Assembly (NCBI GenBank): GCA_021081985.1
Contig: GCA_021081985.1_3639.1
From: a phage
Strand: one strand, 5' to 3'
Length of the DNA: 64,000 nucleotides
In this document: positions 1 to 64,000 of the stretch, one piece after another
Layout: each line of letters begins with the position of its first letter
Position numbering within the stretch: the first letter of the stretch is position 1
Notes under the pieces: model-generated
What the model was told of the DNA's origin: nothing
The model's database searches: none
The model's input: only the letters and a program-made list of their open reading frames with translations
Translations under genes and position numbers: made by a program

Positions 1-528
1 GTTAATGGGCTTATCAAATAATCTAAATCATGTATATGACCATACCCATTTGTATGCCATTCAGCTAATTCTTTTGGTAGAATTTGAGTTAGTGAGACGT
101 GCTTACTAAGGATACCAGCGAGAAGATCACGATGGCTACTAACCACTCCACTTGGTTTATTAGCGTTTTCTTTAGTAAACTCATCGGCAGTTTGTTCTAA
201 GAATCCCGTAATATCTGCAAACAGCTTCCCTTTACCTTCCCTAACGTTATCACGAGTTTTACGATATTCAATATAAGCCCGTGCAGCATTCTTGAGGTCA
301 AGATCCATTAGTGAATCTTCCACAATGCGGTGAATATCACAAACAGCCACTTTCTCTTGTGGTGGTTCTGATTTTTCCAGAGTTCCATAGACTTGCTCGC
401 CAACTGCACACGCCAGAGGATATGATTTCTCACCATAACCAGCAGCAATCAGAGCAGCTTCTGCCGCTCTAATAACTTTCACACCATCATAATCTTCTTC
501 ACGTCCATCACGTTTAACAACTTTCATT
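1..528 (-). CDS. nrdD: anaerobic ribonucleoside-triphosphate reductase NrdD, N-terminal part (gene runs off window start)
   Basis: Minus-strand translation from ATG at 528-526 reads MKVVKRDGREEDYDG...ARAYIEYRKTRD...ENANKPSG...HRDLLAGI...HDLDY with no stop before position 1; matches the class III RNR N-terminus pattern from memory. Not in ORF track because truncated. Confidence 0.8.
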
Positions 529-832
529 GTTTATTCCCCAGTTCAGTATTAATAAACGCAATAAATTCATCTGCCGTACCAACATACACAGTATCGACAC
601 CGCACTCATAGAAAATCCGTGGGACTGTTTTTGGGATAACAGGGGAGCATTTTAAGACCAATTCCTCTTTGGTGAAGTCTTCTCCTAATTTCTTATAGAT
701 AAAGTTAAGTCCTTTTTGTTTTGCAAACTCTTTTGCTCTTACACAATGAGGGCAATTATCTTTTCCATAAATTAAAAACGTGCATTCTTTAAAGTTCATC
801 TTAAAAATCCCAGATTTCTTCTTCTGCATCAT
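524..832 (-). CDS. glutaredoxin/NrdH-like redoxin
   Basis: 102 aa with CPHC active-site motif (GKDNCPHCVRAKEF); sits between nrdD and nrdB. True start may be the internal Met at 799 (MNFKECTF), 2 nt after the nrdB stop. Confidence 0.65.
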   Translation of the reverse strand: MMQKKKSGIFKMNFKECTFLIYGKDNCPHCVRAKEFAKQKGLNFIYKKLGEDFTKEELVLKCSPVIPKTVPRIFYECGVDTVYVGTADEFIAFINTELGNKQ

Positions 833-1889
833 TCACTGTGGTGTTAACACGATAATCTGTGTTAGACATTTCTTGGTTAGCCGTCTGCTGTAGCGCAGGA
901 TTCATCCATACTTGCATAAACGGCAAAGGGTCTTTGGAAGGAGGGTTGAAGTCTCTATCAAATCCAAAATGATCATAGATAGGAGAACAATTATAGTCAA
1001 CCCACTCTTTCAGCAATGGTTCGTTAAGGCCAATGATTGCTCTACCATCACTGAAGATATAGTGACTCCAACTATACTCTTTTAATCTAACTTCGTCAAG
1101 AATTTCTTTCAATTCATGTTTGATGGCATTAAAGCTGTTCAACCATACAGGGTCTTCTAACAGAATTTCAATAATTGCCAAGTCGTTCTTTGTGTGGAGA
1201 ATCTCATCAAGCATTATTTTTTGCACAAGTTGTGCCACTTGAACAAAGATCCCTTGTTCAGCCAGGGCAAATGTGCACGCAAAACTGGATATGAACTCTA
1301 TAGCTTCTAGGCCAAGCAGAGCAAACATAGCTCTCAGAATGCCTCTACGGGCTTCTTCTTTATCTATAGAAGCAGGATCCAGTCTGTATTTAGCACCAAG
1401 AACTTCTAGTTCACGCATATATTTGACAATGACACCAGATCTGTTTAAAACTTCTTGGTTGTTTTGTACTTCTTCAATAATTTCTCGTGCATTTGGCAAA
1501 CACTGTCTGACAATTTCTGAGTATGTCAAAGCATGAAGCACTTCGATTTCTGCCTGTTTCATCATCAAAGCGTATAATTCACTGTTTGTGATGAATGGGG
1601 CAAATAAACAGATAATTGATTGCGCTGCAACACTATCAGCTTCCCATTGCCACATCAAAGTTTGCACCATAACATCATAGGTTGATTTACTGCATGTGGC
1701 AAAATCTGAAATTGATTGTACTAAATCAACTTCGTCTTCTGACCAGTCTTGCTCTTTTTGTTTTTTATACAAATCGAAAAGTTTTGGGTATTTTTTATTA
1801 ATGGAGTCATACATCCCCATCTGCTGACCAAGAAACAGAGGGTAATCCCCAGTTTTATGTGCTGTGTTTTCTGTATTGAATAATGCCAT
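801..1889 (-). CDS. nrdB: ribonucleotide reductase small subunit NrdB (class Ia)
   Basis: 362 aa; di-iron/tyrosyl-radical R2 pattern; adjacent to nrdA; GAGG RBS upstream. Confidence 0.85.
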   Translation of the reverse strand: MALFNTENTAHKTGDYPLFLGQQMGMYDSINKKYPKLFDLYKKQKEQDWSEDEVDLVQSISDFATCSKSTYDVMVQTLMWQWEADSVAAQSIICLFAPFITNSELYALMMKQAEIEVLHALTYSEIVRQCLPNAREIIEEVQNNQEVLNRSGVIVKYMRELEVLGAKYRLDPASIDKEEARRGILRAMFALLGLEAIEFISSFACTFALAEQGIFVQVAQLVQKIMLDEILHTKNDLAIIEILLEDPVWLNSFNAIKHELKEILDEVRLKEYSWSHYIFSDGRAIIGLNEPLLKEWVDYNCSPIYDHFGFDRDFNPPSKDPLPFMQVWMNPALQQTANQEMSNTDYRVNTTVNDAEEEIWDF

Positions 1890-1902
1890 TTAAACCTCGA
1901 TG

Positions 1903-1921
1903 AAAAAGGGGCGAAAGCCCC
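1903..1921 (-). terminator. intrinsic terminator-like hairpin between nrdA and nrdB
   Basis: Plus strand aaaaaGGGGCgaaaGCCCC; on the minus strand this is a GC hairpin followed by a T-run. Confidence 0.45.
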
Positions 1922-1929
1922 TTAATAAA

Positions 1930-4653
1930 TTACAATGCACAACTCTCGCAGTACGGATCTTCAACTGAACTATCTGCAATCAAAGGATAGTTCTTTTTAG
2001 TTTCTTCCTCAGCTTGTTTCTTCGCGTGAAGTTCCGCTGTCAAGGAATCACCAGCACCAACCTTAGAATTTAGATAGTACCACGTTTTCATACCCACTTT
2101 TGTTGCTTTGATAAGATATCCTAACTGCTCTTTCATAGAAATCTTACCATCTTTTTGTTTGGTGTAATCAAGGTAGAGATCTGCACTGATCGCCTGCCCA
2201 GTAAATTTCTGGAACAGGGCATAAATATCTATCAGATCATTTGTTGGTGTATCCCAAGCAGATGTGTAGTAATCTTTTAATTTTTCATAATCAGGAACGA
2301 TAAAAAGAACCTGACCTTGAGGTGATTTTTTAAAGATTACATGATCACGAACAGGGTATATACCGTTTGTTGTGTTTGTTGCCAAAGACGAACTTTCGTT
2401 CGGCATGTAGGCTTCCAACACACTGTTTCTGATCCCGCCAAAATCAACAATCTCCTTGCGTAAGGACTCCCAATCCTGTTTGAGTGTAGGATCCTTCACC
2501 ACACTATCAATCGTTTTGTTGTAAGTATCAATCGGTAGCCAGCCAGATGGGTATTTTGTTTTACCAATCCACTCACAAACACCACGTTCTTTAGCTAACC
2601 GTAGACTTGCCTTATGAAGGCTGTAGCTGTGCAATTCAGCTAAATCATGTACCAACTGTTTGCTCTCAGGAGAACCATAAGGAACTCTATGTGTCGCAAT
2701 ATAATGCGCCACGTTTGTGATGCCAACACCAATAGACCTACGTTTTTTAACTGTACTCTCCATATTTTCATACGGATAGGTCATGATATCCATCACGTTG
2801 TCAATCATGAGTACGGTATAGTATGCCACATCTTCATACTCTTCTTGTTTAACTCTGCCAGCAACCAACGATGCTAGGAAGCATAAAGCAACTTCACCAT
2901 CTTCAGCATCATGCTCGAAAATGTTACGCATGTCTGAATAGCCTTTTGTTGGAAGAGATATTTCTTGGCACTGCCCAGTTAGCAAGCCATTAAACACTCC
3001 CATATGGCGTTTTGGCTCAGAAAAACAGTAGGTGTCGTCAATACGCCCATGGTCTCTGATCTCAACAACAACTTCTTTTTGTCTGGCTACCGTGTTTTGG
3101 TCTGGCAAGTTTAATTCAATAAGCTGATCCCCAACTTTTAAATCACAAGCCATTTTCTCCAACGGGTTATCTTGTAAATAAAACCTGTGATAGGGGGTAC
3201 AAGTAAGCTCTTTACCTGTACTCGTCACTACAGTAATGAGTTTCCTATTACTACCTGTTTTTCTGACAATAACCTCTGACCACTCTTCTCCATTCCACAC
3301 CTCAACAATACGATCTTTAAGGTCGGAAATGGTTTGATACCCATCCTTAGTGAGAATTTTCGTTTCTGGCGCAACACACAAATTGCTTGAATAAATAATT
3401 TCCTTAAATGGGGTGTGTCTATTCATCTCGTCAGTCCAGTAAACATAAAGTCTACCAGTTTCTGTACGCTGGGTAATTATCTCCATTGCCAAATCTCTTG
3501 CCTTAATCCAAGTTTTTGGAATAGAAGCATCCTTGGCAATCTTATCAACTTCAGAGTCAAACTCCTCCATTGTCATAGTGAACATCCCATCATGGAGTTG
3601 TGGGGCATCTTTATAAGATACCAGCATCCAATCTAGGTTTTTCGCAACACGATTGACAAAAGATTTGTTAATACCAACGGAATAATCCATTGTGTTAATT
3701 CGCTTAGATGTCACAGTCATAGGGTTACGTAAGCGAATTAATTCATCAATTTGTGGATCAAGAGCTAAGAAAGAAACTGTTGCTGAACCACCTCTGGACT
3801 GTTGCCTATTTTCTTTTACCCCAGCATCAATACCACGATAATAAGGTAGTTTACCCATATGCTTGATTGTGTTTCCTCTAACACCATCACCAATAGAGCG
3901 AGATGCTAGATAATAACCGATACCAGCTTGATTAACAGTCATCGTATATGCAACTTCTCGTGCAACACCGATGGACTTAGCTGTATCGTCTGCCTTAATT
4001 ACACAACACGAAGCATATCCTGTTTTCCCGGTACGAAGCCCGTTAAGGTATGGTGTCGGGGCGTTGATCTTAAGATCAGACAAATATGTGTACAATTTTG
4101 TCACATCTTTAATACGACGAGCCTTGGGCATATTCTTCATAACTGCCATTGCCATCCCCATAAACATCATCTGCGGGGATTCAAAAAGGATGTCATTAAC
4201 AGCGTCCTTAATACCGTACTTATCACGGAACTGTTTCAATACAGCATACCCATAAGACAGATCTTTACTATGGTCGATAACAGCTTCTAATGCTGTTAAC
4301 TCCAAGCCTGTGTATTTCATATCTTCCCAATAGCCTGAATCAACCATACGGTGATAGAAATTTGGCAAACTTGGGATTTTTGTGAACCCACCAAAGGCTT
4401 CTTTATAAATCTGCCCGACTAAAACTCTACCAGCCATCCGTGCATGTGCTTCATCTTTACGGCTAATACATGCATCTATAATAGCTTGGTTCACTTCTTT
4501 GGTTGTGCAACCATCATATAGTCTTTTATATGCGTCAAGAGCAATGTGTGACCAGTTGCCGTTGCCATCATCACCAAAAATGGCAGCTTTGTTAAGGCGT
4601 TCAGGGTCGAATACTACCTCTGACCCATCGCTTTTAATAACTTTAGTAATCAA
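1930..4653 (-). CDS. nrdA: ribonucleotide reductase large subunit NrdA, interrupted by a mini-intein
   Basis: 907 aa; active-site SSNL-C..QEISLPTK matches the E. coli SNLCLEIALPT region once residues 426-561 are removed; remaining extein about 770 aa. Confidence 0.85.
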   Translation of the reverse strand: MITKVIKSDGSEVVFDPERLNKAAIFGDDGNGNWSHIALDAYKRLYDGCTTKEVNQAIIDACISRKDEAHARMAGRVLVGQIYKEAFGGFTKIPSLPNFYHRMVDSGYWEDMKYTGLELTALEAVIDHSKDLSYGYAVLKQFRDKYGIKDAVNDILFESPQMMFMGMAMAVMKNMPKARRIKDVTKLYTYLSDLKINAPTPYLNGLRTGKTGYASCCVIKADDTAKSIGVAREVAYTMTVNQAGIGYYLASRSIGDGVRGNTIKHMGKLPYYRGIDAGVKENRQQSRGGSATVSFLALDPQIDELIRLRNPMTVTSKRINTMDYSVGINKSFVNRVAKNLDWMLVSYKDAPQLHDGMFTMTMEEFDSEVDKIAKDASIPKTWIKARDLAMEIITQRTETGRLYVYWTDEMNRHTPFKEIIYSSNLCVAPETKILTKDGYQTISDLKDRIVEVWNGEEWSEVIVRKTGSNRKLITVVTSTGKELTCTPYHRFYLQDNPLEKMACDLKVGDQLIELNLPDQNTVARQKEVVVEIRDHGRIDDTYCFSEPKRHMGVFNGLLTGQCQEISLPTKGYSDMRNIFEHDAEDGEVALCFLASLVAGRVKQEEYEDVAYYTVLMIDNVMDIMTYPYENMESTVKKRRSIGVGITNVAHYIATHRVPYGSPESKQLVHDLAELHSYSLHKASLRLAKERGVCEWIGKTKYPSGWLPIDTYNKTIDSVVKDPTLKQDWESLRKEIVDFGGIRNSVLEAYMPNESSSLATNTTNGIYPVRDHVIFKKSPQGQVLFIVPDYEKLKDYYTSAWDTPTNDLIDIYALFQKFTGQAISADLYLDYTKQKDGKISMKEQLGYLIKATKVGMKTWYYLNSKVGAGDSLTAELHAKKQAEEETKKNYPLIADSSVEDPYCESCAL
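2971..3378 (-). mobile_element. mini-intein in nrdA (about 136 aa, no endonuclease domain, C-terminal Gln)
   Basis: Insert starts CVAPETKILT (block A-like), has LTCTPYHRF (TxxH block B-like) and DTYCFSEPKRHMGVFNGLLTGQ followed by +1 Cys; Cys codon at 3378-3376 checked. Confidence 0.6.
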
Positions 4654-4928
4654 ACATTCTCCTTCTCTTCTACATCATATTTAGCCAAAAATAAAGCAGC
4701 TTCATCATTAAGATCCTCTTTTAAAGAGTCTCTATCATCTGCAAGGATATTAATTACTTTTCCTGTGTATGCGTCATAATAAACATCATCATACATCTTA
4801 CTATCATCTGTAAGATCATTAAAATATAACCACCCAGCATAATGATATTTATCATCAAAACCGCGATCTTTCCATTTGGTCTTTTCTCGCGCCATTATGC
4901 CCCCAGACCAAACATATCGCCAAGCCAT
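4650..4928 (-). CDS. hypothetical protein
   Basis: 92-aa ORF co-oriented with neighbours. Confidence 0.3.
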   Translation of the reverse strand: MAWRYVWSGGIMAREKTKWKDRGFDDKYHYAGWLYFNDLTDDSKMYDDVYYDAYTGKVINILADDRDSLKEDLNDEAALFLAKYDVEEKENV

Positions 4929-5371
4929 GATTCATCTTTAGAATCAAAGTTAATATCTAAACTTTGCTTTCTTTCTCCACGCTTTGTGTATTTTCTGACA
5001 TTGACTTTTTCTGCCACAGGAAGATCGTATGGAAGATCAATAACAAATTCCATATCCTTTTCTGAATACATCTCTACATCAAGAATATCTATACCATTAT
5101 AAATTCCTGCGTATGGATAATCATTCCGCATATCACCTACAAAAATTGTTGTTTTTCTATAGGTTGATGGGAAATTGGCACAACGAACATTCTTGTTGTG
5201 TAGCATTGTAATATGCTTAGGAAGTCCATCAGCATCACTGACTTGGAATCCAATAGCATACAACGCAGCACGAAGTTGATTTTCTTCTTTAATATTAAAA
5301 CCGGGGATTGTGCGAAGAAAGTCCAGCGTCACAGAAATATGCTGTGTAGGTTTACGTTTTGTTTTTTTCAT
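4895..5371 (-). CDS. hypothetical protein
   Basis: 158-aa ORF directly downstream of a strong minus-strand promoter-like element. Confidence 0.4.
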   Translation of the reverse strand: MKKTKRKPTQHISVTLDFLRTIPGFNIKEENQLRAALYAIGFQVSDADGLPKHITMLHNKNVRCANFPSTYRKTTIFVGDMRNDYPYAGIYNGIDILDVEMYSEKDMEFVIDLPYDLPVAEKVNVRKYTKRGERKQSLDINFDSKDESWLGDMFGLGA

Positions 5372-5430
5372 ATATTCTCCACCACATTTGCAAACTAGGG
5401 GACAAATAGCCCCCTATACATCATGCAAAC

Positions 5431-5459
5431 ATAATATGTATTTTTATTAAATTTGTCAA
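5431..5459 (-). promoter_or_regulatory. sigma70-like promoter (TTGACA-17-TATTAT) on minus strand
   Basis: Minus-strand reading TTGACAaatttaataaaaatacaTATTAT; -35 overlaps the stop of the upstream gene. Confidence 0.45.
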
Positions 5460-7342
5460 CCTGCCACAACATTGTTGGGAACTAGTTGGCGGTATTGTAC
5501 CCACCCACGTAGATTTCCTGACCACATATTTCCTTTTCTATCCATATGCGTCACACCGTCACTTGCCTGTCCATCCCACCACAATGAAGCCTCATTCTCC
5601 AACATAGGTGTTGCAACATGCTCAAAAGGAGATGCGTGTACCTTATCACCACTTGTTAGCTTTTTATAGATATCAAGGGCTTTATCCTTAGTGTTGTTAA
5701 GCACGCGATACGAGACTTGTGCACAACAAGACACAGAAATAGCAATTGCCTCATCAACACGTAGCATCACAGGCTCGTTGTTCTCATCTAAAACACAATA
5801 CCCATGAAATTCTCCAACATCCTCACCAACATCAACTGTGTAGAGGTGCTCTACATATGGGGTGTGCCACTGACCAGGTTCTAATAGCTCAGGTACAGAC
5901 TCATCCACAGCTTGTTTCATGAGAGATGCTAGTTTATGGATCGTCGGGTCTGCATCTCCATCTGCACGAAGATGGAAAAAATTATTCCAATCCGTAGCAG
6001 TAACAACAGTTTTCATCCTCTGGAACGGTTCCAGTAAGCGATTTGCCACCTGCTTGTGATAGCCAGCTTGTGAGTATGCTTCGGCAAAACGTGATGCACT
6101 TAAAGCCGCCAATTGCCACCAATCCTCTGGGGAATATCCAGCATCTATTTCAGCATTGTGATTACCATCATCTTGCATACCAGGTTTATTCTTACCAAAT
6201 TGAACAGGCATGGCAGGATTTTTTCGTACTTGCTCAATCATCTTAGAGATTGGAATTGCTCTGCTGCTCATAGCATTCCTGCTAAACAGTCTATGCGTCA
6301 TAAGTTCACAGTTCCCACTGATAAATACGACACCTTCCCTTCGAACAACCACGTAGGAGGTGTCTACACTTACACAATACACCTTCCCTACATAGTCCTC
6401 ATACTCGAAGATATCTTTATCCTGCCTTAGACTAATGTAGTTCGTAACTTTAAATGAGCATTTATACAGAGAGCCATACTTACGAATATTCACAGAGTCA
6501 CCATTCAGGTGAGCTAACACCTGAATTTGGTTAATCAGTGTTTTGGATGTGGTGTTATACTCCATGTTGTCAATATTGCCGTCTGAGAGTAGCAATGCTC
6601 TCTTAAATAAGCGGTACTGCTCCTTATTTAACCCTCTGATATATTTTGGTAATTTTTTCTCCCCTTCTCCAGTGTAACATGCTTCTGTTAATGGGTTTTT
6701 ATTAAAACTGATAACTATATCGTCCCCATATATAGAGGTGCTATATTCGTATCCACACTCTTCAAGGATACGTGTAACTTCCTGTACCTTCCGAGACTTT
6801 TTAAAATGGAAGTTTGCCTTATTCCCCTTTTCTGGGGTATGTCCATCAGCAGCAAACCAAACACAAAATTCAATCTCCGCATCAGAAAGGTCACACTTTG
6901 CATTCATTACCCCAGACTGCTCGATACGTAATGTTCCATAGTCTCCTACAAGTTCCTCAGCAAGAATCGTCTTACTTACAAATTTACCCCCAGTAGTCCT
7001 TTTTTTCGTAAGGACTCGATGCTTGTCTGTAACAAGCATGGGGAACTTCTTCTTGTTCAGAGATACCATCCGATGACGACCTTCGTTCTCTATGTGTGCG
7101 GATGGGGTTACAAAGCTAATAGCTCCTGTTGTATCATCATACTGTGCTACCTTAGCATTGAGTGCAAATACTTCCCTGAAAGATCTGAACTCTGGCAATT
7201 CCGAGTTAATCTGACTGAGTATTTCTGTCTTCTCGTCAAAGCAGTGAATAATGCGGGGGTATTCCAACTCAAAAGTGGTAATTCTGATACCTTGTGGGGA
7301 AATACTGTCAGCTACGATATGTACAGAGATCTGATTATTCAT
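5456..7342 (-). CDS. thyX: ThyX-like flavin-dependent thymidylate synthase interrupted by a LAGLIDADG-type intein
   Basis: Extein junction TTFELEYPRIIH/CELMTHRLFSRNAMSSRA resembles the ThyX motif region; ANRLLEPF..TVVTATDWNNFFHLRAD resembles the ThyX R..LP..T..N.R..HF.LRAD segment. N-extein is only 33 aa and there is a long C-terminal extension. Confidence 0.55.
   Translation of the reverse strand: MNNQISVHIVADSISPQGIRITTFELEYPRIIHCFDEKTEILSQINSELPEFRSFREVFALNAKVAQYDDTTGAISFVTPSAHIENEGRHRMVSLNKKKFPMLVTDKHRVLTKKRTTGGKFVSKTILAEELVGDYGTLRIEQSGVMNAKCDLSDAEIEFCVWFAADGHTPEKGNKANFHFKKSRKVQEVTRILEECGYEYSTSIYGDDIVISFNKNPLTEACYTGEGEKKLPKYIRGLNKEQYRLFKRALLLSDGNIDNMEYNTTSKTLINQIQVLAHLNGDSVNIRKYGSLYKCSFKVTNYISLRQDKDIFEYEDYVGKVYCVSVDTSYVVVRREGVVFISGNCELMTHRLFSRNAMSSRAIPISKMIEQVRKNPAMPVQFGKNKPGMQDDGNHNAEIDAGYSPEDWWQLAALSASRFAEAYSQAGYHKQVANRLLEPFQRMKTVVTATDWNNFFHLRADGDADPTIHKLASLMKQAVDESVPELLEPGQWHTPYVEHLYTVDVGEDVGEFHGYCVLDENNEPVMLRVDEAIAISVSCCAQVSYRVLNNTKDKALDIYKKLTSGDKVHASPFEHVATPMLENEASLWWDGQASDGVTHMDRKGNMWSGNLRGWVQYRQLVPNNVVAG
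6311..7243 (-). mobile_element. intein with LAGLIDADG-like endonuclease domain in the thyX-like gene (about 311 aa)
   Basis: Starts CFDEKTEILSQ, ends VYCVSVDTSYVVVRREGVVFISGN followed by +1 Cys; internal VWFAADGH and LLLSDGNID motifs; boundary codons checked at 7243-7241 and 6313-6311. Confidence 0.55.
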
Positions 7343-7662
7343 TATAAAGCCCCTTCCAGTTTCTTTAGAAAGTCATCTTTAAAACTATCTACCAGTTTCA
7401 TATATTCTTCTGCAATCATATCCTCAATAATCCCACGGCGTTCAGAATACTTTTTATCGAAGGAGATCATTTCTTCGATTTCTTCTGCGGTGAAGATTTT
7501 TAAGTGCATATCATTAATAATTTTAGTAACAAATTCCTCTGTGATACCCAGATCTTCAATTGTGATCCCTGTTCCTTCAAGGCCAAGGATAGGGATGATT
7601 TTCCCTGCACGAGCAATCATTTCATTCTTAAGGTATTCAAAAGATTCTTTTTTCAACATCAT
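7342..7662 (-). CDS. hypothetical protein
   Basis: 106-aa ORF; ATGA overlap with downstream gene. Confidence 0.35.
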   Translation of the reverse strand: MMLKKESFEYLKNEMIARAGKIIPILGLEGTGITIEDLGITEEFVTKIINDMHLKIFTAEEIEEMISFDKKYSERRGIIEDMIAEEYMKLVDSFKDDFLKKLEGAL

Positions 7663-7856
7663 CTTCCTCTCTTTTTTATCTTAAACTTTGTTTGCGGATC
7701 CACACCCGCTTTAAAAACAAGATATCTTGTAAGAATATCATTACACATATCACTGGTAGCTTTAAAAGAGATTAAGAAGTCCCCATCCTCTGTGAAAACT
7801 TCCACCCAATCTCCATATTTTACTACAAAATCACCTTTTGTGCATCGTCTAATCAT
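7659..7856 (-). CDS. hypothetical protein
   Basis: 65-aa ORF in operon context. Confidence 0.3.
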   Translation of the reverse strand: MIRRCTKGDFVVKYGDWVEVFTEDGDFLISFKATSDMCNDILTRYLVFKAGVDPQTKFKIKKRGR

Positions 7857-8458
7857 GCTATGTCTAAAACAAAATCACGTATTGTATACCAATCATCTGT
7901 TTCAAGGTCTAGGGATGTTTTTAATTCTTCAGACTGATCATAAGGTGTTTTAAATTTAATTTTAATAACCTCTGGACCAAACTGATTAAGGAACTCATTC
8001 CTATCATCAATAATAACATCAACATCTACCCCAGCTTTATGCTTTGTTGCATAGAAAGCATGACCGGAACCAGGCTCTAAGCTGAAAAACTCTTCTGTTT
8101 CTCTTTTTAGAAAGCGCACTTTAGATGAAAAATGACCTTTCATACAATAAGAAACAAAATGATTAAAATGACCAGCTTTAGCCCATGCAGCTACTGCTTC
8201 CACTGCACCGGGGAGAGGCTTCAACTTATCGTAAAGATAAGGATCCTCCCAAAACTCATAAGGACTAAGCTGATGCACCTTCGCAGGTGGAAAATACTTA
8301 GAAACATTGTAATACAGCATACCTTGCGGGTTTGGTGGTGGTAATGATAAATCCATTTTAACACCATAAACCTTTTCCAACCACTCAATCCAAGGTGTCC
8401 CAGAGTCAACAAATGTCAAATCTACATCGATTCCGATCTTAAGCCTGCTCATCCTCAC
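7853..8458 (-). CDS. HAD-superfamily 5'(3')-deoxyribonucleotidase-like protein
   Basis: N-terminal IGIDVDLTF (DxDxT motif) and later GVDVDVIIDDR aspartate motif. Confidence 0.55.
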   Translation of the reverse strand: MRMSRLKIGIDVDLTFVDSGTPWIEWLEKVYGVKMDLSLPPPNPQGMLYYNVSKYFPPAKVHQLSPYEFWEDPYLYDKLKPLPGAVEAVAAWAKAGHFNHFVSYCMKGHFSSKVRFLKRETEEFFSLEPGSGHAFYATKHKAGVDVDVIIDDRNEFLNQFGPEVIKIKFKTPYDQSEELKTSLDLETDDWYTIRDFVLDIA

Positions 8459-9063
8459 TTCACCTCACCAAGACCAGCTACTGAAAAAATAAACCACTTA
8501 TGGATTGACTTGGCACAGTCTTCCATTTTACCATCAATATTCTCGAAATCTTTTTCGTACCCTCGGATCCCATCTAAATAGAGCCAATTACGACTATCAT
8601 TGCCCCAGTCACAACCTTCTCTGTGAATACGTGCCAAGAAGAATTTACCACCAGTTTCATAGGCATAGTTGGAAAGCTCAAGAATCTCTTCCTTAAAACC
8701 ACCATCTGAAAAAACAACCAACCATGCCTCTTGATGGTTTTTCTTTAAATTCTCTACAGCAGCTTTGCCAAAAGCATTCTGTCCGAAAATTGGTTTGATC
8801 ACATTCTCCGAACAATGAATCATCCATTTTCGTGGGGAAACCTGTATTCCATCAATTTGCAGGTAAGGGCAAGGTTTTTCTTTGTATCTACGGTCATAAA
8901 GACTGTTCCACAAATCTTTTGAGACTCCAGCAGATCTGGTAGCAACTTCAAAAAGTAGTTTCTTCACTTCTTCATGAAACACACCAGAGATATTCTCACT
9001 CAAATAAGAACAAATAGCGTCTTTTCCAGCACCTGGTGGTGCATTTAAAACAAGAATATGCAT
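8455..9063 (-). CDS. P-loop nucleotide kinase (dNMP kinase-like)
   Basis: Walker A LNAPPGAGKD at N-terminus; nucleotide-metabolism context. Confidence 0.45.
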   Translation of the reverse strand: MHILVLNAPPGAGKDAICSYLSENISGVFHEEVKKLLFEVATRSAGVSKDLWNSLYDRRYKEKPCPYLQIDGIQVSPRKWMIHCSENVIKPIFGQNAFGKAAVENLKKNHQEAWLVVFSDGGFKEEILELSNYAYETGGKFFLARIHREGCDWGNDSRNWLYLDGIRGYEKDFENIDGKMEDCAKSIHKWFIFSVAGLGEVK

Positions 9064-9077
9064 TCAATCTCCCACAA

Positions 9078-10052
9078 TCAGATGATATTAACAAGGGTAT
9101 TAGCCATCTCTTCTTTGGTGCGGATATTACGTCTGTCACGCATAACAGATCCACAACATTCGCAACGGTAAGCCTGAAATTTTGATAGATATGTTGTTCC
9201 TACCTTACCATCCATAACTGACAAATTATCAGAATTGCATCTTACACAACGAAGTTCAACATTATCATCCGGCTCATTAAAAAGTGTAACGTTAGGATGT
9301 TTTTTCATGAAAGGTCTTACTTTAAGATAAATACCTTCCAGTGTTGGAATATCACCAATGTTATAATATTCCATTTCCTCAAATGCCTTAACATCTCCGT
9401 GGCAGCATCGTTTCCACAAAGAGATTCCTTCGTGGTGTCTTTTACGAGCCTCTAGTTGAAAGTAGTTACACGCAGCTTCTAAGGAGTTAGAAGGTAATGA
9501 AAAAGCATTCTTTAACTCTGCAAGAGTATCAATAACAATATATGGCGATGGGGGGTTCATACCATGAAAAGCAAATCTTTGGTTTGCCCATCCTTTATCA
9601 AATTTAGCATTGTGTGCAATGAAAATATCACACTCATCCAAAATGTGCCACAAATCTTCCACAAGCTCTCTGTCATCATGGATATCTGTTTTAAATGTTT
9701 CGTAGTCAGGTAATTTACTACTTAATATTGCTGGATTGTCTAACCACTTCCCTGCCCATGTCAACATATATGGCTCGCTCTCTACGTGAGACGGAGAGAT
9801 GTTTTCTTTAATTCTTCTAAATACCCAAGCCAACGTTGGTGCTACTTCCACATCACCCAGAAAAATCTTTGCCCCTGGCTTTTTAGTGAGGGTCTCCACA
9901 ATCTGTTTTGATGCCTCTGTATTCTGAGCGTGAGCTTTAAGAACTAACCTGATATGTGACTCTTTACTTTCTTTTCCCAGATACCGACGAGCTATTTCTC
10001 TGTTGCTCAAACCTTTAGACTTTAACTCTAGAATTTCTTCTGCACTAAGCAT
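9078..10052 (-). CDS. DEDDh (DnaQ-like) 3'-5' exonuclease with N-terminal HTH and C-terminal Zn-ribbon
   Basis: LSNREIARRY HTH-like; DVEVAP, IAHNAKFD and YNIGD exonuclease motifs; CVRCN..CECCGS at C-terminus. Confidence 0.5.
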   Translation of the reverse strand: MLSAEEILELKSKGLSNREIARRYLGKESKESHIRLVLKAHAQNTEASKQIVETLTKKPGAKIFLGDVEVAPTLAWVFRRIKENISPSHVESEPYMLTWAGKWLDNPAILSSKLPDYETFKTDIHDDRELVEDLWHILDECDIFIAHNAKFDKGWANQRFAFHGMNPPSPYIVIDTLAELKNAFSLPSNSLEAACNYFQLEARKRHHEGISLWKRCCHGDVKAFEEMEYYNIGDIPTLEGIYLKVRPFMKKHPNVTLFNEPDDNVELRCVRCNSDNLSVMDGKVGTTYLSKFQAYRCECCGSVMRDRRNIRTKEEMANTLVNII

Positions 10053-10264
10053 TACACCTCTCTAACAAACTCGATGATATCGTTAACAGCAAAATCACGG
10101 ACATCACCCTTGTCGATATCGTATGCCCTCATTAGCCATTGAGGTTTTTTGTGATAAGGGGTCGTTCCAAACCACATTTTTGGGTCTAAAACATTTCTGT
10201 AGCCACACTTACCTTTCCAGTTTTTATAATAAAAACGTAGAGGGTTATTCAAATCTCCAGCCAA
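10052..10264 (-). CDS. hypothetical protein
   Basis: 70-aa ORF. Confidence 0.3.
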   Translation of the reverse strand: MAGDLNNPLRFYYKNWKGKCGYRNVLDPKMWFGTTPYHKKPQWLMRAYDIDKGDVRDFAVNDIIEFVREV

Positions 10265-10544
10265 AATTATCCTCCGTCTGCCTCACAAATTCCTTCAAAT
10301 ACAAGATAATACTATCCTGTTTCTTAGTTGTTGAAGGAATGTCTAATCCAAGGTCTTGTTTTGCTCTTTCGATGATCTTTTCATTAGAGCATCTTCTTAA
10401 GAACTTTAGCATGTCATCCTTATATGAGGGATGTAAAGGGTAACTGCTAAAATCCCTCTCAAGATAATCTGCAAGGTTTCTTAATGCTGTAGACAAAGAT
10501 GTTTCTGTGTGAAGTGACACATACTTCATCCAAGCCTTCAACAC
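10245..10544 (-). CDS. hypothetical protein
   Basis: 99-aa ORF. Confidence 0.3.
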   Translation of the reverse strand: MLKAWMKYVSLHTETSLSTALRNLADYLERDFSSYPLHPSYKDDMLKFLRRCSNEKIIERAKQDLGLDIPSTTKKQDSIILYLKEFVRQTEDNFGWRFE

Positions 10545-10768
10545 GTACCCTTCGAAAGTGTTAACACACTGACTAAGGACTCCACGGCATTTCCCTTCAA
10601 AATGGTCATGATCAAGACAAGGGTTGCGAAGTGGCTCACCTAAAACAGGATCAAGACCATTCTGGTCTAAGATTAGATATTCTCTAAACTCAGCTATTTG
10701 CTTAGGATTTTTTAACCAGAGACTATCGTTGAGAGGGACGCTTACTGCTTTCTTCCTTGGCTTACGTT

Positions 10769-11398
10769 TTACTTTCTGTTGTTTTTGTCTCTTTCTTGGG
10801 ATAATTCCTCCAAGAATTTTTTACCTATTAAGTAAGCATCAGCATAATCTGATTTACCAGCAGCCAATGTAATACCATCTAACCAACCAGGACAAACACA
10901 ATCAACAGCCCGTATCATGTGTGATTTTTCCATCTTTACTTTACGAGATGAGTATACCTTTTTCCCAGTCTTTTTGTCAAGTCTTTCTTTAACTATTTCT
11001 CTATCTTTTTCTGGGAGTAAGTTTCTGGCAAAAGACTTTAGAGAAGTTGGTGGTATTTTATGTATATTATCAAGCCACTCAGGTGATTTATCACATAAGG
11101 CATAGACAATGCAATGGAACAAACCTGCCAAATCACGCGTCGCATTCCCTACAGATCCGAAACTCAAATCCTCCATCACATACTTATCTATCTTGTACTT
11201 ATCAACTAATTCCAAGATCTTTTGAACTATGTGTCTGATTTGTTCGTAGACTGTATCGTAATAAACAACATCTTTATTTTTCTTAGACCTGCTGGAGTTA
11301 GATCCTGTTCTAATCATCTCTCTATATATGGGAACACCATGCTCCCATATAACAACAGCGCAGTGGGAGATTGACTGGTCAACCGACATCAGTCGCAT
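10769..11398 (-). CDS. RuvC-like Holliday junction resolvase
   Basis: N-terminal MSVD, VMEDLSFG and SDYADAYLIG resemble RuvC catalytic D/E/D-x-x-D motifs. Confidence 0.5.
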   Translation of the reverse strand: MRLMSVDQSISHCAVVIWEHGVPIYREMIRTGSNSSRSKKNKDVVYYDTVYEQIRHIVQKILELVDKYKIDKYVMEDLSFGSVGNATRDLAGLFHCIVYALCDKSPEWLDNIHKIPPTSLKSFARNLLPEKDREIVKERLDKKTGKKVYSSRKVKMEKSHMIRAVDCVCPGWLDGITLAAGKSDYADAYLIGKKFLEELSQERDKNNRK

Positions 11399-11708
11399 CT
11401 AAACCCCCATCAAAACTTTCAACAGCCTGATCTTTAAATAAAACTAAACCACATTCTAAATCACCATGCAACACACTTGTCAGAAGAACTAGTCTTTCTC
11501 CTTCTACCAACTCACAATCTTCTAAAATCTGTGCAGCAAATATTTTATCCTTGTTTATAAAATCATCCTTAAAAAGGATATGATCACCATTCTCATCTTC
11601 TACTAATTTCCACTGCCCTGTACCAACCAAGAACTTCGGTTTCAAAGACGATACAGAAAGTGCTTGGGTGTCCCTCATCACAGCTTCTATAATCATCACA
11701 TCTATCAT
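11379..11708 (-). CDS. hypothetical protein
   Basis: 109-aa ORF. Confidence 0.3.
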   Translation of the reverse strand: MIDVMIIEAVMRDTQALSVSSLKPKFLVGTGQWKLVEDENGDHILFKDDFINKDKIFAAQILEDCELVEGERLVLLTSVLHGDLECGLVLFKDQAVESFDGGLDATDVG

Positions 11709-12838
11709 AGTACCCCTACCCTTTTCAATTCTGTTGCTAGTGTTGTTTTATCATTGGGGTGTCTTTTCATGTAAACCATCTGGAAAATTACAGATGCCCA
11801 TTGACCAGCACTCATCTTTTTAAGGCTTCCATCCCAAGATGTAAATTCAACCCCGTTTGGAAACCATGCCTTATACTGGTCAACAATTGCTTCCCACATC
11901 TCTTTTTCTGTTCCAAGATGCCCGATCAAATTGAATGCCGCAGTATCCCCAAATCTTCCGTTTATATCAAAACACTGGTATGGTTTAATATTGTCAGAAA
12001 TATCACCACAAAGCATCTGATAACCGAAGAACTTTTTGCCCCAGCCTTTAACCTTATTACCTTCCATCCATATTTCACCCATTGAGTCATCAATCAGCAT
12101 TGGGGTTGGATGTTTCCACTGCTTCTCTCCGTTATCGCGCATCGTATCAAATAGCAGACCTGGTGTTCCTTTCTGATCCTTATCGAAGGATGCTATCAGG
12201 AAATTAAACTTACCTGTCTTCTTATAATTTTCCCACCCTGTGTACATTAGTACGGATAAGTAATCATCTGCTTCAACACCATTGATGACTTTTGCATTGT
12301 ACTTCTTCTTAACGTAATCTCGCGTTTCCTGTAAAAGCAACGGCCTGAGTAGATCTTCCCTATTACCTTTATATCTTTCTGGGGCAGGAAGCATAAGACG
12401 GAAATTATTCTCGCCACCAAGAACACCAACACCTTGCTTGCTACTAATTTCAAGATGATCAAAAATAGCATTGATCTTCATTTTGAGAAGATGAAGGCAA
12501 TTCTCAACAGGCTCCGGTGTTTGGATATCCTCAACAAGGAAGTCTTCCCTCGTCCAAGGTGTAAATGATTTTCCTGCGGCCTTTGCTTTCATTTCCATAT
12601 TGGCATTTTGGTCTTTTAGCCAACCGCCTACAACTTTTTTGGTTGATCCCCAAAACTCTGTGCGATTACGAAACTCTTTAGATTTCCCAGATTTAATATG
12701 CGTCGCTCGGATGGTTCTTTTTTCAGAACCAGCAGCCGATACGTAACATGTTTGATCTAAATCTAAGACAATTACACAATCATTTGTGATTTTATCTTTC
12801 CAGTTTTTATCGTATGGATACCCCACAACACCTCTCAA
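11705..12838 (-). CDS. flap endonuclease / 5'-3' exonuclease (RNase H-like)
   Basis: GVEADDYLS and LCGDISDNIKPY motifs typical of phage FEN/RNase H enzymes. Confidence 0.65.
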   Translation of the reverse strand: MRGVVGYPYDKNWKDKITNDCVIVLDLDQTCYVSAAGSEKRTIRATHIKSGKSKEFRNRTEFWGSTKKVVGGWLKDQNANMEMKAKAAGKSFTPWTREDFLVEDIQTPEPVENCLHLLKMKINAIFDHLEISSKQGVGVLGGENNFRLMLPAPERYKGNREDLLRPLLLQETRDYVKKKYNAKVINGVEADDYLSVLMYTGWENYKKTGKFNFLIASFDKDQKGTPGLLFDTMRDNGEKQWKHPTPMLIDDSMGEIWMEGNKVKGWGKKFFGYQMLCGDISDNIKPYQCFDINGRFGDTAAFNLIGHLGTEKEMWEAIVDQYKAWFPNGVEFTSWDGSLKKMSAGQWASVIFQMVYMKRHPNDKTTLATELKRVGVL

Positions 12839-13272
12839 GTATTACCTAAATAATCTTTCAAATAGCTAACGTCAAGTTCCCATTCCTGACGCTTACTTCT
12901 CTCACGATACAGAGCAAACGCCTCTTCAACATATTTTTCGGCTACATGTTGAGGGATGTTGTTAACTTTCATGAAATGCTTCAAAGCTATATGCCCTCTA
13001 CCTCGTAAACTAGCCAAACCAATATGTTTAACTTCGTGACACGATGGGCATAGTGCAATAAGACCTTTCAGGGTGATCTTACCATCTTCAAAATCCCATA
13101 CCTCGTGGCATTCAACAGGGTGTTTATGTCCTTTGCCACCGCAGATTTCACATTTATAACCTGCTTCTGCATAACATTTCTTTCTTACCTTGTCCCATTC
13201 TGATTTTGATAAGTAAGAACGTAAATTGTTGAACCATGCCGTTTTAGGTACTAGTTCAATAGTTAATCTCAT
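12835..13272 (-). CDS. HNH-like zinc-binding nuclease family protein (putative)
   Basis: CEICGG...HPVECHEVW...CPSCHEVKH Cys/His pattern. Confidence 0.35.
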   Translation of the reverse strand: MRLTIELVPKTAWFNNLRSYLSKSEWDKVRKKCYAEAGYKCEICGGKGHKHPVECHEVWDFEDGKITLKGLIALCPSCHEVKHIGLASLRGRGHIALKHFMKVNNIPQHVAEKYVEEAFALYRERSKRQEWELDVSYLKDYLGNT

Positions 13273-13450
13273 TCCGATTTCTCCCGAAGTACATATGCAA
13301 AATTCTCATCCAACTGGGCATTGGTAAAAGAGCCAGCAGAGAACATATCATTAGTGCCTTCAAATCATAATCTTGACAAACAAGCCATCCAATGCTTACC
13401 AAACATAAAGACAGGATAAAACTTAACAACACTATTAGCATATTTTTCAT
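13256..13450 (-). CDS. small hydrophobic membrane protein
   Basis: 64 aa, two hydrophobic segments. Confidence 0.25.
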   Translation of the reverse strand: MKNMLIVLLSFILSLCLVSIGWLVCQDYDLKALMICSLLALLPMPSWMRILHMYFGRNRNEINY

Positions 13451-13470
13451 AACAATCTATGTTCTATGTT

Positions 13471-13704
13471 TTAATGAAATATTCTTTTTGATGGGCAGCT
13501 TCCAGCACCTTCTTTAACCACTGTTTCTGTCCTATGCCCATCGCTATAAATACAGACTTTGGAATCACCATCACGATATTCTGCCTCAAGGCTCAAGGTG
13601 TTTGTGGTAGAAATTGCTAGAGGACTAAACAGAAGTGAGGACAGGAGGATAATGTTTTTAAATTTCATTTTTACCACCTTTGAAAAAGCCCGATGAAAGC
13701 TCAT
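13471..13704 (-). CDS. small secreted protein (signal peptide; probable start at internal Met near 13668)
   Basis: MKFKNIILLSSLLFSPLAIST signal-peptide-like N-terminus. Confidence 0.3.
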   Translation of the reverse strand: MSFHRAFSKVVKMKFKNIILLSSLLFSPLAISTTNTLSLEAEYRDGDSKVCIYSDGHRTETVVKEGAGSCPSKRIFH

Positions 13705-13709
13705 CGGGC
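13683..13709 (-). terminator. intrinsic terminator (minus strand)
   Basis: Plus strand aaaaaGCCCGATGAaagcTCATCGGGC; on the minus strand a 9-bp GC stem followed by a T-run. Confidence 0.5.
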
Positions 13710-13719
13710 ATACGGTATA

Positions 13720-14610
13720 TTATTTACCTGTAGGTAATGTTACAAACGGGGCTTGTGCTCCACTAGTCATATACACAGGTGTTACACCATTCCATTTATT
13801 AATTGCTTCAAGCTGCATAATCTCTGGATTTTTACGCAGGGCAGCACCACGTAGTTCAATAGACTCTGCATCACCTTTGGCAATCAAGATTTTAGCATCT
13901 GCTTCGCCTTGTGCCTGTAGGCGTTTAGACTCAGCCTCACCACGAGCAGCCTCGATACGTTTCTGAGCTTCAGCTTTCACTTGCTGAATTTCGTTTTCAC
14001 GAAGCAGTGCTTTTTGTGTTGCTTCGATCTTAGCATTGATGGAAGCCGTTACCTGTGGAGGATACACCAGATCGTCAGTATAAGACAGCTTCACAAGCAC
14101 GATACCAACAGGATCAAGTTTTTGTTTCAGATGCTTGGTTACACGCTCAAGCAGTTGTGTTTTTCCATCACCAGCCAGTGTACCGATATCCATTGAACCA
14201 GCTTCTTTGATCAAAGCATCAGAGATATTCTGGCGAATGTTTACCTCTGTAATTTCTTGCACACCTTTACGGTACGTCTGGAAAATAGTCGTTACTTTAG
14301 AACGATCAACATAATACTCAACACCAATTTTCGCAGAAACTGTCATAGAGTCTTTTGTCTGGAAATTGAATGGTTGGTCATAGTTATGCAACTGGTTAAA
14401 AGTCGGGAACTGATAAATCTCTTCGTTCCAAGTCAGCCAGTACTTACCTACCCCAACCTCTTGTTGTTGGACACCTTTTTCATCACCGTACAGATCAACT
14501 TTAACGCCAACGTAACCTGCTGGGACTGTTGCACGTTCACAACCTGTCAGGCCAATTGCGGAGACAGCAAGAATACCTGCAAAAATAACTCGTTTAATAG
14601 ATTTAAACAT
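13720..14610 (-). CDS. SPFH/band-7 (prohibitin/HflK-like) lipoprotein
   Basis: Lipobox LTGC after a hydrophobic N-terminus; band-7-like core; C-terminal coiled coil AEAQKRIEAARGEAESKRLQAQGEADAK. Confidence 0.6.
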   Translation of the reverse strand: MFKSIKRVIFAGILAVSAIGLTGCERATVPAGYVGVKVDLYGDEKGVQQQEVGVGKYWLTWNEEIYQFPTFNQLHNYDQPFNFQTKDSMTVSAKIGVEYYVDRSKVTTIFQTYRKGVQEITEVNIRQNISDALIKEAGSMDIGTLAGDGKTQLLERVTKHLKQKLDPVGIVLVKLSYTDDLVYPPQVTASINAKIEATQKALLRENEIQQVKAEAQKRIEAARGEAESKRLQAQGEADAKILIAKGDAESIELRGAALRKNPEIMQLEAINKWNGVTPVYMTSGAQAPFVTLPTGK

Positions 14611-14623
14611 TAAAACAATCTCC

Positions 14624-14836
14624 TTACTTTTTAAGTTTCCCAGTCTTCTTCTTAGAAGACTGTCCTAAGAACACCTTACGCCCCCAGACAAAAACAATCA
14701 TCGGAGACACAAACACCATTGCAAAACCACACATTACCATCAGTGTGTCTTTTGCAGACAGCATTGTTGGTACTACAAATCCAATGATGACACAGATAAA
14801 AACAAGAATACCAACGCAATTTAAATACGTCTTCAC
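14624..14836 (-). CDS. small two-TM membrane protein with basic C-terminus (holin-like candidate)
   Basis: 70 aa, two hydrophobic helices, C-terminal KKKTGKLKK. Confidence 0.3.
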   Translation of the reverse strand: MKTYLNCVGILVFICVIIGFVVPTMLSAKDTLMVMCGFAMVFVSPMIVFVWGRKVFLGQSSKKKTGKLKK

Positions 14837-14838
14837 AA

Positions 14839-15156
14839 TTATCCCTCACGACCAAACAGAATATCCACCTCAGCCATTTGCTCAACCTTTTCCTCAAGGT
14901 CTTTTCGCTTCTTACCCGCTTGGTATTGTCGGTCAAATTCTGCATTTATCATTGCATTGATAAATTTAGGGTCGTATCCGTGGCTTTCTTTTTCTACGGA
15001 TACAATATCTTTAAGCATGTCACTTGCGTCTTTTTTCATGATGCGAGCTTCAACACCTTCCAAGATGACTTTTTTCAGTCGATCGCGCTCAACAGGATCA
15101 GAAGGTAAAGTATTTTTCAGTTCAATTTTTGTTTTAGGCATACGTGGCATTTTCAT
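14839..15156 (-). CDS. hypothetical protein
   Basis: 105-aa ORF downstream of a promoter-like element. Confidence 0.3.
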   Translation of the reverse strand: MKMPRMPKTKIELKNTLPSDPVERDRLKKVILEGVEARIMKKDASDMLKDIVSVEKESHGYDPKFINAMINAEFDRQYQAGKKRKDLEEKVEQMAEVDILFGREG

Positions 15157-15180
15157 CTCCTCTGTCTACGTATAAATTTA

Positions 15181-15208
15181 ATTATAAAAATTTTATATGG
15201 TTTGTCAA
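15181..15208 (-). promoter_or_regulatory. sigma70-like promoter (TTGACA-16-TATAAT) on minus strand
   Basis: Minus-strand reading TTGACAaaccatataaaattttTATAAT upstream of the gene starting at 15156. Confidence 0.4.
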
Positions 15209-15214
15209 GGGGTA

Positions 15215-15421
15215 TTAAATAAAATCTACACCAATTAAATCACCATCACAACGAGCAATATTATCTGCCACACTGCTAAGTTCATAGACATAGCAAGTAT
15301 GAGCATATTTCTTAGCGCCACCCCAACGGCGCTTTACAACAAAGCGTACAACACACTTCTGAAACAGTGTTTCTGTACCACCGCGTTGTTCGATCTTCTT
15401 GATAAGGTCTTCGATATTCAC
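15215..15421 (-). CDS. hypothetical protein
   Basis: 68-aa ORF. Confidence 0.3.
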   Translation of the reverse strand: MNIEDLIKKIEQRGGTETLFQKCVVRFVVKRRWGGAKKYAHTCYVYELSSVADNIARCDGDLIGVDFI

Positions 15422-15433
15422 TTTTTACCACAC

Positions 15434-15461
15434 TTCCAAAACAAGCCCCTTATAAGGGGCT
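15434..15461 (-). terminator. palindromic hairpin, terminator-like (minus strand)
   Basis: AGCCCCTtataAGGGGCT with T-rich tract on the minus strand. Confidence 0.4.
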
Positions 15462-15482
15462 ATTGTTATATATATATATTGA

Positions 15483-16172
15483 TTACACTTTAATAATCGG
15501 TTCAACAAAGGTAATTGGTTTCATAATTTTACCATTACCATCCATAAAGGCAACACGTTCACCGACCTGAACATGGATTACAGAATTATAACGTCCTTTT
15601 GAACGGCGTTCAATCTCTTTGCATTCAAACTCCAACATTTCTAGTTCTTTATCCTTGTAGTCAGGATATTTAACAAGCAGTTGTGTAATTGTTGGGAACT
15701 TAGAGTCGTTAGAATTAAGAACCTCTTCCATATTATACCCAAGATTGATATCCAATTTATAGCATAAAGCCACAACTTGTTTCAAAATCTCAGCATAATC
15801 AGAGATTTTCAACTTATCTTTATGTACCAAGTCAAGCAAACTACCGATTTGCAACTCAACCGTGTCTGAGGGAACCATGCATGACTCCCATTTTTCAGTG
15901 TCCCATTGCACCAAACGCAAAGCGTAAGAGCTTACGACAAAAAGATCACAGGCTGCATCAATAACCGCTGCCTTGTCGGATGATGATAAGGCTTCAATAA
16001 GCTCAGAAAGCTCCTCTTTAATAAGATTTGTTTGTAGTTTAATATCTGTTGACATTCCTCCACGACCAATCCTTGCTACCTCATTCCATTGGGCAACACG
16101 ATGACCATATGCAATCATGTTATCAGGCTTACTCATGGTTTCAAGTGTGGAATACATATTTTTTAAATTCAT
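15483..16172 (-). CDS. MazG-like nucleotide pyrophosphohydrolase (putative)
   Basis: IKEELSELIEALSSSDKAAVIDAACDL resembles the EExxE...D all-alpha NTP-PPase motif. Confidence 0.35.
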   Translation of the reverse strand: MNLKNMYSTLETMSKPDNMIAYGHRVAQWNEVARIGRGGMSTDIKLQTNLIKEELSELIEALSSSDKAAVIDAACDLFVVSSYALRLVQWDTEKWESCMVPSDTVELQIGSLLDLVHKDKLKISDYAEILKQVVALCYKLDINLGYNMEEVLNSNDSKFPTITQLLVKYPDYKDKELEMLEFECKEIERRSKGRYNSVIHVQVGERVAFMDGNGKIMKPITFVEPIIKV

Positions 16173-16181
16173 CTCTTCTCC

Positions 16182-16553
16182 TTAATTTACTGCATCTGGT
16201 ATATGATCACCATCTGGTTGATCACGAATTATTCTTAGAGGTAACAAAGCACCATTTTTTCCTGTGAACAGACATTTATCTGCATAGCTACCATTCTTGT
16301 ACCAAGAGTATGATGTATTAACTTTATAAGTCATACCATCAAACTGGCAAGCAACAGTGTTAATTATTGGCCTAATAAGACAAAATGTAAGGATACCAAT
16401 AACAACAAACCATGCGATAATAATCTTGCGAATATTTGGTTTTACCCAATCAATAAAATCATCTAATTTATCCCGTCTGAACCTATATGCCAGATACACA
16501 CATACAGAGAACAGTACAGTAGTCAGTAGAACGAACACCCAATACCAAATCAT
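16182..16553 (-). CDS. membrane protein
   Basis: 123 aa with two hydrophobic helices. Confidence 0.3.
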   Translation of the reverse strand: MIWYWVFVLLTTVLFSVCVYLAYRFRRDKLDDFIDWVKPNIRKIIIAWFVVIGILTFCLIRPIINTVACQFDGMTYKVNTSYSWYKNGSYADKCLFTGKNGALLPLRIIRDQPDGDHIPDAVN

Positions 16554-16565
16554 AATTATTAACCT

Positions 16566-17891
16566 TTAATATATAGGATCCCACGTCAAAGAATCTACCT
16601 CACGAACACATTTGCCAACAGGAAATTGCGGAACACCGTCATCGGTCCTTGCTTGGTATGTAAAAGTTATATACTTGCCGATAAGTTTTTTCATATTCTC
16701 TTGTGAGCGTTCTTCGTGTGTGCCTCTCATCTTACAGTTAAATTGTGTACCATCCTTCTCAGCACACAACAGGACACCTTCTCCATTCTTATCCTCAAAG
16801 GAATCAAGAACTCTGGCCTCACCATCCTGAAACAATTTCCACTTTTGAAGATCAGACGATCTTTGTCCAAACTCATACTTTCCGTGAAAGTTCCTTATTA
16901 CAACACCCTCATAACCTGCTTCCATAAACTCCTTGATGAGCATTTTAACACGATCCTCATCAGACACTATTGCTCCGTGCACTACTTTAATCAGGTTATA
17001 AGGCCATGTATACTCAGAGACTTTCTGTAAATTATTAAACCTACACTTGTCTGTGTCAGAAGACATCCATGGTGTGTCATCTTCCGAAGGTATATCGAAA
17101 ATATGATATTCTAAGTCTAAACTTGAATAACCACAATACTTATTAATATTTTTCTCTGGTTTCTTTGTGATAGGATGTTCTAACCCTTCGGAGTCTTTCC
17201 AAAACTCATCACCATTGTTAATTGCTTTTTCAAATCGCTTTATGTCTGATTGATAGTCTTTTTCTATCTCACATTCTATCTCTTCTGGTGTTCTCCATTT
17301 CTTAGCCAAAGAGACTATTTTCTGGAGACTTAACCCATGAATATACAACTCTCCATCAAACATTTTCAATCCTGTCTTTTTGGCTAGTTTAGACATCTGA
17401 TCAAGCAATTGGCCTTGTACAGGATATGTTTTATTGCCACGACTATTAAACACAGGCACGCCATCATCACCAACCAGAACAAGTGCTCTAACACCATCAA
17501 GTTTTGGTTGAACATGCAAAGGATACACTAAAGAACTTTTCCTTTTGATGGCATCATGTGCCAGCATTGGTGAGAAATCTTGGGTTTTTGTAAGATCATC
17601 CTTAGATACGCGATACCCAAGGCGTACTTGTTTTTCCCACTTAGATTTTGCCTCCAAAACAGCTTGTTCTGTATCAGTTGTCTCATTTTTCTTACCGATG
17701 TTTTTGGCAAAGCATTTTGTGCGTTTATACTGCATTTTACCGTTTTCTTTACCAAACTCAACAACAGTTTCTGATCCATCTGCCCACACATTCCACACTT
17801 GATATGTACCATCCCTGTTTAGGGCGTATAGTGTTGGAAGGTTATTTTCAAGCATTAAATACCTCGCTTGTGACAACAGGTTTTCCTTCAA
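16566..17891 (-). CDS. ATP-dependent DNA ligase
   Basis: Nucleotidyltransferase motif I KLDGVRAL (KxDGxR); 441 aa. Confidence 0.7.
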   Translation of the reverse strand: MKENLLSQARYLMLENNLPTLYALNRDGTYQVWNVWADGSETVVEFGKENGKMQYKRTKCFAKNIGKKNETTDTEQAVLEAKSKWEKQVRLGYRVSKDDLTKTQDFSPMLAHDAIKRKSSLVYPLHVQPKLDGVRALVLVGDDGVPVFNSRGNKTYPVQGQLLDQMSKLAKKTGLKMFDGELYIHGLSLQKIVSLAKKWRTPEEIECEIEKDYQSDIKRFEKAINNGDEFWKDSEGLEHPITKKPEKNINKYCGYSSLDLEYHIFDIPSEDDTPWMSSDTDKCRFNNLQKVSEYTWPYNLIKVVHGAIVSDEDRVKMLIKEFMEAGYEGVVIRNFHGKYEFGQRSSDLQKWKLFQDGEARVLDSFEDKNGEGVLLCAEKDGTQFNCKMRGTHEERSQENMKKLIGKYITFTYQARTDDGVPQFPVGKCVREVDSLTWDPIY

Positions 17892-18633
17892 GGTGATTTT
17901 CTACCAACTCAATAAGTTTTTGGTTGCTGAATGCTTCAACTGCTCCACAGCGCATTTGGTACACACCATATTTATCATACTGCTCTTGTTCAAAGTAATT
18001 GATCGCTGGGTTTATTACAACCAGTTTAATACCTCGTTTTGCGATTGCATGCAGCAATTCCCAGTTAAAGTCGATAACCTGATTAGAGCAGCCAACCAGA
18101 AGTACAAGATCTTGAGTATTCAAGTCATCAAGCATGGTAAACATGTCCTGATAAAGTGGTGCATTCTCACCGAAAAATACCACATTTGGCTTGCACCACC
18201 AGTAATCATCAGGGTCAACAACCGCATATCCGACATCAATCACACGTTTAGGAAACTCTTCACCATTCTGTACAACAAGCTCTTTGAGAAAACCATGTAC
18301 ATGGAGAATATCCTTCTTTTCAATGCCAGCACGTTCAAGCAGATCGTCAACGTTTGTTGTAAGATTACGTACTTGTCCAGGATAACGGTTATACCATTCT
18401 GCTACACGAAGATGTGCCATGTTGGGGTGCACAGTCTTCAATTCTTCACGGCGTTTGTTATAAAATTCGTGTGTTTTGTGGTAAAAATTACCACGAAATG
18501 CATGAATATTACATACTTCTTCAAGATCATATTCATCCCAAAGAGCTTTACCTGACGAAGTATCTGTACGGAATGTGCGAATACCGCTTTCTGTTGACAT
18601 ACCTGCACCACTAATCACAAGTAATCGACGCAT
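17848..18633 (-). CDS. Sir2-family (sirtuin-like) NAD-dependent protein
   Basis: GAGMSTESGIRTFR, TTNVDDL, HVHG, VVFFGE motifs; no CxxC...CxxC Zn ribbon seen. Confidence 0.65.
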   Translation of the reverse strand: MRRLLVISGAGMSTESGIRTFRTDTSSGKALWDEYDLEEVCNIHAFRGNFYHKTHEFYNKRREELKTVHPNMAHLRVAEWYNRYPGQVRNLTTNVDDLLERAGIEKKDILHVHGFLKELVVQNGEEFPKRVIDVGYAVVDPDDYWWCKPNVVFFGENAPLYQDMFTMLDDLNTQDLVLLVGCSNQVIDFNWELLHAIAKRGIKLVVINPAINYFEQEQYDKYGVYQMRCGAVEAFSNQKLIELVENHLEGKPVVTSEVFNA

Positions 18634-18641
18634 ATAACCAC

Positions 18642-19049
18642 CTATTGTAATTTTAAAGAGTTACGTAAACGTGCTTCTTGACGGTCACGAATAAACTGCG
18701 GGACATCATGAATGCTTTCGTTACCATGATAATTTTCCACAACTACAGATGTTACATCATAGCAGTAGTTTTCTGCTAAGTCAAGATAAGGTTTCAACTC
18801 TTTCGCAGAAGTTGTTGTGTTTGAAACAATAATCTTTTCAACTTCATTCTGCATGTGGAGTTCTACTTTGTCACGACACCATTGATGAGCTTTGTGGATA
18901 TTTTCTTCTTTCCACTCATACACACCGTCTTCGGTGTAATGAAATTGGTCAGCTTCACACACAGGCCAACGACCATCATCAGACAACTCTTTAGCAAGAG
19001 TTGATTTTCCTGACCCAGAGACACCACGTAAAATAAATAACTTTTTCAT
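18642..19049 (-). CDS. P-loop polynucleotide-kinase-like protein
   Basis: MKKLFILRGVSGSGKSTLA Walker A; 135 aa. Confidence 0.5.
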   Translation of the reverse strand: MKKLFILRGVSGSGKSTLAKELSDDGRWPVCEADQFHYTEDGVYEWKEENIHKAHQWCRDKVELHMQNEVEKIIVSNTTTSAKELKPYLDLAENYCYDVTSVVVENYHGNESIHDVPQFIRDRQEARLRNSLKLQ

Positions 19050-19059
19050 TAGTTTTCCT

Positions 19060-19392
19060 TTAGTATTGGTGACGATAAAACTTTATACCTAAAGTGTTTT
19101 CGAAATATTCTCTCGCCAACATAAACTTGTTCACGGCAGATGGGTTAGAGCTATGTACGTGAATCTCTTTAAGATTCGTAAACTTACCATCATGAAGCTC
19201 ACGTTCAATATAGATGAAAGCATCGTAACCTTCCTCATCACCACCCAAATCATTATCAAAATGGATGGAATCAATGTCGCTATCACTCATAAATTTTAGT
19301 AATGAGTAGAAGCTAGAGAGATTCTTACACCATAAGGCATTAGGGTATCCATAATCTACTGGATTTCGCAGATCATCCAACCACAGTTTCAA
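19060..19392 (-). CDS. conserved hypothetical protein (MKLWLDDLRNP...FDNDLGG motif)
   Basis: 110-aa ORF between the kinase-like and ligase-like genes; family not assigned. Confidence 0.3.
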   Translation of the reverse strand: MKLWLDDLRNPVDYGYPNALWCKNLSSFYSLLKFMSDSDIDSIHFDNDLGGDEEGYDAFIYIERELHDGKFTNLKEIHVHSSNPSAVNKFMLAREYFENTLGIKFYRHQY

Positions 19393-20321
19393 ATTGTACC
19401 TCCGAAAAAATCCTCAATAATTTCACGACGGAATTGTTCATGCAAACATTCCCAATGTTCTTTAGAATAGTTATCACGCAAATAGTTTAAAAGGTTATAA
19501 TACTCTTCGTCAACTTTCTTCTTAGCTTCTTCTGGGTTTCCCCAAATCATATCCCACTTGTTCTTACCGCCACGCATCAAAAATTTCTTCGCCAAATAGT
19601 GTGGTGATTTTATCTTCAAGAGAAGATCTTGCTGTCCTGTAGCAGCACGTACAACAAACCCTTCATGTTTGCATTCTTTAGACATTTTCAGGATGTCTGA
19701 AAAGTGCATATTTATGTAAGTCTCTGGTCGTTTAAAACCGAACTCTTTTGCGATAAGATCCAGAGCTTTTTCACTAAGCATAGAAGTTAATTTGTCTTTA
19801 TGAAATCGAACACCAATCAAATACACACCTGCCTTTTCTGGTACAATGTGTGGGTCTGAAGGAGCGCAAATCTCAAAGATAAATGTTGTCTTTGGTTCTT
19901 CCACACATGATAACAACATTGGCAAATTAGTACATTCTTCCATGATCATACCTTTTGCAAGTTTTGCAAAATCGGAATCTAGAGTTCCTGTTGTTGAAAC
20001 AATTAGCTCACCATTGTATGAGCTTACTGCTGCCATGAAGCCATTAACTTTACGTGCTGCATTCACAACCATATCTTTTGGAAGATCAGTACCGTTCTCT
20101 AAATGATTGAAAATCTTGGTAAAAGGCCACACAACGATGTTGTCATCACTGTCCACAACCATACCACGGCAATCAAGTAAGCGACTGTCTTGATCCCACA
20201 AGTTTTCCCAAAAAACTTTGTTACTGTATTTCAAAACAGACAAACCTTTAAACTCACCACTGGTATAAGTCTTCTTTTTGACAAGGCCTTTTGATACTAA
20301 ATCTTCAACATTGAATTTCAT
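19389..20321 (-). CDS. RNA ligase-like nucleotidyltransferase (putative)
   Basis: KVNGFM motif I-like lysine nucleotidyltransferase signature; 310 aa. Confidence 0.45.
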   Translation of the reverse strand: MKFNVEDLVSKGLVKKKTYTSGEFKGLSVLKYSNKVFWENLWDQDSRLLDCRGMVVDSDDNIVVWPFTKIFNHLENGTDLPKDMVVNAARKVNGFMAAVSSYNGELIVSTTGTLDSDFAKLAKGMIMEECTNLPMLLSCVEEPKTTFIFEICAPSDPHIVPEKAGVYLIGVRFHKDKLTSMLSEKALDLIAKEFGFKRPETYINMHFSDILKMSKECKHEGFVVRAATGQQDLLLKIKSPHYLAKKFLMRGGKNKWDMIWGNPEEAKKKVDEEYYNLLNYLRDNYSKEHWECLHEQFRREIIEDFFGGTI

Positions 20322-20518
20322 TTGTCTTCACCGTCACTATTGTATGATTGTTTATTAAATGACTCAATTATACATGTTGATCGTCTTGCGTCAACAGATT
20401 GGCTTGTTAAATCTTTAGCAACAACTAGTTTTTCCACATCATCTTTTTTGATGGATCCGTAAGCACCAGAATCCATCATGAAGAATATTTTATCTTCTGT
20501 TATCTTGTGTATTTTCAT
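20318..20518 (-). CDS. hypothetical protein
   Basis: 66-aa ORF. Confidence 0.25.
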   Translation of the reverse strand: MKIHKITEDKIFFMMDSGAYGSIKKDDVEKLVVAKDLTSQSVDARRSTCIIESFNKQSYNSDGEDK

Positions 20519-20539
20519 TCATAAAATCTCAATAATTAT

Positions 20540-21118
20540 TCAATGGCCATCAGCAGTGAAAACGTCTTTTTCCATACACATTTGGTATGCTTCTGGCAGA
20601 CCCAAAATTCTCCCATGTACATCCCAACCAACATCAAGAATCCGTCCTTTCGCACTGTAAGATCCGTGACTGTGCCCATGCAAGAACACAGACCCATAGT
20701 GAGATTTATTCCACGCGGCAAACGGGTAATGACTCATACAAATTTTTTGTTCATAATCGTTAAATTCGTAATAATCGCACACATCATGACCACGTTTTTT
20801 GAATGTTTTAATCGCATCAAAATTGTCATGATTACCTTTGACAAGGACGATATGCCCAACAAGTTCATCAAGAATTTCTTCAAGTCTTTTAATAACTTGC
20901 TTGCCACGACCAAAACAAAAATCACCAAGCACAAAAGTCACAGTATCGGCATCTGCGCCGTGGTTAAATTTCACTGTGAGGTCTTGGTTCATTTGTTCAA
21001 CGGTTTTGTACAAATCACCACGAAAACGTTTTGAACTCTCAAAGTTCAGGATGTTTTTATGCCAGTAATGTAAATCAGATGTTACACGGTATTTGGTTCC
21101 CATTTCTCTCTCCCTCAC
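20540..21118 (-). CDS. calcineurin-like metallophosphoesterase
   Basis: DLH, GDF, GNHD and GHSH metal-binding motifs in order. Confidence 0.7.
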   Translation of the reverse strand: MREREMGTKYRVTSDLHYWHKNILNFESSKRFRGDLYKTVEQMNQDLTVKFNHGADADTVTFVLGDFCFGRGKQVIKRLEEILDELVGHIVLVKGNHDNFDAIKTFKKRGHDVCDYYEFNDYEQKICMSHYPFAAWNKSHYGSVFLHGHSHGSYSAKGRILDVGWDVHGRILGLPEAYQMCMEKDVFTADGH

Positions 21119-21128
21119 ACAACAAAAA

Positions 21129-21566
21129 TCACTGTCGCTCTAACAAATCTTCTGCTGGATAAGCATACAGCATGTATTCCCAACCACGATGGTAATGTCT
21201 GTGTTGCCAGTTGATTAATTTTAGACACACAATGTTCACCACGTTCCTGTCCCCATGGATAAAAACACAAGTCTCAAGGATTGACTTTCCAAACTCAACA
21301 TGACTGTCAAGATACAGTTTTGTGTTGTATCTTTTTTCAGCATCCAGCATGATCTGTTTCAAGGCCAGAAATGCCTCGCAACACACAGATTTTTCATCAG
21401 AAATCATTTTGATATTCAAGCATTCACCCCCACACAGGCAACCACGCAAATCGTGTCTGATCACCACAACACAATCGGTTTGAAACAAACCTGTTTGACA
21501 CACAACAGGCATCGTCGTAGTGTCATGCCTAAACACAGACAGATATGATACGACGAAGATCCCCAC
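21129..21566 (-). CDS. Cys/His-rich hypothetical protein (first gene of the minus-strand block)
   Basis: 145-aa ORF; several Cys and an HRHYH stretch. Confidence 0.3.
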   Translation of the reverse strand: MGIFVVSYLSVFRHDTTTMPVVCQTGLFQTDCVVVIRHDLRGCLCGGECLNIKMISDEKSVCCEAFLALKQIMLDAEKRYNTKLYLDSHVEFGKSILETCVFIHGDRNVVNIVCLKLINWQHRHYHRGWEYMLYAYPAEDLLERQ

Positions 21567-22122
21567 ACAGAGTCACATAGTGACTTGTGACAACCCGAAT
21601 CCATGATTGAGATAAACACACAGAGACAAACCTGTAGGGTTTGTTGATGTGGGTTTATCTCAGAATGGCTCATGAGGGTTAGATGATCACAAGCTATCAG
21701 CGCAGTGAGCATCTTACACACTCACGTATTGCCTGAAGAGTCTCATCGACTCATGCTTTCAGGCAAAACACTATGAACTCTATGATTCGAAATCATCGAA
21801 CCATACGATTCGACTCAATCGAATCATATCAACAAAAATATTTAAAATCAAGTCTTGACATTCTTCAAGACTTAATGTATTTTAAATAAATTTTATATAA
21901 TATATTATTATATATAATACGTAGTATTATATTATATTAAATTATATTATATAATTTATATTATATTAGATCATATTAAATAGATCATAGTATTATAATA
22001 CGTAGTATTATATTTAATAGATCTTATAAGTTAGTTTAATTTGATCAGTTAGTATTGTGTCCCCAAAACGGGGACATACCCATGTCCCTGAAATGGGGAC
22101 ATATGGGAGGGGTTGACATTGT
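21567..22122. promoter_or_regulatory. divergent intergenic control region (AT-rich repeats, palindromes, promoter-like boxes)
   Basis: 556 bp non-coding between opposed gene blocks; IR gagataaac..gtttatctc (about 21610-21662), IR tgcctgaa..ttcaggca (about 21731-21766), gattcga/cgaatcat repeats, IR aagtcttga..tcaagactt with TTGACA (21850-21873), AT-rich attatat repeats (21880-22050), paired GTCCC..GGGAC hairpins (22058-22102), TTGACA at 22113-22118. Confidence 0.45.
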
Positions 22123-22548
22123 GTGGGGTTATGGGTAGCATTCTCGGTGTTGGATTACACACCGGAGTTTGCCTTGAAATCTAATGTTGGGGGTTTCCAT
22201 GTAAATCCGAAAGCTGGGTCATACATCGCTGTCCCGACAGAGTGGGTTTTTGATGAACGGTTATCACCAAGCGATCTGCAAAGATTGATACGCTTGTTGT
22301 GGAGATACGAGTATTTCAAGAATCTGAACCCTCTGGGTGGGGAACTGGTATTCTTTCCGTCACAACAATCCTTGTGTGGCCTGTTGGGGTGGAATGAAAA
22401 CTCACGAACCAAAGTGTCTGAATTTCTGTCTCGGATGGAGAGCTTTGGTTATATCAGGCGTGTTAGATCAGGATTTCAGGATTCTGATGGTAACGTGAAA
22501 CCAAGAAATTATATTATCGTCAATCGTATCAGAGGGGATAAATCATGA
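22123..22548 (+). CDS. putative winged-helix DNA-binding protein (start uncertain)
   Basis: 141-aa ORF from GTG; LIRLLWRYEYF...GYIRRVR helix-rich segment; track start lies inside promoter-like sequence so a downstream TTG near 22174 may be the real start. Confidence 0.3.
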   Translation: MGLWVAFSVLDYTPEFALKSNVGGFHVNPKAGSYIAVPTEWVFDERLSPSDLQRLIRLLWRYEYFKNLNPLGGELVFFPSQQSLCGLLGWNENSRTKVSEFLSRMESFGYIRRVRSGFQDSDGNVKPRNYIIVNRIRGDKS

Positions 22549-23354
22549 ATATTCGTTTGAGTTTGAACAAGCTACATGTGCCAGTTGACCATTTCACATT
22601 TAGTGGTGGTGAGGAGCAGATTAAGATCGATATGCGTCATGTTCCGCATGGTTCGATAGGTTTTGTTGATATCTTCGCTAGACTCAAGAACTCACAGGAT
22701 GTGATGTGTTTGGCACTGCTTGTTGATGCAGTTAATCGTCTTGGCAATTTGGATGTTGGTGTGGAAAAGGTTTTACACCTGCCGTACATTCCGTATGCTC
22801 GACAAGACCGAGTTATGAACCCTGGAGAATCTCTGTCGGTGAAAGTCTTTGCCACAATGATTAACTCGCTTGGTTTCCACAAAGTCATCGTCGATGATCC
22901 ACACAGTGACGTATCCGCAGCACTGATTGATAACGTGAAAATTCGTTCTCAGACTGATTTGTTCTTGAACATGAATTTTGATTTTGATCTGCTTACGGAC
23001 GAATCGCTTGTGTTGGTTGCTCCAGATGCAGGTGCACGCAAGAAGACCCAGAAGGTTGCTGATACCTTGGAACTATCTGTGGTTGAAGCAGGTAAAATCC
23101 GTGATGTGGGAACAGGGGCAATCACAGGCACAACAGTGTTTGGTGATGTTGGTGGGAAGACATGCCTGATTGTCGATGATATCTGCGATGGTGGGTTTAC
23201 GTTTACAAACTTAGCTCAAGCCTTGAAAGCTGCTGGTGCAAAACGTGTTATTTTGTATGTTACGCATGGAATTTTCTCTCGTGGGAAAGAATTTATTCTC
23301 GACGGTGGTGTTGACGAAATTTATGCATACTACGACTGGACAGAAAATTTTTAA
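22545..23354 (+). CDS. ribose-phosphate pyrophosphokinase (PRPP synthetase) family protein
   Basis: LPYIPYARQDR, VLVAPDAGA and LIVDDICDGGFT motifs. Confidence 0.8.
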   Translation: MNIRLSLNKLHVPVDHFTFSGGEEQIKIDMRHVPHGSIGFVDIFARLKNSQDVMCLALLVDAVNRLGNLDVGVEKVLHLPYIPYARQDRVMNPGESLSVKVFATMINSLGFHKVIVDDPHSDVSAALIDNVKIRSQTDLFLNMNFDFDLLTDESLVLVAPDAGARKKTQKVADTLELSVVEAGKIRDVGTGAITGTTVFGDVGGKTCLIVDDICDGGFTFTNLAQALKAAGAKRVILYVTHGIFSRGKEFILDGGVDEIYAYYDWTENF

Positions 23355-23418
23355 GTTGGTATTGACAAAGATACGTTTTAGTGAAAAAATACGTTTTTAG
23401 GATTGGAGGGTTGAGATC

Positions 23419-25134
23419 ATGCTTCACAAAGAAAGTCCATTGCTGTTTGCAGATTTTTATAAACCAAGTCACATCTCGATGTACGACAAACGTTCACAGT
23501 TTGTTCAAGACAACATGACACCACGCAATGCGAAACACTTTGTACACTTTGCAGATGATGACCATCGTGTAATGTTTGCTGGTCTTCAGGGATTTATCAA
23601 GTGGTTCCTGATTGACATGTTTAATAATAATTTCTTTGCTTTACCGAAAGAAAAGGCGATTCAGGATTACAAAGAGATTTGTGATTTGAGCATTGGGAAG
23701 GATGCTGTTGAAACTTGGGGTTTTGAGAGATTGCATGATCTTGGATATCTCCCAATTGAAATTAGAGCTTTGCCTGAAGGAACTCTTGTTCCTGTTCAGG
23801 TTCCTATGTTCACGATTCAGAACACGCACCCTGATTTTTACTGGCTGCCAAACTTCCTTGAGAGCGTGATCTCCTCGGAGACTTGGAAGACAATTACCAC
23901 GGCAACGACTTTCTGGCAATATCGTAAACTATCAGAACTGTGGGCAAAGAAAACATGTGATAACAACGATCACGTTCCTTTCCAGAACCATTGTTTTGCA
24001 TACCGTGGTGAAGCTGGAACACATGACGCAGCACAGAGCGAATTTGGGCAACTGATTAGCTCAATGGGCACAGATACAATTCCAGCGATTGTTTACGCAA
24101 ATCGCTATTACAACATGAAAGGTCGCTTTGTTGCTGGGTCTATTCCCGCATCTGAGCATAGCGTAGCGACAACGAACATTGGTTTTATTGTTGAGCGTAT
24201 CCAGCAGGAAAATCCTGACATGTCGCTTGCTGAAGCACGTTTTCGTGCTGAAGTTGAGTTCTTAAAGCGTTATGCAACAGAGATTTTTCCGTCAGGCTAT
24301 GCTTCATACGTCGCAGACAGCTATGATTTTTGGGCAATCATTACACAAGCAGCCAAAATCCTGAAAGATGAGATTATGTCTCGTGATGGCAAGCTGGTCT
24401 TCCGACCGGACAGTGGGATCCCAGAGCACATCATTGCTGGCTATCGTGTGTGCTCTCAGGAAGAATGGGCAACGGGACAGTGCTGTGATATGGATGCTGT
24501 GCTGTTTAAAAATGGCAAATATGTCACTCTGTACGAGATGTCCAGAGACACTTCTTGGATGCGAGATTCGGAAGGCAACCTCGTAGATTGGAAATCTTTG
24601 ACAGGTGATGAATTTACAAATTATCTTACCAAAGAGGAGGTTAAGGGTGCTGTACAATGCTTGTGGGAAATCTTTGGTGGTAGTGTAAACTCTTTGGGTT
24701 ACAAAGTTCTTGATAGCCATGTTGGTTTAATCTACGGAGACTCTATCACAATCTCTCGTGCTAAAGAGATCTTTGAGCGCCTTGAAGAACGAGGCTTTGC
24801 TTCCAGCAACATTGTGTTTGGTGTAGGATCTTATACAACGCAATATACAACCCGTGATTCTCTTGGGATGGCTGTAAAAGCTACTGGTGCTGTGATTGAT
24901 GGCAGACAAGTAATGGTTGTAAAAGAGCCTAAGACTGATCTTGGGAAGAAATCTGCGAAAGGTTTTGTTAAAGTTATTCGTGGTGATGATGGTGAGTTGA
25001 AGCTGGTAGATAATCTTGGTATTAATCAGGTATCTGACCCTGACAACGAGCTTAGAACAGTTTTTGTTAATGGTAAGCTGCTTGTGGATGAGGATCTTGA
25101 AGAAATTCGTCAAAGAGCTTTGTCACAGCTTTAG
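23419..25134 (+). CDS. nicotinamide phosphoribosyltransferase (NAMPT/NadV) family protein
   Basis: 571 aa; N-terminal LLFADFYKPSHISMY and overall NAMPT-like pattern; GGAGGG RBS. Confidence 0.8.
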   Translation: MLHKESPLLFADFYKPSHISMYDKRSQFVQDNMTPRNAKHFVHFADDDHRVMFAGLQGFIKWFLIDMFNNNFFALPKEKAIQDYKEICDLSIGKDAVETWGFERLHDLGYLPIEIRALPEGTLVPVQVPMFTIQNTHPDFYWLPNFLESVISSETWKTITTATTFWQYRKLSELWAKKTCDNNDHVPFQNHCFAYRGEAGTHDAAQSEFGQLISSMGTDTIPAIVYANRYYNMKGRFVAGSIPASEHSVATTNIGFIVERIQQENPDMSLAEARFRAEVEFLKRYATEIFPSGYASYVADSYDFWAIITQAAKILKDEIMSRDGKLVFRPDSGIPEHIIAGYRVCSQEEWATGQCCDMDAVLFKNGKYVTLYEMSRDTSWMRDSEGNLVDWKSLTGDEFTNYLTKEEVKGAVQCLWEIFGGSVNSLGYKVLDSHVGLIYGDSITISRAKEIFERLEERGFASSNIVFGVGSYTTQYTTRDSLGMAVKATGAVIDGRQVMVVKEPKTDLGKKSAKGFVKVIRGDDGELKLVDNLGINQVSDPDNELRTVFVNGKLLVDEDLEEIRQRALSQL

Positions 25135-25146
25135 CAGCATAATCAT

Positions 25147-25172
25147 TCCCCTCCGCACGGAGGGGTTTTTCA
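25147..25172 (+). terminator. intrinsic terminator after the NAMPT-like gene
   Basis: CCCCTCCGcacGGAGGGG followed by TTTTT. Confidence 0.55.
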
Positions 25173-25188
25173 TTCCTAGGAGAGCGTT

Positions 25189-25395
25189 TTGAGAAATTTC
25201 GTAGTCAAGCACGACAGAAACCGTGCATCAGTCCACACAGACATGAAAAAAGCGTGGGAGCCAGATATCCTTGACGGACTAGAAGAACATTACATCGAAG
25301 TCGGTCTTTGCAAGGATGCCTCATGTGACCTTTCCCCTCATGAGATTGCAGTAGCAGAATACGAACGTGGTGTCAAGGCTTCTGGAATAGTTTAA
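25189..25395 (+). CDS. hypothetical protein
   Basis: 68-aa ORF. Confidence 0.3.
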   Translation: MRNFVVKHDRNRASVHTDMKKAWEPDILDGLEEHYIEVGLCKDASCDLSPHEIAVAEYERGVKASGIV

Positions 25396-25463
25396 TTGAC
25401 AAAAATAAACACCACTGATAAGATCTAATAACAAGATAAAAATAAAGTTAGTGGTGATTTGTT

Positions 25464-25712
25464 ATGTTTAAATTAAAAATGGTTCTTAAGTCTGATAACG
25501 GGGAGTACGTAGAACATGAGTCTTTTCATAAAACACATGATGATGCGCTTGAAGAAGCGGATGATGTCGCTTTTTCTACAACTGGTTTTGGAATTGAATC
25601 CTGGAAATATATTGCATCGTTCGGTGAAGAAGGCGGGTTATATTATTTCTACCCCATCGAAGGGATTAGTACAACAAAGTACGTTATCAGGATCCTTAGA
25701 ACAACCGTATAA
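25464..25712 (+). CDS. hypothetical protein
   Basis: 82-aa ORF; promoter-like TTGACA-17-TAAGAT at 25396-25424 upstream. Confidence 0.3.
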   Translation: MFKLKMVLKSDNGEYVEHESFHKTHDDALEEADDVAFSTTGFGIESWKYIASFGEEGGLYYFYPIEGISTTKYVIRILRTTV

Positions 25713-25995
25713 AAATCGTAAACAAAGACGTGCAGAAGCTGCAATGAAAAGATCACGGAGAAAAGTAAGATGACCAAAACGTATACTGAAGAGACGCATA
25801 AACAAGTTGAGTTGTTGCTTTGTAGGTTACAACAGTGTATTGACAGAGTTCGTATTTTACGTTTTGAGTTTGAAAATAATATCTCTTAATGTGAGGAATG
25901 TATGAGAAAAGGTATTGATTTTGAAAAAGAAGTTGGTTTCGGGGAAGGGTGTCATCAAGAAGAAAATTGGGATGTTTAAAATTTTAAAATATCTC

Positions 25996-26024
25996 TTGAC
26001 AATGTAGATCATACAGGATAACAT
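25996..26024 (+). promoter_or_regulatory. sigma70-like promoter (TTGACA-17-TAACAT) upstream of first tRNA
   Basis: cTTGACAatgtagatcatacaggaTAACAT about 22 nt before the tRNA 5' end. Confidence 0.4.
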
Positions 26025-26045
26025 CATCTCATACCAAAGAGATAC

Positions 26046-26121
26046 GGCCCCTTAGCTCAGTGGTTAGAGCAGGTGACTCATAATCGCTTGGTCGCTGGTT
26101 AAAGTCCAGCAGGGGCCACCA
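26046..26121 (+). tRNA. tRNA-Met (anticodon CAT; could also be Ile2 or initiator)
   Basis: Manual cloverleaf: acceptor GGCCCCT/AGGGGCC, D-arm GCTC..GAGC, anticodon loop cTCATaa, T-arm GCTGG..CCAGC, encoded CCA. Confidence 0.75.
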
Positions 26122-26173
26122 AATGTGGCACACGAAATAAACTAGGTTTATTGTTTTCGGAGGAGAAAACTTA

Positions 26174-26497
26174 ATGGCTAAGAAACAGTCTGCTAAAAAG
26201 GTATCAGCTATCGAGGCGATCAAGCAACCTTTTCAGTTTGAATCAAAATCCACGCAGACACATTCTGCACCGCACGATGTGCGTCTTGGTGGCAAAACGC
26301 AAACTGTAGCAGTTCTGAAAAAACGCAAAGATGAAGACGGTAATACTGAAATGTATTATGAATCTGTGTCTCGTGTCATTGGTGGTGAAGTGATTTCTGC
26401 TTCCTATCGTATCCGTACTGGGAAAACAAAGCGTGAACGAGAAGTGAAACAGAAAACAAGCACTCCTGTAGGAAACGTTAAGAAAACTAAAAAATAA
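26174..26497 (+). CDS. hypothetical basic protein
   Basis: 107 aa, Lys-rich; GGAGGAG RBS. Confidence 0.35.
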   Translation: MAKKQSAKKVSAIEAIKQPFQFESKSTQTHSAPHDVRLGGKTQTVAVLKKRKDEDGNTEMYYESVSRVIGGEVISASYRIRTGKTKREREVKQKTSTPVGNVKKTKK

Positions 26498-26573
26498 TTT
26501 ACTGACGAGAGTGCCACCGTGAGCCAGCGTCATTAAACAAAGGGAATCACGGACATTCAGGAGGGTTGAGATT

Positions 26574-26765
26574 ATGATAGGATCTTTGCTTAAGATTGCA
26601 AGCGATGTAACAACAACGGCTGTTGAAGTGACTGCTGCGGTAACAACTCCGTTTGTTGATTTAGCATCAGATGCTATAGCAGCAGCAGACGAGATGATTT
26701 TGTCACCGACATCTGATCTTGTCCAAGATCTTTGTGATTCTATAAAAGATGCTGTAAAAGATTAA
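26574..26765 (+). CDS. hypothetical small acidic protein
   Basis: 63 aa; AGGAGGG RBS. Confidence 0.3.
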   Translation: MIGSLLKIASDVTTTAVEVTAAVTTPFVDLASDAIAAADEMILSPTSDLVQDLCDSIKDAVKD

Positions 26766-26773
26766 AATTTTTC

Positions 26774-26802
26774 TTGACATAGTTTTTGTTTTTCTGTATA
26801 GT
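26774..26802 (+). promoter_or_regulatory. sigma70-like promoter (TTGACA-17-TATAGT)
   Basis: TTGACAtagtttttgtttttctgTATAGT upstream of the ORF at 26839. Confidence 0.5.
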
Positions 26803-26838
26803 TACTTTATCAAAGCTAATTTACATAGGAGAGATTGA

Positions 26839-27486
26839 ATGTCTACTAAGATTTCCGTAACTCGTGCACTTGCTTCTATCTCTAAGATTGAAGATAAGAT
26901 CAATAAGCGCATTTATAACCTTGAATGTATTAAGATTGCAAAAGGAACTGAGAATAATTGTAAGATTCCTGGTTATATCGGCTCTGTTGATGATTTTAAG
27001 AAATCTGCGATCAACGACTATCAAAGTCTGCAAGACCTCTTGGCAGTTCGCGATGAACTGAAGGCAAAAATTGTCAAGTCTAATGCTGAGACAATTGTCA
27101 AAATTGGTAAGGTGTCTATGACAGTTGCTGAGGCAATCGAACGCAAACGGACGATTTGCTTTAAACAAGAGTTGTTAAACAAACTTTGTGCACAGCGTGC
27201 TTCTGCACAGCTTCTTCTGGCAAAAGAAGAAAAATCTCTGGAAGATAAACTTGAAAATGCCAGAGCGCCATATATCCAACGTGATAAAGCGCCAGATGCA
27301 GAGCAGATTAAGACTGTGGAAGCTCCCATTCGAATGATGAACACACCATCGGTTGTGGATCCTCTTGAACTGGCTTCTAAGATTCGTTCTCTTGAAGAAG
27401 AGATTGAAGATTTCTTGTCTAACGTTGATTTTGCGTTGTCTGAGTCAAACGCTAAGACAGAAATTGAGATTGAGCACTCTCTCTAA
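26839..27486 (+). CDS. hypothetical coiled-coil protein
   Basis: 215 aa; heptad-like charged stretches; AGGAGAG RBS. Confidence 0.4.
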   Translation: MSTKISVTRALASISKIEDKINKRIYNLECIKIAKGTENNCKIPGYIGSVDDFKKSAINDYQSLQDLLAVRDELKAKIVKSNAETIVKIGKVSMTVAEAIERKRTICFKQELLNKLCAQRASAQLLLAKEEKSLEDKLENARAPYIQRDKAPDAEQIKTVEAPIRMMNTPSVVDPLELASKIRSLEEEIEDFLSNVDFALSESNAKTEIEIEHSL

Positions 27487-27520
27487 AAGGCTCTGATAAT
27501 ATCATTATCGTTCCTTTGTT

Positions 27521-27733
27521 TTGAAATTTAAAACATTGCTTTTGATTAACGAAGTTTACATCATCTTGCCTCCTGGGGATTGGAGGTTAAATATTCCCCA
27601 CCATGTATCGTATATGTATGAGGATAATACAGAACATAGATGCAGCGAGGCACACGAAGATGCTTTGTTGTTTCCACTAAGTAAAAGTTCATACAATAAA
27701 GGTCAATGGTTAAATGTGAAAGATGAAACTTGA
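27521..27733 (+). CDS. hypothetical protein
   Basis: 70-aa ORF. Confidence 0.25.
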   Translation: MKFKTLLLINEVYIILPPGDWRLNIPHHVSYMYEDNTEHRCSEAHEDALLFPLSKSSYNKGQWLNVKDET

Positions 27734-27851
27734 AAGTTGACTCTTGAAAGATAAAATTTCGTTTATCATCTGAAATCCTTGACACAGGTTATGGCTCACA
27801 AGATATGGTCTGTAAAGCCTCAAGGCTGTTAATCGGAAGCAATGTCTTATT

Positions 27852-27926
27852 GCTCGTATAGCTCAACGGTAGAGCACCTGCCTTGTAAGCAGGGGGTTGC
27901 AGGTTCGAAACCTGCTGCGAGCACCA
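27852..27926 (+). tRNA. tRNA-Thr (anticodon TGT)
   Basis: Acceptor GCTCGTA/TGCGAGC, D-arm GCTC..GAGC, loop cTTGTaa, T-arm GCAGG-TTCGAAA-CCTGC, CCA encoded. Confidence 0.75.
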
Positions 27927-27928
27927 AT

Positions 27929-28025
27929 GCTGGGTAAGCCCTTTGGCAAGGGCGAGGATTTATAATCCTGAAAATAGACGGGCTAGCCGTTGAATACATA
28001 GGTGGTTCGATTCCATCACCCAGCC
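27929..28025 (+). ncRNA. atypical tRNA-like element (97 nt; intact acceptor, D- and T-arms, aberrant anticodon region)
   Basis: Acceptor GCTGGGT/ACCCAGC, D-arm GCCC..GGGC, T-arm GGTGG-TTCGATT-CCATC, but about 46 nt between D- and T-arms with two hairpins and no encoded CCA. Confidence 0.3.
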
Positions 28026-28226
28026 ACAAGTTTGTTTTATAGTGTATTAGCTTATATTATTCGATATAAATGCCTGATCAGCATTTGTTGTGAATGAGGC
28101 ATACAATGCGTGAGAAAGCTATCGGTGCGCAACGTTGATTTCAAACGTAGTCATGCTCGTAGAGCACCAACTGTGGAAGTTGGAGGGTGGTTGAGTAACC
28201 ATACACTATAAAGCATTCTTTAAAAT

Positions 28227-28311
28227 GGGCGGTGTCCCCACACAAGTCTTCTAAACTTGTACTTAAAAAGTGGGAAGGAAGTGAGAGGTTCGATTCCTCC
28301 ACCGTCTACCA
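28227..28311 (+). ncRNA. atypical tRNA-like element (T-arm, acceptor and CTTCTAA anticodon-like hairpin but no D-arm)
   Basis: GGTTCGATTCC T-loop, acceptor GGGCGGT/ACCGTCT plus ACCA, hairpin CAAGT-cttctaa-ACTTG; does not fold as a canonical cloverleaf by hand. Confidence 0.3.
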
Positions 28312-28387
28312 GATTAACCCCAACTTGAGAATCGTCAGCGCGGCTCGTAAGACCCACTCTATAGGTTCTCTACCTGGGGTGCTTATT

Positions 28388-28464
28388 GCACGGTTGCCGG
28401 AATTTGGTTACGGGTCTGTCTGCAAAACGGATATATGTCGGTTCAAGTCCGACACCGTGCTCCA
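28388..28464 (+). tRNA. tRNA-Cys (anticodon GCA)
   Basis: Acceptor GCACGGT/ACCGTGC, loop cTGCAaa, T-arm GTCGG-TTCAAGT-CCGAC, CCA encoded. Confidence 0.7.
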
Positions 28465-28501
28465 AACTTTCAATTTCTTGGCAAATATGTTAAAATACCA
28501 C

Positions 28502-28530
28502 TTGACAGATATGTTTTTATTTGATAATAT
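28502..28530 (+). promoter_or_regulatory. sigma70-like promoter (TTGACA-17-TAATAT)
   Basis: TTGACAgatatgtttttatttgaTAATAT upstream of ATG 28551. Confidence 0.45.
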
Positions 28531-28550
28531 CATTAAGTGGGGTTTTTAAA

Positions 28551-28898
28551 ATGGCTACTAAGCAGCTTACAAAACGTAGAAGAGGAAAAGGTCGTCCTCT
28601 GAAAGAGGAATCTAATGCAATTCAGTTAGAGAAAAATATCCTAGATTTGAAAACGAATCTGATTGCAATGATTCCTGAAGCTCATCAGGTTCTTAGGGAT
28701 TTGATGAAGAATGTGAATACAAAAGACAATATCAGAGAAAATATCGCTCGTTATGTTATTGAGAAAGGTGAGCAGATGCTTTCTGATTACTTTGATGAGG
28801 AAAACGAAGAGTTACTCGAAAAAGATAACTCAGAAAAAGCGCCTATTAAGGCAGCCAAACCATTCTCGACGGATATTGTTCAATTCAAACAAGGTTAA
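28551..28898 (+). CDS. hypothetical protein (start at internal ATG of track ORF 28521..28898)
   Basis: MATKQLTKRRRGKGRP...; promoter-like element immediately upstream. Confidence 0.35.
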   Translation: MATKQLTKRRRGKGRPLKEESNAIQLEKNILDLKTNLIAMIPEAHQVLRDLMKNVNTKDNIRENIARYVIEKGEQMLSDYFDEENEELLEKDNSEKAPIKAAKPFSTDIVQFKQG

Positions 28899-28899
28899 T

Positions 28900-28989
28900 G
28901 TGTCGTTAGACCGTAGGGGTAGCGGGGGAGACTGTAAATCTCCTGTCTCGAAAGGGACTCGGGTAGTTCGACTCTATCACGGCACACCA
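28900..28989 (+). tRNA. tRNA-Tyr (anticodon GTA), long variable arm
   Basis: Acceptor GTGTCGT/ACGGCAC, loop cTGTAaa, variable-arm hairpin GTCTC-gaaa-GGGAC, T-arm GGTAG-TTCGACT-CTATC, CCA encoded. Confidence 0.7.
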
Positions 28990-29057
28990 ACTAAATCTGT
29001 ACTGGCTTTGATGTGTGACGATACCCTCCAATCGTGGTTGTTGGGTCAGTACAGTTT

Positions 29058-29133
29058 GGGAGTGTAGATCAGTTAGTAGATCGCTCGACCGATAATCGAG
29101 AGGACGTAGGGGCAGAGCCTACCACTCCCACCA
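29058..29133 (+). tRNA. tRNA-Ile-like (anticodon GAT) with non-canonical T-loop and C33; possibly degenerate
   Basis: Acceptor GGGAGTG/CACTCCC, D-arm GATC..GATC, loop ccGATaa, T-arm GTAGG-GGCAGAG-CCTAC. Confidence 0.4.
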
Positions 29134-29138
29134 AATAT

Positions 29139-29213
29139 GCATCCATAGTTTAATTGGGAAAACTACAGCCTTCCAAGCTGAAGTCGAGGGTTCGATGCCC
29201 TCTGGATGCTCCA
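29139..29213 (+). tRNA. tRNA-Gly (anticodon TCC)
   Basis: Acceptor GCATCCA/TGGATGC, D-arm GTTT..AAAC, loop cTTCCaa, T-arm GAGGG-TTCGATG-CCCTC, CCA encoded. Confidence 0.65.
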
Positions 29214-29338
29214 GTTAAAAGATGTCAATGAAATCCGCTTGGGTCAACTGAAGACCGTAACAAATTCCATGGGGTTGTGTTTGCGGTCCAACCCTAGACA
29301 TCTTCTATCTTTAGTAGAAGGCTTTAATACGGACGAGT

Positions 29339-29569
29339 ATGATGGTTTCTAAATTAATCATAACAAGGCATCATAATGCTAAAGAAATAGAGATTGTGAA
29401 TGCTGCTGGCACTCTTGTGCTAAAAGTTGGTAAAGACTGTCCTTTTGAATTGTGCCAGAAGGAACTTTTAAGTTTGTGCGGTTTCAGGTTTAAACAGATT
29501 ATCTTTGAAAATGCTTTTCAATATTCAGACTTAAACCAGTACATTATATCTAGGCTTGATCCTGCATGA
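29339..29569 (+). CDS. hypothetical protein embedded in tRNA array
   Basis: 76-aa ORF. Confidence 0.3.
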   Translation: MMVSKLIITRHHNAKEIEIVNAAGTLVLKVGKDCPFELCQKELLSLCGFRFKQIIFENAFQYSDLNQYIISRLDPA

Positions 29570-30123
29570 GATACTTGAAATATTTATCTTGGATCCTGTT
29601 AGCACCTCTTGATCCAATTATGTCGGCTCTCTGTGTTATTCTGGCTCCTTTTGTTGTTCCGTTCTATAATGAGAAGACAGGGCATCTACCCTATATTTTC
29701 AGGTGGATGGAAACATATGATAATCCTATAGACGGTGACAGAGGACACATAGAGAGATGGGAAGAAGTCCGTAAAATAGGAAGTTTTGGTGTTTACCTAC
29801 AACGAGTTGCTTGGTTGTGGAGAAATAAAGCCTACAATTTTTCCTATCACGTACTTGGACGTGAAATCGCATCTGTGACAAAGTGGAAAGGAAACATCCA
29901 TGTAAGCTCTGATGTGGAGGATAATCAACAAGGCTATTTGTTGATGTGGAATGACAATGCGTGGGGTGTATTCGCGTTTGTCCCGTCTTTTAGATTGTTT
30001 GGAAAACAATTTTACTGGCGAATTTATGTCGGTTGGAAACTGAAGAGTGTGGTTCCTGAAGACAGAGCTTTTTCAAGAGAGAGGGTGATGTTGGCATTTT
30101 TCATAAGTCCTTTCCGAAAATAG
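29566..30123 (+). CDS. hypothetical protein (hydrophobic N-terminus, Trp-rich) embedded in tRNA array
   Basis: 185-aa ORF, ATGA overlap with upstream ORF. Confidence 0.4.
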   Translation: MRYLKYLSWILLAPLDPIMSALCVILAPFVVPFYNEKTGHLPYIFRWMETYDNPIDGDRGHIERWEEVRKIGSFGVYLQRVAWLWRNKAYNFSYHVLGREIASVTKWKGNIHVSSDVEDNQQGYLLMWNDNAWGVFAFVPSFRLFGKQFYWRIYVGWKLKSVVPEDRAFSRERVMLAFFISPFRK

Positions 30124-30129
30124 TTTTTA

Positions 30130-30211
30130 ATGAGAGTAGCGTAACTTCACTGGGTGAAGGCTGGCCTCCAAAACCAGTGACTAAGAGGTTCGATTCCTCA
30201 CTCTCGTGCCA
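30130..30211 (+). tRNA. tRNA-like gene, possible tRNA-Trp (anticodon CCA), irregular D-region
   Basis: Acceptor ATGAGAG/CTCTCGT, loop cTCCAaa, T-loop TTCGATT, CCA encoded; D-region forms a tight 6-bp hairpin instead of a normal D-arm. Confidence 0.35.
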
Positions 30212-30212
30212 A

Positions 30213-30288
30213 AGGGGATTAGCATAGTGGCCTAATGCAACGGGCTTTGACCCCGTGATCGGTTGTTCGAATCAACCATCCCCTGCCA
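30213..30288 (+). tRNA. tRNA-Gln (anticodon TTG)
   Basis: Acceptor AGGGGAT/ATCCCCT, D-arm GCAT..ATGC, loop cTTTGac, T-arm GGTTG-TTCGAAT-CAACC, CCA. Confidence 0.75.
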
Positions 30289-30297
30289 AGTTAAAAC

Positions 30298-30387
30298 GGA
30301 GAAGCAAATCGATTGGCGACGAAACCACATTGGAAATGTGCTGACTGGTAAAACGGCTTGAGAGTTCGATTCTCTCCTTCTCCACCA
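30298..30387 (+). tRNA. tRNA-Ser (anticodon GGA), type II
   Basis: Acceptor GGAGAAG/CTTCTCC, loop tTGGAaa, T-arm GAGAG-TTCGATT-CTCTC, CCA; variable arm pairs weakly. Confidence 0.5.
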
Positions 30388-30401
30388 GTTTTTAAGGATT
30401 T

Positions 30402-31145
30402 ATGTATGCACTCTCCCCAAGAAAAAAAAATGGAAAACAGATATTTAATTTGTTGAAAAGCGGAAAAGGCTTCTCAAACCCGCTTCAATCAGGTCTTTCT
30501 CTGGTTGGTGGTAAAGTAAGTAGTCTATCTTCTTTATCTTCCTCTATTTCTTCGGTAACTAACCCAGCTATAAAGGCTCAATTAGCTGCCGCAGGTTTGA
30601 CAACTGGCGTTTTATCAAATTTTACTTCGTCTCTTGGTTCTGTTACAAGCACGACAAAAACGCTTGTTGATTATGGTCAGAAATCTGTTGAAGAGTTCTC
30701 CCAAAGAATGCACGCAGCGAGTAATTATATGAGTACTCTGAGCAGAATGGGAGAAAAGACAAGTTGTTCAATATTTAGTGACGTTATGTCTGTAGCCACT
30801 GATTTAGGTAAGAAAGCTATGGATGCCGTTAATTCCGCGATGGATGCGGTGAACGATGTTATGTCTCAATTGCAAGATGCAATAAATAAGGGTTTGAATA
30901 CAATATCTAGTTTGGCGAGTAAAGCTGTCTCAGCGATAAACAAAGGGATCCAGAAAATGTCTGAGTATGCTAGCCAAGTGACAAAGATGATTGAAGATGA
31001 AGCAAAGAAGTTGGCAGACTACTTAAAGACAAGTGCTGAAGGATTTCTCGCAGATATCCTACCTGATTGGTTTAACGATTCTTGTAAATCTGGTATAGTT
31101 GACCAGATTGCTACACCAGAGATGAAAGAAGTTCTTAAAAAGTAA
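30402..31145 (+). CDS. hypothetical Ser/Thr-rich helical protein embedded in tRNA array
   Basis: 247-aa ORF between tRNA genes; start may be internal. Confidence 0.4.
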   Translation: MYALSPRKKNGKQIFNLLKSGKGFSNPLQSGLSLVGGKVSSLSSLSSSISSVTNPAIKAQLAAAGLTTGVLSNFTSSLGSVTSTTKTLVDYGQKSVEEFSQRMHAASNYMSTLSRMGEKTSCSIFSDVMSVATDLGKKAMDAVNSAMDAVNDVMSQLQDAINKGLNTISSLASKAVSAINKGIQKMSEYASQVTKMIEDEAKKLADYLKTSAEGFLADILPDWFNDSCKSGIVDQIATPEMKEVLKK

Positions 31146-31147
31146 TT

Positions 31148-31241
31148 GGAAGATTAACCCTAATTTGGTAAGGGGTCTCCCTGCTAAGGAGATAGTAACC
31201 CAGAAATGGGTGTGCCAGTTCAAGTCTGGCATCTTCCTCCA
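31148..31241 (+). tRNA. tRNA-Ser (anticodon GCT), type II
   Basis: Acceptor GGAAGAT/ATCTTCC, loop cTGCTaa, variable-arm hairpin ACCCA-gaaa-TGGGT, T-arm GCCAG-TTCAAGT-CTGGC, CCA. Confidence 0.65.
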
Positions 31242-31320
31242 CTGTATGTCAAGGCTCAGATTTCTTCGGACCTGGGCGTTCGCCTTTGTTGGGTGTATAT
31301 TCTCGGCAGAGGCTATCTTT

Positions 31321-31409
31321 GGAGGCTGGGGTGCATGGTGCACAAGCTGGTTTGAACCCAGTCCCGCTGTAGAGATATGGTGACAGTTCGATTCTGTCAG
31401 CCTCCTCCA
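31321..31409 (+). tRNA. tRNA-Ser (anticodon TGA), type II
   Basis: Acceptor GGAGGCT/AGCCTCC, loop tTTGAac, T-arm GACAG-TTCGATT-CTGTC, CCA. Confidence 0.6.
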
Positions 31410-31632
31410 AGTTATCTTTAATGTAGCTTGTTTAGTTGCTTGGTGTGATTTTTCGGTGGATGGCTGCAACCATCTTATCGATACCCCAGAGCAGTCCGCT
31501 CTTTACTGGCGTAAGCCAAACACTTATGATGGTCATGTAATCGTAATCTATCATTAGTGTGCTCTCCCTGGAGAGCTGTTGCGTATAGCTAATTATTGTG
31601 TGAGTAATTAGCTATTTTAAAGATAATTTGAC

Positions 31633-31709
31633 GGATCTGTAGCCAAATGGTTTAAGGCACTCGACTTTTAATCGAGAGATTGTTGGTTCGAATCCAACCA
31701 GATCCACCA
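31633..31709 (+). tRNA. tRNA-Lys (anticodon TTT)
   Basis: Acceptor GGATCTG/CAGATCC, D-arm GCC..GGC, loop cTTTTaa, T-arm GTTGG-TTCGAAT-CCAAC, CCA. Confidence 0.8.
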
Positions 31710-31718
31710 AAATATTCA

Positions 31719-31809
31719 GGTTCTTTGACCGAGTGGTCGATGGTGACGGCCTGTTAAGCCGTTGGGAGGAATCTCCCCACCGAAGGTTCGAATCCTTCAG
31801 GAACCGCCA
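31719..31809 (+). tRNA. tRNA with anticodon GTT (Asn codons) but type-II body and G73 discriminator
   Basis: Acceptor GGTTCTT/AGGAACC, D-arm ACCG..TGGT, anticodon stem ACGGC/GCCGT with loop cTGTTaa, variable-arm hairpin GGGAG-gaat-CTCCC, T-arm GAAGG-TTCGAAT-CCTTC, disc G, CCA. Confidence 0.5.
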
Positions 31810-31893
31810 ATTCTTGACTTAATCAAGTCACAGATATCACCTAGCCAGCGATACCAGTTAGTAGATTCTGGGACAATTAAAATCTACATTTCT

Positions 31894-31971
31894 CTGTCCG
31901 TAGCGCAGCTTGGGTAGCGCGGGTCACTTGGGATGATCAGGTCGTTGGTTCAAATCCAACCGGACAGACCA
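31894..31971 (+). tRNA. tRNA-Pro (anticodon TGG)
   Basis: Acceptor CTGTCCG/CGGACAG, D-arm GCGC..GCGC, loop cTTGGga, T-arm GTTGG-TTCAAAT-CCAAC, CCA. Confidence 0.75.
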
Positions 31972-32013
31972 ATAAACATATACATATCAAAGCAGAAATG
32001 TACAGAGGATACC

Positions 32014-32205
32014 ATGTTAACAGTTAAAGTCGTATCTCCAAATGATGAACAAATTTTTTGTGGGAAAATTGTTGGGTATTGTGCTCATCAAAAGTCTATA
32101 GCTATTTCAGGTATTGACCAAAAAGTGTTTTTGTCTGAGGATCAGACCGCTTATGTGATCAATGCCAATGGAAAAACTATTTCTGTGTATCGTGGAAAAC
32201 CGTAA
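32014..32205 (+). CDS. hypothetical small protein (internal ATG of track ORF 31933..32205, which overlaps tRNA-Pro)
   Basis: MLTVKVVSPNDEQ...; AGGA RBS 5 nt upstream. Confidence 0.3.
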   Translation: MLTVKVVSPNDEQIFCGKIVGYCAHQKSIAISGIDQKVFLSEDQTAYVINANGKTISVYRGKP

Positions 32206-32219
32206 CTCTTAATATAAAT

Positions 32220-32296
32220 GGGCGATTGATGGAATTGGTATACATGTCAGGCTTAGAACCTGAATTTTGGGGGTTCGAGTCCCTCATCGCCTACCA
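32220..32296 (+). tRNA. tRNA with anticodon TAG (Leu codon CUA) but short variable arm (type-I body)
   Basis: Acceptor GGGCGAT/ATCGCCT, anticodon stem TCAGG/CCTGA with loop cTTAGaa, 5-nt variable loop, T-arm GGGGG-TTCGAGT-CCCTC, A73, CCA. Confidence 0.5.
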
Positions 32297-32301
32297 ATTA
32301 T

Positions 32302-32377
32302 GTGACGGTAACTCAGTTGGTAGAGTGCCTTGCTGAAGACTAGGTGGTCACAGGTTCGAATCCTGTCCGTCACACCA
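32302..32377 (+). tRNA. tRNA-Phe (anticodon GAA)
   Basis: Acceptor GTGACGG/CCGTCAC, D-arm ACTC..GAGT, loop cTGAAga, T-arm ACAGG-TTCGAAT-CCTGT, CCA. Confidence 0.7.
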
Positions 32378-32392
32378 AACAGGAAATAGATT

Positions 32393-32623
32393 ATGCGAAG
32401 AAAATTGAAGAGTGCATATATCCAAAAAATAGAGACAGTTAGAAAATTTTGTGCTGGGTGGCCTCTTATTCTACTTATTGCCGATTCTAGGTATACTACT
32501 CAAGATGTGAAGAACTACAAGAAAGTAGATAAGTATTGTCGGACAAAGAAAGGAAGACTTGATGGTACTTATGAGATCCATTTTGGTCATCCACCTAGAA
32601 GGATTTCTCTTGGTAATAAATGA
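32393..32623 (+). CDS. hypothetical basic protein
   Basis: 76-aa ORF between tRNA genes; AGGA RBS. Confidence 0.35.
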   Translation: MRRKLKSAYIQKIETVRKFCAGWPLILLIADSRYTTQDVKNYKKVDKYCRTKKGRLDGTYEIHFGHPPRRISLGNK

Positions 32624-32627
32624 ACAT

Positions 32628-32703
32628 TGCGAGTTTGAAGTCTGGTGACTTCGCTGGTCTCATAAGCCAGTCCAGATTGGTTCGATCCCAATACTCGCAA
32701 CCA
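32628..32703 (+). tRNA. tRNA-Met/Ile2 (anticodon CAT), second CAT tRNA
   Basis: Acceptor TGCGAGT/ACTCGCA, D-arm GAAG..CTTC, loop cTCATaa, T-arm ATTGG-TTCGATC-CCAAT, CCA. Confidence 0.65.
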
Positions 32704-32834
32704 GAATTAAAGTGGACACTAAGGAAGGTCGTGGCTGAGTAAACGGTAAGACACTCTCGACATGTAAAGGTTCCTTCGCCACTTTTCTCAAATAACTATA
32801 ATAATAATCCAATCAATCTCCTCTCCTATGCCTA

Positions 32835-32860
32835 ACCCCGCCTCTTGCGGGGTTTTTCTT
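32835..32860 (+). terminator. intrinsic terminator closing the tRNA array
   Basis: AACCCCGCctcttGCGGGGTT followed by TTTTTCTTT. Confidence 0.6.
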
Positions 32861-32906
32861 TATGTGCTAGTCTTTACGCATCTTGTTTTGTACTTAAGGA
32901 TAGCTA

Positions 32907-34267
32907 AGATGTTGCATGTTTTCAAAAAAGAAGATTTTCAAAGAGAGTATGACATTTTGTGCTCTTTTATACCAAAAGGTGTTTATGATTTATTGTCAAA
33001 GCTGGATGTTAAGATAGCTGGCGGTGCAATAACCTCTTTGTTCTCTAATAGTAAAGTCAACGATCTTGATTTGTATTTCCCATCTTGGGAAAGCCTTGAG
33101 ATATTCATTGCGTACATGATGGATAAAAGACTCTTGTCAGGGAAATATGATTTGTCTAAGAAAACAAATGGCTGGGCGTCAGATCAAAAAATAGCATTTA
33201 GGCATTTCTATAAACTTGATCACGGTGATCCAGCATTTTCAAATTTTACAGATCCTCTTTCTATAGGTAGAGAATATGACAATGAATACGATTATTTATG
33301 TGATGAAGATGATAATTTGCCAACCATGAAAAAGGTTGGTGTGACAGATAAGAGTGTGATGTTTTACTTTGGACAAGAGCCTGTCTTTCAATGTGTGGCT
33401 GTGGATGTGTTCAAAACAACAGAAGACATCTTTAGCAAATTTGATTTTACAATAAATATGGGTGCTTTTAACTTCAAAGATGGTGTGTGGGAATTTAATA
33501 GCAATTTCTTAAAACATATTGCTCAAAGAGTTTTGGTTGTAAATCATAAAACTGAATACCCGATTATGTCACTTTTGAGATCTGAAAAATACAAATCTCG
33601 TGGCTATACAATTTCGAAAAAAGAGACAATGAAACTGGCTATGACCATTGCTAACCTTCAGATAGAAGGTTGGGAATCGGCAAAGTCACATCTTAGCGGG
33701 ATGTACGGAATGAAACTGTCAGATATTTTTGATGAGACAAAACAGTTTTCACTTGATTCTTTGGTTGAGTGCCTAGACAGATTAGAATCTTGTTGCCAGC
33801 AGGTAGACAAAAATGTTACCCCTGTGCAACCGTTGCCGTTTAATGATGTATCTAAAGTTAATATGTTTAATATTTTTCAAAGATTAAGAAAAGCAACAGG
33901 CAGGAAATACTTTACAAAACTATATGGGGTTTGTCCTGCTGAAGTTTTCTATCTTATGATGCCAACAAAAGATACACATTATGTTGGGCTTTACAAAGAA
34001 GATATAGCAAATAATTTTCCCACTCTCAGACTTTATGTTGATGAGAAGAAGGCAAGAGAATATTACGAATACCTGTGTGAGTGTGGTAAGACAGATGGTT
34101 ATGGATGCCTAATGTATAAACCTGGGGCAGTTCTCTTAGATGTCTCAATAAGTGATCCATCTAAGATGCAATACGATATCATAACTGATGAGATTAATAT
34201 TTATGAAAACAGAAAAACAACATTGAAAATTGAAAACATTATTGTGTGTGATGGGGATATATCATGA
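32907..34267 (+). CDS. class II nucleotidyltransferase, CCA-adding enzyme / poly(A) polymerase-like (start at internal ATG; track ORF 32828 spans the terminator)
   Basis: KIAGGAITSLFSNSKVNDLDLYF (GG..x10..DxD pol-beta NTase motif) and FDFTINMGA (DxTIN-like motif) resemble tRNA nucleotidyltransferase head-domain motifs; follows the tRNA array. Confidence 0.5.
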
Positions 34268-34665
34268 TATGGTTTAAAACGCTGTTAACTTTCTTTTCTA
34301 GGAACATAAAACAGATAGGTGTTGTTTTGTGTTGTGTGGTTCTCGTCTGTGGTATCTTGGGGATAAAACATTGGTATAATGACCAGTTAACATCGTCCTA
34401 CAACGCAGGTGTCAGCGACACGGATCTTAAATGGGAGAGGATTAACCAGCAAGTTAGAGATCACAACAACGCTTTTAAAAAACAACAGCAGGATAAGATC
34501 GATGAGTTGTCAACCATGTTGGTGAAAGAGAGAGAAATTAATAACCAACTGAAAGAAGACCTTGATAAAAAGGTTAAAAGTTATAGCAAAACACAAGCAG
34601 GAAAACAGGTTTGCCTCGATAACCAGTTTGTTGATATCTATAACGACAGTTTGGGGTCTAAATGA
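34264..34665 (+). CDS. i-spanin (Rz-like inner-membrane spanin)
   Basis: N-terminal TM helix (IGVVLCCVVLVCGILGI) then charged coiled-coil; ATGA-coupled to downstream lipoprotein. Confidence 0.55.
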   Translation: MIWFKTLLTFFSRNIKQIGVVLCCVVLVCGILGIKHWYNDQLTSSYNAGVSDTDLKWERINQQVRDHNNAFKKQQQDKIDELSTMLVKEREINNQLKEDLDKKVKSYSKTQAGKQVCLDNQFVDIYNDSLGSK

Positions 34666-34955
34666 AAAAGTATGTTATCATGGTTCCTTTTCTATTGTTT
34701 ATGTTAACAGGGTGCACTTCACCACCTGAGAGAGTTGTTCCTGTTGCAAAAGAGATCATAATAAGCGATATCCTAGCAAGACCACCCGCTGAAGCTATGA
34801 TACCACCGAAAGAACCTGAAAAATTGCCAGGTGGTCTTAGTAATGCAGATGCTATCGAGGTGATTAAGAAAAACAACATTAAGGCTGCTGAAGATCGTAT
34901 GAAATTAAGAACGTTACAGCAGTATGTAAAGACAATATTTTCTTCAGACAAATAG
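34662..34955 (+). CDS. o-spanin (Rz1-like outer-membrane lipoprotein)
   Basis: Signal peptide with lipobox LTGC, Pro-rich mature part, 97 aa. Confidence 0.6.
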   Translation: MKKYVIMVPFLLFMLTGCTSPPERVVPVAKEIIISDILARPPAEAMIPPKEPEKLPGGLSNADAIEVIKKNNIKAAEDRMKLRTLQQYVKTIFSSDK

Positions 34956-34963
34956 TTGACAAT

Positions 34964-34995
34964 GCCCTTATTTAATGATAAGGGCTTTATTTTTA
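34964..34995 (+). terminator. intrinsic terminator after spanin genes
   Basis: GCCCTTAtttaatgaTAAGGGC followed by TTTATTTTTAT. Confidence 0.55.
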
Positions 34996-35050
34996 TCGTG
35001 ATTCGTGGTAAACTACCTCCTATGGTAGGAATAGAAAATATGGAGGTCTT

Positions 35051-36397
35051 TTGAGTAAAGTATTTGGACCTGCCAGTCCTAAACAAAAAATGATTTTGGA
35101 GAGTAAAGCCCAAATTCTAATAATTGGCGGGGCCGCCGGGTGTTTGTCTAAAGACCACGAGGTGTTGACACCATCTGGCTGGATTAAGATATCAGAATGG
35201 TCAGGACAGGACATTCTGCAATATGATAAAGCCACTGGGGAGGCTAAATTTATCCCTCCTTTAGAGTTTGTTAAACTCCCTTGTGAAAAACTTACAAGAA
35301 TAGAAGGTAATGGTATTTGTCAAGAGCTATCTGACGAACATACTGTGATTTATAAACCAGACTATAAATCACAGCCAAGAACACTTTCTTTTTCTGAAGT
35401 GGCAGAAAGACATAACAACTCTGTTAAAAAAGGTTGGACAGGTAAGTTCATAACTACATTTAACTATGATGGGCCTGGGATAGACATGACAGAAGGGGAA
35501 TTAAGGCTTCAGGTTGCTGTCATGGCTGATGGGAGAGTTGTTAAAGAAGGGAAAGATAATTATACACAGATGCGCTTTGCTAAAAAGCGTAAATATGACC
35601 GCTTAATCGAACTTTGTAAAAAGTTTGGATTAAGATATGAAGATAGAGGATCAAAACCCAGTGAAAGATATACCACTGGGGAACAGTACGAGGTCATTGT
35701 ATGGCCTAAATATCCTGATAAAAAATTTACAGAGAAATACTATCAGTGTTCAAATGAACAACTGGAGATAATACTTGATGAGATTTTTCATTGGGATGGT
35801 TCTTTTTGTAAGCCATATGGCGGTAAAACACATAATAGCTTTACAGGTAGATATTTTACTGCTCATAAGACGAACGCTGATTTTGTTCAGTTTATAGGAT
35901 CTTCTCTTGGTTATAATACCACCATAAGCCATGATACAAGAAGTGGAAAGGACAGTTATACTGTTAATATTATGGCTAGAGGAAAAGGATTAAGGTCACT
36001 GGCTAATAAAGACAGAAAAGCTGAGTTTAAAGAGTTTATACCTACGGATGGGTTTAAATACTGCTTTGTAACACAAACAGGTTTCTTTGTTACCAGACTA
36101 GAAGATTGTGTGGTTGTCACTGGGAATAGTGGAAAATCATATCTCCTACAATTGATGCCGCTTGCTTATGTCGATGACCCGCAGACAGCATGTATAATGT
36201 TTCGTAGGACAACACCTCAATTGACAGGTGCAGGTGGACTTTTTGATACAGCGAAAAGTATTTATTTGCAACTCGATAAGGAATGGAAGCCGAAGTTCAG
36301 GGAGAAAGCTCTGGAAGCAATTTTCCCATCTGGGGCAAAGGTGTTGTGGAGACACATGGAGTATGAGAATAACAAATTAGATCATCAGGGTGAATAG
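35051..36397 (+). CDS. terL: terminase large subunit, 5' exon (ATPase N-terminal part) containing an intein in the Walker A loop
   Basis: TTG start with GGAGG RBS; IIGGAAG/[intein]/SGKSYLLQ reconstitutes a GxxGSGKS P-loop; ORF reaches a stop at 36395-36397, probably intron-derived. Confidence 0.65.
   Translation: MSKVFGPASPKQKMILESKAQILIIGGAAGCLSKDHEVLTPSGWIKISEWSGQDILQYDKATGEAKFIPPLEFVKLPCEKLTRIEGNGICQELSDEHTVIYKPDYKSQPRTLSFSEVAERHNNSVKKGWTGKFITTFNYDGPGIDMTEGELRLQVAVMADGRVVKEGKDNYTQMRFAKKRKYDRLIELCKKFGLRYEDRGSKPSERYTTGEQYEVIVWPKYPDKKFTEKYYQCSNEQLEIILDEIFHWDGSFCKPYGGKTHNSFTGRYFTAHKTNADFVQFIGSSLGYNTTISHDTRSGKDSYTVNIMARGKGLRSLANKDRKAEFKEFIPTDGFKYCFVTQTGFFVTRLEDCVVVTGNSGKSYLLQLMPLAYVDDPQTACIMFRRTTPQLTGAGGLFDTAKSIYLQLDKEWKPKFREKALEAIFPSGAKVLWRHMEYENNKLDHQGE
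35141..36127 (+). mobile_element. intein with LAGLIDADG-like endonuclease domain in terL P-loop (about 329 aa)
   Basis: Starts CLSKDHEVLT (block A-like), ends CVVVTGN followed by +1 Ser; internal LQVAVMADGRVV and ILDEIFHWDGS motifs; boundary codons TGT 35141 and AAT 36125 checked. Confidence 0.6.
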
Positions 36398-37659
36398 CTT
36401 GCCCTTCGTGCCTATAACGGTGGAACTCCCTATGGGAAAATACCGTGCCACAGAATATGGAAATATAAAATCTGGGTGTAACGACTATCTCCGATGAGTG
36501 TAGGAGAGTAGAATCACAAGCGATTGGTGATCCAAACGGCACGCCAAGGATGGAAGATATAGTCTGTTCCACATGGAAACATGTGGCGGGTGTTTTAGCA
36601 CACCGCCTCAGTGTAGCGAACTGAGGGGACAATAAGTTGCAGTATACCTTTATAGGTTTTGATGAGGGTTGGTATTAGCTCTCTTTAAACCTCCCTAATT
36701 GTCGGGGAAACCTTTATTGTTTACATAACCAAGCAAATGTGGTAACATGTTTGTGGCCTACACTAACTATGTAGGGTATGGTAATATCATGTAAAATTAG
36801 GTAATCCGCAGCGAAGCATCCCTATGGGATGAACGTTCAACGACTATCGCTTACGGGCGTTAGGGCCAAGCGGTGAGGGAAACCTCCAGTCTTTCAGACT
36901 GCCGAAATGGGAGGATATTTGCGTAATAATATTAAAAAATGTGTTGACTGCCATAGAGAACTTCCTCTTGATAAATTTTTTCTTTCATCAAAAAGTAGTG
37001 ATGGATATTCTGGAGCTTGTAAAGAATGCTACATGTATTATAGACTTAACAACTCCAGAAAGAATAAGGATATGATTAAGAAAGAGGATGCTGCCATGTT
37101 TATACAAGATTTGGTATCATCTGGTGAACTTTTCGAATGCAAAACTTGCCGTAAGAAGTTTTTAGCTGATAATTTTTATACTAAGAGAGATTATGGTAAA
37201 GTGTATCTTGCAACAAATAGATGTAAAAGATGTGAAAAGTTTTACCAAATAGAGAGAAAGTTTGGCATCTCTGAGGAATATTACTTTTCAATGTTGGAAA
37301 GGCAGGGGTTTAAGTGCGAGATATGTAAAATACCTTTGGAAGATTATAAAAATCAAGGGTATAGAGATTTTTTCTCCGTAGATCATGACCATAAGACAGG
37401 GAAGATTAGAGGTTTGTTATGCGATAAGTGTAACAGGGCTTTGGGATTTTTCGGAGAAAATGAGGAAACACTTTTAAATGCCGCAGAATATATACGCAAA
37501 TATAAGATATAGTCTGGTCTGCATGGTGACATGCAGCAGCACGTAGTGGTGCGGGATAAGAGTAGCGATCTTATCTGAACAAAAACGACACAATTCACAT
37601 GGTCACAGATAGATTATCTGATATCTCGTCTACGTTCAAACTCTAAATATCCGAGCAGG
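36398..37659 (+). mobile_element. putative group I intron in terL carrying an HNH homing-endonuclease ORF (boundaries approximate)
   Basis: 1.26-kb interruption between two terL reading frames; contains aattgtcggggaaacc (P-like, 36667-36682), gggtatggtaata (36774-36786), aatccgcagcg (Q-like, 36803-36813), gttcaacgactat (R-like, 36835-36847) resembling conserved group I core elements recalled from the Tetrahymena and T4 introns. Confidence 0.55.
36907..37512 (+). CDS. HNH (His-Me finger, Endo VII-like) homing endonuclease encoded within the terL intron
   Basis: 201 aa; several CxxC pairs and VDHDHKTGKIRGLLCDKCNRALGFF matching the DHDH...RGLLC..CN motif of T4 endonuclease VII-type nucleases. 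Confidence 0.65.
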   Translation: MGGYLRNNIKKCVDCHRELPLDKFFLSSKSSDGYSGACKECYMYYRLNNSRKNKDMIKKEDAAMFIQDLVSSGELFECKTCRKKFLADNFYTKRDYGKVYLATNRCKRCEKFYQIERKFGISEEYYFSMLERQGFKCEICKIPLEDYKNQGYRDFFSVDHDHKTGKIRGLLCDKCNRALGFFGENEETLLNAAEYIRKYKI

Positions 37660-38700
37660 ATGGTTATCTCTTGTAACCCTGATCCAGATCATAAGATTAA
37701 AGAGTTGATTTCTTGGTATTTAGACGATGAGGGGTATCCTATACCTGAACGTGACGGGGTGATTAGATGGTTTATAAGACGTGACGGGGAGTTTATCTGG
37801 GGTGAATCAGAGCAAGAATTAATTGAAAAGTATTGGGATGGCAAGGATGAGAAAAGAAAGCCTAAACCACTTTCATTTTCCTTCATTTCCGCAACAATAT
37901 TCGATAATCCTCCCATGCTGGAGAATAACCCAGATTATCTAGCATTCCTTGAAGGTCTTCCAGAGGTAGAAAAAGCCCAGTTATTGCATGGAAACTGGAA
38001 CGCAAGACCTGAAGGGGCAAACTATTTCCAGAGATCTTATTTAAAAGAGGTTCCCTGCTTACCTCTCGGTGTTGTATCTGTTCGTCCGTATGATAAAGCA
38101 GGTACAGAAAGAACATCTGGAAACAGATATCCTGACTTTACAGCATCTGTTAAGGTAAGTAAAGACAATGATGGTTTTTACTACTTGTCTGGTGATTATT
38201 GTCCTGAATTTTTTGATGATGGTAGATATTCGACTCAAACGCAGGGAAGATTCTGTAAAAAAGCTGGGGAACGTGATGTTATCATTAAGAAACAGGCTTA
38301 TTTTGATGGTGATGATGTCACCATAATTTTCAGTGTTGACCCAGGACAAGCAGGAATAAGTGAATTTTTAACAAGCTCCCGTGAACTAATAGCGGAAGGG
38401 TTTACAGTAGAAAAAGATCCTACACCAAGCAATAAATCAAAATTAACACGATTCACACCGTTTGCAAAACTTGCTCAAGCAGGTATGGTGAGAATAGTTC
38501 GTGATAGTTTTGATCCTAAAACTTATGAAGCCCTTATGACAGAGCTTGAAAAGTTCAATGGGGAAAGGAGTACTACGACAAGAAAAGACGATTGGGTCGA
38601 CGCCATTTCTTCTGGGATAAATTATCTTGAAAAAGAAGAAATAGTCAAACCTGTTGTTATTCCAAAAATTGTAGCTCCTACCTTGTATAAAAGAATATAA
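37660..38700 (+). CDS. terL: terminase large subunit, 3' exon (Walker B and nuclease domain); true exon start may lie slightly upstream
   Basis: ELISWYLDDEG Walker-B-like (hhhhDDE) soon after start; acidic residues consistent with RNase H-like nuclease domain; track coordinates used. Confidence 0.65.
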   Translation: MVISCNPDPDHKIKELISWYLDDEGYPIPERDGVIRWFIRRDGEFIWGESEQELIEKYWDGKDEKRKPKPLSFSFISATIFDNPPMLENNPDYLAFLEGLPEVEKAQLLHGNWNARPEGANYFQRSYLKEVPCLPLGVVSVRPYDKAGTERTSGNRYPDFTASVKVSKDNDGFYYLSGDYCPEFFDDGRYSTQTQGRFCKKAGERDVIIKKQAYFDGDDVTIIFSVDPGQAGISEFLTSSRELIAEGFTVEKDPTPSNKSKLTRFTPFAKLAQAGMVRIVRDSFDPKTYEALMTELEKFNGERSTTTRKDDWVDAISSGINYLEKEEIVKPVVIPKIVAPTLYKRI

Positions 38701-38715
38701 CAGAGGGGATAATTC

Positions 38716-40257
38716 GTGTCAACAAGATTTGCACAACAAGAAGAGATTTCTAAAGCAGGTAATGAGAGACTTGCTGTTAGTCGTCTTCGCACCGGAGAGT
38801 TAGGCTCTGGTGCTCTTTCTCAACTTAGGGCTGAATCAGAAATTATGAAAGTTAAGGAGTTGAGATGGCCTAATTTCATCGCCACTGTTGAAGCCATGAA
38901 GCAAGACCATACAGTTTCCACAGCCCTTGATACAAAGTATGTCTTTGTAACCAAAGCATTCAATGACTTTAAAATCTTGTACAACAGAGATAGCAGAAAA
39001 TCTAAGAAAGCTGCTGAGTTTGTGGAGTATGCACTGAAGAATCTTGCTAATCAACAAACTCTGCGTGATATAGCCCGAAGCGCAGCAACGTTCAATGAGT
39101 ATGGGTTTTCGATATTTGAAAAAGTTTATCGTACTGAGCCAGAGACTTCAAGGTATGCTGGGTATATTACGATTGATAAAATTGCATTCAGGCCACAGTG
39201 CAGTCTTTCTAGATCAAAGCCTTGGGTATTTGATGCCGATGGCAAGACGCTGAAGGGCATTAACCAAAGCAGTTTGGCTTTCTCTAATTTACAAAACGGA
39301 ATGCTAGGTGACACTTTAAGCATTATACGTAAATTAACTAATGGTGATGATGTTTTTATTCCAGTTAATAAGTTGATGATAATGAGTTTGGGAGGTACAG
39401 AATCAAACCCGGCTGGGGTATCACCATTAGTGGGTTGTTATAGGGCATTCCGAGAGAAGATCCTTATAGAAAATTTGGAGACTATTGGGGCATCTAAAGA
39501 CCTTGGTGGTATCATAGAACTTAAAATACCTTCCCAGATCCTTAATAAAGCAGCAATAGACCCAACATCACCAGAAGCTGCTATGGTGCAAGGATTAATG
39601 GCAGATGCTGCTAACGCACATGCTGGAGAACAAGCCTACTTTATTTTACCATCTGATCTCAATAACCAAGGTGGTAAACAATATGAAATGTCTCTCAAAG
39701 GGATAGATGGGGCAGGTAAACAATACAGCACTCAAGAGCTTGTTAATTCTCGCAAGAAGGCCATTCTTGATCGCTTTGGTGCTGGGTTTATTAACTTAGG
39801 TAACGACGGGCAGGGATCTTATAATCTTTCAGAATCAAAACAGACTATTCATGGTCATTTTGTCCAGAGAGATATTGATATTATTACCGAGGCGTTCAAT
39901 AAGAACTTAATACCCCAACTTCTTGCTTTGAATGATATAAGATTATCTGACGAAGATATGCCTAGATTAAAACCTGGACTTATTCAAGAAGTTGATATGG
40001 AAGGGTTCTCTAAATTTGTTCAGCGTATTGGTGCTGTTGGGTACTTGCCTAAGACACCTACAGTTATTAATAAAATTCTTGAGGTTGGTGGTTTTGACGA
40101 AGAAATCCCAGAAGATATGGACCTTGAAGAGTTGTTGCAAATTCTTGGTCAGGATGTAAGTCGTTCTGGTGATGGGATGACTCCAGGGTCAACAGGTAAC
40201 GGAACATCAAAAATATCAACAGTGAGGGATAATTCTGTTTCTAATTTAGAGAATTAA
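38716..40257 (+). CDS. portal protein
   Basis: 513 aa immediately after terL; size and position typical of portal; GTG start with GAGGGG RBS. Confidence 0.55.
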   Translation: MSTRFAQQEEISKAGNERLAVSRLRTGELGSGALSQLRAESEIMKVKELRWPNFIATVEAMKQDHTVSTALDTKYVFVTKAFNDFKILYNRDSRKSKKAAEFVEYALKNLANQQTLRDIARSAATFNEYGFSIFEKVYRTEPETSRYAGYITIDKIAFRPQCSLSRSKPWVFDADGKTLKGINQSSLAFSNLQNGMLGDTLSIIRKLTNGDDVFIPVNKLMIMSLGGTESNPAGVSPLVGCYRAFREKILIENLETIGASKDLGGIIELKIPSQILNKAAIDPTSPEAAMVQGLMADAANAHAGEQAYFILPSDLNNQGGKQYEMSLKGIDGAGKQYSTQELVNSRKKAILDRFGAGFINLGNDGQGSYNLSESKQTIHGHFVQRDIDIITEAFNKNLIPQLLALNDIRLSDEDMPRLKPGLIQEVDMEGFSKFVQRIGAVGYLPKTPTVINKILEVGGFDEEIPEDMDLEELLQILGQDVSRSGDGMTPGSTGNGTSKISTVRDNSVSNLEN

Positions 40258-40278
40258 CACCCAACCTTCTGAAATAAC

Positions 40279-40968
40279 TTGCAAAAGAAAAAGAACGATG
40301 TTAAAATAACTGTTAATGGGGAAATAATGAAATTTAAAAGCATTAAAGACCTTCCTTCATCAGTATCTGATCTGTCTCTTGTTCAAAAGAGCAAGATACT
40401 GAATATCGCTAATGGCCTGATTGCTTCAGGCCATTCTCCAGAAATTTCTGTAGAAAAGGCTTCCGAGAGAGTTTTATCTCTAAATCTTAAAAAGAGTCTT
40501 AATAAAGAAACATCTGTAGTTAATATTCAAAAAGATGCGGAACAAATGATCTCTTATGAGGTTATTTATGAGCCAAACACTAAGGATGCCCATGGAGAGT
40601 GGATGTCTCCTGAAACGATAGTAAAGGCAAAAGAATCCTACGATAAGGCACTCGCTGCTGGTTTGGTGAAAGAAAATTTATTCCATCTTAGTGAGACTGA
40701 TGCATTCACTATTGAAAAAACTTGGATTCAAGAAGAACTGGATGTTGTGGTCATTGGGACGGAACAGATAATTAAAGCAGGAACATGGGTAGCCAAGGTT
40801 AAGTATAATGATCCTGATTTGTGGAATTTGAAAAAAGCAAATGTTGTTGGTGGTTTAAGCATCCAGTGCTCTGGGCGTGTGGACACAGCAACAGGAGAAA
40901 TAACAGATGTTGATTTCGGTATCGAATGTCTGGGTTATCTAGATGAAACAGAGGAAGAGGACGAATGA
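40279..40968 (+). CDS. head morphogenesis protein (possible prohead protease); start probably internal ATG near 40327
   Basis: Position between portal and scaffold-like gene; acidic C-terminus. Confidence 0.3.
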   Translation: MQKKKNDVKITVNGEIMKFKSIKDLPSSVSDLSLVQKSKILNIANGLIASGHSPEISVEKASERVLSLNLKKSLNKETSVVNIQKDAEQMISYEVIYEPNTKDAHGEWMSPETIVKAKESYDKALAAGLVKENLFHLSETDAFTIEKTWIQEELDVVVIGTEQIIKAGTWVAKVKYNDPDLWNLKKANVVGGLSIQCSGRVDTATGEITDVDFGIECLGYLDETEEEDE

Positions 40969-41966
40969 CAATTGTAAAGGCCAAAGCCATTAAGGAGAAG
41001 GGTATTGCACTGTGTCATGAGCTTCAAGGGTATTCTGCTAATTTAAGACCAGTATCACTTCTTATGAAGTCTGATCTTAAACCCGAGCAGCTTACTAAAG
41101 ACGTTATCAAAGCCCTCCAGCAAGTAACTGTTACAATGAGCTTTGAAGAATTTCTGCGTAGATTCTTCTACATGTGGCATGATGATGCAGAACTGCTGGC
41201 AAAACTTCTTGGTTTTGAAACTGAACTTGAATACGATGCGGCGCAAAACCCTGATGATGAATTTATTGTGGCGTGGAATGCACAACATCAAGAATTTCTT
41301 GAAGAACGCGTGCAAGCAATAACAATTGCTAAAGCTGCTCACGAAGGTAAAGAATTAGATCTCACTAAACAATATGAGTTGTTAAAATTACAACAATTGT
41401 TTGAAAAAGGTGTTGCAGAATTAGGAGTCACTTTCGTAGAGGGTGATGATAAAGATCTCCAGGTGACTGGGGTCGTCAAAGAAGCAGGTTCAAATCCTGT
41501 AGTTGATAAATCCAAGAAAAAAGAGGAGACCTCAGTGTCTAATAATGTTGATGTTACCAAATCTCAGGAATATCTGGATCTGGTTAAAAAATTAGAAGAA
41601 GCTGAAGCCAAAGCTGCTAAAGCTGATGAAATTATCAAAGCTGCTGTTGAAGTGGAAAAGAAAGAAGCTCTGAATAAAGCAAAAACTTTCACTTTCGCTG
41701 CTGACTCTGATCATGAAGCACTGGCTAACTTTATTATCGAGAAAGCTAATGCTCCTGTGGTGGCTATTCTGGAAAAAGCACAGGCTCGTATTCAGGAGCT
41801 TGAAGAAGAAGTTAAGACTGTGAAAAAAGAATTTGCTACCGCTGAACATGGCTCCGGTGCTGAAGCTACTACAGACGACATTAATAAGTCTGCTGAAGAT
41901 ATTCTGAAAGCCAACGTAGAAAAAGCTCGCGCCCGTGCACGCGAAGCGGCTGCAATGAACGCGTAA
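40965..41966 (+). CDS. scaffolding-like coiled-coil protein
   Basis: 333 aa, Ala/Glu/Lys-rich helices (EEAEAKAAKADEIIKAAVEVEKKE...), upstream of decoration and capsid genes. Confidence 0.4.
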   Translation: MTIVKAKAIKEKGIALCHELQGYSANLRPVSLLMKSDLKPEQLTKDVIKALQQVTVTMSFEEFLRRFFYMWHDDAELLAKLLGFETELEYDAAQNPDDEFIVAWNAQHQEFLEERVQAITIAKAAHEGKELDLTKQYELLKLQQLFEKGVAELGVTFVEGDDKDLQVTGVVKEAGSNPVVDKSKKKEETSVSNNVDVTKSQEYLDLVKKLEEAEAKAAKADEIIKAAVEVEKKEALNKAKTFTFAADSDHEALANFIIEKANAPVVAILEKAQARIQELEEEVKTVKKEFATAEHGSGAEATTDDINKSAEDILKANVEKARARAREAAAMNA

Positions 41967-41984
41967 TTCGAGGAGATTAAATAA

Positions 41985-42407
41985 ATGGCTAATCCAATTC
42001 AAGGTTTCTACTCTGACATTGTACTGGGTAAAGTTGATTCTTCTGACCAAGGCTATAGCTTCAAGGAAATGGAGATTCAGTACGCAGCAGGTATGAAAGC
42101 AGGTATGATCGTTAAAGAAGACGGTACTCTGGTCGCTTCTGGAAGTGGTACAGATGCTTATGGTGTTCTTGTTGACCATGATCTTGTGCCTGCTTACGAG
42201 CCAGTTACCCCGTACAAAGTAGGAACCAAATATAATTTTGTTGTTGCTGTTCGTGGCGTTACTCTGAATAAGTCCAAGATTGTGTTCTCCGACGGTTCCA
42301 CTGGAATTGACGAGACTGCTATTAAAGCTCTTGAGGCAAGAGGTCTGAAAATCACCGATAAATATTACGATGGTTCTGAAGATATTAAAGTAACGGCTAT
42401 CAGCTAA
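41985..42407 (+). CDS. head decoration protein (lambda gpD-like position)
   Basis: 140 aa directly upstream of the major capsid gene; GAGGAG RBS. Confidence 0.4.
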   Translation: MANPIQGFYSDIVLGKVDSSDQGYSFKEMEIQYAAGMKAGMIVKEDGTLVASGSGTDAYGVLVDHDLVPAYEPVTPYKVGTKYNFVVAVRGVTLNKSKIVFSDGSTGIDETAIKALEARGLKITDKYYDGSEDIKVTAIS

Positions 42408-42430
42408 TTTGCATCAAGGAGAATTTATAA

Positions 42431-43444
42431 ATGGCAGCAGTACAGACTAACGACTTTCAAATCGTAAACCTTGGCGCAGCACTGGAACTTGTTCCACGTC
42501 AGTATCGCCTGATTACCAACATGGATCTGTTCACCGCTTACCATGGTGAAACCACAATTGCTCGTGTTGAGCGTGTTGACGAAATTGTTGCGGATATTCC
42601 TGCACGTCGTCGTGGTGGAGAACGTAACTATGTGGGTAGTGAAAAAGCTCAAATCAAGAACTTCAACATTCCGTTCTTCCCTCTGGATCGTCAGATCACT
42701 GCGGCAGATGTTCAGAACTTCCGTAAATATTTCACTACGGACGCTCCGAGAACTGTTGAAGACGTAGTTGCTCGCGTAGTTAAGCGTATTCGCGTTTCTC
42801 ATGAACAACTGAAAGAAAAAGCAATGGTTCAGGCAATCATGGGTAAATCATGGTCTCCACAAGATCCGACCGCACAGTACAACTACTTTACCGAGTGGGG
42901 AGTTACCCAGCATACTGCCAATATCGACTTCACAGATGTCGCTGTTGACCCGTCTGATCTGATTGAAAAAGACGCTCGTGCATACATCATCGACAATGCA
43001 GGTGATAACGGCAATAACTACAATATCATTGTTCTGGCTTCTCGTAAATGGTTCTCTGCTCTGATCGCCCATCCGCTGATCATGAATGCATACCAGTATT
43101 ATTCTTCTACCCAAGAGCCGCTGCGTCGTCGTCTGGGTATGGGTTCTGAGAATGCCAACAACCGTATGTTTGTTCATAAGAACGTAACCTACATTGAAGA
43201 CATCTCTGGATATATCCCAGATGGTGAAGCATACATCCTGCCGCAAGGTATTGATGATATGTTCCAGATCCACTATGCTCCGGCAGATGATGTTCGTGAA
43301 GCAAACACTGTAGCTGAAGAACTGTATCTGTGGTACAAATCTTCTGCATATCTGCGTGAAGAGAAAGTTGAATCTGAAACTTCCTTCTTGACGGTTAACA
43401 CCCGTCCTGAACTGGTTGTGCGTTCTACTGGTACTTTCGCATAA
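42431..43444 (+). CDS. major capsid protein (lambda gpE-like)
   Basis: 337 aa, strong RBS AAGGAGA, codon usage biased toward highly-expressed codons (CGT, CTG, GGT), followed by strong terminator. Confidence 0.7.
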   Translation: MAAVQTNDFQIVNLGAALELVPRQYRLITNMDLFTAYHGETTIARVERVDEIVADIPARRRGGERNYVGSEKAQIKNFNIPFFPLDRQITAADVQNFRKYFTTDAPRTVEDVVARVVKRIRVSHEQLKEKAMVQAIMGKSWSPQDPTAQYNYFTEWGVTQHTANIDFTDVAVDPSDLIEKDARAYIIDNAGDNGNNYNIIVLASRKWFSALIAHPLIMNAYQYYSSTQEPLRRRLGMGSENANNRMFVHKNVTYIEDISGYIPDGEAYILPQGIDDMFQIHYAPADDVREANTVAEELYLWYKSSAYLREEKVESETSFLTVNTRPELVVRSTGTFA

Positions 43445-43470
43445 GATAGCTTAAATGCTACCTCTAATGA

Positions 43471-43500
43471 GGGGAGGTGAATTATCACCTCCCCTTTTTT
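43471..43500 (+). terminator. intrinsic terminator after major capsid gene
   Basis: GGGGAGGTGaattaTCACCTCCCC followed by TTTTTT. Confidence 0.6.
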
Positions 43501-43575
43501 CACATTCTGACCTTAATAATAGCCACTTATCCTGTGTTGTCAAGTGGTTTTTACTAAGGAATAAAAGGAGATTTT

Positions 43576-44085
43576 ATGGCAAATCAAAATTATCGTATTT
43601 TCCCTAATAAAGTGGAACTGTTTAAGTTTTTCGGAGCATATGCACCACAATTGAATGCAGCGGTATCTGCAAGACTGCCTTTGAATGGTTTATGTGTGGG
43701 AACACAACACAAAGCATTCAGAAACACTGTTGAGTTTTTCACTGCTCTTGCTGAGATGTCTGGTCTTGATGTTGATGCACAGCACTCTACTATTCGTATG
43801 GGATCTTATATCGTGTTCTTCAACAAAGATATCCCTAGCCCAAATAGTATGGGTAAGGTAGTTGATGCCAAGATTGTAGAAGTGCAAGATAAAAAGGATG
43901 ATAAAGAAAATCTATCTATTGACCTGATTTTAGAGGAAGCAATGTCTCTGAATGATGAAGCTGATAAAAAAGGTAGTAAAGATAGATTAGTTGAGTTTGC
44001 ACTTTCTAAAGGTGTTACACTGACTAAGAACAAATCCTTTGAAAAGATGATTGCTGATCTTAAATCTGAATTAGAAGCATTTTAA
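43576..44085 (+). CDS. hypothetical structural protein
   Basis: 169-aa ORF with AAGGAG RBS. Confidence 0.3.
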   Translation: MANQNYRIFPNKVELFKFFGAYAPQLNAAVSARLPLNGLCVGTQHKAFRNTVEFFTALAEMSGLDVDAQHSTIRMGSYIVFFNKDIPSPNSMGKVVDAKIVEVQDKKDDKENLSIDLILEEAMSLNDEADKKGSKDRLVEFALSKGVTLTKNKSFEKMIADLKSELEAF

Positions 44086-44112
44086 AATGTTTTTTTTTCA
44101 AGGAGTTAAGCA

Positions 44113-45366
44113 ATGACAGCAACAACAGGTGTTGGTGGTTTAATTTATGGTCGTGCATTGGTTGACCAGAAGACAGGAAAGAAAATAAATTTTGATGAAC
44201 TGGGTGGCGGGAATATTCCAGAAGATATAACAGATCTTATTGCATCTAAAGCCCCAATAGAAAGCCCTTCATTTACAGGGAACCCTCAAGCACCAACACC
44301 GTTGGATGATGCTATTGGAAAGGAAATAGCTAATGTAGAATATGTGAGGGGTTTAATTGCAAAATTGGCTGACTCAGCGCCTGAAACATTGGATACTCTC
44401 AATGAATTAGCGAAGGCATTAGGTGATGACCCTAACTTTGCGACAACCATAACTAACGCTCTTGCTGGTAAACAACCATTGAGTGAAATACTGACATCTT
44501 TGTCAGGATTGATTACTGCTGGAAATAAACTAGCTTATTTCAGTGATAAAAACGTAATGGCTTTGGCAAATCTCTCCGCTGTTGGTCGAGTTATCATAGG
44601 GCAAGACTCAAAAACTGGTGTTCTCGATTATCTGGGGATAAAAACCGCTGCCGCAAAAGATGTACAAAGGGATATCTACGATACCACAGAAGGGGTGGTA
44701 TCTTTACCAGGGGCATTTGGTTTTGGTGCGTTTTTTCCTACGGAGAAAGAAGTTGTTTTTCAAGAGAAGAATGGGCCAGAGGAATGGGTTTCTTGGTTGA
44801 GAAGTGCACAACCTGGTCGCTACCTTGTTCGCCAAGATTTACCTTCAGGTGGCACACCTATTATTAAAGGGATTACTGCTTTCAAAGGTATGGTTGAGGT
44901 ATTGTCACCATATCCAGCAGAGAATGCAGAGCAGGCAGCAAAAAATAGTAAACATGCCTATTTTTATGGCATAAATGGGGAGTTGTACCATTATCGCTTA
45001 CTGACTATTTTTGCCAATGGTGACTGGGTGAATATAAAAGGGCAATTCTCTTCTTTGCAGTCTACGGTAGGCAATTCTTGGGGGAGTCCTGATGTTGGAG
45101 GAATAATGTTAGGAGTGTATCTTGGCGCTTCAGACACTGATTCAAACAGAAAACTTGTTCGTGGTCAGACTATCCCAGGATCCCGCATAGGGTGTATAAC
45201 TCTTTACAGCAAAGTTTCCGCAACAGGTGCATATCAAAGTACACCAGTTTCTGTTACACACAGTACTGAAACACAGAGAGGTACGTTTATAGCCTTATCC
45301 GGTTCACCAAGCAATAGTAATGGTACTGATACAGGTTATATTGGCCTTTTTATGAGGATTGCATGA
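44113..45366 (+). CDS. tail fibre protein
   Basis: N-terminal ESPSFTGNPQAPTP motif typical of phage tail-fibre N-termini; contains one copy of the PGAFG..PGRY repeat domain. Confidence 0.55.
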   Translation: MTATTGVGGLIYGRALVDQKTGKKINFDELGGGNIPEDITDLIASKAPIESPSFTGNPQAPTPLDDAIGKEIANVEYVRGLIAKLADSAPETLDTLNELAKALGDDPNFATTITNALAGKQPLSEILTSLSGLITAGNKLAYFSDKNVMALANLSAVGRVIIGQDSKTGVLDYLGIKTAAAKDVQRDIYDTTEGVVSLPGAFGFGAFFPTEKEVVFQEKNGPEEWVSWLRSAQPGRYLVRQDLPSGGTPIIKGITAFKGMVEVLSPYPAENAEQAAKNSKHAYFYGINGELYHYRLLTIFANGDWVNIKGQFSSLQSTVGNSWGSPDVGGIMLGVYLGASDTDSNRKLVRGQTIPGSRIGCITLYSKVSATGAYQSTPVSVTHSTETQRGTFIALSGSPSNSNGTDTGYIGLFMRIA

Positions 45367-45935
45367 TGCTAGATATTAAAGATATCAAGTCTCCACAGTA
45401 TCTTCTTAATGGCGACGTTGATTGTCTGGTACTTTTTGATGGTTTTTCTGATTATCTTCCATACACCGCTTCCAGCAACGACTATAGTGAAACTGGGAAA
45501 GCAGTTTGGGATTCCTTACAGTCTGGTAATTTTGGGGAGATTGCCCCGTATGTAGTAAACCCTCAATTTATCGAGGCATTAAAGCAACAGATGTTATCAG
45601 AAATAAAAGAGTGGAGAAAACTGGAAGAAAGCTCTACAGCTATTGTTTCTTATAATGGTGCAAGGTATGATGTCAATAATGCAACCCTTGGTCGTATTTA
45701 TCCAGTATTATTAGCACAAAAAGCATCCTCGGCTAGACAAGCTGTGGTTTGGAGAGATGTTGATAACAAACCTGTAGAGATGAGTAGCTCTGAATTTGAA
45801 AATCTTGTTGTAGCTATGTCTTCCGAGTTGGCAACTAAGAATGATTCAATATACATCAAGCAACGAGAAATGAAAGATCAAGTGCTTTCAGCCTCTACGG
45901 TTGAGGAATTACAAAGGATAAAAATTGGGTGGTAG
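45363..45935 (+). CDS. tail fibre assembly protein (putative)
   Basis: 190 aa, ATGA-coupled directly after a tail fibre gene. Confidence 0.4.
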   Translation: MMLDIKDIKSPQYLLNGDVDCLVLFDGFSDYLPYTASSNDYSETGKAVWDSLQSGNFGEIAPYVVNPQFIEALKQQMLSEIKEWRKLEESSTAIVSYNGARYDVNNATLGRIYPVLLAQKASSARQAVVWRDVDNKPVEMSSSEFENLVVAMSSELATKNDSIYIKQREMKDQVLSASTVEELQRIKIGW

Positions 45936-47716
45936 CTATGGATTATAAGGATAAAGTTGTCAATGCTGAAGTCATACTTCCAGATGGGCATAGTATTGGA
46001 GGATCAGGACTCCCAAGCCAATCTTTTAAATTATACACAGAAGACACCGCGACCATAAAACTTTCAGGTAATGGTGAAAAAGCAACACCACTTAAAGGTG
46101 TTGTTGTGGTGGCAGAAGATGAAAATAATGCTCTCCAAGCTGGAGATAATGGGTTAGCTGTTAAGGTTAGCCCTGCTGCAAATAACCTGTTGGAGTTGAA
46201 ACAAGGGGCATTATATGTAACAGCGCCCGAAATAAATATCCCTATATCTCCTAAAGAAGGAAATGCTTTAACAAATCTGACTTCTGAAGGTGAAGAGGGG
46301 TTGTATGTTGCACCTACCAAAGTACAAGGATGGCTTTATGATCCTGCGCCTGGTGTTGCAGCTTTGCCTGGAGCTTTCGGCTACGGAATGACAAATCCTG
46401 GAGCAATTTCACTTATTGCTTACAGTCTTGGCGATGTTGCACGTTCTGCCCATAACCTACACCCAGGTAGGTATTATACTTTCACCACACGATCTGAGGA
46501 AATGACCGGAATAACAGAAATTATCTGGCTGGATAATGGCTGGGGCGACAAAACCAGCCAGACAGCAACAAAGCTGGTTCTGTTTTTTGGAAAAGACGGT
46601 CGTATGAAGTATACAATCCGTGGCGACAATCCAAGGGAGCCAGCAGTGTGGTATGATTTGTTAACTGCCAAACAAGCGAATATTCATGATCGCACGGCTG
46701 GTGTTGCAGCCATACCGGGAAGTTTTGGGTACGGTATGGCAGCGAGCGATGGTGTCACCTTATCGTTGCTAAACATTGATGAGATCGCTTCTCTTGCTAA
46801 TCAGACCATGCCGGGGAGGTATTATGCCCATATACAATTCCCAGCAAACTCTGGCGTATTTGAAATAATATGGCTAGATAATTGGCAAAATGATAAAACT
46901 TCAGCAACGGCAAGTAAATTGATCTTGTTTTATGGCGCGGATGGTAGTGTTAAGTATACAATTAGAGGCTCAGACCCTAGTACCCCTGTTTCCTGGGTAG
47001 ACCTTGGAGGAAGTTCTGCCACCTATTCACTATCTATCGGCACAGTTTCCTCTTTGGAAAGTGGGCAACAGGCAACCGCATCAATAACTGGTGATTCTCC
47101 TTCACAAGTTCTTAACTTAGGTATCCCTAAGGGTGCTGATGGACAAACAATAAAATCTGTTAATGCTGTTGTTAAAGAAATAGACAGTGCACAACAGGTA
47201 ACACTGACTTTTACAATGACAGATGATTTAAGTCAACAGGCGAGCTTTAATATCCCATTTTCTCCTCAGCCGACTATGAAGTTGTCAGCAACATCTGGGA
47301 ATTTCTCTTTCAATTATAGCGATACACCTTCAGCGAAAAAAGCAGCGGGGAGATCTGGGTCTTCTATATATTTGAAAACAACAGTTGATCTGAACAGATC
47401 AACTGCTGGCAGTACAGATGTTATGGTGGATGTTCGTTTGACAGAGATACCTTGTACGGAAGACGGTACGTATCTTGATTATGATATCTATGCAGAATAC
47501 CCAAGTGTTGTCGGGTCAGGGCAACCCACAGTGGCTGTATGGCTTATTCTACCAACAGTTCCCACGCATACCATTGATCCCAAGACGAAGACAATAACTA
47601 AACTTCTTCGTGGTGATGGTTTATCAGGACTTAATGGAATCATTCCTATTGCAGGTGCAGACGAACAAGTCCACGAATTTAAATATTTCTTGCAATATTC
47701 TTATCTGAACAACTAA
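45929..47716 (+). CDS. tail fibre / receptor-binding protein with tandem internal domain duplication
   Basis: Two about 110-aa repeats (ALPGAFGYGM..PGRYYTFT..EIIWLDNGWGDKTSQTATKLVLFFGKDGRMKYTIRGDNP and AIPGSFGYGM..PGRYYAHI..EIIWLDNWQNDKTSATASKLILFYGADGSVKYTIRGSDP). Confidence 0.55.
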   Translation: MVAMDYKDKVVNAEVILPDGHSIGGSGLPSQSFKLYTEDTATIKLSGNGEKATPLKGVVVVAEDENNALQAGDNGLAVKVSPAANNLLELKQGALYVTAPEINIPISPKEGNALTNLTSEGEEGLYVAPTKVQGWLYDPAPGVAALPGAFGYGMTNPGAISLIAYSLGDVARSAHNLHPGRYYTFTTRSEEMTGITEIIWLDNGWGDKTSQTATKLVLFFGKDGRMKYTIRGDNPREPAVWYDLLTAKQANIHDRTAGVAAIPGSFGYGMAASDGVTLSLLNIDEIASLANQTMPGRYYAHIQFPANSGVFEIIWLDNWQNDKTSATASKLILFYGADGSVKYTIRGSDPSTPVSWVDLGGSSATYSLSIGTVSSLESGQQATASITGDSPSQVLNLGIPKGADGQTIKSVNAVVKEIDSAQQVTLTFTMTDDLSQQASFNIPFSPQPTMKLSATSGNFSFNYSDTPSAKKAAGRSGSSIYLKTTVDLNRSTAGSTDVMVDVRLTEIPCTEDGTYLDYDIYAEYPSVVGSGQPTVAVWLILPTVPTHTIDPKTKTITKLLRGDGLSGLNGIIPIAGADEQVHEFKYFLQYSYLNN

Positions 47717-47726
47717 GGGGATAATT

Positions 47727-47984
47727 ATGGCAACAACAGGTGTGGCTGGTAAAGTATATGCATCAAGCCTTGTTGATATAAAAACTGGAAAATCTGTGAA
47801 AATCGAAGATATTATTGCTGGAGGCTCAGATAGCTATGTTCTTCCAGCGGCTACGGAATCAGTATTAGGAGGTGTTAAGAAAGCACAAACACAAGCAGAT
47901 TCTGTGGCTTCAGATGTCTCTACGTTGGTCAACGATTTTAATGCTTTGCTTGCCAAGTTGAAAGCCGCTGGTATTATGTCGTGA
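47727..47984 (+). CDS. short paralogue of tail-fibre N-terminal domain
   Basis: MATTGVAGKVYASSLVDIKTGKSVKIEDIIAGG parallels MTATTGVGGLIYGRALVDQKTGKKINFDELGGG of the fibre at 44113. Confidence 0.35.
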   Translation: MATTGVAGKVYASSLVDIKTGKSVKIEDIIAGGSDSYVLPAATESVLGGVKKAQTQADSVASDVSTLVNDFNALLAKLKAAGIMS

Positions 47985-48015
47985 TAAAAAAGACCCTTCG
48001 GGGTCTTTTTATTTT
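47985..48015. terminator. bidirectional intrinsic terminator
   Basis: aaaaaAGACCCttcgGGGTCTttttatttt; A-run on one side and T-run on the other; convergent genes on both sides. Confidence 0.6.
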
Positions 48016-48413
48016 AGGAGTTCCTGTACTCCTTTATTCAAATTTGCATTAATATACGGTTCACGCCCATTCTTATAGAAAGTACAGATGTATTTCCCAG
48101 TGTAAGATTTTTTTCCTGAGATAATTGCGACATCATCAAAATATTGATATGCTTCTGCTTGCTCTGCAATTCTGCCTTCAAAGCCTGATGACACAACAAT
48201 CACGTCTGGTTTAAATGCTTCTCTGAATCTCTTATCGCAAGATAATTGTACAATACGGCTAATTGCCTCATCTTTTTCTTCTGGTGACAACCAACTTGCC
48301 TCGACAGATTTATAATCATTAATGTCTGGGTTATTTTTCACATATTGGAGAGTCCCCGCTGCAATAACAGCACAGACGCACAGACCAATTGTAATTTTTA
48401 AAATATTTTTCAT
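48009..48413 (-). CDS. reverse-oriented secreted/lipoprotein-like protein (moron candidate)
   Basis: 134 aa on minus strand inside plus-strand structural module; N-terminal KITIGLCVCAVIAAG signal/lipobox-like sequence. Confidence 0.45.
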   Translation of the reverse strand: MKNILKITIGLCVCAVIAAGTLQYVKNNPDINDYKSVEASWLSPEEKDEAISRIVQLSCDKRFREAFKPDVIVVSSGFEGRIAEQAEAYQYFDDVAIISGKKSYTGKYICTFYKNGREPYINANLNKGVQELLK

Positions 48414-48477
48414 AAATCCTCCATAGCAGTTGTTGTGTTTATCTTACCTACGGAATTTTTCGTGTCAAGCGTTTTTA

Positions 48478-48506
48478 ATGACAAAAATTGTATTTTGTGA
48501 TAATAT
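48478..48506 (+). promoter_or_regulatory. sigma70-like promoter (ATGACA-17-TAATAT, with upstream TG)
   Basis: ATGACAaaaattgtattttgtgaTAATAT upstream of the ORF at 48541. Confidence 0.45.
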
Positions 48507-48540
48507 AGTTACTAACAAGTAACATAAAATGGAGAGTTAG

Positions 48541-49059
48541 ATGACAGACCAAGAAATTGTTGATTACATCAGGCTCCTGCTTGGGTCAATATCCCCAGAG
48601 GCACTACCTGATGAAGTTATCATGGCATTCCTTGAGATGGAGAAAAAAAGAGCAAACTGGCCTAACCCATCATCCACGCCTTGCGACATGTGGAGAGTGG
48701 TCTATAACACAATGGTGGCTGTATTAAGATGGTTAATTCTTCAAGAGATAAATTCTGGCGAGGCATCCATCACAGAAAGATTGGAAAAGATAGGTGATGA
48801 GACAATACAGGTGAAAGGCGGATCGTCATACCAGAACTGGAAAGATTTTCTGGACTGGCTACTGCAAAACCCTGATTACGTCAATAGCTGCCTGAATGGT
48901 GTCTCTGGTTTGGTTATTGTGGGCGGTGTGCGACAGGATGAGTTTTGGCGTGTTAAGAGTAATCCTAACTCAAGAAGCCCGTTTGATGTTTCCGGTATAG
49001 TTCCTCAAACAGGAGTTCCCGGTATTCCTCGGAGATACCCAAAACACAGGTATTATTGA
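48541..49059 (+). CDS. hypothetical head-tail joining region protein
   Basis: 172-aa ORF, GGAGAG RBS. Confidence 0.3.
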   Translation: MTDQEIVDYIRLLLGSISPEALPDEVIMAFLEMEKKRANWPNPSSTPCDMWRVVYNTMVAVLRWLILQEINSGEASITERLEKIGDETIQVKGGSSYQNWKDFLDWLLQNPDYVNSCLNGVSGLVIVGGVRQDEFWRVKSNPNSRSPFDVSGIVPQTGVPGIPRRYPKHRYY

Positions 49060-49124
49060 CAATCGTATTCCTAATTATTGATTTTGCTTGGATAATGTGG
49101 TAAAATACCTTAACGGGAGTTCTT

Positions 49125-49601
49125 ATGAGAACAAAATTTAAATCTCATCAAGATTTAAGTGCTTTGGAGAATTTTTATAACTCTGTACAGCAACTTGATA
49201 AAAAACAAGTCTCCTATGGTTATTATGATGACCCACACTATTCAGGACTAAATACTGCAACTCTGGCAGCTATCCATGAACAAGGCTGGAATAATCTTCC
49301 AGCCCGTACATTCATAACTAGCGCGGCTGTGTCCTTTCAAAAGGATTTGGAGAAATTACAGAAGGAGTTATTCGGCACGTTAGCATCTGGAAGTAATAAT
49401 CCAACCCCAATGCTGAAAAAAATTGGTAAAGCAGGTGCTGAAAAAATTAAGTTTGTAATAGACTCTGGGCTTTTCCCTCATAATACTGTATCAGATGCAT
49501 GGGCAGATGTCAAAGGTTTTAGTGCAGCTATGTATCATTATGGGGATTTAAGAGATTCCACAACTTATAAGATTTCGAACAGAAGAGGTTCAGGGGCGTA
49601 A
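49125..49601 (+). CDS. hypothetical structural protein
   Basis: 158-aa ORF; promoter-like TTGATT-17-TAAAAT upstream. Confidence 0.3.
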   Translation: MRTKFKSHQDLSALENFYNSVQQLDKKQVSYGYYDDPHYSGLNTATLAAIHEQGWNNLPARTFITSAAVSFQKDLEKLQKELFGTLASGSNNPTPMLKKIGKAGAEKIKFVIDSGLFPHNTVSDAWADVKGFSAAMYHYGDLRDSTTYKISNRRGSGA

Positions 49602-49604
49602 ATT

Positions 49605-50039
49605 ATGGCGGGATACAAACTTATAGGCAAGAACAAATTGATACCCAGAGTTACCATGAAAGGTAGACACAGGCAGTTCAAAAAGACAGACTTAGATAAT
49701 CCATTTGAAAATGGTGGGTTGGATATTGAGTATGTTGAATTTGATGTACCTGAATGTGTCGTTCAACCTATTAGTGGTAAAGCAGCTAGGGATTACACGT
49801 CCCAATTAGTTCCTGAAGGTGGTAGGCAGTATGATTCCTTTACTGTGTATTCATCTGTGATGTTAAAAGGCCCAGTTGAAGGATCTGATAACATGGCTGA
49901 TCAGATTCTATTAATGAACTCTCGTGGTGAGATGGAGTGGTTCACAGTTATTAAATCTGATTTGTATCAGACCACAGGTGTCTCTAGGTTCAGAGCTTAT
50001 GTGGTGGCAATACCAGAAGGGACAAACGGAGGTATTTAA
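49605..50039 (+). CDS. hypothetical structural protein
   Basis: 144-aa ORF tightly packed. Confidence 0.3.
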   Translation: MAGYKLIGKNKLIPRVTMKGRHRQFKKTDLDNPFENGGLDIEYVEFDVPECVVQPISGKAARDYTSQLVPEGGRQYDSFTVYSSVMLKGPVEGSDNMADQILLMNSRGEMEWFTVIKSDLYQTTGVSRFRAYVVAIPEGTNGGI

Positions 50040-50569
50040 TGACTGATTTTATCAGTGCAGATGAAATCTTCGATGCTTTGACGAAAACAATAGGTTCTTT
50101 TTGTAAAGAAGTTACTGGTAGGAAAGTCGTGCTGGCAGGGGAAGATGAAATACCTAAAGTTGATGGTGAGTTTATTCTAGTGGATCTTACTGCTGTAGAT
50201 CAGCTTGACTGGCAATCAGACGATGGATTTACTGATGATGGTCGAGCGATGACAGTCCATAACTATGAAATTGTATATACATTGACTGCTTATCGTGGTA
50301 AAGCACCAAATGCCCTAAGTCGTATTTTACAAGCTATGAACTTACCTTTTATATACGATAAGTATTTCCCAACTAATTCACCTTTTGCATATTCCTCCTC
50401 TTCAACAATATCTCGGTTGAGAGTTCCTTTGAATGTCCAAAAATATGAAACTCGGGCTGTAGTGCTGATAACTTTTAATGTTTGCTTTGCAGAAACAGAC
50501 ACTGGAGTTTTCGAAGATTTGGAAACCCTCAATGCGCAACTTTCATATCATTTTCCGAAAGAGGATTAA
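50039..50569 (+). CDS. hypothetical structural protein
   Basis: 176-aa ORF, ATGA-coupled. Confidence 0.3.
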   Translation: MTDFISADEIFDALTKTIGSFCKEVTGRKVVLAGEDEIPKVDGEFILVDLTAVDQLDWQSDDGFTDDGRAMTVHNYEIVYTLTAYRGKAPNALSRILQAMNLPFIYDKYFPTNSPFAYSSSSTISRLRVPLNVQKYETRAVVLITFNVCFAETDTGVFEDLETLNAQLSYHFPKED

Positions 50570-50695
50570 AAGAAATATTTTGGTTATTGATAAGCACTGG
50601 CTTATTGGTGATCACGATGTGGAGAAATAACCCACAACACAGCACAAATAAGTGCTGGTCAATAACTGTACGTACAGAAATAAAAGAGGAAATCG

Positions 50696-52108
50696 ATGGC
50701 TTATAATGACAAGGTGGTTGATGTAACAGTCACACTTGGTACTCAACCAATCGACACAAAAGGGTTTGAAACCCCACTGTTCCTTGCGATCCATAATGTC
50801 TTCCCAGAAAGAGTTCGTGCTTATACCGAACTTAGTCAATTAGTTGATGATGGATTTGCTGTTGGAACACCTGCATATAATTATGCATCTAAGGCATTTT
50901 CTGGAACATTCCGTCCACAATATCTGATGATTGGTCGCCAAGGCTTCACCAATACGGTTGTGGATTTTACAGACCAGACAAACACAGACCCAGAAACACC
51001 TGTAGCTCTAAACTTTGTGACAGGGGCTTATCAAAAGAGCATACTTGTCAATGTAAATGCATCTTCAGAGCCTTCTACAATTGCTACATCTCTGGCTGAC
51101 GCTATTAATGCGGATACAACGCTGAAGACTGTACTTACGGCAACAGCAAGCGAGGCTAAAGTAACAATTGCCCCAAAAGATAGTGGCAAGTTTAGTGTTG
51201 GTAAAGACAGCGGAAATATGGTCATCACCAATACCTCCGATGAGACAGTTTCTTCTGTTCTTCCGCAGGTTATGACCGCAAATGAGAACTGGTATTTTGT
51301 CAGCACTGAGTCACACACAAAAACATCTATCTTAAGTGCCGCCGCATTCGCCGCTGCAAATTACAAGATGCATGTCTACTCAACTGCGGATGAAAAATCT
51401 AAAACTGCTGATAGTGATTCCATCGCAGATGAACTGAAAGCTCTGCAATACGACACCTCTATTGGTATGTACGATCCGCTGGCAGACAGTGCCTATCCAG
51501 AAGGAGGAATTATCGGGGCGATGGCCTCAAATGATCCTTCCTATGGGGATTCTATCCACCTGAAGACTATGGACGGGGTTGTTGCTCCAACCTTGAGTGC
51601 AACGGAACGTATGACTATCTGGGGTAAGAATCTGAACTTCTACCGCATGATTAATGGTGTAGGATCCTTCTATGAAGGCAAATGCGCTTCCGGCAATTAT
51701 GTAGATGTTGTGAGATTTGGTCACTGGCTTAAGTTCCGCACCGAAGAAAGTGTTTTCGGATATATGTCCCGCAGATCCAACATGGGCCTGTCTGTTAAAA
51801 TGAGTGATGATGACCTCCCTAACCTGAAGTCTGTCATCATGAATAACCCTATCAACGTAGGTATTTCTAACGGAGCTATTTTAACAGGTTATGATGAGGT
51901 TAACAAGGTCTTCTTCGACCCTGTAATCACAATCCCTCTGCGTGGAAGCATACCTACTAACGATCTGGCAGCACGTACACTTAACAACGTGAAAGTGGAA
52001 CTGGTATACAACACACCACTACATTTTGTCAAGATCCGTATGACTGTCATGCTGGACAAAACAGGTTCAAATTCTGGTAACGCACAGACAGTAACAGCAG
52101 GAGTGTAA
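50696..52108 (+). CDS. tail sheath protein (putative)
   Basis: 470 aa immediately upstream of a 157-aa tube-sized gene, chaperone pair and tape measure gene; canonical contractile-tail order. Confidence 0.5.
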   Translation: MAYNDKVVDVTVTLGTQPIDTKGFETPLFLAIHNVFPERVRAYTELSQLVDDGFAVGTPAYNYASKAFSGTFRPQYLMIGRQGFTNTVVDFTDQTNTDPETPVALNFVTGAYQKSILVNVNASSEPSTIATSLADAINADTTLKTVLTATASEAKVTIAPKDSGKFSVGKDSGNMVITNTSDETVSSVLPQVMTANENWYFVSTESHTKTSILSAAAFAAANYKMHVYSTADEKSKTADSDSIADELKALQYDTSIGMYDPLADSAYPEGGIIGAMASNDPSYGDSIHLKTMDGVVAPTLSATERMTIWGKNLNFYRMINGVGSFYEGKCASGNYVDVVRFGHWLKFRTEESVFGYMSRRSNMGLSVKMSDDDLPNLKSVIMNNPINVGISNGAILTGYDEVNKVFFDPVITIPLRGSIPTNDLAARTLNNVKVELVYNTPLHFVKIRMTVMLDKTGSNSGNAQTVTAGV

Positions 52109-52111
52109 TAA

Positions 52112-52585
52112 ATGAATACAGCTATTCTAACGCCGTATGCATATGACCCTAAAAAAGTAAAACTGTATCTGATGACTCAAAGAGTAACAGGATTCGCAGC
52201 GGACACGAAAATTGTTGTGTCCCGTAATGAAGACAATATCATCCCCCACATGGGGGTTGATGGTGAGCTATCTGCTGCACTGTCCCGTAACCAATCTGGT
52301 GTTATGACGGTTTCTCTTCAGAATACAGCATCATGGAATGGTAATTTAGCAAACTGGCAAAAACAAGCATCCGTAACTGGCCTTATTTTCTTCCCTGTTC
52401 TTCTGGAAGGTTCTCAAGGTATGGGCTTGAGTACAATTGGATGGATTCAGAAACAGCCTGACCTTACTTACGGAACGGAAGTTGGTCAGATGGACTGGGA
52501 AATTGGTATTCTGGATGCTTGGTTGAGTCCTGATACTCTGTCCTCTGTTGGCTTCGGCCTCGCTGGACTTTCCGGTATTATTTAA
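52112..52585 (+). CDS. tail tube protein (putative)
   Basis: 157 aa between sheath-like and chaperone genes. Confidence 0.5.
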   Translation: MNTAILTPYAYDPKKVKLYLMTQRVTGFAADTKIVVSRNEDNIIPHMGVDGELSAALSRNQSGVMTVSLQNTASWNGNLANWQKQASVTGLIFFPVLLEGSQGMGLSTIGWIQKQPDLTYGTEVGQMDWEIGILDAWLSPDTLSSVGFGLAGLSGII

Positions 52586-52660
52586 TAATTTCGTGTGCCA
52601 CATGGATGTGGCCTTTATACACGTAAGGATAGTTCAACTTCTAAAGACGCAGGAGCGTGC

Positions 52661-53128
52661 ATGAAAATCAGACAAACAACTGAAATTGACCTAGCGGGTC
52701 ACAACTTTGTTATTACACATTGGTCCCCAACAAAAGCATTTAAAAATATTCCTAAGATAGGACGTTATATTGCTGTTCCAATGGCATCCATTTCTGGAGC
52801 ACTTATGTCTGGTGGGCAGAATCTTTCTGATGCTATTCCAACAGCAGTATTATACCTATTTGACCAGATGGAGCAAGATAATATTGAAGAACTTTTTGCC
52901 TTAATTCTGGACGATGTATCTGTTGATGGTATGGCAGGTAAGGTAGACATTGATGATATTTTCCAAGGGAAGATGATGGACCTTATCAAACTCGTGGCGA
53001 AAGTGCTGGAGGTTAACTACGGCTGTTTTTTCACGAAAGACGGTTTCGCAAGCCTTCAGGATCTTCTGGGACGCCTGGGTCAGACCCATCAACTGAACAC
53101 GATGGATCAGGCAGAGGAAGCGGAGTAA
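52661..53128 (+). CDS. tail assembly chaperone (start at internal ATG with AGGAG RBS)
   Basis: Position upstream of tape measure gene; contains a slippery heptamer near its 3' end. Confidence 0.5.
   Translation: MKIRQTTEIDLAGHNFVITHWSPTKAFKNIPKIGRYIAVPMASISGALMSGGQNLSDAIPTAVLYLFDQMEQDNIEELFALILDDVSVDGMAGKVDIDDIFQGKMMDLIKLVAKVLEVNYGCFFTKDGFASLQDLLGRLGQTHQLNTMDQAEEAE
53026..53032 (+). other. candidate programmed -1 ribosomal frameshift site (T TTT TTC)
   Basis: Heptamer in zero frame tgT TTT TTC acg; the -1 frame is open from 53017 to 53406, giving a chaperone fusion product. Confidence 0.5.
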
Positions 53129-53163
53129 CACCGTCTAATATTTCGAAAGTTGTCCTGAGAGCT

Positions 53164-53406
53164 ATGAACTATGCAAGAAAAAATAGCTCATTGACTTGGT
53201 TCGATTATTTGTGGTGTCGTGCTCTGAAGAGTTTTAAAGGTGAGTCTTATTCCTCACTTGAGTCTGCTGACATGGCCTACCTGCTTAAACTGAACGAATA
53301 TCTTGATATCGAAGAGTTTATCCAAGACGTACAGGAGAGAGAGGAACAAAGTGCAGCCAATGCTGCCGCCGCTGCAAATAGGTCGCGCCGAGGTAGAAGA
53401 GGTTAA
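53164..53406 (+). CDS. tail assembly chaperone -1 frame extension (track ORF)
   Basis: Open in -1 frame relative to the upstream chaperone ORF; ends RSRRGRRG. Confidence 0.4.
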   Translation: MNYARKNSSLTWFDYLWCRALKSFKGESYSSLESADMAYLLKLNEYLDIEEFIQDVQEREEQSAANAAAAANRSRRGRRG

Positions 53407-53410
53407 TCTC

Positions 53411-53446
53411 AAGCCAGGTTCCTTCTCGGAACCTGGCTTTTTTATT
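53411..53446 (+). terminator. strong stem-loop, terminator-like, before tape measure gene
   Basis: AGCCAGGTTCCttctcGGAACCTGGCT followed by TTTTTTATT. Confidence 0.55.
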
Positions 53447-53457
53447 GAGGAAAATCT

Positions 53458-55830
53458 ATGGCGAATATCATAGTAACTAAAACCGTAAATGCTGTCGAGT
53501 GGTCTGTAGATCGCACCAGTTACGGTCGTGCAATGAAAGCTATAAAATCCCTGAAGAAGGAATGGGAAAAGACTAACAGAGCTTTCACTTCTAATAAAAG
53601 TAATCCGGCAGCAATTTATAAACGTTCTGCGCAAGAGGCTCGTCTTGTAGCTAAAAGATTACACCAAACTGAACGTGCAGAGCAAGCAAAATCTACGGCA
53701 CATGCTATTGCAATGGCAAAAAAGGAAGCTCGTGCTCGTGAACAAATAGCCAAAGTTGAGAGCGCGAGAAGAAAGCAAGCAGTAGCCAGACTAACAAACA
53801 GAAGAACACCTGAAGAACAAAAAGAATATAATGCATTAAAATCAAAGTTGAAGCAGATGGAAAAAACAGGTTCTGGATATGTAACAAATCCAGAAATATC
53901 TGCTGCCCGTCAAGCAAGATTGCAGCAAGAACTTGCAGCAAGAAAGTCTTCAGGGTCTGCCTCTGGTATTGTTGGGGATCCTAATAGTCGTCACGATCCA
54001 AGTCTTGTGGCTGCCCAGAACTCTGCTATGGAACGCTATCATAAATCTATTCCGAAAGAAAAAACAGCGGATGAGATTAAGGCAGAAAAAGATGCTAATA
54101 AGAAGAAAGAAAGAGAAGCGTTAAGAGCAGAAAGGATAAAGGCTGCAAAACAATCAACAATTGCTAATGCTGCTGTAAGACTTCGTGCTAAGTATGGTGA
54201 TGATTTCAGGTCTAAAATTAAAGGTTATGATGATCTGGAAAAGAGATTTATGCAAAGCCAGACTATGAGAGCTTCTAATTTCCGTGCTGAATTGGCAGCA
54301 ATGGAAACAGGACTCCGCAAAGCTAAGGCAAATACACTATCTCTTGATCAAGGATTGAAAAACCTTCGTAGCACATTAATTAGTGTTTCTGCTGCATACG
54401 GAGCTTTTAATGCTGCCGCAAGTGTTGTGAAAACAGGACAATTCTTTCAAGGCATGGAAGCTACCATGTTAATGGTTTCTGATGACTCAGAAGAAGCAGC
54501 GAAAAGAATACAGTTTGTTCGGGAGCAATCTTACAGATTGGGTTTGAATTTAAAAACCGCCGCCCAAGGTTATACCCAAATGTCCATATCTGCCAAAGGT
54601 GTTTTGAGCAAGGCGCAAAATGACGAACTGTTCAAAGGTTTCTCAGAATATGCTACTGCACTTCAGGTTGATCCTGTAAAATACCAGCGTGGTATTACCG
54701 CTATCCAACAAATGATGGGTAAAGGTCAGATCATGGCTGAAGAATTAAAACAGCAGTTAGCCGAGGGTATTCCTGGTTCTCTTGATGTATTCCTTAAAGC
54801 CACACAAGAAGCATTCAATGATTCATCTATAGACATTGCAAAATTAATGGATATGATGAAGAATGGAGAGCTAAAGGCTTCAAAAATTCTTCCTTTGGTC
54901 GCTAAGTATTATGCCGAGGCTGCAAGAAAAGGTGGTGCACTTACCAAGGCACAACAAAGCAACCGTGTTGCTATGCAGCGTTTACAACAAACATGGATGA
55001 ACTTTCAAAATAAGATATTTGAAAGTGGATTTGGGGATGAATTAACTAAAACGTTTAATGATTTGTCTCACATGTTGGATGCTAAAGGACCGTTAGCTGA
55101 GAAAGTTGGACAATTTACTTCTGGATTCATAAAGGGCTTTATGGATATCGCACATACGATATCTAATGTCTGCATTTTTATAAATGCAGAATTAAACATG
55201 TATATCCCACAATGGATAAAGAAAAGTGAGACATTCCAAAAAGCGACTAACTGGGTAGGTTGGGGTCTCGGTGCTCTATTCTTCGCGACTTCCTTGGTTA
55301 GAGTATTCAGAATCTTGGCTAAAATTGCTGGAATAACGGGAACATTGAAAGTATTGAAGGATATCTTTGGTGATGGTGACGATAAACCTAAAAATCCAAG
55401 AAAACCAAGAATACCAAAATTCCTGAGACGCGGTAAAGGTTGGCTCGGTTTAATAGCAACAGCCGCTATAGCAGCAACAGGTTTGGATGTTGATGACTCC
55501 GAAGAACCAAGTTCTGACCAAATACCTACAAAATCAATGCAGGAAGATTTTGTTAAGAACAGGAGTATTTCAGGCGGCCTTTCTCAATGGTGGGATAGTT
55601 TATGGGCTGGGCATATGCAGGATAAAGCCAACTATCTTCAATCCCATAATCTAATGCCTGGCGGATCTGCTACAGGTCAAACTGTAGCTCCTATGGTTAT
55701 TCCTACCGAGCCTGTCAGTGGTGAAATAACAATTAAAATAGATGCTGGAGAATTACGGAATATGATTGACCAGCAAATAGAGACAGCTAATATGGATAAC
55801 ATTAATCTTATTCTTGCTGTCCCTCAATAA
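53458..55830 (+). CDS. tail tape measure protein
   Basis: 790 aa, extended Ala/Lys/Glu-rich helical N-half and hydrophobic segment, located after the chaperone pair. Confidence 0.7.
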   Translation: MANIIVTKTVNAVEWSVDRTSYGRAMKAIKSLKKEWEKTNRAFTSNKSNPAAIYKRSAQEARLVAKRLHQTERAEQAKSTAHAIAMAKKEARAREQIAKVESARRKQAVARLTNRRTPEEQKEYNALKSKLKQMEKTGSGYVTNPEISAARQARLQQELAARKSSGSASGIVGDPNSRHDPSLVAAQNSAMERYHKSIPKEKTADEIKAEKDANKKKEREALRAERIKAAKQSTIANAAVRLRAKYGDDFRSKIKGYDDLEKRFMQSQTMRASNFRAELAAMETGLRKAKANTLSLDQGLKNLRSTLISVSAAYGAFNAAASVVKTGQFFQGMEATMLMVSDDSEEAAKRIQFVREQSYRLGLNLKTAAQGYTQMSISAKGVLSKAQNDELFKGFSEYATALQVDPVKYQRGITAIQQMMGKGQIMAEELKQQLAEGIPGSLDVFLKATQEAFNDSSIDIAKLMDMMKNGELKASKILPLVAKYYAEAARKGGALTKAQQSNRVAMQRLQQTWMNFQNKIFESGFGDELTKTFNDLSHMLDAKGPLAEKVGQFTSGFIKGFMDIAHTISNVCIFINAELNMYIPQWIKKSETFQKATNWVGWGLGALFFATSLVRVFRILAKIAGITGTLKVLKDIFGDGDDKPKNPRKPRIPKFLRRGKGWLGLIATAAIAATGLDVDDSEEPSSDQIPTKSMQEDFVKNRSISGGLSQWWDSLWAGHMQDKANYLQSHNLMPGGSATGQTVAPMVIPTEPVSGEITIKIDAGELRNMIDQQIETANMDNINLILAVPQ

Positions 55831-55834
55831 TTTG

Positions 55835-55862
55835 AAGGGGCTTTTGCCCCTTTTTGTTGTTT
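55835..55862 (+). terminator. intrinsic terminator after tape measure gene
   Basis: AGGGGCttttGCCCCT followed by TTTTGTTGTTTT. Confidence 0.55.
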
Positions 55863-55909
55863 TAATAAAAGATTTATGATAAAATCATACAATAACAAGT
55901 GAGGTTCTT

Positions 55910-56776
55910 ATGGCTTCAGTTTCCAATAACCAGTCAAAACCGCAGCAAGGTAAAGCTACAGCAAATGTCGAAAGAAAGGTAAGTAATGCACAAGAAACAA
56001 GCTCTGGTGTTAAGTATACACTTTTTGCCAGCGGTTTGAATTATGGTGGTCGTAATATTGAACTGAAAGATAAAAATTATACAGACGATTTAGCTATAAT
56101 TTTTGATGTTGTTGAAGAACACTCCTATACGAGAACTGTGGATAAGACTTCTTATGCAGTTGAAGATAGGGTTAAGTTTAGTGATCACGGTGTAATAGAA
56201 GATGGGAAATTCTCTTTTAGTGCAAGGGTTAGCTCATCACCACTTTCAATTATTCAGTTTAATTACATAGATAAAGATACCGATAATCAGAACCCCGCTG
56301 CTTCAAAAAGACCAGAAAAAGCTCTGGAAGTGCTTGAGCGCCTCATAGACCAAAGACAAATTGTAACTCTTGTGACAGAGGATAGAATCTTAGATAATTA
56401 TATCCTTACTTCAATGGAGGCATCTCGTAGCAATTCAGATGGTGCGGCATTAGTTTTTCAATTAGAGTTTACAGAGTTCCGTACATTCACATTAGGAAAG
56501 ACTGTTTTAGCCACCATCTACACAGATCCTAAGAAGTCAGGGAAAACAAAACAGAAAGGTTCTGTTCAATCATCCGCTACCCAACAAGAAGTTGATATTA
56601 TGGCTAGAAAAACATTATACTCTGGAGACCAAGCTGATTTCTGGAAAAACTGGTCAGAGAGCAGACACCATAATTTAGATGATGTTACTTCTCTACAGAA
56701 AGTTGGGTCATATACACTTACTCCGTCTGGGGAATTTAAAGATCTGGATGGGAACCCTATGAAGTTTGGTAAGTAA
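55910..56776 (+). CDS. hypothetical tail/baseplate protein
   Basis: 288-aa ORF in baseplate region. Confidence 0.3.
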   Translation: MASVSNNQSKPQQGKATANVERKVSNAQETSSGVKYTLFASGLNYGGRNIELKDKNYTDDLAIIFDVVEEHSYTRTVDKTSYAVEDRVKFSDHGVIEDGKFSFSARVSSSPLSIIQFNYIDKDTDNQNPAASKRPEKALEVLERLIDQRQIVTLVTEDRILDNYILTSMEASRSNSDGAALVFQLEFTEFRTFTLGKTVLATIYTDPKKSGKTKQKGSVQSSATQQEVDIMARKTLYSGDQADFWKNWSESRHHNLDDVTSLQKVGSYTLTPSGEFKDLDGNPMKFGK

Positions 56777-56786
56777 GGAACTATAG

Positions 56787-57137
56787 ATGTCTAAAATAAC
56801 TTTTGTCTGGGATATAGATGGGTTTGCTGATCAAACAATGAGAGTTGTCTTGGACAGTAAAACATACGAGATGAGATTTCAATGGAATGAAAGGGATGAA
56901 TCTTGGCTTGTGTATTTTGGGGATGTTGGCTCCACACCCACGATATCTTTTAAATTAACAACAATATTTGATATCTTTGAGCCGTTCAAATACCTTGAGA
57001 ATATACCATCTGGTCAATTGTCTGTTTTTTCTTTTAAACAGTCTACAAAACGTGTCGGAAGATACAATATCGGATTTCTTGCAGATCTCCAACTTCTTTA
57101 TTCATCTCCTGACGAGGAGTTAACAGGTGAGGAGTAA
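56787..57137 (+). CDS. hypothetical tail/baseplate protein
   Basis: 116-aa ORF. Confidence 0.3.
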   Translation: MSKITFVWDIDGFADQTMRVVLDSKTYEMRFQWNERDESWLVYFGDVGSTPTISFKLTTIFDIFEPFKYLENIPSGQLSVFSFKQSTKRVGRYNIGFLADLQLLYSSPDEELTGEE

Positions 57138-57142
57138 TAATT

Positions 57143-58141
57143 ATGCCATCTTACAGAACAAGAACATATAAACTAACAATAGGTAAACCAGTATACATTG
57201 GAGAGAAGCCAACGAATATTTCAGATTATACAAATCAGAATAATAAGGATGCTTATGTTGTAAGTAACGAGTACGGTTCTGCAAATATAGAATTTGAAGT
57301 TAAAAAAGACAACTCAAAAGACCCTAACAAAGGTTACGTAACAATTTACAATTTAAGTGATGAGACCGTTAGCTATCTAGATGCTAATCAGAGAGAATCT
57401 CTAGCCATAGTGTTGGAGGCTGGGTTTGATGGTGAAAACCAAATGTTATTCTCTGGGACAGTAGAGTTTGTTCAGGATAAATGGGATGGAAATACTCGCC
57501 AAACAAAAATGATCCTTGGTGATGCAACCACAAATATTATGACTGCTAAAACAGCAAGATCATATAAAAAAGGAACACCTTTAGATACTGTTCTTAATGA
57601 TTTAATTTCTGATTTAAAATTACCTATCGGAAAAGTTGTTAAATTCGGGAATAAGACTCTTCAACAATCAATGGCATTCACAGGGAATGCTGCTAATAAT
57701 CTTGAGAGGTTAGCTAGAAATACAGGTTCCACATTTAGTGTCCAAGACGGTGCTGTGTACTGGACAACCCAAGGTAAAAGATTTAAGAACGCTGTTTTTG
57801 AAATAAGCGCAGAATCTGGGATGCATGATTCTCCAACCCCACAGAATCCAGAACCTGCTAAAAGAAGACTTGAGAAAGAAAGCAAAAAGAAAAAAAGGAA
57901 ACCTAAACCCGGTACGGATACAAGACCAAGTAGAGCAAGAATAAAAGAAGACGCTGGGTTGGTTGTAACCACAGAGCTTAATGGGGCAATTATTCCTGAG
58001 AGCACAATTTATTTGAAGAGTCATAAATATACAGGTTTTTATAAAGTAGTATATTTGACACACAAAGGGCAACTTGAAGGTGGAGATTGGATTTCCGAAA
58101 TTGGCCTTGCTGAAGCCCGTGGTGGTGTTGTGGAGGAATAA
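57143..58141 (+). CDS. hypothetical tail/baseplate protein with Lys-rich linker
   Basis: 332-aa ORF; KRRLEKESKKKKRKPKP low-complexity segment. Confidence 0.3.
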   Translation: MPSYRTRTYKLTIGKPVYIGEKPTNISDYTNQNNKDAYVVSNEYGSANIEFEVKKDNSKDPNKGYVTIYNLSDETVSYLDANQRESLAIVLEAGFDGENQMLFSGTVEFVQDKWDGNTRQTKMILGDATTNIMTAKTARSYKKGTPLDTVLNDLISDLKLPIGKVVKFGNKTLQQSMAFTGNAANNLERLARNTGSTFSVQDGAVYWTTQGKRFKNAVFEISAESGMHDSPTPQNPEPAKRRLEKESKKKKRKPKPGTDTRPSRARIKEDAGLVVTTELNGAIIPESTIYLKSHKYTGFYKVVYLTHKGQLEGGDWISEIGLAEARGGVVEE

Positions 58142-58842
58142 TGGCAGCAATTCAAAGAATGGACGCAGCATTGAATCAGTGGTTTGCGAGACAAGCCAGA
58201 GACATCCATACAGGATTAAGGGCGAAGGTTGTTGAGGTTGATTATAGCATACCCTCAGCAACTGTACAACCTTTGGCATCCACCAATTTCGACGACGGAA
58301 CAGTAGATGCATATCCTGCTGTTTTCGACGTGCCACTTTCGATGCCAAGCGCAAACGGCGGTAAGGCAAGACTTACATTGCCTGTTAAACCAGGTGATAT
58401 TGTCGGGTTATCTTTTTCAGAGAGAAATGAGTCAGATGCTAATGACTTAACGACACACGGTTTATTTCCTGGGTGGTCAATCATTGGTGTTCACAGTGAT
58501 GGGAATGCAATGGTTATCGACCCAAACAATGTGGAATTATGGAACGACCAAGTTCATTTCTCTCTTGCCCCTGAAGGAGATTTTGTATTAAAAGGCCCAG
58601 TGGGAACATTTACTGTTGATAAAGATGGCAAAATGTCTTTTACCAACGGGTCTGCGACATTGACAGCGAAGCCTGATGGGAATATAGAGATGAATGGGGC
58701 GAAGGTGACACCAGATGGGAATATTGTGACAGCTAGAGGTGTAAGTCTAAATGATTTCTACGACTGGTTTACAAGACACACACATCACTATATTTGGACA
58801 GACCCATCTGGTGAAAGTGACACAAATGTCCCTAACAAATAA
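58141..58842 (+). CDS. baseplate spike / gpV-like protein (putative)
   Basis: 233 aa, Gly/Thr-rich beta-type C-terminus, position before wedge-like genes. Confidence 0.4.
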   Translation: MAAIQRMDAALNQWFARQARDIHTGLRAKVVEVDYSIPSATVQPLASTNFDDGTVDAYPAVFDVPLSMPSANGGKARLTLPVKPGDIVGLSFSERNESDANDLTTHGLFPGWSIIGVHSDGNAMVIDPNNVELWNDQVHFSLAPEGDFVLKGPVGTFTVDKDGKMSFTNGSATLTAKPDGNIEMNGAKVTPDGNIVTARGVSLNDFYDWFTRHTHHYIWTDPSGESDTNVPNK

Positions 58843-58851
58843 GGAGTGTAA

Positions 58852-59379
58852 ATGGCAACTCTCTATTCTGATTTATTAATGGATCCTGTTACTGGGGATC
58901 TCGATGTCTCAGAAGGTCTTAAACTGATAGAATCAAACCAAGTTAGTCTTCGTCAACGTTTGTGGCTAAGGTTTAATGTCTGGCAAGGAGACTGGTATTT
59001 CGATGAGACATTCGGATTTCCATATCGAACATATATTAGCAAGAAGGTTATGAAGACTGTACTTGATAATAAGATAAAAGAGGTAACAAGGCAGGAACCG
59101 GACGTTTTGGAAATAACTTATTTTCATTCCACAATGGATTCAGGGACAAGAAGCTATCAAGCATATTTTGAAGTGACAACCAAAGAACAAGAGGTTGTTA
59201 GGATTGCCTTTATAGGGCAGGATGAGTATTATTATCCAGAAGCTGATGCAGGGACAACAATCCTTTGCGATGATGATGGCTGGATACTTTGGGCTAACAA
59301 ACTCTATTACCTCATCAATTTCCGTTTACCTCGTACAGGTGACGCAACTTGGTGGAATAAGTGGGCAACTAATGAATAA
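58852..59379 (+). CDS. baseplate wedge protein (gp25/GPW-like, putative)
   Basis: 175 aa; N-terminal YSDLLMDPVTGDLDV resembles the GPW/gp25 family start. Confidence 0.4.
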   Translation: MATLYSDLLMDPVTGDLDVSEGLKLIESNQVSLRQRLWLRFNVWQGDWYFDETFGFPYRTYISKKVMKTVLDNKIKEVTRQEPDVLEITYFHSTMDSGTRSYQAYFEVTTKEQEVVRIAFIGQDEYYYPEADAGTTILCDDDGWILWANKLYYLINFRLPRTGDATWWNKWATNE

Positions 59380-59383
59380 TGGA

Positions 59384-59412
59384 AAGGGGCTTATGCCCCT
59401 TTATTTGTGTTT
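59384..59412 (+). terminator. intrinsic terminator
   Basis: AGGGGCttatGCCCCT followed by TTATTTGTGTTT. Confidence 0.55.
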
Positions 59413-59433
59413 ACTATTTATAATTAAGACATA

Positions 59434-59461
59434 TTGTGGTAAAATAACCACATCTTATAAT
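59434..59461 (+). promoter_or_regulatory. sigma70-like promoter (TTGTGG-16-TATAAT)
   Basis: Perfect TATAAT -10 at 59456-59461 downstream of terminator; inverted repeat GTGGTaaaataACCAC in spacer. Confidence 0.45.
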
Positions 59462-59484
59462 AATTTACAAGAGGAGGCATAATC

Positions 59485-60978
59485 GTGGCTGCTCAATTTG
59501 GATTAAATGACTACGGTTTTTCAATTCCGTCCCTTGATGACTTGATAACAGACACTAAGCAATCCCTTATTAGAGCTTTTGGTGAAAACTTTAACACCCA
59601 AACTAACTCTGTTGTTGATAAGATCACTACTATTTTCAACGAAAGGGAATATCAATTAATTCTTTTGGCTGCATCTATTTATGCAGCACAAACGCTAGCA
59701 GGGGCAGAAGGTATATATCTTGACGAGATTCTTGGTCGTCGTGGCATATTCCGTAGAGGAAAAACCAAAGGGTCCGGTACTGTTCAAATGGTAATTAATA
59801 ACACAGTGCCGTATAACATGATTTATGATGCCGCAACATACAGTATTGACGGTGGAAATTTTGTGTTAACAGAAGATACCGCCGTTGCTGGCAATATCAT
59901 AGCGCAGCAAATAACCAATCAAGATTGGGTTCTTGGTAACTACACCATCCAGATAGTTAACCAGAATGATGGGACAACAAAGACACTGAACCTATCTCTG
60001 AAAAACAAAACTCCAAACAGTACCGAATTAAACTCTTTTATGATGGCTATGAAAGAGTTTATAGTCGATAATACAACTTATCTGAATGAAGATAAGATCT
60101 TTATCGAATCTTCTTCAGGAAGTATGTTTATAGGTTATGATCAAAATAAGAAAATGATTGGTCTGAATGCCCCTGTGGACTTTAGAACATCACCCCTACT
60201 TGGTCAAAGAACAATAACCATGGATGTTATTGCTGTTGAAGCAGGAGAAATATCTAGAGAAGCAGAGACAGTTACTAACATAAGCCCAACACCAAGTGGT
60301 TTTGTTAGCTTGACGAACAGGGAAGCATTCAGTGATGGTACAGATGTCGAGACAGATACAGAATATAAGCTGAGAGCCTCAAATACAACATCCGCAGGTG
60401 CAGCCGCAACACGACCTGCTATTGTTTCTGCTGTTTTAAATGTGCCTGGTGTAAGTAAGGTTAAAATTTTCTCCAACAATACTGGTGTGACAAACGAGTA
60501 CGGTGTTCCAGCGTATAAGTTTGAGACAGTAGTCTATGGTGGGGCCACAGAAGATATCAGTAAGGCACTTTATAATACTATAGCACTCTCTAATGCTACT
60601 TATGGTGATGTATTCTATGATGTGACTACAGAAGATGACCAAGTAGAAAGAATTTATCATAGCAAGGCAAAAGTAAGGCAACTTGAAATTCGTGTCAGAT
60701 ATAAAGGTAAATTACTATCCCTTACAGAACAGAACACGATCAGGGATTCCCTTAAAGCTGTTGTTGATCCTCTTAACATTGCAGATACGTTGTACAATAT
60801 TCAACTTGTTTCTGCTGTGGGGTCATCCATCTCATCAGGCAGATTTACTCAACTTTTAGTAGATGTCAAAAACAAAGGTGAGCCAGACAGTACGTACACT
60901 AATGATGATATTGTTGCTACTATGACAGAAGTTTTCGCTGTAGAGTTAAATGACATAACTTTCCAGCAAGTTCTTTAA
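59485..60978 (+). CDS. baseplate J-like protein (putative)
   Basis: 497 aa, GTG start with GAGGAGG RBS, in baseplate gene order. Confidence 0.45.
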   Translation: MAAQFGLNDYGFSIPSLDDLITDTKQSLIRAFGENFNTQTNSVVDKITTIFNEREYQLILLAASIYAAQTLAGAEGIYLDEILGRRGIFRRGKTKGSGTVQMVINNTVPYNMIYDAATYSIDGGNFVLTEDTAVAGNIIAQQITNQDWVLGNYTIQIVNQNDGTTKTLNLSLKNKTPNSTELNSFMMAMKEFIVDNTTYLNEDKIFIESSSGSMFIGYDQNKKMIGLNAPVDFRTSPLLGQRTITMDVIAVEAGEISREAETVTNISPTPSGFVSLTNREAFSDGTDVETDTEYKLRASNTTSAGAAATRPAIVSAVLNVPGVSKVKIFSNNTGVTNEYGVPAYKFETVVYGGATEDISKALYNTIALSNATYGDVFYDVTTEDDQVERIYHSKAKVRQLEIRVRYKGKLLSLTEQNTIRDSLKAVVDPLNIADTLYNIQLVSAVGSSISSGRFTQLLVDVKNKGEPDSTYTNDDIVATMTEVFAVELNDITFQQVL

Positions 60979-60988
60979 GGATGTTATT

Positions 60989-61666
60989 ATGGCAGACTAT
61001 TTAAAAGATGTAAATCATATACACACACTGCCAGATTTCGTTGAGGGAGGTATTGATTATCTCCCTGGTGATTTTCTGAAAGAGAAAAAGAATCTTGTAA
61101 AATTTCTGACAATATACCTTGAAAGATTGAAAGCTATTGATGAGATGCTTGTAAAGCTATCAGAAGGTAGATTATTAAGGAATGCCGCAGGGCTGAATCT
61201 TGATGAGATAGGTAATCAGGTTGGTATTGAGAGGAACGGGCTTGATGATGCCACCTATAGGGCAATAATAATGATCTTGGCTGCTGGATCTGCAAGACAC
61301 GGTACAAGACCAGAGTTTATTGAAACATTAGATCAACTGTTTGGTGTTGGAAATTTTACAACTTACAAAGGGGATAATTACCGTTTTGACGTAAACGTAT
61401 CGAAAAGCTGTTTCGACTTAGCAGCAGCGATAGATGAGATACTTGACCTATTACCGTTACCAACTCACCTTAGACTAACAGAGTCTGTGGGTTTGGCGTT
61501 TGGCTTTAAGAATGACAAACATGCACTTGGATTCGGATCTGTGGCAGAGAAATCAAGAACTGGGGATGGCGGTTTAGCCCATCTAGTTTACGTACCGGAT
61601 CCACCAAGAACATCGGATGACATCCTTATTTATGTTGACAATATCTCTGTAGATGCAACAGAGTAG
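60989..61666 (+). CDS. baseplate/tail protein (putative)
   Basis: 225-aa ORF between J-like and fibre-like genes. Confidence 0.35.
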   Translation: MADYLKDVNHIHTLPDFVEGGIDYLPGDFLKEKKNLVKFLTIYLERLKAIDEMLVKLSEGRLLRNAAGLNLDEIGNQVGIERNGLDDATYRAIIMILAAGSARHGTRPEFIETLDQLFGVGNFTTYKGDNYRFDVNVSKSCFDLAAAIDEILDLLPLPTHLRLTESVGLAFGFKNDKHALGFGSVAEKSRTGDGGLAHLVYVPDPPRTSDDILIYVDNISVDATE

Positions 61667-61678
61667 AGGAGACCACAT

Positions 61679-63742
61679 ATGGCAGAGGCTATTTTCACAG
61701 CCAGAAGAGAAGATGACTCTGTAGCTGTCAGCTTTGACTATGAAACAATACCAAACACAGCTATTGCTGGAAGAGATTATACACCCAAGGTAGGTACGGC
61801 AACAATTCCTAAAGGGGAAAAGTCTGTACAGATACCTGTGGAGATAAAACAACATCCTAAAAACTCATTACCAAGAGAATTTACCTTAAAAATGAGTAAT
61901 CCGTCTTTTGGTGCAAGGCTAGACAGGCTGGCTTCCAGATGTGTTATTAGCACCAAGGAGGATATGTCTGAGTTGGGGTGGGGAACAAAAGAAGAGAAAA
62001 TGTTTCTACCTAAATATTGGACAATTGATTCTCAACCCACAGAAAGTTGCTCTATAATATCTAATGGTAATATACTTACAGCTTATATGACTAATAGAAC
62101 TGTAAGCGGTTTAGCAGGGGTTATTTGGAGCACAAAAGATAAGTATGATCATAAAGGGATCTCTTTTCAAGATCACACAGATCTTCGAAACGCTAAGCTG
62201 TGGTTCGATATAGAGTTGGGCGACGGAATGCCTGATTTCAATAATGAGAAATTGACCCCGACATTAACCCTTAAACTTTTAGATGGGGCGACCCATTATA
62301 TCCCTCTGTACGCTTATGCTGAAAATATCAGCGAGGATTATAAAAGAGCCACAATCAAACTTGATTTTTCAAATTTAAAATCTGGCCCTGATGTGAACGT
62401 GCCAGTGGATACCTCTCAAGTGGATCAGTTTTTCTTTTCTATGATATCTGAGAAGTATGCAGAAGGAGAAGATGTTGTCCCTAAAGAAAATCAGAACCTT
62501 ATGTTGAAAATAACTCTTAAAGAGCCTGATACAGGCTATACAATGATGAGAGTTAATAATTTGACAATTCCTGCACATGATGTGCGTATGTGTACATCCT
62601 ATGATGACATGTATAACCTGACACCTGAACGAGTGGTGGACAACTGCTTGAAACTTGGGTACAGGGATATGATAAACCACTATAATGGTATGTCGCATTA
62701 TTACGAGTTCTCTTGGGAAAGCTCCGCATGGAAACTGAACAAAGATGTCCCTGTCAATAATGCAACCCTACAATGGATGAATAACTATTTCGCACTGACA
62801 CGAGCAAATGGTTATAAGGTTATCAATTCTATTAGTTTTGAGTTGATGAGCACTGTATGTCCGGCAGAATGGGTGCAGCATGATTGGAATGATGCATTGG
62901 CTGAAACAGGCTATACACCTCCTAGTTGGGTATTATCACCTAATATTAATGAGGGTATGCAATATATCCAAAGTGTGATAAATAAAATAGCAGCTACGTG
63001 CGAACAAGTTAACCAAGTTGTTATCATTCAGATAGGAGAACCTTGGTGGTGGTATAATACAGCTACTAACTTACCTTGTGTCTATGATTATACTACAAAA
63101 GTTCGTTTTAATGAAGAGACTGGATTGTATGCTCAAGACATGGGAACAATTTATGACTTTAAGACCGGAACACCCTATGATGAGTATGTAGATTTTCTAA
63201 GACAGTGCTTAGGGGAGCGAGTGGTAAAATTCGGTGCTGATCTTAAAAAATCTTATCCTAATGCAAAAATAACACTTTTACCGTTTTTACCATCCATTAT
63301 TGGTAATGGTATTATGGAAAAGATAAATTTCCCTAGTGGTAGTTATACACCTGAGAATTTTGATTTCTATTGCTCCGAGTGCTATGACTGGTTACTTCAA
63401 GGAAAAATGGAAAAATCATTTCAGGCTATCACCATTCCGCGAGATGTCTTAAAATTTGAAGAAGATAAGATACATTATCTGGCAGGATTTGTTCCAGATG
63501 AAGGGCTAGCACCATTATACGGATTTGACCCTAATTCTAATTATAGAGAATATCTTTGGAAAATGATTATAGGGAACATCGTTCTTAATGAGTTTAAGTT
63601 TCCAGGTATTTATCAATACATATGGGCGTATCCACAAGTAATGCATGATTCTATAACAGTGCACAACTCTCAATCCGCAGTCTTTCATATGGGGCATACA
63701 GCATTGAAAGGGTATTTAAAAGATACCCCACCAGAAGTTTAA
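61679..63742 (+). CDS. tail fibre / receptor-binding protein with Calx-beta-like N-terminal segment (putative)
   Basis: 687 aa; AGRDYTPKVGTATIPKGEKSVQIPVEIKQ...EFTL resembles a Calx-beta-type motif; distal position in tail module. Confidence 0.4.
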   Translation: MAEAIFTARREDDSVAVSFDYETIPNTAIAGRDYTPKVGTATIPKGEKSVQIPVEIKQHPKNSLPREFTLKMSNPSFGARLDRLASRCVISTKEDMSELGWGTKEEKMFLPKYWTIDSQPTESCSIISNGNILTAYMTNRTVSGLAGVIWSTKDKYDHKGISFQDHTDLRNAKLWFDIELGDGMPDFNNEKLTPTLTLKLLDGATHYIPLYAYAENISEDYKRATIKLDFSNLKSGPDVNVPVDTSQVDQFFFSMISEKYAEGEDVVPKENQNLMLKITLKEPDTGYTMMRVNNLTIPAHDVRMCTSYDDMYNLTPERVVDNCLKLGYRDMINHYNGMSHYYEFSWESSAWKLNKDVPVNNATLQWMNNYFALTRANGYKVINSISFELMSTVCPAEWVQHDWNDALAETGYTPPSWVLSPNINEGMQYIQSVINKIAATCEQVNQVVIIQIGEPWWWYNTATNLPCVYDYTTKVRFNEETGLYAQDMGTIYDFKTGTPYDEYVDFLRQCLGERVVKFGADLKKSYPNAKITLLPFLPSIIGNGIMEKINFPSGSYTPENFDFYCSECYDWLLQGKMEKSFQAITIPRDVLKFEEDKIHYLAGFVPDEGLAPLYGFDPNSNYREYLWKMIIGNIVLNEFKFPGIYQYIWAYPQVMHDSITVHNSQSAVFHMGHTALKGYLKDTPPEV

Positions 63743-63757
63743 GAAGGAGATACTTTT

Positions 63758-64000
63758 ATGGCTACACCAAGTATACCAATCGAGATTTGGGCAGCGGGGG
63801 ATGTAATTCTCCCTAATACTCACGGGGAGAATAAAATAAGACCTATTGACGACCTTTGGTTAAAAGGTTGGGATATGGGAGAAAAACCAGCTTGTGAAGA
63901 ATTTAACTATGTTCTTCATATGATGACAAGTTGGATAAAATATGTTACAGGGGATCAAATTCCTGAATTAGATACAAGATTTTTAAGAAGAAGTGAAAAT
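63758..64000 (+). CDS. hypothetical tail protein, 5' part (runs off window end)
   Basis: ATG with AAGGAGA RBS; open to window end (MATPSIPIEIWAAGDVILPNTHGENK...). Confidence 0.3.
   Translation, partial: MATPSIPIEIWAAGDVILPNTHGENKIRPIDDLWLKGWDMGEKPACEEFNYVLHMMTSWIKYVTGDQIPELDTRFLRRSEN

Follow-up and report, generated by a model that had tools for sequence, protein, structure and literature searches.

The sirtuin locus and its neighbourhood

Within the window, the 64,000 nucleotides of phage DNA analysed here, a preliminary description had placed a Sir2-like open reading frame at 17848-18633; those boundaries proved exact, and the strand, which had not been named, is minus. The gene belongs to a minus-strand unit that runs from a first recognisable gene to a probable terminator as follows.

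20540..21118, minus strand: calcineurin-like metallophosphoesterase, 192 aa, first recognisable gene of the unit (profile matches)
19389..20321, minus strand: T4 Rnl1-type RNA ligase, 310 aa (profile matches), overlapping the cREC gene by 4 nt
19060..19392, minus strand: cREC protein, 110 aa, cyclic-phosphate processing receiver domain (PF20274)
18642..19049, minus strand: P-loop kinase, 135 aa (AAA_33; PHROG 2071 and, more weakly, PHROG 505 'polynucleotide kinase')
17848..18633, minus strand: sirtuin, 261 aa, ATG at 18633 and TGA at 17848-17850; PHROG 2162 / T5.102 family, phage clade
16566..17855, minus strand: ATP-dependent DNA ligase, probable start ATG 17855, as in an annotated 95%-identical homolog
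15483..16172, minus strand: MazG-like nucleotide pyrophosphohydrolase, 229 aa, last gene of the unit
15444..15461, minus strand: G+C-rich hairpin followed by a T-run, AGCCCCTTATAAGGGGCT, probable terminator of the unit

The kinase gene ends 8 nt before the sirtuin start, where an AGGTGG can be read from the sequence five bases upstream of the ATG, and the DNA ligase, if begun at ATG 17855 and not at the TTG 17891 of the mechanical ORF list, overlaps the sirtuin stop by 8 nt. The 17 terminator-like sites, where 5.4 would be expected, amount to an enrichment, and a promoter scan was uninformative (31 sites against 30.7 expected). Pfam and PHROG profile matches put the RNA-repair-like cassette that had been noted beside the sirtuin directly upstream of it on the same strand, and the NAD+ gene pair reported from the same genome is likewise present, as Prs-like and NAMPT-like genes at 22545-25134. 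This NARP1-like pair lies 4-7 kb from the sirtuin on the opposite strand, both here and in related phages. The genes around the sirtuin reproduce exactly the type 2 neighbourhood of Iyer et al. 2022 (PMC9503650), in which a sirtuin is accompanied by a T4-like RNA ligase, cREC, a nucleotide kinase, MazG and sometimes a calcineurin-like phosphoesterase; all six components occur here on one strand, between 15483 and 21118.

A conserved sirtuin core

Every sirtuin motif quoted in the preliminary description was found in the translation (GAGMS, aa 9-13; SGIRTFR, 16-22; NVDDL, 94-98; HVHG, 111-114; VVFFGE, 151-156), and motif alignment marks His113, within HVHG, as the catalytic residue. Mapped to the window, the functional segments are:

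18568..18609, minus strand: NAD+-binding Rossmann motif and cofactor-binding loop, aa 9-22, GAGMSTESGIRTFR; G9, A10, G11, S16, G17, F21 and R22 invariant
18448..18462, minus strand: YNKRR, aa 58-62, class III Y-x-x-R signature, aligned with YNARR of CobB; Y58, R61 and R62 invariant (120 homologs)
18340..18360, minus strand: TTNVDDL, aa 92-98, equivalent of sirtuin TQNID; N94 and D96 invariant
18292..18297, minus strand: HG, aa 113-114, catalytic histidine; invariant
18184..18291, minus strand: small-domain insert, aa 115-150, site of the Cys4 zinc in relatives; first CxxC replaced (V121...G124), second knuckle deleted between Y144 and W145
18166..18183, minus strand: VVFFGE, aa 151-156, FGE loop lining the substrate tunnel; V151, F153, F154 and E156 invariant

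Membership of the Sir2 family, as proposed from the motifs, is borne out by the Pfam SIR2 profile (PF02146; E=6.4e-26, 91.8 bits against a cut-off of 24, profile positions 1-178 of 180) and by the PHROG 2162 'Sir2' profile (E=6e-101, positions 10-276 of 277), while SIR2_2, searched alongside SIR2, gave no match. E. coli CobB (1s5p) is the best solved relative (E=3.4e-19). Alignment to the Sir2 core had been set in advance as the test of the assignment, and the motifs do align, in the Pfam profile as well as with CobB, where each matches residue for residue (GAGxS, SGIRTFR, TxNxD, HG, (K/R)PxVVxFGE and Y-x-x-R, at an overall identity of ~27%). An AlphaFold (AF2) model of the protein (pLDDT 90.6, pTM 0.88) has two domains, Rossmann and small, and superposes on CobB, Sir2Af1 and SIRT5 with the same fold and domain order (TM up to 0.84); Foldseek returned a probability of 1.00 for all three and, for CobB, E 1e-17 and TM 0.73/0.84. 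Taken together, the Pfam, PHROG, CobB and Foldseek matches to the SIR2 family are far above chance.

The residues marked invariant above, together with N208, do not vary among 52 to 120 homologs with identities as low as 51%, and I187 and P209 are nearly invariant. Judged by this invariance, the whole deacylase apparatus, including hydrophobic tunnel residues that would suit a slender lysine side chain, is under strong purifying selection. The protein differs from CobB and other class III sirtuins in lacking the Cys4 zinc site, in being encoded by a lytic phage and in a clade-specific 4-residue insertion in the cofactor loop (TDTxSG, directly after aa 9-22, modelled with low confidence). GCSNQVI(N/D)F replaces the class III motif GTSxxVxPA, and W32, C41, Y51, T54, G135 and Y161 are invariant residues specific to the clade; NCBIfam CobB models (NF040867, NF001753 and others) score the protein at 97-115 bits, below their cut-offs of 243-320. 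The gene thus encodes a genuine NAD+-using sirtuin enzyme without zinc-binding cysteines, which is apparently active.

Loss of the zinc site

The absence of CxxC zinc pairs noted previously is evident from the cysteines themselves: none of the four (41, 147, 182, 229) lies in a CxxC and only C147 falls between HG and FGE, a segment with no conserved cysteine across 120 homologs. The broader proposal that the zinc ribbon is missing stands for the Cys4 ligands, which are gone, but not for the fold, the three-stranded sheet of the small domain (strands 114-122, 130-133 and 146-151) being retained in the model. We propose that the small domain needs no metal to fold, its cysteine knuckles having been replaced or deleted while the beta-sheet is kept.

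Loss of the structural zinc abolishes activity in classical sirtuins, which would favour viewing the protein as an inactive or purely structural remnant destabilised by the loss of this site. We consider such a remnant very improbable: catalytic and NAD+-binding residues are invariant in homologs, the family occurs in 1006 phage records, the small domain is confidently modelled (pLDDT 96-98 for residues 111-150) and zinc-free relatives are numerous. The zinc cysteines are absent from 49 of the 142 nearest 50%-cluster representatives and from 39 of 71 parsed bacterial relatives, many of them from Bacteroidota, and the zinc-free representatives checked keep the catalytic residues; zinc loss thus does not imply changed chemistry. 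In a crude neighbour-joining tree of the representatives, built without the zinc segment, the sirtuin falls in an all-zinc-free clade of 25 representatives, and the rough topology has a zinc-containing root and ~8 state changes. With zinc-free relatives common in phages and bacteria alike, we rejected the idea that the loss is an unusual, phage-specific novelty. A zinc-free small domain is shared with the Sir2/CobB proteins of KVP40-like Vibrio phages, for which the loss was reported in 2016 and the same concern over activity was raised (PMC5107563).

Predicted lysine deacylase activity

We rank a CobB-like lysine deacylase first among the possible functions, an RNA-repair enzyme resembling Tpt1 second and an NADase or ADP-ribosyltransferase third. 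The leading assignment, a zinc-free deacylase of the class III CobB/SIRT5 type, is a tentative one to which we would give slightly less than an even chance. In sequence and model the protein retains the NAD+ pocket in full and the catalytic histidine, along with the acyl-lysine tunnel loops (FGE and xNP) and the Tyr-x-x-Arg pair, which in class III sirtuins holds the acidic acyl group. In addition, lysine deacylation is biochemically proven for each of the best matches in sequence and fold (CobB, Sir2Af1 and SIRT5). With a pI of 4.6-6.05 the clade is acidic, as is the CobB core (5.5), whereas KptA, which binds RNA, stands at 9.4; this is weak evidence on RNA binding, since two other products of the operon, the RNA ligase and the kinase, are themselves acidic to neutral. 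The case for an acyl-lysine tunnel is read from residue conservation only, and sequence cannot confirm peptide binding because sirtuins bind peptides mostly through main-chain contacts.

As a deacylase, the protein would bind NAD+, and the carbonyl oxygen of an acyl-lysine would then attack C1' of the nicotinamide ribose and expel nicotinamide, after which His113 would activate the ribose 2'-OH and lead to free lysine and O-acyl-ADP-ribose. The acyl group may be acetyl, or more likely of a succinyl/malonyl type given the presence of Y58 and R61. The sirtuin is probably co-transcribed with the RNA ligase, cREC, kinase, DNA ligase and MazG-like enzyme, and on that ground its targets would most plausibly be host or phage nucleic-acid or translation proteins whose lysines are blocked by acylation. 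If this assignment is right, phages reset host lysine acylation.

The arrangement in the related phage arall, where the RNA-repair block occurs without a sirtuin and the sirtuin lies 33 kb away, also counts for deacylation, as it separates the sirtuin from that block. Weighing against it are the RNA-end-processing neighbours of the sirtuin in at least three separate phage lineages, which a general protein deacylase does not predict: the Rnl/cREC/kinase block in Vequintavirinae, HAD_SAK_2 in T5-like phages and a CCA-adding enzyme in one jumbo phage.

Possible role in RNA repair

These neighbours bear on a second function, put forward in 2022 for the type 2 neighbourhood (PMC9503650, section 3.7.3), namely removal of RNA 2'-phosphates in the manner of Tpt1/KptA. 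The sirtuin would then be an NAD+-using RNA 2'-phosphotransferase analog, a non-homologous replacement of Tpt1 and the first member of its superfamily to act on nucleic acid, a role that we regard as possible but doubtful. An RNA 2'-phosphate would attack C1'' of NAD+ and expel nicotinamide, and the 2''-OH of ADP-ribose, activated by His113, would attack the phosphate. With the kinase, cREC acting as a cyclic phosphodiesterase and the Rnl1-type ligase, this would amount to healing and sealing of tRNA of the yeast/plant type (Trl1 + Tpt1) in a phage, the sirtuin stripping the 2'-phosphate left once the other three had repaired a cleaved tRNA. The by-products, nicotinamide and an ADP-ribose cyclic phosphate, the latter opened by cREC or the phosphoesterase, could feed the divergent NARP1-like pair and so regenerate NAD+. 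Were this so, an enterobacterial phage would carry a complete yeast-type tRNA ligation pathway, and sirtuin chemistry would extend from proteins to RNA.

The evidence for this role is contextual throughout. The genes for the phosphoesterase, RNA ligase, cREC, kinase, sirtuin, DNA ligase and MazG-like enzyme form a single minus-strand run, close together or overlapping and closed by the terminator, and the sirtuin thereby occupies the place in an RNA healing-and-sealing gene set where a Tpt1/KptA-like enzyme is expected. Although rearranged internally, the same block recurs at 17 Vequintavirinae-like loci; rV5, for example, has Rnl-cREC-Sir2-MazG in that order and the kinase and phosphoesterase on the other strand. 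Independent lineages offer parallels: in T5-like phages the Sir2 gene lies one small ORF from HAD_SAK_2, an RNA-repair phosphatase domain (E 5e-20), at ~35 loci, including those with a Sir2 allele diverged to 52%, and at the jumbo-phage locus L070 it is followed directly by a CCA-adding enzyme with an HD domain. Scans of the neighbourhoods in phAPEC8/Justusliebigvirus-like phages, at loci L038 and L052 and at jumbo-phage loci L065 and L067 returned only domains of unknown function or nothing. Fourteen tRNA genes, including tRNA-Lys(UUU), lie near the sirtuin locus. Chemically, PMC11417386 describes a two-step Tpt1 reaction that parallels sirtuin chemistry step for step; Tpt1 uses NAD+, releases nicotinamide and proceeds by C1'' attack followed by attack of the ribose 2''-OH, as is proposed for the sirtuin. 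A variant in which the enzyme deacetylates N-acetyl-aminoacyl-tRNA made by GNAT toxins also fits.

Several observations speak against action on RNA. We know of no sirtuin that acts on RNA, and the conserved narrow hydrophobic tunnel (V151, F153, F154, I187) fits a lysine chain better than a backbone-attached phosphate. Tpt1/KptA has an unrelated fold and family and is basic where the sirtuin clade is acidic; its domain, PTS_2-RNA (PF01885), had no match in the phage protein, for which SIR2 was the only Pfam match, whereas a KptA control gave E 3e-47. The T5-like carriers, which make up the majority of the sirtuin family, show neither RNA ligase nor cREC within 8 kb of that gene, and cREC homologs occur in only 13 Salmonella-phage records against 289 with the sirtuin. 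The separate block in arall weighs on the same side, the metallophosphoesterase could heal ends in the manner of T4 and leave no 2'-phosphate, and E. coli has a KptA of its own.

The phage distribution of KptA itself was searched with a query sequence validated only by its Pfam PF01885 match (E 3e-47). Homologs were found in 98 phage records (Erwinia, Dickeya, Klebsiella and Serratia jumbo phages, and Clostridioides phages), with no Escherichia or Salmonella phage among the top 10 of 13 genera in the search summary, a point in favour of the RNA-repair role. A complementary distribution of KptA and sirtuin was nevertheless rejected as evidence: given 1006 sirtuin carriers and 98 KptA carriers in a set of 50,697 records, only ~2 shared records would be expected by chance, so that the lack of overlap is not significant and is uninformative.

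NAD+ metabolism and defence

A third function, which we hold to be unlikely, is that of an NAD+ glycohydrolase, NAD+ modulator or ADP-ribosyltransferase that cleaves NAD+ without deacylation or ADP-ribosylates a host protein or nucleic acid, whether for host reprogramming or to block NAD+-derived immune signalling. Some sirtuins are indeed ADP-ribosyltransferases or NADases (PMC9503650), and the neighbouring NARP1-like pair would buffer the loss of NAD+; beyond the present genome and its relatives, such a pair lies within 2.5-4.5 kb of the sirtuin at locus L063, and a NAMPT-like gene 1.7 kb away at L064. Depletion of NAD+ would, however, harm a phage that carries an NAD+ reconstitution pathway, and the tunnel, FGE loop and Y-x-x-R are all retained though unneeded for plain NAD+ hydrolysis. 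No macro-domain gene, the partner that marks macro-linked SirTM sirtuins, was found among the 15 neighbouring ORFs scanned.

A NADase of the defence type was rejected, as no PADLOC family matched at E <= 0.01 and the Pfam match is to SIR2, not SIR2_2. The Sir2 NADases of defence systems (ThsA, DSR1/2, SIR2-HerA and pAgo-associated SIR2) share with the phage protein a distant Rossmann-type superfamily and NAD+ as substrate. The phage protein differs from them in being a single domain with no sensor or partner (SLOG, HerA, pAgo or TIR), in having repair enzymes as neighbours and in keeping the deacylase tunnel motifs. The Sir2 placement made at the outset is thereby kept and narrowed to a canonical CobB/SIRT5-like sirtuin, while the kinship with defence NADases that it had brought into view falls away.

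Distribution in phages

A search of phage records gave PHROG 2162 homologs in 1006, of which 873 reached a coverage of at least 80%, and no homolog above 39% identity was found in the cellular genomes sampled; in the sampled data the clade is restricted to phages. The sirtuin is a direct member of this family, which includes T5.102 of T5, the 'Sir2-like protein' of rV5, Mydo and SP15 and the Sir2/CobB of KVP40-like Vibrio phages, and shows no substantive difference from it. The gene, its zinc loss and its RNA-repair neighbourhood are already known and in print, so that as a sequence feature it adds little: its nearest relatives are annotated as Sir2, the family has a named PHROG entry, and the two unusual traits have been published. 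No published biochemical or genetic experiments on a phage sirtuin were found in the literature, and over a thousand lytic phages, belonging to at least four lineages, conserve the family. Small size, a single domain, a confident model and a compact operon make this allele as good as any for assays. Its amino acid identity is 51-70% to the proteins of rV5, Mydo and T5 and 96% to annotated proteins of phages 19-1-2 and vB_EcoM_TH18.

Sequence and structural identity of the sirtuin

The ORF at 17848-18633 on the minus strand (261 aa; start ATG at 18633, preceded by AGGTGG in the window sequence; stop TGA at 17848-17850) carries every sirtuin motif listed in the preliminary description, namely GAGMS (residues 9-13), SGIRTFR (16-22), NVDDL (94-98), HVHG (111-114) and VVFFGE (151-156). 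The Sir2-family membership proposed there is borne out by a match to the Pfam SIR2 profile (E 6.4e-26, positions 1-178 of 180), and the protein is without reasonable doubt a sirtuin. It also matches PHROG 2162, 'Sir2 (NAD-dependent deacetylase)' (E 6e-101), and among solved structures the closest in sequence is E. coli CobB (1s5p, E 3.4e-19), with Sir2Af1/Af2 and SIRT5 next. The CobB motifs align residue for residue, including FYNARRR of CobB with FYNKRRE of the query. An AlphaFold2 model built from an alignment of 52 homologs (pLDDT 90.6, pTM 0.88) has low confidence only in the C-terminal tail and at residues 23-26 of the cofactor-binding loop, which is normally mobile. Foldseek searches of the PDB with this model again ranked CobB first (E 1e-17, TM 0.73/0.84), then Sir2Af1 and SIRT5. 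None of the PADLOC defence models matched the query, on which ground identity as a defence-type NADase was rejected, and we consider NADase or ADP-ribosyltransferase activity improbable. The NCBIfam CobB models do match, with scores far under their cut-offs, and CobB orthology was likewise rejected. Taken together, these sequence and model comparisons identify a canonical class-III-like sirtuin that is neither a defence NADase nor a CobB ortholog.

Residues invariant in the alignment (G9, A10, G11, S16, G17, F21, R22, W32, C41, Y58, R61, R62, N94, D96, H113, G114, G135, K148, P149, V151, F153, F154, E156, Y161 and N208) cover the entire NAD+ pocket together with the catalytic His, the FGE loop that lines the tunnel, and the Tyr/Arg pair, which in the class III sirtuins SIRT5 and CobB binds succinyl or malonyl carboxylates. 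Selection is maintaining the protein as an enzyme, and we regard an inactive remnant as very improbable.

Loss of the zinc site

The CxxC...CxxC pairs are absent, as first described: none of the four cysteines (41, 147, 182 and 229) is paired as CxxC, and C147 is the sole cysteine in the stretch from the catalytic HG to the FGE loop. In alignments with zinc-containing relatives, the first CxxC (e.g. KCIKCE in the relative P0139) falls on V121-Q-N-G124, and the segment with the second CxxC knuckle is deleted between Y144 and W145. Among 120 homologs sharing 51% identity or more, 41% of which have C147, the small-domain segment has no conserved cysteine. In the model the small-domain sheet is still three-stranded (114-122, 130-133 and 146-151; pLDDT 96-98). 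The zinc ligands are gone, yet their scaffold remains.

A survey of the 142 full-length best matches among 1.84 billion 50%-cluster representatives found at least four cysteines in the zinc segment of 82 and none or one in 49. Nearly all 142 keep F21, R22, Y58, N94, D96, H113 and E156; positions 61 (the Arg of Y-x-x-R) and 208 are more variable. In a crude neighbour-joining tree of these representatives, from which the zinc segment was left out, the query falls inside an all-zinc-free clade of 25; the root is inferred to be zinc-containing, with about eight state changes. The nearest bacterial or archaeal relatives, sampled as one genome per species, share just 31-39% identity, and zinc cysteines are missing in 39 of 71 parsed cellular relatives, many of them Bacteroidota. 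Zinc loss is thus not very unusual in this branch of sirtuins.

Genomic context

Features around the sirtuin, minus-strand genes in their order along that strand
20540-21118, minus, metallophosphoesterase
20318-20518, minus, 66-aa ORF
19389-20321, minus, Rnl1-type RNA ligase (Rnl)
19060-19392, minus, cREC (cyclic-phosphate processing receiver domain protein)
18642-19049, minus, P-loop kinase
17848-18633, minus, sirtuin
16566-17855, minus, ATP-dependent DNA ligase
16182-16553, minus, 123-aa ORF without family match
15483-16172, minus, MazG-like pyrophosphohydrolase
15444-15461, strong G+C-rich, bidirectional hairpin-plus-T terminator
22545-23354, plus, Prs-like gene (TIGR01251, 143 bits, above cut-off)
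23419-25134, plus, NAMPT/NAPRTase-like gene (NF006629, 475 bits, above cut-off)
26046-32377, plus, 14 tRNA genes

The RNA-repair-like cassette said to adjoin the sirtuin is indeed present on the minus strand (Rnl, cREC, kinase and phosphoesterase). Several gene junctions in this unit overlap by 4-8 nt and the remaining gaps are at most 21 nt. A perfect sigma-70 consensus promoter (12/12; TTGACA, 16-nt spacer, TATAAT) lies at 15181-15208 on the minus strand, about 240 bp downstream of the terminator; with these two elements, one transcription unit is delimited from the next beyond the MazG-like gene.

The NAD+ gene pair noted in the same genome is also confirmed (22545-25134). The pair and the sirtuin/RNA-repair unit are transcribed in opposite directions from one intergenic region, and Mydo-like and related phages show the pair in synteny. 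Its domains are those of the phage NARP1 pathway (Adps and Namat), in which NAD+ is rebuilt from ADP-ribose and nicotinamide. A divergent region of about 1 kb (21119-22122) separates the minus-strand repair unit from the plus-strand HTH/NARP1-like unit; apart from several promoter-like and hairpin sites, its sole content is a doubtful 145-aa ORF with a GTG start (21129-21566). The tRNA cluster comprises Met, Thr, Cys, Tyr, Gly, Gln, three Ser, Lys(UUU), Asn, Pro, Leu and Phe; anticodon nucleases classically attack tRNAs of the Lys(UUU) type, a point that bears on the nearby RNA-repair operon.

The window proteins served as queries in a screen of 71 loci, 4 of them in GenBank phages and 67 in IMG/VR contigs. 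The Rnl/cREC/kinase/phosphoesterase/DNA-ligase/MazG block accompanies the sirtuin in only 17, all Vequintavirinae-like and with some rearrangement; rV5 has the order Rnl-cREC-Sir2-MazG, with kinase and phosphoesterase on the opposite strand. About 35 T5-like loci have, in place of the Rnl block, Sir2, a small ORF, HAD_SAK_2 (PF18143, 'HAD domain in Swiss Army Knife RNA repair proteins', E 5e-20) and DUF7415. In a jumbo phage (L070, IMGVR_UViG_3300020084_000003; 8727-9941), the gene directly after a distant sirtuin homolog (34% identity) encodes a CCA-adding tRNA nucleotidyltransferase that has an HD domain, so that an unrelated lineage also shows a link to tRNA repair. Arall (Justusliebigvirus; Escherichia phage, MN850584; L152 and L153) has the cREC/phosphoesterase-like/Rnl/kinase/DNA-ligase block intact without a sirtuin, beside a NAPRTase-like gene; its sirtuin is found at a distance of 33 kb, where its neighbours are a cytosine methyltransferase and unannotated genes. 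The remaining lineages screened had no informative neighbours. The association with RNA repair is thus real and has been met repeatedly, in independent lineages, yet it is not obligatory.

Inferred function

We tentatively favour a CobB-like lysine deacylase, an activity predicted because every determinant of deacylase chemistry, down to Y-x-x-R and the residues of the narrow hydrophobic tunnel, is invariant, because the closest characterised relatives are all deacylases, and because the sirtuin clade is acidic (pI 4.6-6.05, versus 9.4 for KptA, a Tpt1-type RNA 2'-phosphotransferase). Because many bacterial relatives are zinc-free too, loss of the metal need not signal a new substrate. A putative Tpt1-like RNA 2'-phosphotransferase is possible but rather unlikely. 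It would fit the repeated association with RNA-end enzymes and the parallel between Tpt1 and sirtuin chemistries at each step; kinase, cREC and Rnl together are the counterpart of the three activities of fungal Trl1, after whose action a 2'-phosphate remains to be taken off by an NAD+-dependent enzyme (PMC10946426 and PMC11417386). A KptA search returned no Escherichia or Salmonella phage among the best 10 of 13 genera, which is in the same direction and not statistically meaningful. The deacylase accordingly ranks first, ahead of the RNA 2'-phosphotransferase, the NADase or ADP-ribosyltransferase and, last, the inactive remnant.

The family is known and widely annotated in phages, and both of its notable traits are already published. 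Skliros et al. 2016 (PMC5107563) modelled the Sir2/CobB proteins of Vibrio phages phiSt2 and phiGrn1 and noted their loss of the zinc site, and Iyer et al. 2022 (PMC9503650) described the neighbourhood of sirtuin, RNA ligase, cREC, kinase, MazG and phosphoesterase and hypothesised that the sirtuin removes RNA 2'-phosphates in the manner of Tpt1/KptA. Our literature search found no experimental work on any phage sirtuin. The remaining interest of the phage sirtuin rests entirely on its substrate.

Distribution among phages

The window phage belongs to the Vequintavirinae (rV5-like), with Escherichia phages 18-1-2, 19-1-2, 24-2-1 and vB_EcoM_TH18 as closest records (91% nucleotide identity), all four of which annotate the gene as 'NAD-dependent protein deacetylase of SIR2 family'. 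By tblastn, 1006 of 50,697 phage records carry a sirtuin homolog, versus 377 for cREC; carriers include T5-like Demerecviridae (T5.102 gene), Vequintavirinae, Stephanstirmvirinae, KVP40-like Vibrio phages and some jumbo phages. Between T5-like loci L045-L048 and L004 plus L013-L033 (sirtuin at 8001-8840), the sirtuin alleles differ at about 48% of amino acids, and the Sir2/HAD_SAK_2 arrangement persists with the Sir2 allele 52% identical; the flanking genes are far closer (HAD_SAK_2 89%, small upstream ORF 86%), which looks like allelic replacement inside a fixed slot.

The minus-strand gene at 13720-14610 encodes an SPFH/Band-7 protein whose N-terminus resembles that of a lipoprotein (…GLTGC…). 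It is 86-91% identical in Mydo-like phages, where its neighbours are 40-70% identical to those of the window, so this gene is unusually conserved or recently exchanged. The sirtuin and cREC of 'Campylobacter phage' A147, C3 and B15 (MG065644, MG065656 and MG065650; ~143-151 kb) are of rV5/phAPEC8 type and near-identical to E. coli phage genes, and the Campylobacter host label of these records looks doubtful.

Follow-up and report, generated by a model that had tools for sequence, protein, structure and literature searches.

Which function do the five tightly packed genes at positions 18642–21118 on the minus strand of this phage DNA serve, and is it the repair of broken RNA? Within the window, i.e., the whole analysed stretch of 64,000 nucleotides, a sequence-only reading had placed here a one-strand cluster whose products, as separate proteins, would have the three activities of T4 Pnk/Rnl and bacterial Pnkp-type repair. 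The cluster stands as described, with ORF boundaries identical to the coordinates of that reading, and Pfam and PHROG profile matches (PHROG for the 66-aa ORF) indicate that all five ORFs are real genes rather than chance ORFs. Profile searches with each ORF confirmed the anticipated Pnk-type kinase, Rnl1 ligase, and calcineurin-type phosphoesterase, and the three family assignments hold by both profile and structure. We consider it probable that the cassette is a phage system for end-healing and sealing of RNA, most likely tRNA, resembling a split Pnkp or the T4 Pnk plus Rnl1 pathway; this reading builds on the observed families, on the ligase fold, on catalytic residues that are intact, on tight packing in an operon, and on core genes that stay adjacent and share their distribution. 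This lineage adds cREC, Sir2, and MazG to that core. The cassette is not new as a type, having already been predicted in silico in related phages (PMC9503650), and in the literature searched, neither biochemical nor genetic support was found for any such cassette.

The start codon of the ligase overlaps the stop codon of the 66-aa ORF (ATGA), the stop codon of the ligase overlaps the start codon of cREC (TTGA), and the remaining intergenic gaps in the cassette are 8–21 nt, as expected of one operon. The minus-strand operon is longer, extending from approximately 21566 to 15483, and beyond the cassette it includes genes for Sir2, ATP-dependent DNA ligase, and a MazG-like protein; the sequence-only reading gave the five cassette genes correctly but missed this continuation and the published prediction. 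The first ORF of the unit (21129–21566, minus strand; 145 aa as listed and approximately 124 aa in the TH18 annotation) matches phrog_7684 (1.8e-34) and no Pfam family, and its homologue in the rV5-like phage BP9 adjoins MazG. The ATP-dependent DNA ligase (16566–17891, minus strand; PF01068, 9.3e-15, and PF14743, 1.6e-10; phrog_114, 2.1e-83) is context outside RNA repair and shares the operon of the cassette. The last gene of the unit (15483–16172, minus strand) encodes a MazG-like nucleotide pyrophosphohydrolase (PRA-PH, 7.1e-6; phrog_671, 6.1e-24), homologues of which lie close to the cassette in TH18, phi92, and BP9, and only after this gene does the operon have a terminator, a bidirectional terminator-like hairpin just 3' of it at 15444–15461. 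The 66-aa ORF (20318–20518, minus strand) matches phrog_20147 (1.1e-17) and no Pfam family; no examined locus other than that of the close relative TH18 was found to carry it, and it is therefore lineage-specific and probably accessory.

The proposed sealing enzyme (19389–20321, minus strand; 310 aa) is an ATP-dependent RNA ligase of the Rnl1 clade, which comprises T4 RnlA and Trl1-LIG. It scores 66.5 bits against PF09511 (RNA_lig_T4_1; cutoff 28.3, E 4e-18) and 3.6e-66 against phrog_562, and a profile of 33 homologues matches T4 Rnl1 (2C5U) at 3.5e-11 over residues 48–239. Ten residues are invariant in the 33 homologues, i.e., R52, K69, F71, K91, G94, E150, E220, G221, K236, and K238, and align with T4 R54, K75, F77, K99, G102, E159, E227, G228, K240, and K242, respectively; motif I (K91-V-N-G94), nucleotidyltransferase motifs III, IV, and V, and the equivalents of the Rnl1-specific Arg54, Lys75, and Phe77 are all present. 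Ten of the eleven T4 Rnl1 residues reported as essential in mutagenesis by the Shuman laboratory are thus retained, and the equivalent of T4 Lys119 is absent, aligning with an invariant Thr111 in the segment S109-T110-T111-G112. The AF2 model (pLDDT 91) leads to the same clade: the top ten Foldseek matches are all Trl1-LIG or T4 Rnl1 (E 4e-13 to 2e-11, TMq 0.59–0.69), the best being Trl1-LIG (9QW7, 6N0T, 8RBJ) and T4 Rnl1 (5TT6, 2C5U, 9DO4), and Rnl3 (1e-10 to 1e-6), Rnl5 and Rnl2 (at least 6e-6), and DNA ligases (at least 1.8e-5) follow more weakly. The KxNG nucleotidyltransferase had been read as RNA ligase-like, which these results bear out; classification as a DNA ligase or capping enzyme, which would have spoken against repair, was considered and rejected, T4 Rnl1 being matched in profile and Trl1-LIG and T4 Rnl1 being closest in fold. 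Against the T4 RnlA equivalog model (NCBIfam TIGR02308), the protein reaches 25.2 bits with a cutoff of 242, which, like the missing equivalent of Lys119, counts against the repair reading; by sequence it is assigned to a distinct, shorter subfamily (approximately 300–320 aa) rather than to the RnlA equivalogs. T4 Rnl1 also has a non-catalytic role in tail-fibre attachment, which counts against repair as the function.

The calcineurin-type phosphoesterase of the sequence-only reading is a binuclear metallophosphoesterase (MPE; minus strand) of 187 aa from an ATG (20540–21103) or 192 aa from a GTG at 21118 (20540–21118); the ATG is more likely because the gene is so annotated in TH18, a 95%-identical phage. 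The assignment is borne out by a match to Metallophos PF00149 (33.7 bits, cutoff 21.5, E 6.4e-8), by phrog_547 (9.2e-45), and by the metal-binding motifs, all of which (DxH, GD, GNH(D/E), H, GH, and GHxH) are intact. In an alignment of nine lineages, D10, H12, G60-D61, G90-N91-H92, H125, G143-H144, and H146 (ATG numbering) are invariant. The best solved relative is the uncharacterised Aquifex aq_1665 (1XM7, 4.4e-19), followed by GpdQ and Rv0805 (approximately 0.01); among the PDB profile matches at E ≤ 0.1 there is neither a Pnkp phosphatase-domain nor a lambda phosphatase chain, which counts against the repair reading. The MPE is proposed, from its sequence, as a 3'-end healing enzyme that may remove a 2',3'-cyclic, 3', or 2' phosphate.

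The third core enzyme (18642–19049, minus strand; 135 aa) is a minimal P-loop kinase (GVSGSGKST) of the AAA_33/polynucleotide-kinase clade and the proposed RNA 5'-OH kinase. It matches AAA_33 (9.4e-10), phrog_2071 (1.5e-52), and phrog_505, "polynucleotide kinase" (4.4e-11). With a profile of 41 homologues, the best PDB match is the kinase domain of CthPnkp (4GP7/4JST, approximately 2e-11), followed by Pnkp1 (4XRP, 5e-10), T4 Pnk (1LY1/1LTQ, 2e-9 to 5e-9), and PSTK (5e-8), a tRNA-dependent kinase, the first three being polynucleotide kinases from established RNA-repair systems, whereas gluconate, nicotinamide riboside (NR), adenylate, and uridine kinases match at 4e-5 or weaker and over the P-loop only. 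These matches agree with the small Pnk-type kinase previously read from the sequence. A nucleotide kinase, which that reading had named as grounds for abandoning repair, was considered and rejected, as polynucleotide kinases rank best and the window carries a separate dNMP kinase at 8455–9063. G9, G12, G14, K15, and D34 are invariant in the 41 homologues, and D34, the general-base Asp, aligns with CthPnkp Asp38 (Asp35 in T4).

At the position of the Arg that binds the polynucleotide acceptor (T4 Arg38, CthPnkp Arg41), the kinase family has no conserved Arg and instead H, F, M, or V. As to the lid, the family has a conserved ENRHGN...H-VP segment of its own, here ENYHGNESIHDVP, and Arg residues near the C terminus, none of which corresponds clearly to the lid arginines (T4 Arg126; RxxxR in Cth). 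The missing acceptor Arg and, more tentatively, the lid count against the repair reading.

Two further proteins adjoin the core. Both small ORFs noted beside the three enzymes are present as genes, but one of them had gone unrecognised as a cREC domain protein (PF20274; 19060–19392, minus strand; 110 aa, with a TTG start overlapping the ligase stop). It matches the family model (cREC_REC, 7.6e-16), has the receiver/CheY-like fold, and retains the conserved acidic active-site residues. Its predicted activity as a metal-independent 2',3'-cyclic phosphodiesterase follows published predictions (PMC9503650; PMC7824862), and a linkage of cREC to RNA ligases has been described (PMC7824862); searches of structures and literature found no solved structure or experimental paper for cREC. 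Directly downstream of the kinase lies a CobB-like class III sirtuin (Sir2; 17848–18633, minus strand; 261 aa; PF02146, 6.4e-26; phrog_2162, 6.2e-101), which matches E. coli CobB (1S5P) at 3.4e-19 and aligns with it in the GAGxSxESGIxTFR, TxNxD, and HxHG motifs. The zinc-cysteine segment of CobB is not conserved, and the NAD pocket and catalytic His are intact. This Sir2 is closer to those of T5-like phages (approximately 60% identity) than to that of rV5 (51%), and it may remove a 2'-phosphate in the manner of Tpt1/KptA or be an unrelated deacylase; the roles of cREC and Sir2 in the cassette are hypothetical.

The association of the three core genes extends well beyond this phage. MPE, ligase, and kinase are adjacent in all nine loci compared, which represent eight phage lineages and across which ligase identity falls to as little as 34%, and an MPE homologue lies within approximately 2 kb of the ligase in every one of the nine. 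Ligase and kinase records per genus are nearly identical in number (Escherichia 199/198, Pseudomonas 175/173, Klebsiella 36/36, Acinetobacter 24/24, Campylobacter 23/23, Salmonella 14/14, and Aeromonas 13/13). The MPE family, at 1345 phage records, is spread approximately twice as widely as the ligase family with its 737, which counts against the repair reading.

In the proposed pathway, metal-independent endoribonucleases of the host or a competitor, e.g., anticodon nucleases, would leave 2',3'-cyclic-phosphate and 5'-OH ends. The MPE would turn the 3' terminus into 3'-OH/2'-OH, perhaps with the aid of cREC, which would open the cyclic phosphate; the kinase would phosphorylate the 5'-OH with ATP; and the Rnl1-type ligase would self-adenylylate on K91, transfer AMP to the 5'-phosphate, and seal the break. 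We infer that RNA or tRNA is the substrate, that anticodon nucleases make the breaks, and that the steps follow this order. The window contains the large tRNA array that had been noted, comprising 14 tRNAs at 26046–32377, 5 kb from the cassette. The accompanying CCA-adding-like enzyme could not be confirmed: the ORF at 32828–34267 has a GG...DLD motif, only a weak match to phrog_1614 (4.7e-5), and no Pfam or PDB match.

The closest known arrangement is the sirtuin-centred RNA-repair neighbourhood of the V5 type, an in silico prediction (Iyer, Burroughs, Anantharaman, and Aravind, 2022, Viruses 14:1977, section 3.7.3; PMC9503650) with Escherichia phage V5 and Proteus phage Mydo as prototypes. 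Its components are a sirtuin, a T4-like tRNA ligase, cREC, a nucleotide kinase, a pyrophosphatase of the MazG superfamily, and an "occasional" calcineurin-like phosphoesterase (PMC9503650), and all six are found here on one strand and in one operon within 15483–21118. The phage of this window also belongs to Vequintavirinae, and Mydo carries a kinase 60% identical to that of the window. By contrast, the rV5-like BP9 has kinase and MPE oriented divergently to ligase-cREC-Sir2-MazG; in the window, these genes are all collinear, and a DNA ligase and a membrane ORF are inserted in the operon.

T4 Pnk and Rnl1, which counter the PrrC anticodon nuclease, provide the same three chemical activities from a phage genome, with a ligase of the same clade that shares nearly all catalytic residues with the present one and a kinase domain related to the present kinase; T4 encodes tRNA genes as well. 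The T4 kinase, however, is fused to a HAD/DxD-type 3'-phosphatase, whereas here a stand-alone kinase is accompanied by an unrelated binuclear MPE; the present ligase has 64 aa fewer than Rnl1, its C-terminal helical domain is likewise shorter, and its score is far under the RnlA equivalog threshold, and T4 is without the cREC, Sir2, and MazG partners. Bacterial Pnkp systems (Pnkp/Hen1, Pnkp1-Rnl-Hen1) likewise combine a P-loop polynucleotide kinase, a calcineurin-type MPE, and an ATP-dependent ligase, and provide the best solved matches of the kinase profile, but there the three activities reside on one polypeptide and here on separate ORFs. Furthermore, the present ligase is of the Rnl1 type, the ligase modules associated with Pnkp and Pnkp1 being absent among the sequence and fold matches listed, by which alone they were compared; no sequence similarity between the MPE and the Pnkp phosphatase domain could be detected, and no Hen1 or methyltransferase domain was detected by Pfam and PHROG scans among ten proteins of the operon region. 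Fungal and plant Trl1 plus Tpt1 resemble the cassette in the ligase fold, which Trl1-LIG matches as well as T4 Rnl1 does, and in joining a kinase with an activity that opens cyclic phosphates (here predicted) and an NAD-using enzyme (here the adjacent Sir2). Unlike Trl1, no single trifunctional protein is present, and the candidate cyclic phosphodiesterase is the REC-fold cREC rather than a 2H enzyme.

This likeness underlies an alternative that we regard as unlikely, namely that the pathway is of the yeast/plant rather than the T4 type: cREC would open the 2',3'-cyclic phosphate to 3'-OH/2'-PO4, the kinase would phosphorylate the 5' end, and the ligase would seal while leaving a junction 2'-phosphate, which Sir2 would transfer to NAD+ as a Tpt1/KptA analogue; the MPE and/or cREC would process the resulting ADP-ribose cyclic-phosphate, and an Adps/Namat-like pair would rebuild NAD+. 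It is in line with the fold comparison, with a ligase motif I, KxNG, that Trl1 also has, with the intact NAD pocket and catalytic His of a Sir2 directly 3' of the kinase, and with a NARP1-like gene pair (Adps/Namat-like) lying divergently upstream of the operon. Such a pathway has been hypothesised for V5-type neighbourhoods (PMC9503650). However, the core occurs without detectable cREC or Sir2 nearby in six of the nine loci, from five lineages, so the ligase cannot generally depend on either protein. Moreover, the ligase sequence profile matches T4 Rnl1 and no Trl1 chain, the T5-like phages with close Sir2 homologues are absent among the ligase matches, and the ORFs scanned include no 2H or KptA/Tpt1 gene. 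To our knowledge, no sirtuin has 2'-phosphotransferase activity. An MPE able to remove phosphates outright also argues for the 2'-OH route, unlike that of Trl1/Tpt1. The fullest form of the idea, which we likewise hold to be improbable, is that the operon and its divergent neighbour form an NAD+-coupled RNA repair circuit, in which the zinc-less sirtuin would remove the junction 2'-phosphate by ADP-ribosyl transfer and the MPE, cREC, and the Adps/Namat-like pair would recycle ADP-ribose cyclic-phosphate and nicotinamide to NAD+. If true, a sirtuin would here serve as a Tpt1 analogue for the first time, and eukaryote-style tRNA ligation would have been re-invented in a phage from unrelated folds.

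Repair might also be the wrong frame for part of the cassette. Some or all of MPE, cREC, and kinase could act on small molecules derived from NAD or ADP-ribose (e.g., ADPR-cyclic-phosphate or ADPR-1''-phosphate to ADPR), extending an NAD+-reconstitution pathway, with the ligase as the sole true RNA enzyme or in another role. The trio often adjoins NAD-reconstitution genes, a Prs-like and Nampt-like pair lying beside it in the window, phi92, phiPsa374, PaoP5, Chester, and HB01, an arrangement compatible with a function in nucleotide or ADPR metabolism. NARP1 operons recruit additional phosphatases, e.g., Adpp (bioRxiv 10.64898/2026.01.28.702374), ADPR-cyclic-phosphate is a NARP1 side product, a further predicted substrate of cREC is 1''-2'' cyclic ADPR phosphate (PMC9503650), and the MPE has weak matches to 2',3'-cNMP phosphodiesterases. 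Three lines of evidence render this reading very unlikely: in the kinase profile, polynucleotide and tRNA kinases stand far above nicotinamide riboside kinase (2e-11 versus 2.7e-4, the weaker match covering just the P-loop); the distribution of the kinase follows that of the RNA ligase rather than that of the Prs-like gene, which is far more widespread (1500 records, Staphylococcus and Mycobacterium phages among them); and the trio occurs without the NAD pair nearby in phiA047, pv27, and BP9.

Finally, the notion that these are functionally unrelated early or auxiliary genes, syntenic by shared descent only, with a ligase acting mainly in virion assembly (tail-fibre attachment) like T4 gp63, can draw on the PHROG label of the ligase family ("RNA ligase and tail fiber protein attachment catalyst"), on the possibly shared ancestry of several compared myovirus lineages, and on the synteny of the DNA ligase and nucleotide-metabolism genes, but is scarcely credible, as the adjacency persists across very different lineages and gene orders, including the siphovirus-type Thalassavirus and Saclayvirus, all three enzymes have invariant catalytic residues, and the cassette sits in the early replication and nucleotide-metabolism arm, away from the structural genes.

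The window belongs to a myophage of Escherichia in the Vequintavirinae group, and its cassette region is 95% identical to that of phage vB_EcoM_TH18, whose annotation names only Sir2 and the DNA ligase, leaving the other genes as "hypothetical protein." The five-gene minus-strand cluster described in the sequence-only reading was recovered at exactly the same coordinates, with the ORFs arranged head to tail: a kinase (Kin; 18642-19049, 135 aa), a cREC-domain protein (19060-19392, 110 aa), a ligase (Rnl; 19389-20321, 310 aa), a small ORF (orf66; 20318-20518, 66 aa), and a calcineurin-type metallophosphoesterase (MPE; 20540-21118, or more probably 20540-21103 from an ATG start). The start codon overlaps the stop codon at the orf66/ligase and ligase/cREC junctions, and the other gaps are 8-21 nt. 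The transcription unit extends beyond the five genes: its start follows a divergent intergenic region near 21.6-22.1 kb that coincides with a sign change in GC skew, and it runs from a phrog_7684 ORF through the five genes to Sir2 (17848-18633, minus strand), an ATP-dependent DNA ligase (16566-17891, minus strand), a small membrane ORF, and finally a MazG-like pyrophosphohydrolase (15483-16172, minus strand), beyond which a bidirectional hairpin terminator (15444-15461) ends the unit. A promoter scan was uninformative (29 sites observed versus 27.9 expected).

The RNA ligase-like character proposed for the 310-aa ORF was borne out by profile searches (Pfam RNA_lig_T4_1, 4e-18; PHROG 562, 3.6e-66). 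Single-sequence phmmer searches of Rnl and Kin against the PDB gave nothing useful, and family profiles were required. The Rnl profile, comprising 33 homologues of 50-99% identity, matched T4 RNA ligase 1 (2C5U, 9DO4) at 3.5e-11 over the entire nucleotidyltransferase domain, and the only other ligase matched in the PDB was archaeal Rnl3, at 0.34. The family-invariant residues R52, K69, F71, K91, G94, E150, E220, G221, K236, and K238 align in the profile with Arg54, Lys75, Phe77, Lys99, Gly102, Glu159, Glu227, Gly228, Lys240, and Lys242 of the T4 enzyme. From the mutagenesis literature, we take these T4 positions together with Lys119 to be the essential residues of T4 Rnl1, Lys99 being the adenylylated nucleophile; within this set, Lys119 alone is unconserved, and Thr111 occupies its position in Rnl. 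In the confident AlphaFold model (pLDDT 91), the best PDB fold matches are fungal Trl1-LIG and T4 Rnl1, virtually tied at E values of 4e-13 to 1e-11, followed by Rnl3, Rnl5, and Rnl2, and DNA ligases appear only at E values of at least 1.8e-5. Owing to the T4 Rnl1 profile match, the aligned residues, and the fold ranking, the ORF is an Rnl1-clade RNA ligase. Identity as a DNA ligase or capping enzyme was rejected, because both fold and profile favor Rnl1 and a bona fide DNA ligase is separately encoded at 16566-17891. The T4 RnlA equivalog model scores Rnl at 25 bits against a cutoff of 242; Rnl belongs to a distinct, shorter subfamily.

Kin, at about the minimum size possible for a P-loop kinase, likewise proved to be the small P-loop kinase that had been proposed (Pfam AAA_33, 9.4e-10; PHROG 2071, 1.5e-52; PHROG 505 "polynucleotide kinase," 4.4e-11). 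A family profile of 41 sequences searched against the PDB placed the Pnkp kinase domain of Clostridium thermocellum first (4GP7/4JST, ~2e-11), followed by Pnkp1 in the Pnkp1-Rnl-Hen1 complex (4XRP, 5e-10), T4 Pnk (2e-9 to 5e-9), and then PSTK, a kinase that depends on tRNA (5e-8); nucleotide and metabolite kinases were matched in the P-loop region only, at E values of at least 4e-5. A nucleotide kinase identity was rejected, since polynucleotide kinases rank first and a dNMP kinase is encoded separately at 8455-9063. The P-loop is invariant, as is Asp34, which aligns with the general-base Asp38 of C. thermocellum Pnkp. Because the acceptor-binding arginine (Arg38 in T4, Arg41 in C. thermocellum) is absent from the Kin family alignment and the lid is family-specific, the mode of acceptor binding is not a plain inheritance from T4 Pnk.

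The calcineurin-type phosphoesterase also held (Pfam Metallophos, 6.4e-8; PHROG 547, 9.2e-45). Its homologues in nine phage lineages share merely 32-42% identity, and the metal-ligand motifs DxH, GD, GNH, H, GH, and GHxH are all retained in their alignment, so that MPE clearly has the appearance of an active binuclear phosphoesterase. Aquifex aq_1665 (1XM7, 4.4e-19), itself uncharacterised, is the sole strong relative of solved structure, and the profile search of the PDB detected no sequence link to the Pnkp/lambda phosphatase clade; it is the genomic context that points to RNA ends as the substrate of MPE. The 110-aa ORF proved to be a cREC domain, matching PF20274 ("cyclic-phosphate processing receiver domain") at 7.6e-16. 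A word-indexed search yielded just 6 homologous proteins, and an exhaustive representative search, used instead, gave 339 cluster representatives, in which D6, D7, D48, L49, and H80 are invariant and R9, D46, G50, G55, E63, and N83 nearly so. The family profile search found no solved sequence relative, and the very confident model (pLDDT 97) predicts a receiver fold and an acidic pocket of invariant residues. The family was defined by the Aravind group in 2021 and is predicted to hydrolyse 2′,3′-cyclic RNA ends or 1′′-2′′-cyclic ADP-ribose phosphate (PMC9503650, PMC7824862); no experimental study of cREC or of this type of cassette emerged from literature searches. For orf66 the sole match is one PHROG with no assigned function, and of the loci compared TH18 alone shares this ORF.

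Conservation was examined in nine loci fetched around ligase homologues, whose ORFs were searched with the window proteins: TH18 and BP9 (Vequintavirinae), phi92 (Stephanstirmvirinae), phiA047 (Plateaulakevirus), phiPsa374 (Otagovirus), PaoP5 (Pakpunavirus), pv27 (an unclassified Vibrio phage), Chester (Thalassavirus), and HB01 (Saclayvirus). MPE, Rnl, and Kin lie mutually within ~2 kb in all nine, with ligase identity as low as 34%; cREC is found in TH18, phi92, and BP9 only, and Sir2 in TH18 and BP9 only. Among 50,697 phage records, matches were obtained in 737 for the ligase, 617 for the kinase, 1345 for MPE, 367 for cREC, and 1006 for Sir2. Genus by genus, the ligase and kinase counts nearly coincide (ligase/kinase: Escherichia 199/198, Pseudomonas 175/173, Klebsiella 36/36, Acinetobacter 24/24, Campylobacter 23/23, Salmonella 14/14, Aeromonas 13/13), and in phages of enterobacteria the cREC counts run close to those of the ligase (Escherichia 216 versus 199, Klebsiella 39 versus 36). 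Because the trio is present in every locus, cREC and Sir2 occur in few, and the ligase and kinase distributions match, the functional core is MPE, Rnl, and Kin, with cREC, Sir2, and MazG as lineage-specific additions. A "metal-dependent phosphohydrolase" gene lies near the trio in phiPsa374 (L005 7729-8199), PaoP5 (L006 6474-7034), and Chester (L008 1996-2457); its annotation suggests an HD type, and it may be a further end-processing partner in lineages without cREC.

The best-supported reading, which we consider probable, is a split healing-and-sealing pathway with the same chemistry as T4 Pnk/Rnl1 and bacterial Pnkp. MPE would make the 3′-OH, perhaps after cREC opens a cyclic phosphate, Kin would make the 5′-phosphate, and the Rnl1-type ligase would seal the break via a K91-AMP intermediate. 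The end-healing and sealing interpretation of the sequence-only reading is supported by homology and genomic context. A tRNA substrate is suggested by the ligase's affinity to Rnl1/Trl1, by the precedent of T4 and PrrC, and by the tRNA array nearby, which was confirmed as 14 genes at 26046-32377 on the plus strand. The array includes Lys-UUU, Tyr, Asn, and Gln tRNAs, which we take to be isoacceptor types hit by known anticodon nucleases.

The main rival, a published idea in which the sirtuin stands in for Tpt1/KptA in a 2′-phosphate route (PMC9503650), appears unlikely: the ligase model is equally similar to Trl1-LIG and NAD genes adjoin, but the trio commonly stands with neither cREC nor Sir2, the ligase is nearer by sequence to T4 Rnl1, and phage groups missing from the ligase matches have the same Sir2, such as the T5-like phages, which carry close homologues. 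It is more doubtful still that MPE, cREC, and Kin serve ADP-ribose/NAD salvage, a proposal suggested by a Prs-like gene (PF14572/PF13793/PF00156) with a Nampt-like gene (PF04095, weak PF18127) behind it at 22545-25134 on the plus strand, divergent from the RNA-repair operon. The pair has the domain composition of the phage NAD+ reconstitution pathway NARP1 (Adps and Namat) and stands beside the trio in 6 of the 10 compared genomes (that of the window, phi92, phiPsa374, PaoP5, Chester, and HB01), and NARP1 operons were recently found to recruit extra phosphatases (bioRxiv 10.64898/2026.01.28.702374); however, Kin has polynucleotide-kinase affinity and co-distributes with the ligase, and the Prs-like gene is far more widespread (1500 records).

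The same neighborhood was described by Iyer et al. 2022 (PMC9503650, section 3.7.3), and because all six components of their sirtuin-centered V5-type neighborhood also occur in the window, the cassette belongs to an already known, computationally predicted type; neither this gene neighborhood nor the idea that phages heal and seal RNA is new. The present analysis goes slightly beyond that description in that across lineages the ligase and kinase are constantly partnered by the calcineurin-like enzyme rather than by the sirtuin or cREC, that the "nucleotide kinase" groups specifically with RNA-repair polynucleotide kinases, though without the acceptor arginine, and that cREC is modeled as a receiver fold whose acidic pocket is invariant. 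If functional, the split pathway could allow the phage to re-join tRNAs or other RNAs cleaved by abortive-infection nucleases, as a second line of counter-defence complementing its 14 tRNA genes. The window carries a compact, collinear form of a cassette present in several hundred sequenced phages, and the published hypotheses of cREC as a REC-fold cyclic phosphodiesterase and of the sirtuin as a Tpt1 analogue are directly addressable with four or five small proteins.

Several further features were observed in the window. Sir2 keeps the CobB NAD-binding motifs and the catalytic His but not the cluster of zinc-binding cysteines; T5-like and Salmonella phages, rather than rV5 (51% identity), hold its closest phage homologues (59-69%), which suggests exchange of the gene between phage groups. 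Conserved ORFs of unknown function interleave with the tRNAs (phrog_3330, 28521-28898; DUF7338, 29566-30123; DUF7217, 30402-31145). The ORF directly after the array (32828-34267, plus strand, 479 aa), previously called a CCA-adding-like enzyme, did not sustain that name, having no Pfam or PDB sequence match and one weak match to the phrog_1614 nucleotidyltransferase (4.7e-5); it contains a Pol-beta-like motif, AGGAITS...NDLDLYF, and may represent a divergent nucleotidyltransferase, either CCA-adding or associated with an RNA ligase. The ribonucleotide reductase large-subunit ORF (1930-4653, minus strand, 907 aa) matches its family at residues 1-433 and 528-905, with an insert of ~95 aa, and the thymidylate synthase ORF (5456-7342, minus strand, 628 aa) matches ThyA at 346-626 only, with a large unexplained N-terminal extension. 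Finally, one stop-to-stop frame at 35051-36397 on the plus strand combines a PhoH-like match (residues 7-365) with only the N-terminal part of a large terminase (323-447), which may mean that two genes overlap or that an intron or homing element interrupts the terminase downstream.

Follow-up and report, generated by a model that had tools for sequence, protein, structure and literature searches.

The window, a 64,000-nucleotide stretch of one phage contig, is assigned by sequence to an Avunavirus (Vequintavirinae), an Av-05-like E. coli phage, with ~96% identity to Escherichia phages Av-05 and vB_EcoM_TH18 and three marmot isolates. The region under study separates two opposed gene blocks. 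On the left, the - strand encodes a DNA ligase, Sir2, a kinase-like ATPase, a cREC-REC protein, an RNA ligase, and a phosphoesterase; on the right, the + strand encodes a small winged-helix protein, PRPP synthetase, and NAMPT, followed by 14 tRNA genes. A first-pass annotation, made from the DNA alone, described 556 bp of non-coding sequence between the blocks (21567-22122) and a rightward gene at 22123..22548. The stretch itself is non-coding, but it reaches 22173 rather than 22122, since the rightward ORF most likely begins at TTG 22174. This codon has GGAG 6 nt upstream (22164-22167) and yields an N-terminus that aligns with those of homologues, and it replaces GTG 22123 as the start. For the leftward ORF, ATG 21512 or 21407 is a more probable start than GTG 21566. 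No credible small ORF was found in the region, and a search of 20800-22800 against Rfam at E <= 1 returned just two chance-level microRNA matches (E = 0.29 and 0.88). The GC skew changes sign and reaches its minimum at the site where gene orientation switches; GC skew is confounded by transcription direction, a caveat also made by the authors of the rV5 study (PMC3606486). The features of the region are collected in Table 1.

Table 1. Features predicted or identified between and around the divergent gene blocks (window coordinates)
Feature	Position	Strand	Description
Repeat module, copy 1	21558..22109		552 bp; a second, inverted copy lies in the genome
Highly self-complementary segment	21558..21820	-	Predicted 5' leader of leftward transcript
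Long inverted repeat	21608..21662		25-nt arms (21608-21632 / 21638-21662), 84% complementary; 5-nt loop
Nested inverted repeat	21730..21765		TGCCTGAA-GAGTC...GACTC-TTCAGGCA
GATTCGA / TCGAATC repeat cluster	21784..21825
P_L, predicted leftward promoter	21823..21851	-	TTGATT, 17-nt spacer, TGaTATGAT; predicted start ~21816
Inverted repeat	21850..21873		9-bp stem; carries P_R1 -35 TTGACA
P_R1, predicted rightward promoter	21855..21883	+	TTGACA, 17-nt spacer, TATTTT; predicted start ~21890
AT tract, candidate DNA unwinding element	21878..22027		91% A+T over 150 bp
Conserved box	22026..22057		ATAAGTTAGTTTAAT..GATCAGTTAGTATTGT, a direct repeat of AAGTTAGT
Dyad 1	22058..22076		TGTCCCC-AAAAC-GGGGACA; predicted winged-helix protein binding site
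Dyad 2	22083..22101		TGTCCC-TGAAAT-GGGGACA; 25 bp after dyad 1
Predicted promoter of winged-helix gene	22113..22141	+	TTGACA, 17-nt spacer, TAGCAT; predicted start ~22148; just outside the repeated module
5'-UTR hairpin	22144..22167	+	CGGTGT-N8-ACACCG; 3' arm overlaps the GGAG ribosome-binding site
Winged-helix protein gene	22174..22548	+	124 aa, phrog_8453; predicted dyad-binding, initiator-like

The repeats that the first-pass annotation listed in the left part of the region are all present. The 9-bp repeat gagataaac/gtttatctc is the core of the long inverted repeat in Table 1, tgcctgaa/ttcaggca occupies 21730-21737 and 21758-21765 around an inner GAGTC/GACTC pair, and GATTCGA occurs three times, at 21784 and 21807 on the + strand and at 21819 on the - strand. 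There are eight copies of GATTCGA in the 64 kb, three of them in this region, and most of the others lie inside tRNA genes. Relative to shuffled sequence, the RNA folding energy of 21558-21820 gave z = -7.5 for the - strand and -6.5 for the + strand. Segment 21558-21850, the left ~290 bp, was found only in Avunavirus (Av-05-like phages). Both leftward operons would have this segment as their leader, since it lies downstream of P_L, and it is not obviously an operator. Roles as an antitermination RNA or as a single-strand priming site are speculations.

P_R1 and the promoter of the winged-helix gene each match the sigma-70 consensus at 10/12 positions, and P_L matches at 9/12 with an additional TG extension. 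With 7 sigma-70-like matches, the region does not exceed what shuffled sequence gives (6.0 +/- 2.5), and the promoter calls are supported by their positions, which are the same in distant relatives, rather than by match number. The -35 boxes of P_L and P_R1 stand back to back, 3 nt apart, a geometry common to the divergent promoters of Ro1 and KB57 (11/12) and of PVP-SE1 (10/12 pair). The P_L -35 box (21846-21851) abuts the left edge of the 9-bp-stem inverted repeat, in which the annotated embedded TTGACA was found at 21855. P_R1 points into the AT tract, and ~250 bp would be transcribed from it without an ORF. A further TTGACA box, reported to follow the palindromes, is present at 22113. Together with TAGCAT at 22136, it forms a predicted upstream promoter that lies outside the winged-helix gene, given that the gene begins at TTG 22174. 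At the position of the 5'-UTR hairpin that follows, PVP-SE1, Ro1, KB57, Hena1, and the related locus L021 carry a third dyad.

The run of attatat-type AT-rich repeats, originally put at about 170 bp, was confirmed and delimited as the 150-bp AT tract. The next A+T-richest 150-bp stretch in the 64-kb window reaches 74%. The tract is also the least stable 100-bp duplex in the window, at -86.5 kcal/mol against a mean of -129.2 (sd 6.2), and it holds two ATAATAC-GTA-GTATTAT palindromes (21914-21930 and 21995-22011). GATC occurs in the tract at 21969, 21983, and 22020, with a fourth site at 22043 in the adjoining conserved box. Across 17 related loci GATC is enriched (63 sites versus 16-26 expected); in the window alone the clustering is unexceptional, 4 sites per 120 bp being found elsewhere too. 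The AT tract is of variable length from copy to copy and from strain to strain but keeps its composition; the dyads, the adjoining box, the promoters, and the left segment are conserved as well. The conserved box is common to PVP-SE1, Hena1, Ro1, KB57, KP13-16, and the related loci L039 and L040.

Directly beyond the box are the two similar palindromes of the first-pass annotation, here called dyads 1 and 2. No other TGTCCC-N7-GGGACA site occurs in the window, for which base composition predicts ~0.001; the absence of further sites argues that the winged-helix protein is not a global regulator. Relative to the predicted transcription start of the winged-helix gene, the two dyads are centred at ~57 and 82 bp upstream and do not cover the core promoter. 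The dyads were rejected as intrinsic terminators, as a terminator scan made no call and neither strand has a T run after them. No DnaA box (TTATNCACA) was found within one mismatch in 21400-22200, and no IHF consensus was found in the region.

The winged-helix protein belongs to phrog_8453, a small family listed in PHROGs as "unknown function". A word-indexed protein search found just 3 homologues; an exhaustive HMM search identified 19 cluster representatives among 1.84 billion clusters. The AlphaFold2 model of the protein (pLDDT 79.6) contains a winged helix with an N-terminal β-hairpin and a long first helix. The recognition helix spans residues 78-90 in the model, with Arg78 as its first residue. 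The top full-length Foldseek matches were RepA_N structures, one of them a Rep-DNA complex. In a PHROGs scan of 29 family members, matches were obtained to phrog_270 (15 members), phrog_428 (13), phrog_186 (11), phrog_678, which is O-like (5), and phrog_8102 (4). Apart from phrog_8453, all PHROG families matched by more than one member are replication-initiator or DnaD-like families, the matches being sub-threshold. The fold and the PHROG cross-matches thus point to a winged-helix protein of the replication-initiator type (RepA_N, DnaD, ORC/Cdc6). Sequence searches led elsewhere. Pfam assigned no family at cut-off and gave no match at E <= 0.1, with no RepA_N, DnaD, or Phage_rep_O (PF04492); the weak Pfam and PDB sequence matches were to Crp, TrmB, MarR, and DeoR-type regulators, and a profile search of PDB sequences returned generic HTH regulators. 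The protein is a bare DNA-binding domain, without an obvious helicase-recruiting part. Its distant homologue in rV5, gp075, carries the RefSeq label "replication initiation protein", apparently assigned by similarity. Homology to lambda O was considered and rejected (BLASTP E = 0.3; hhalign of the family against the lambda O N-terminus, P = 0.095), and the link to lambda O is one of functional likeness, not of family membership or descent. Three long members of the family end in acidic tails (...DWVPF, ...DTVPF, and ...DPPF), which we take to be reminiscent of the C-terminal tip of SSB.

The layout recurs across Vequintavirinae, in one Stephanstirmvirinae phage, and in metagenomic relatives. 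The named relatives are PVP-SE1 (Seunavirus), Ro1 and KB57 (Mydovirus), Hena1, phiTE, CR3, CR9, and F1M1E (Certrevirus), W70 (Septuagintavirus), SSBI34, two Serratia phages, and KP13-16 (Stephanstirmvirinae). In these and in the metagenomic relatives, the winged-helix homologue is the first gene after a divergent intergenic region of 270-370 bp. The shared order begins with a strong leftward sigma-70 promoter, which in PVP-SE1, Ro1, and KB57 has a rightward partner back to back, and continues with an AT-rich tract, in which WAGATCWW motifs are found, and one to three TGTNCC-N(3-8)-GGNACA dyads, frequently with a conserved AAGTTAGT...GTATTGT box between the two. A TTGACA -35 box (in most genera) and the winged-helix gene complete it. 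As judged from the aligned features, the window matches this layout. The arrangement in rV5 is different: four tandem TGTCCG-N5-CGGACA dyads, spaced 21-22 bp, lie downstream of the gene, ahead of an AT-rich, GATC-containing tract and a GC-rich element. Two metagenomic members have dyads to the left as well as to the right of the AT tract, and among genera the distance from dyad to -35 box differs by roughly 3-11 bp. On this comparison, the gene, the dyads, and the AT/GATC tract co-occur regardless of promoter context.

The window carries one of two copies of a larger repeat. Homology between the window and Av-05 starts abruptly at 21558, with unrelated left flanks, and homology to the second copy has its left edge at ~21556-21558 and its right end at 22109. 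Scaffold L043, a single contiguous sequence of 137,964 bp, allowed the second copy to be read directly; there it runs from window position 22109 back to 21556, inverted, at 95% identity over 559 bp. Its neighbours are Av05_0019-type genes on one side and, on the other, a converging gene whose 3' end it adjoins. It retains the AT tract and the dyads, with no gene to regulate on the side of the converging gene. In the marmot phages, a 54-kb contig has the segment at both ends in opposite orientations and a 79-kb contig has dyads at both ends; independent metagenome contigs end at 21556 and 21561. The right boundary at 22109 precedes the -35 box of the winged-helix gene, so the dyads are part of the module and not of that promoter. 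A pattern scan of viral contigs gave Av-05 as its sole match. The near-identity of the copies could stem from gene conversion or from repeat collapse by the assembler, rather than from selection.

A duplication of this kind could mean that the module is mainly a recombination or structural element, in which the copies serve to flip a 54-kb segment, or the palindromes serve packaging or cruciform formation, and the left part acts as an RNA leader, e.g., for processive antitermination. The two inverted copies have four distinct flanks, and both joins exist in public records: L1-module-R1 in the window and in L026, L030, and L031, and L2-module-R1 in Av-05. The left 263 nt is extremely self-complementary, and an inverted pair, CCCCACACAG / TGTGTGGGG, brackets the module. 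Against these points, no recombinase is encoded near the module, and most relatives have a single copy, with the same architecture in the same syntenic place, which argues that duplication is not the core function. The L1-module-R1 arrangement matches the synteny of the other genera. The Av-05 genome was built from 36-nt reads (PMC4463512), and its record (~121 kb) does not contain the 21 kb left of the module; its different left flank was therefore set aside as unreliable proof of a second isomer. An apparent 106-bp deletion in TH18 proved to be an artefact, the record being OK136180 and OK136181 placed end to end (79,447 + 54,435 = 133,882). With one assembly made from 36-nt reads and the other a concatenation of two contigs, the second isomer is putative. 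We regard a mainly recombinational or structural role as very improbable.

Evidence for a protein-DNA partnership at the locus came from covariation. The first residue of the recognition helix was tabulated against the dyad half-sites in 21 lineages. Wherever this residue is Arg, base 2 of the half-site is G (13/13; TG..CC/GG..CA), and wherever it is Gln, base 2 is A (7/7; TA..CC/GG..TA); the rV5 protein has Lys, with G (TG) at base 2. The rule pairing Arg or Gln with G or A holds in 20/20 lineages and involves at least 3 independent switches, with Gln forms that have Arg forms as their nearest relatives: the PVP-SE1 clade versus the window (65% identity), W70 versus phiTE (54%), and P0003 versus KP13-16 (69%). 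For P0003, P0007, and P0004, the half-site was predicted before the loci were read, and the rule held. Such a pattern is expected of direct base contacts and supports dyad binding by the winged-helix protein. Recognition of the dyads by this protein is thus a well-supported prediction, and the comparison offers a specificity rule in which Arg or Gln at helix position 1 specifies G or A at half-site base 2. The covariation indicates binding and says nothing about what binding does.

That last point leaves room for a purely transcriptional control region, in which the winged-helix protein, as a repressor or an activator, is a local autoregulator of its own and the divergent early promoters and the AT tract is a spacer, an UP-element, or curved DNA, with no replication start. 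The first-pass annotation had favored an early-promoter/operator hub. This part of its proposal was sustained by the conserved -35 geometry, by the TTGACA promoter ahead of the winged-helix gene in several genera, and by the palindromes as predicted binding sites. It had not taken into account that the left ~290 bp is genus-specific and would be a leader, or how far upstream of the predicted transcription start the dyads are centred. The transcriptional explanation draws on consensus-like sigma-70 promoters at conserved positions, on dyads placed directly upstream of the -35 box of the gene in most genera, with a third dyad in the 5' UTR in some, on the weak matches to Crp, TrmB, MarR, and DeoR-type regulators, and on the GntR-like similarity noted in the original rV5 annotation. 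It accounts poorly for rV5, where the gene is followed by the four dyads and the AT tract and no promoter is annotated at that place, and for the second module copy, which keeps both elements with no gene to regulate. The varying distance from dyad to -35 box fits neither strict activation nor occlusion, the P_R1 transcript of ~250 bp has no ORF, and the fold ranking and PHROG cross-matches favor initiator-type winged helices over regulators. Transcriptional control as the sole function is the main alternative and, in our assessment, somewhat unlikely.

The comparison of dyads, protein, and AT tract raised what had been offered as "possibly a replication origin" to the leading, though unproven, hypothesis. 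The module may be an origin built from iterons and an unwinding element, like lambda ori or iteron-plasmid origins in function, overlapping the divergent early promoters and occurring as two inverted copies; we put the chances of this reading at about even. From left to right, such an origin would comprise the P_L leader, the back-to-back -35 boxes, P_R1 directed into the AT tract, the AAGTTAGT box, and the two 19-bp dyads. Dimers of the 124-aa DnaD/RepA_N-like protein would bind the dyads, as the covariation suggests. The bound protein, negative supercoiling, and transcription from P_R1 might then open the AT tract, and the T7-gp4-like primase-helicase of the phage could load on the opened DNA; genes for such a primase-helicase have been reported for rV5 (PMC3606486). 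The same binding would probably modulate the winged-helix promoter at 22113. The physical traits of the site are origin-like: the easiest melting in the 64 kb, GATC enrichment in relatives, and a skew minimum. The authors of the rV5 study turned to skew analysis to locate an origin, without being able to define it (PMC3606486), and a literature search found no paper on the dyads, the function of the protein, or an origin in this phage group, and no study mapping its transcripts.

Several considerations were counted against an origin. The sequence links of the winged-helix protein to known initiators are weak, and it has no obvious helicase-recruiting part. An autoregulator would just as typically have dyads at its own promoter and, as in the PVP-SE1 group, a third one in the 5' UTR. 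In large virulent myoviruses, replication can be mainly recombination-dependent. Also counted were the confounding of GC skew by transcription direction, the negative searches for DnaA boxes and an IHF consensus, and the possibility that gene conversion or assembly, not selection, made the two copies alike.

An origin could also be set up in another way. If R-loops were primed from a promoter as in T4 oriF/oriG or T7, the P_R1 transcript would persist as an R-loop in the AT tract and prime the leading strand there, and the winged-helix protein would be accessory or regulatory only. The T4 and T7 origins have a layout of promoter plus unwinding element, and the window has a consensus-like promoter just upstream of an ORF-free AT tract, the least stable duplex it contains; PVP-SE1, Ro1, and KB57 are arranged likewise. 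The pairing does not extend to other relatives, as no upstream rightward promoter matching at >= 10/12 was detected in Hena1, W70, Certrevirus, or rV5, and the conserved partners are the dyads, the protein, and the AT tract rather than a promoter and the AT tract. An R-loop mechanism accordingly appears improbable.

For an origin opened by a dyad-bound initiator, a close functional parallel is lambda ori, for which the lambda record was checked. It has four 18-bp dyad sites, e.g., TCCCTCAAAACGAGGGA, spaced 20-24 bp and followed by an AT-rich stretch. Both systems thus place initiator dyads (predicted in the window) of 18-19 bp about two helical turns apart beside an AT-rich stretch, and the half-sites are alike (TCCCTC-AAAAC-GAGGGA in lambda versus TGTCCCC-AAAAC-GGGGACA in the window). 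The lambda locus itself encodes the winged-helix domain that binds the sites, as is predicted for the window. Transcription that passes through lambda ori activates it, and in the window phage a predicted promoter also reads through the region. The differences are substantial. The window protein is no detectable member of Phage_rep_O and does not have the C-terminal domain that recruits the helicase loader. Its dyads lie outside the initiator gene (upstream, or downstream in rV5), whereas the lambda sites are inside it. There are two dyads in the window and four in rV5, and the AT tract measures 150 bp, compared with ~40 bp in lambda. The window phage is moreover virulent and encodes its own replisome.

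Other replication systems share some of these features. The N-terminal domains of RepA_N initiators (pSK41/pTZ2162 RepA) and of DnaD have ~15% identity to the window protein. RepA_N proteins possess a C-terminal domain and have their sites inside repA; the window protein, unlike them, corresponds to the N-terminal domain alone. Like P1 oriR and E. coli oriC, the locus has GATC clustered in WAGATCWW motifs in an AT-rich tract, with 4 sites within 75 bp here, and the T-rich GATCTT.T.TTTT motifs in relatives presumably recall the oriC 13-mers. Unlike P1 oriR and oriC, the region has neither DnaA boxes (21400-22200, allowing one mismatch) nor P1-type direct-repeat iterons.

A broader version of the origin proposal would make the two copies a pair of inverted minimal origins, in which a stand-alone DnaD/RepA_N-like protein, its dyads, and an unwinding element are joined to bidirectional early promoters. 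Recombination between the copies would flip the 54-kb segment and leave two isomers among the virions, and phrog_8453 and gp075 would be the origin-binding protein of all Vequintavirinae and Stephanstirmvirinae. We consider this version unlikely as a whole. Its two isomers would liken the phage to herpesviruses and the yeast 2-micron plasmid. By analogy, Herpes simplex virus oriS likewise has an AT-rich centre, sites for an origin-binding protein, and divergent early promoters, and comes in two copies. In that virus, oriS lies twice in the genome, within inverted repeats that can isomerise it. The proteins and the host domain are unrelated to those considered here, and for the window phage isomerisation is a possibility.

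A HIDEN-SEQ preprint on the rV5-like phage Bas54 reports no transposon insertions in a ~2-kb intergenic region (10.1101/2025.11.20.689424). That region was judged to be the counterpart of the 2.6-kb convergent-junction gap of rV5 (104013-106618), a different locus, and was not taken as support. For rV5/PVP-SE1-like phages, a large group with wide use in biocontrol and therapy, the present analysis names a candidate cis-element and a 124-aa protein predicted to act on it. The 552-bp inverted duplication explains why public assemblies break or mis-join at the module, and it makes it conceivable that a virulent phage has two genome isomers.

The module, a 552-bp repeat with an AT tract and two dyads, has a short sequence, CCCCACACAG, at its left end, which occurs a second time in direct orientation further to the left. 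Its inverted partner, TGTGTGGGG or CTGTGTGG, lies just beyond the right module boundary in both right flanks (in the window, and in L018 and L043, the latter being the scaffold that carries a second module copy); the pairing may be fortuitous or connected with recombination. Both sides of the region are occupied by a set of RNA-repair and NAD-related genes, and tRNA genes lie downstream of the rightward early block (see table).

Features at and around the module; coordinates are those of the window unless a locus or record is named
Feature	Position	Strand
DNA ligase, Sir2, polynucleotide-kinase-like ATPase, cREC-REC domain protein, T4 Rnl1-like RNA ligase, metallophosphoesterase	16566-21118	-
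Direct copy of CCCCACACAG	21428-21437	
Repeat at which public assemblies break or are mis-joined	21556-22109	
CCCCACACAG at left end of module	21561-21570	
Inverted partner of CCCCACACAG	22120-22128	
PRPP synthetase, NAMPT (NAD salvage)	22545-25134	+
14 tRNA genes	26046-32377	+
GC-rich element after AT tract, rV5	L016 2950-3015	
Non-coding gap, rV5 (L020)	rV5 104013-106618	

Public assemblies of this phage group contain breaks or mis-joins at the repeat; the records concerned are ON075799.1, OK136180/1, OK181858-62 and KM190144. The TH18 record (133,882 bp) corresponds exactly to the OK136180 and OK136181 contigs joined end to end. The Av-05 record (120,938 bp) lacks 21 kb left of the module, including the genes for ribonucleotide reductase, thymidylate synthase and DNA ligase; this assembly was built from 36-nt reads (PMC4463512). 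Among metagenomic contigs with the winged-helix gene, many (L023, L024, L027, L028 and L032-L036) start within the dyad/AT region, at a point 58-566 bp upstream of that gene, and assembly breaks at this element are therefore recurrent across samples and lineages.

In Certrevirus (L004, L010, L011, L013), W70 (L006) and the Serratia phages, a GC-rich element, e.g., CCGTAGCCCGGAGGGCGAGCGTAGCGAGG, separates the AT tract from the dyad; rV5 has one after its AT tract, and L014 is also among the loci with the element. An element of this type is absent from the window. The AT tract of the genera possessing it also includes paired ATTATGAATG.AATGAATAAT palindromic repeats.

The convergent junction of rV5 contains a 2.6-kb non-coding gap. 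A HIDEN-SEQ preprint describes an intergenic region of ~2 kb that is free of insertions in the rV5-like phage Bas54 (10.1101/2025.11.20.689424), and, judged by position, the rV5 gap appears to be its counterpart. This is a different locus from the divergent module region of the window.

The winged-helix family also includes long forms of 233-253 amino acids (metagenomic members P0012, P0014 and P0017; locus L021). These have an additional helical part, and their acidic tails terminate in ...DWVPF, ...DTVPF or ...DPPF. We take these tails to be reminiscent of the C-terminal tip through which bacterial SSB recruits other proteins.
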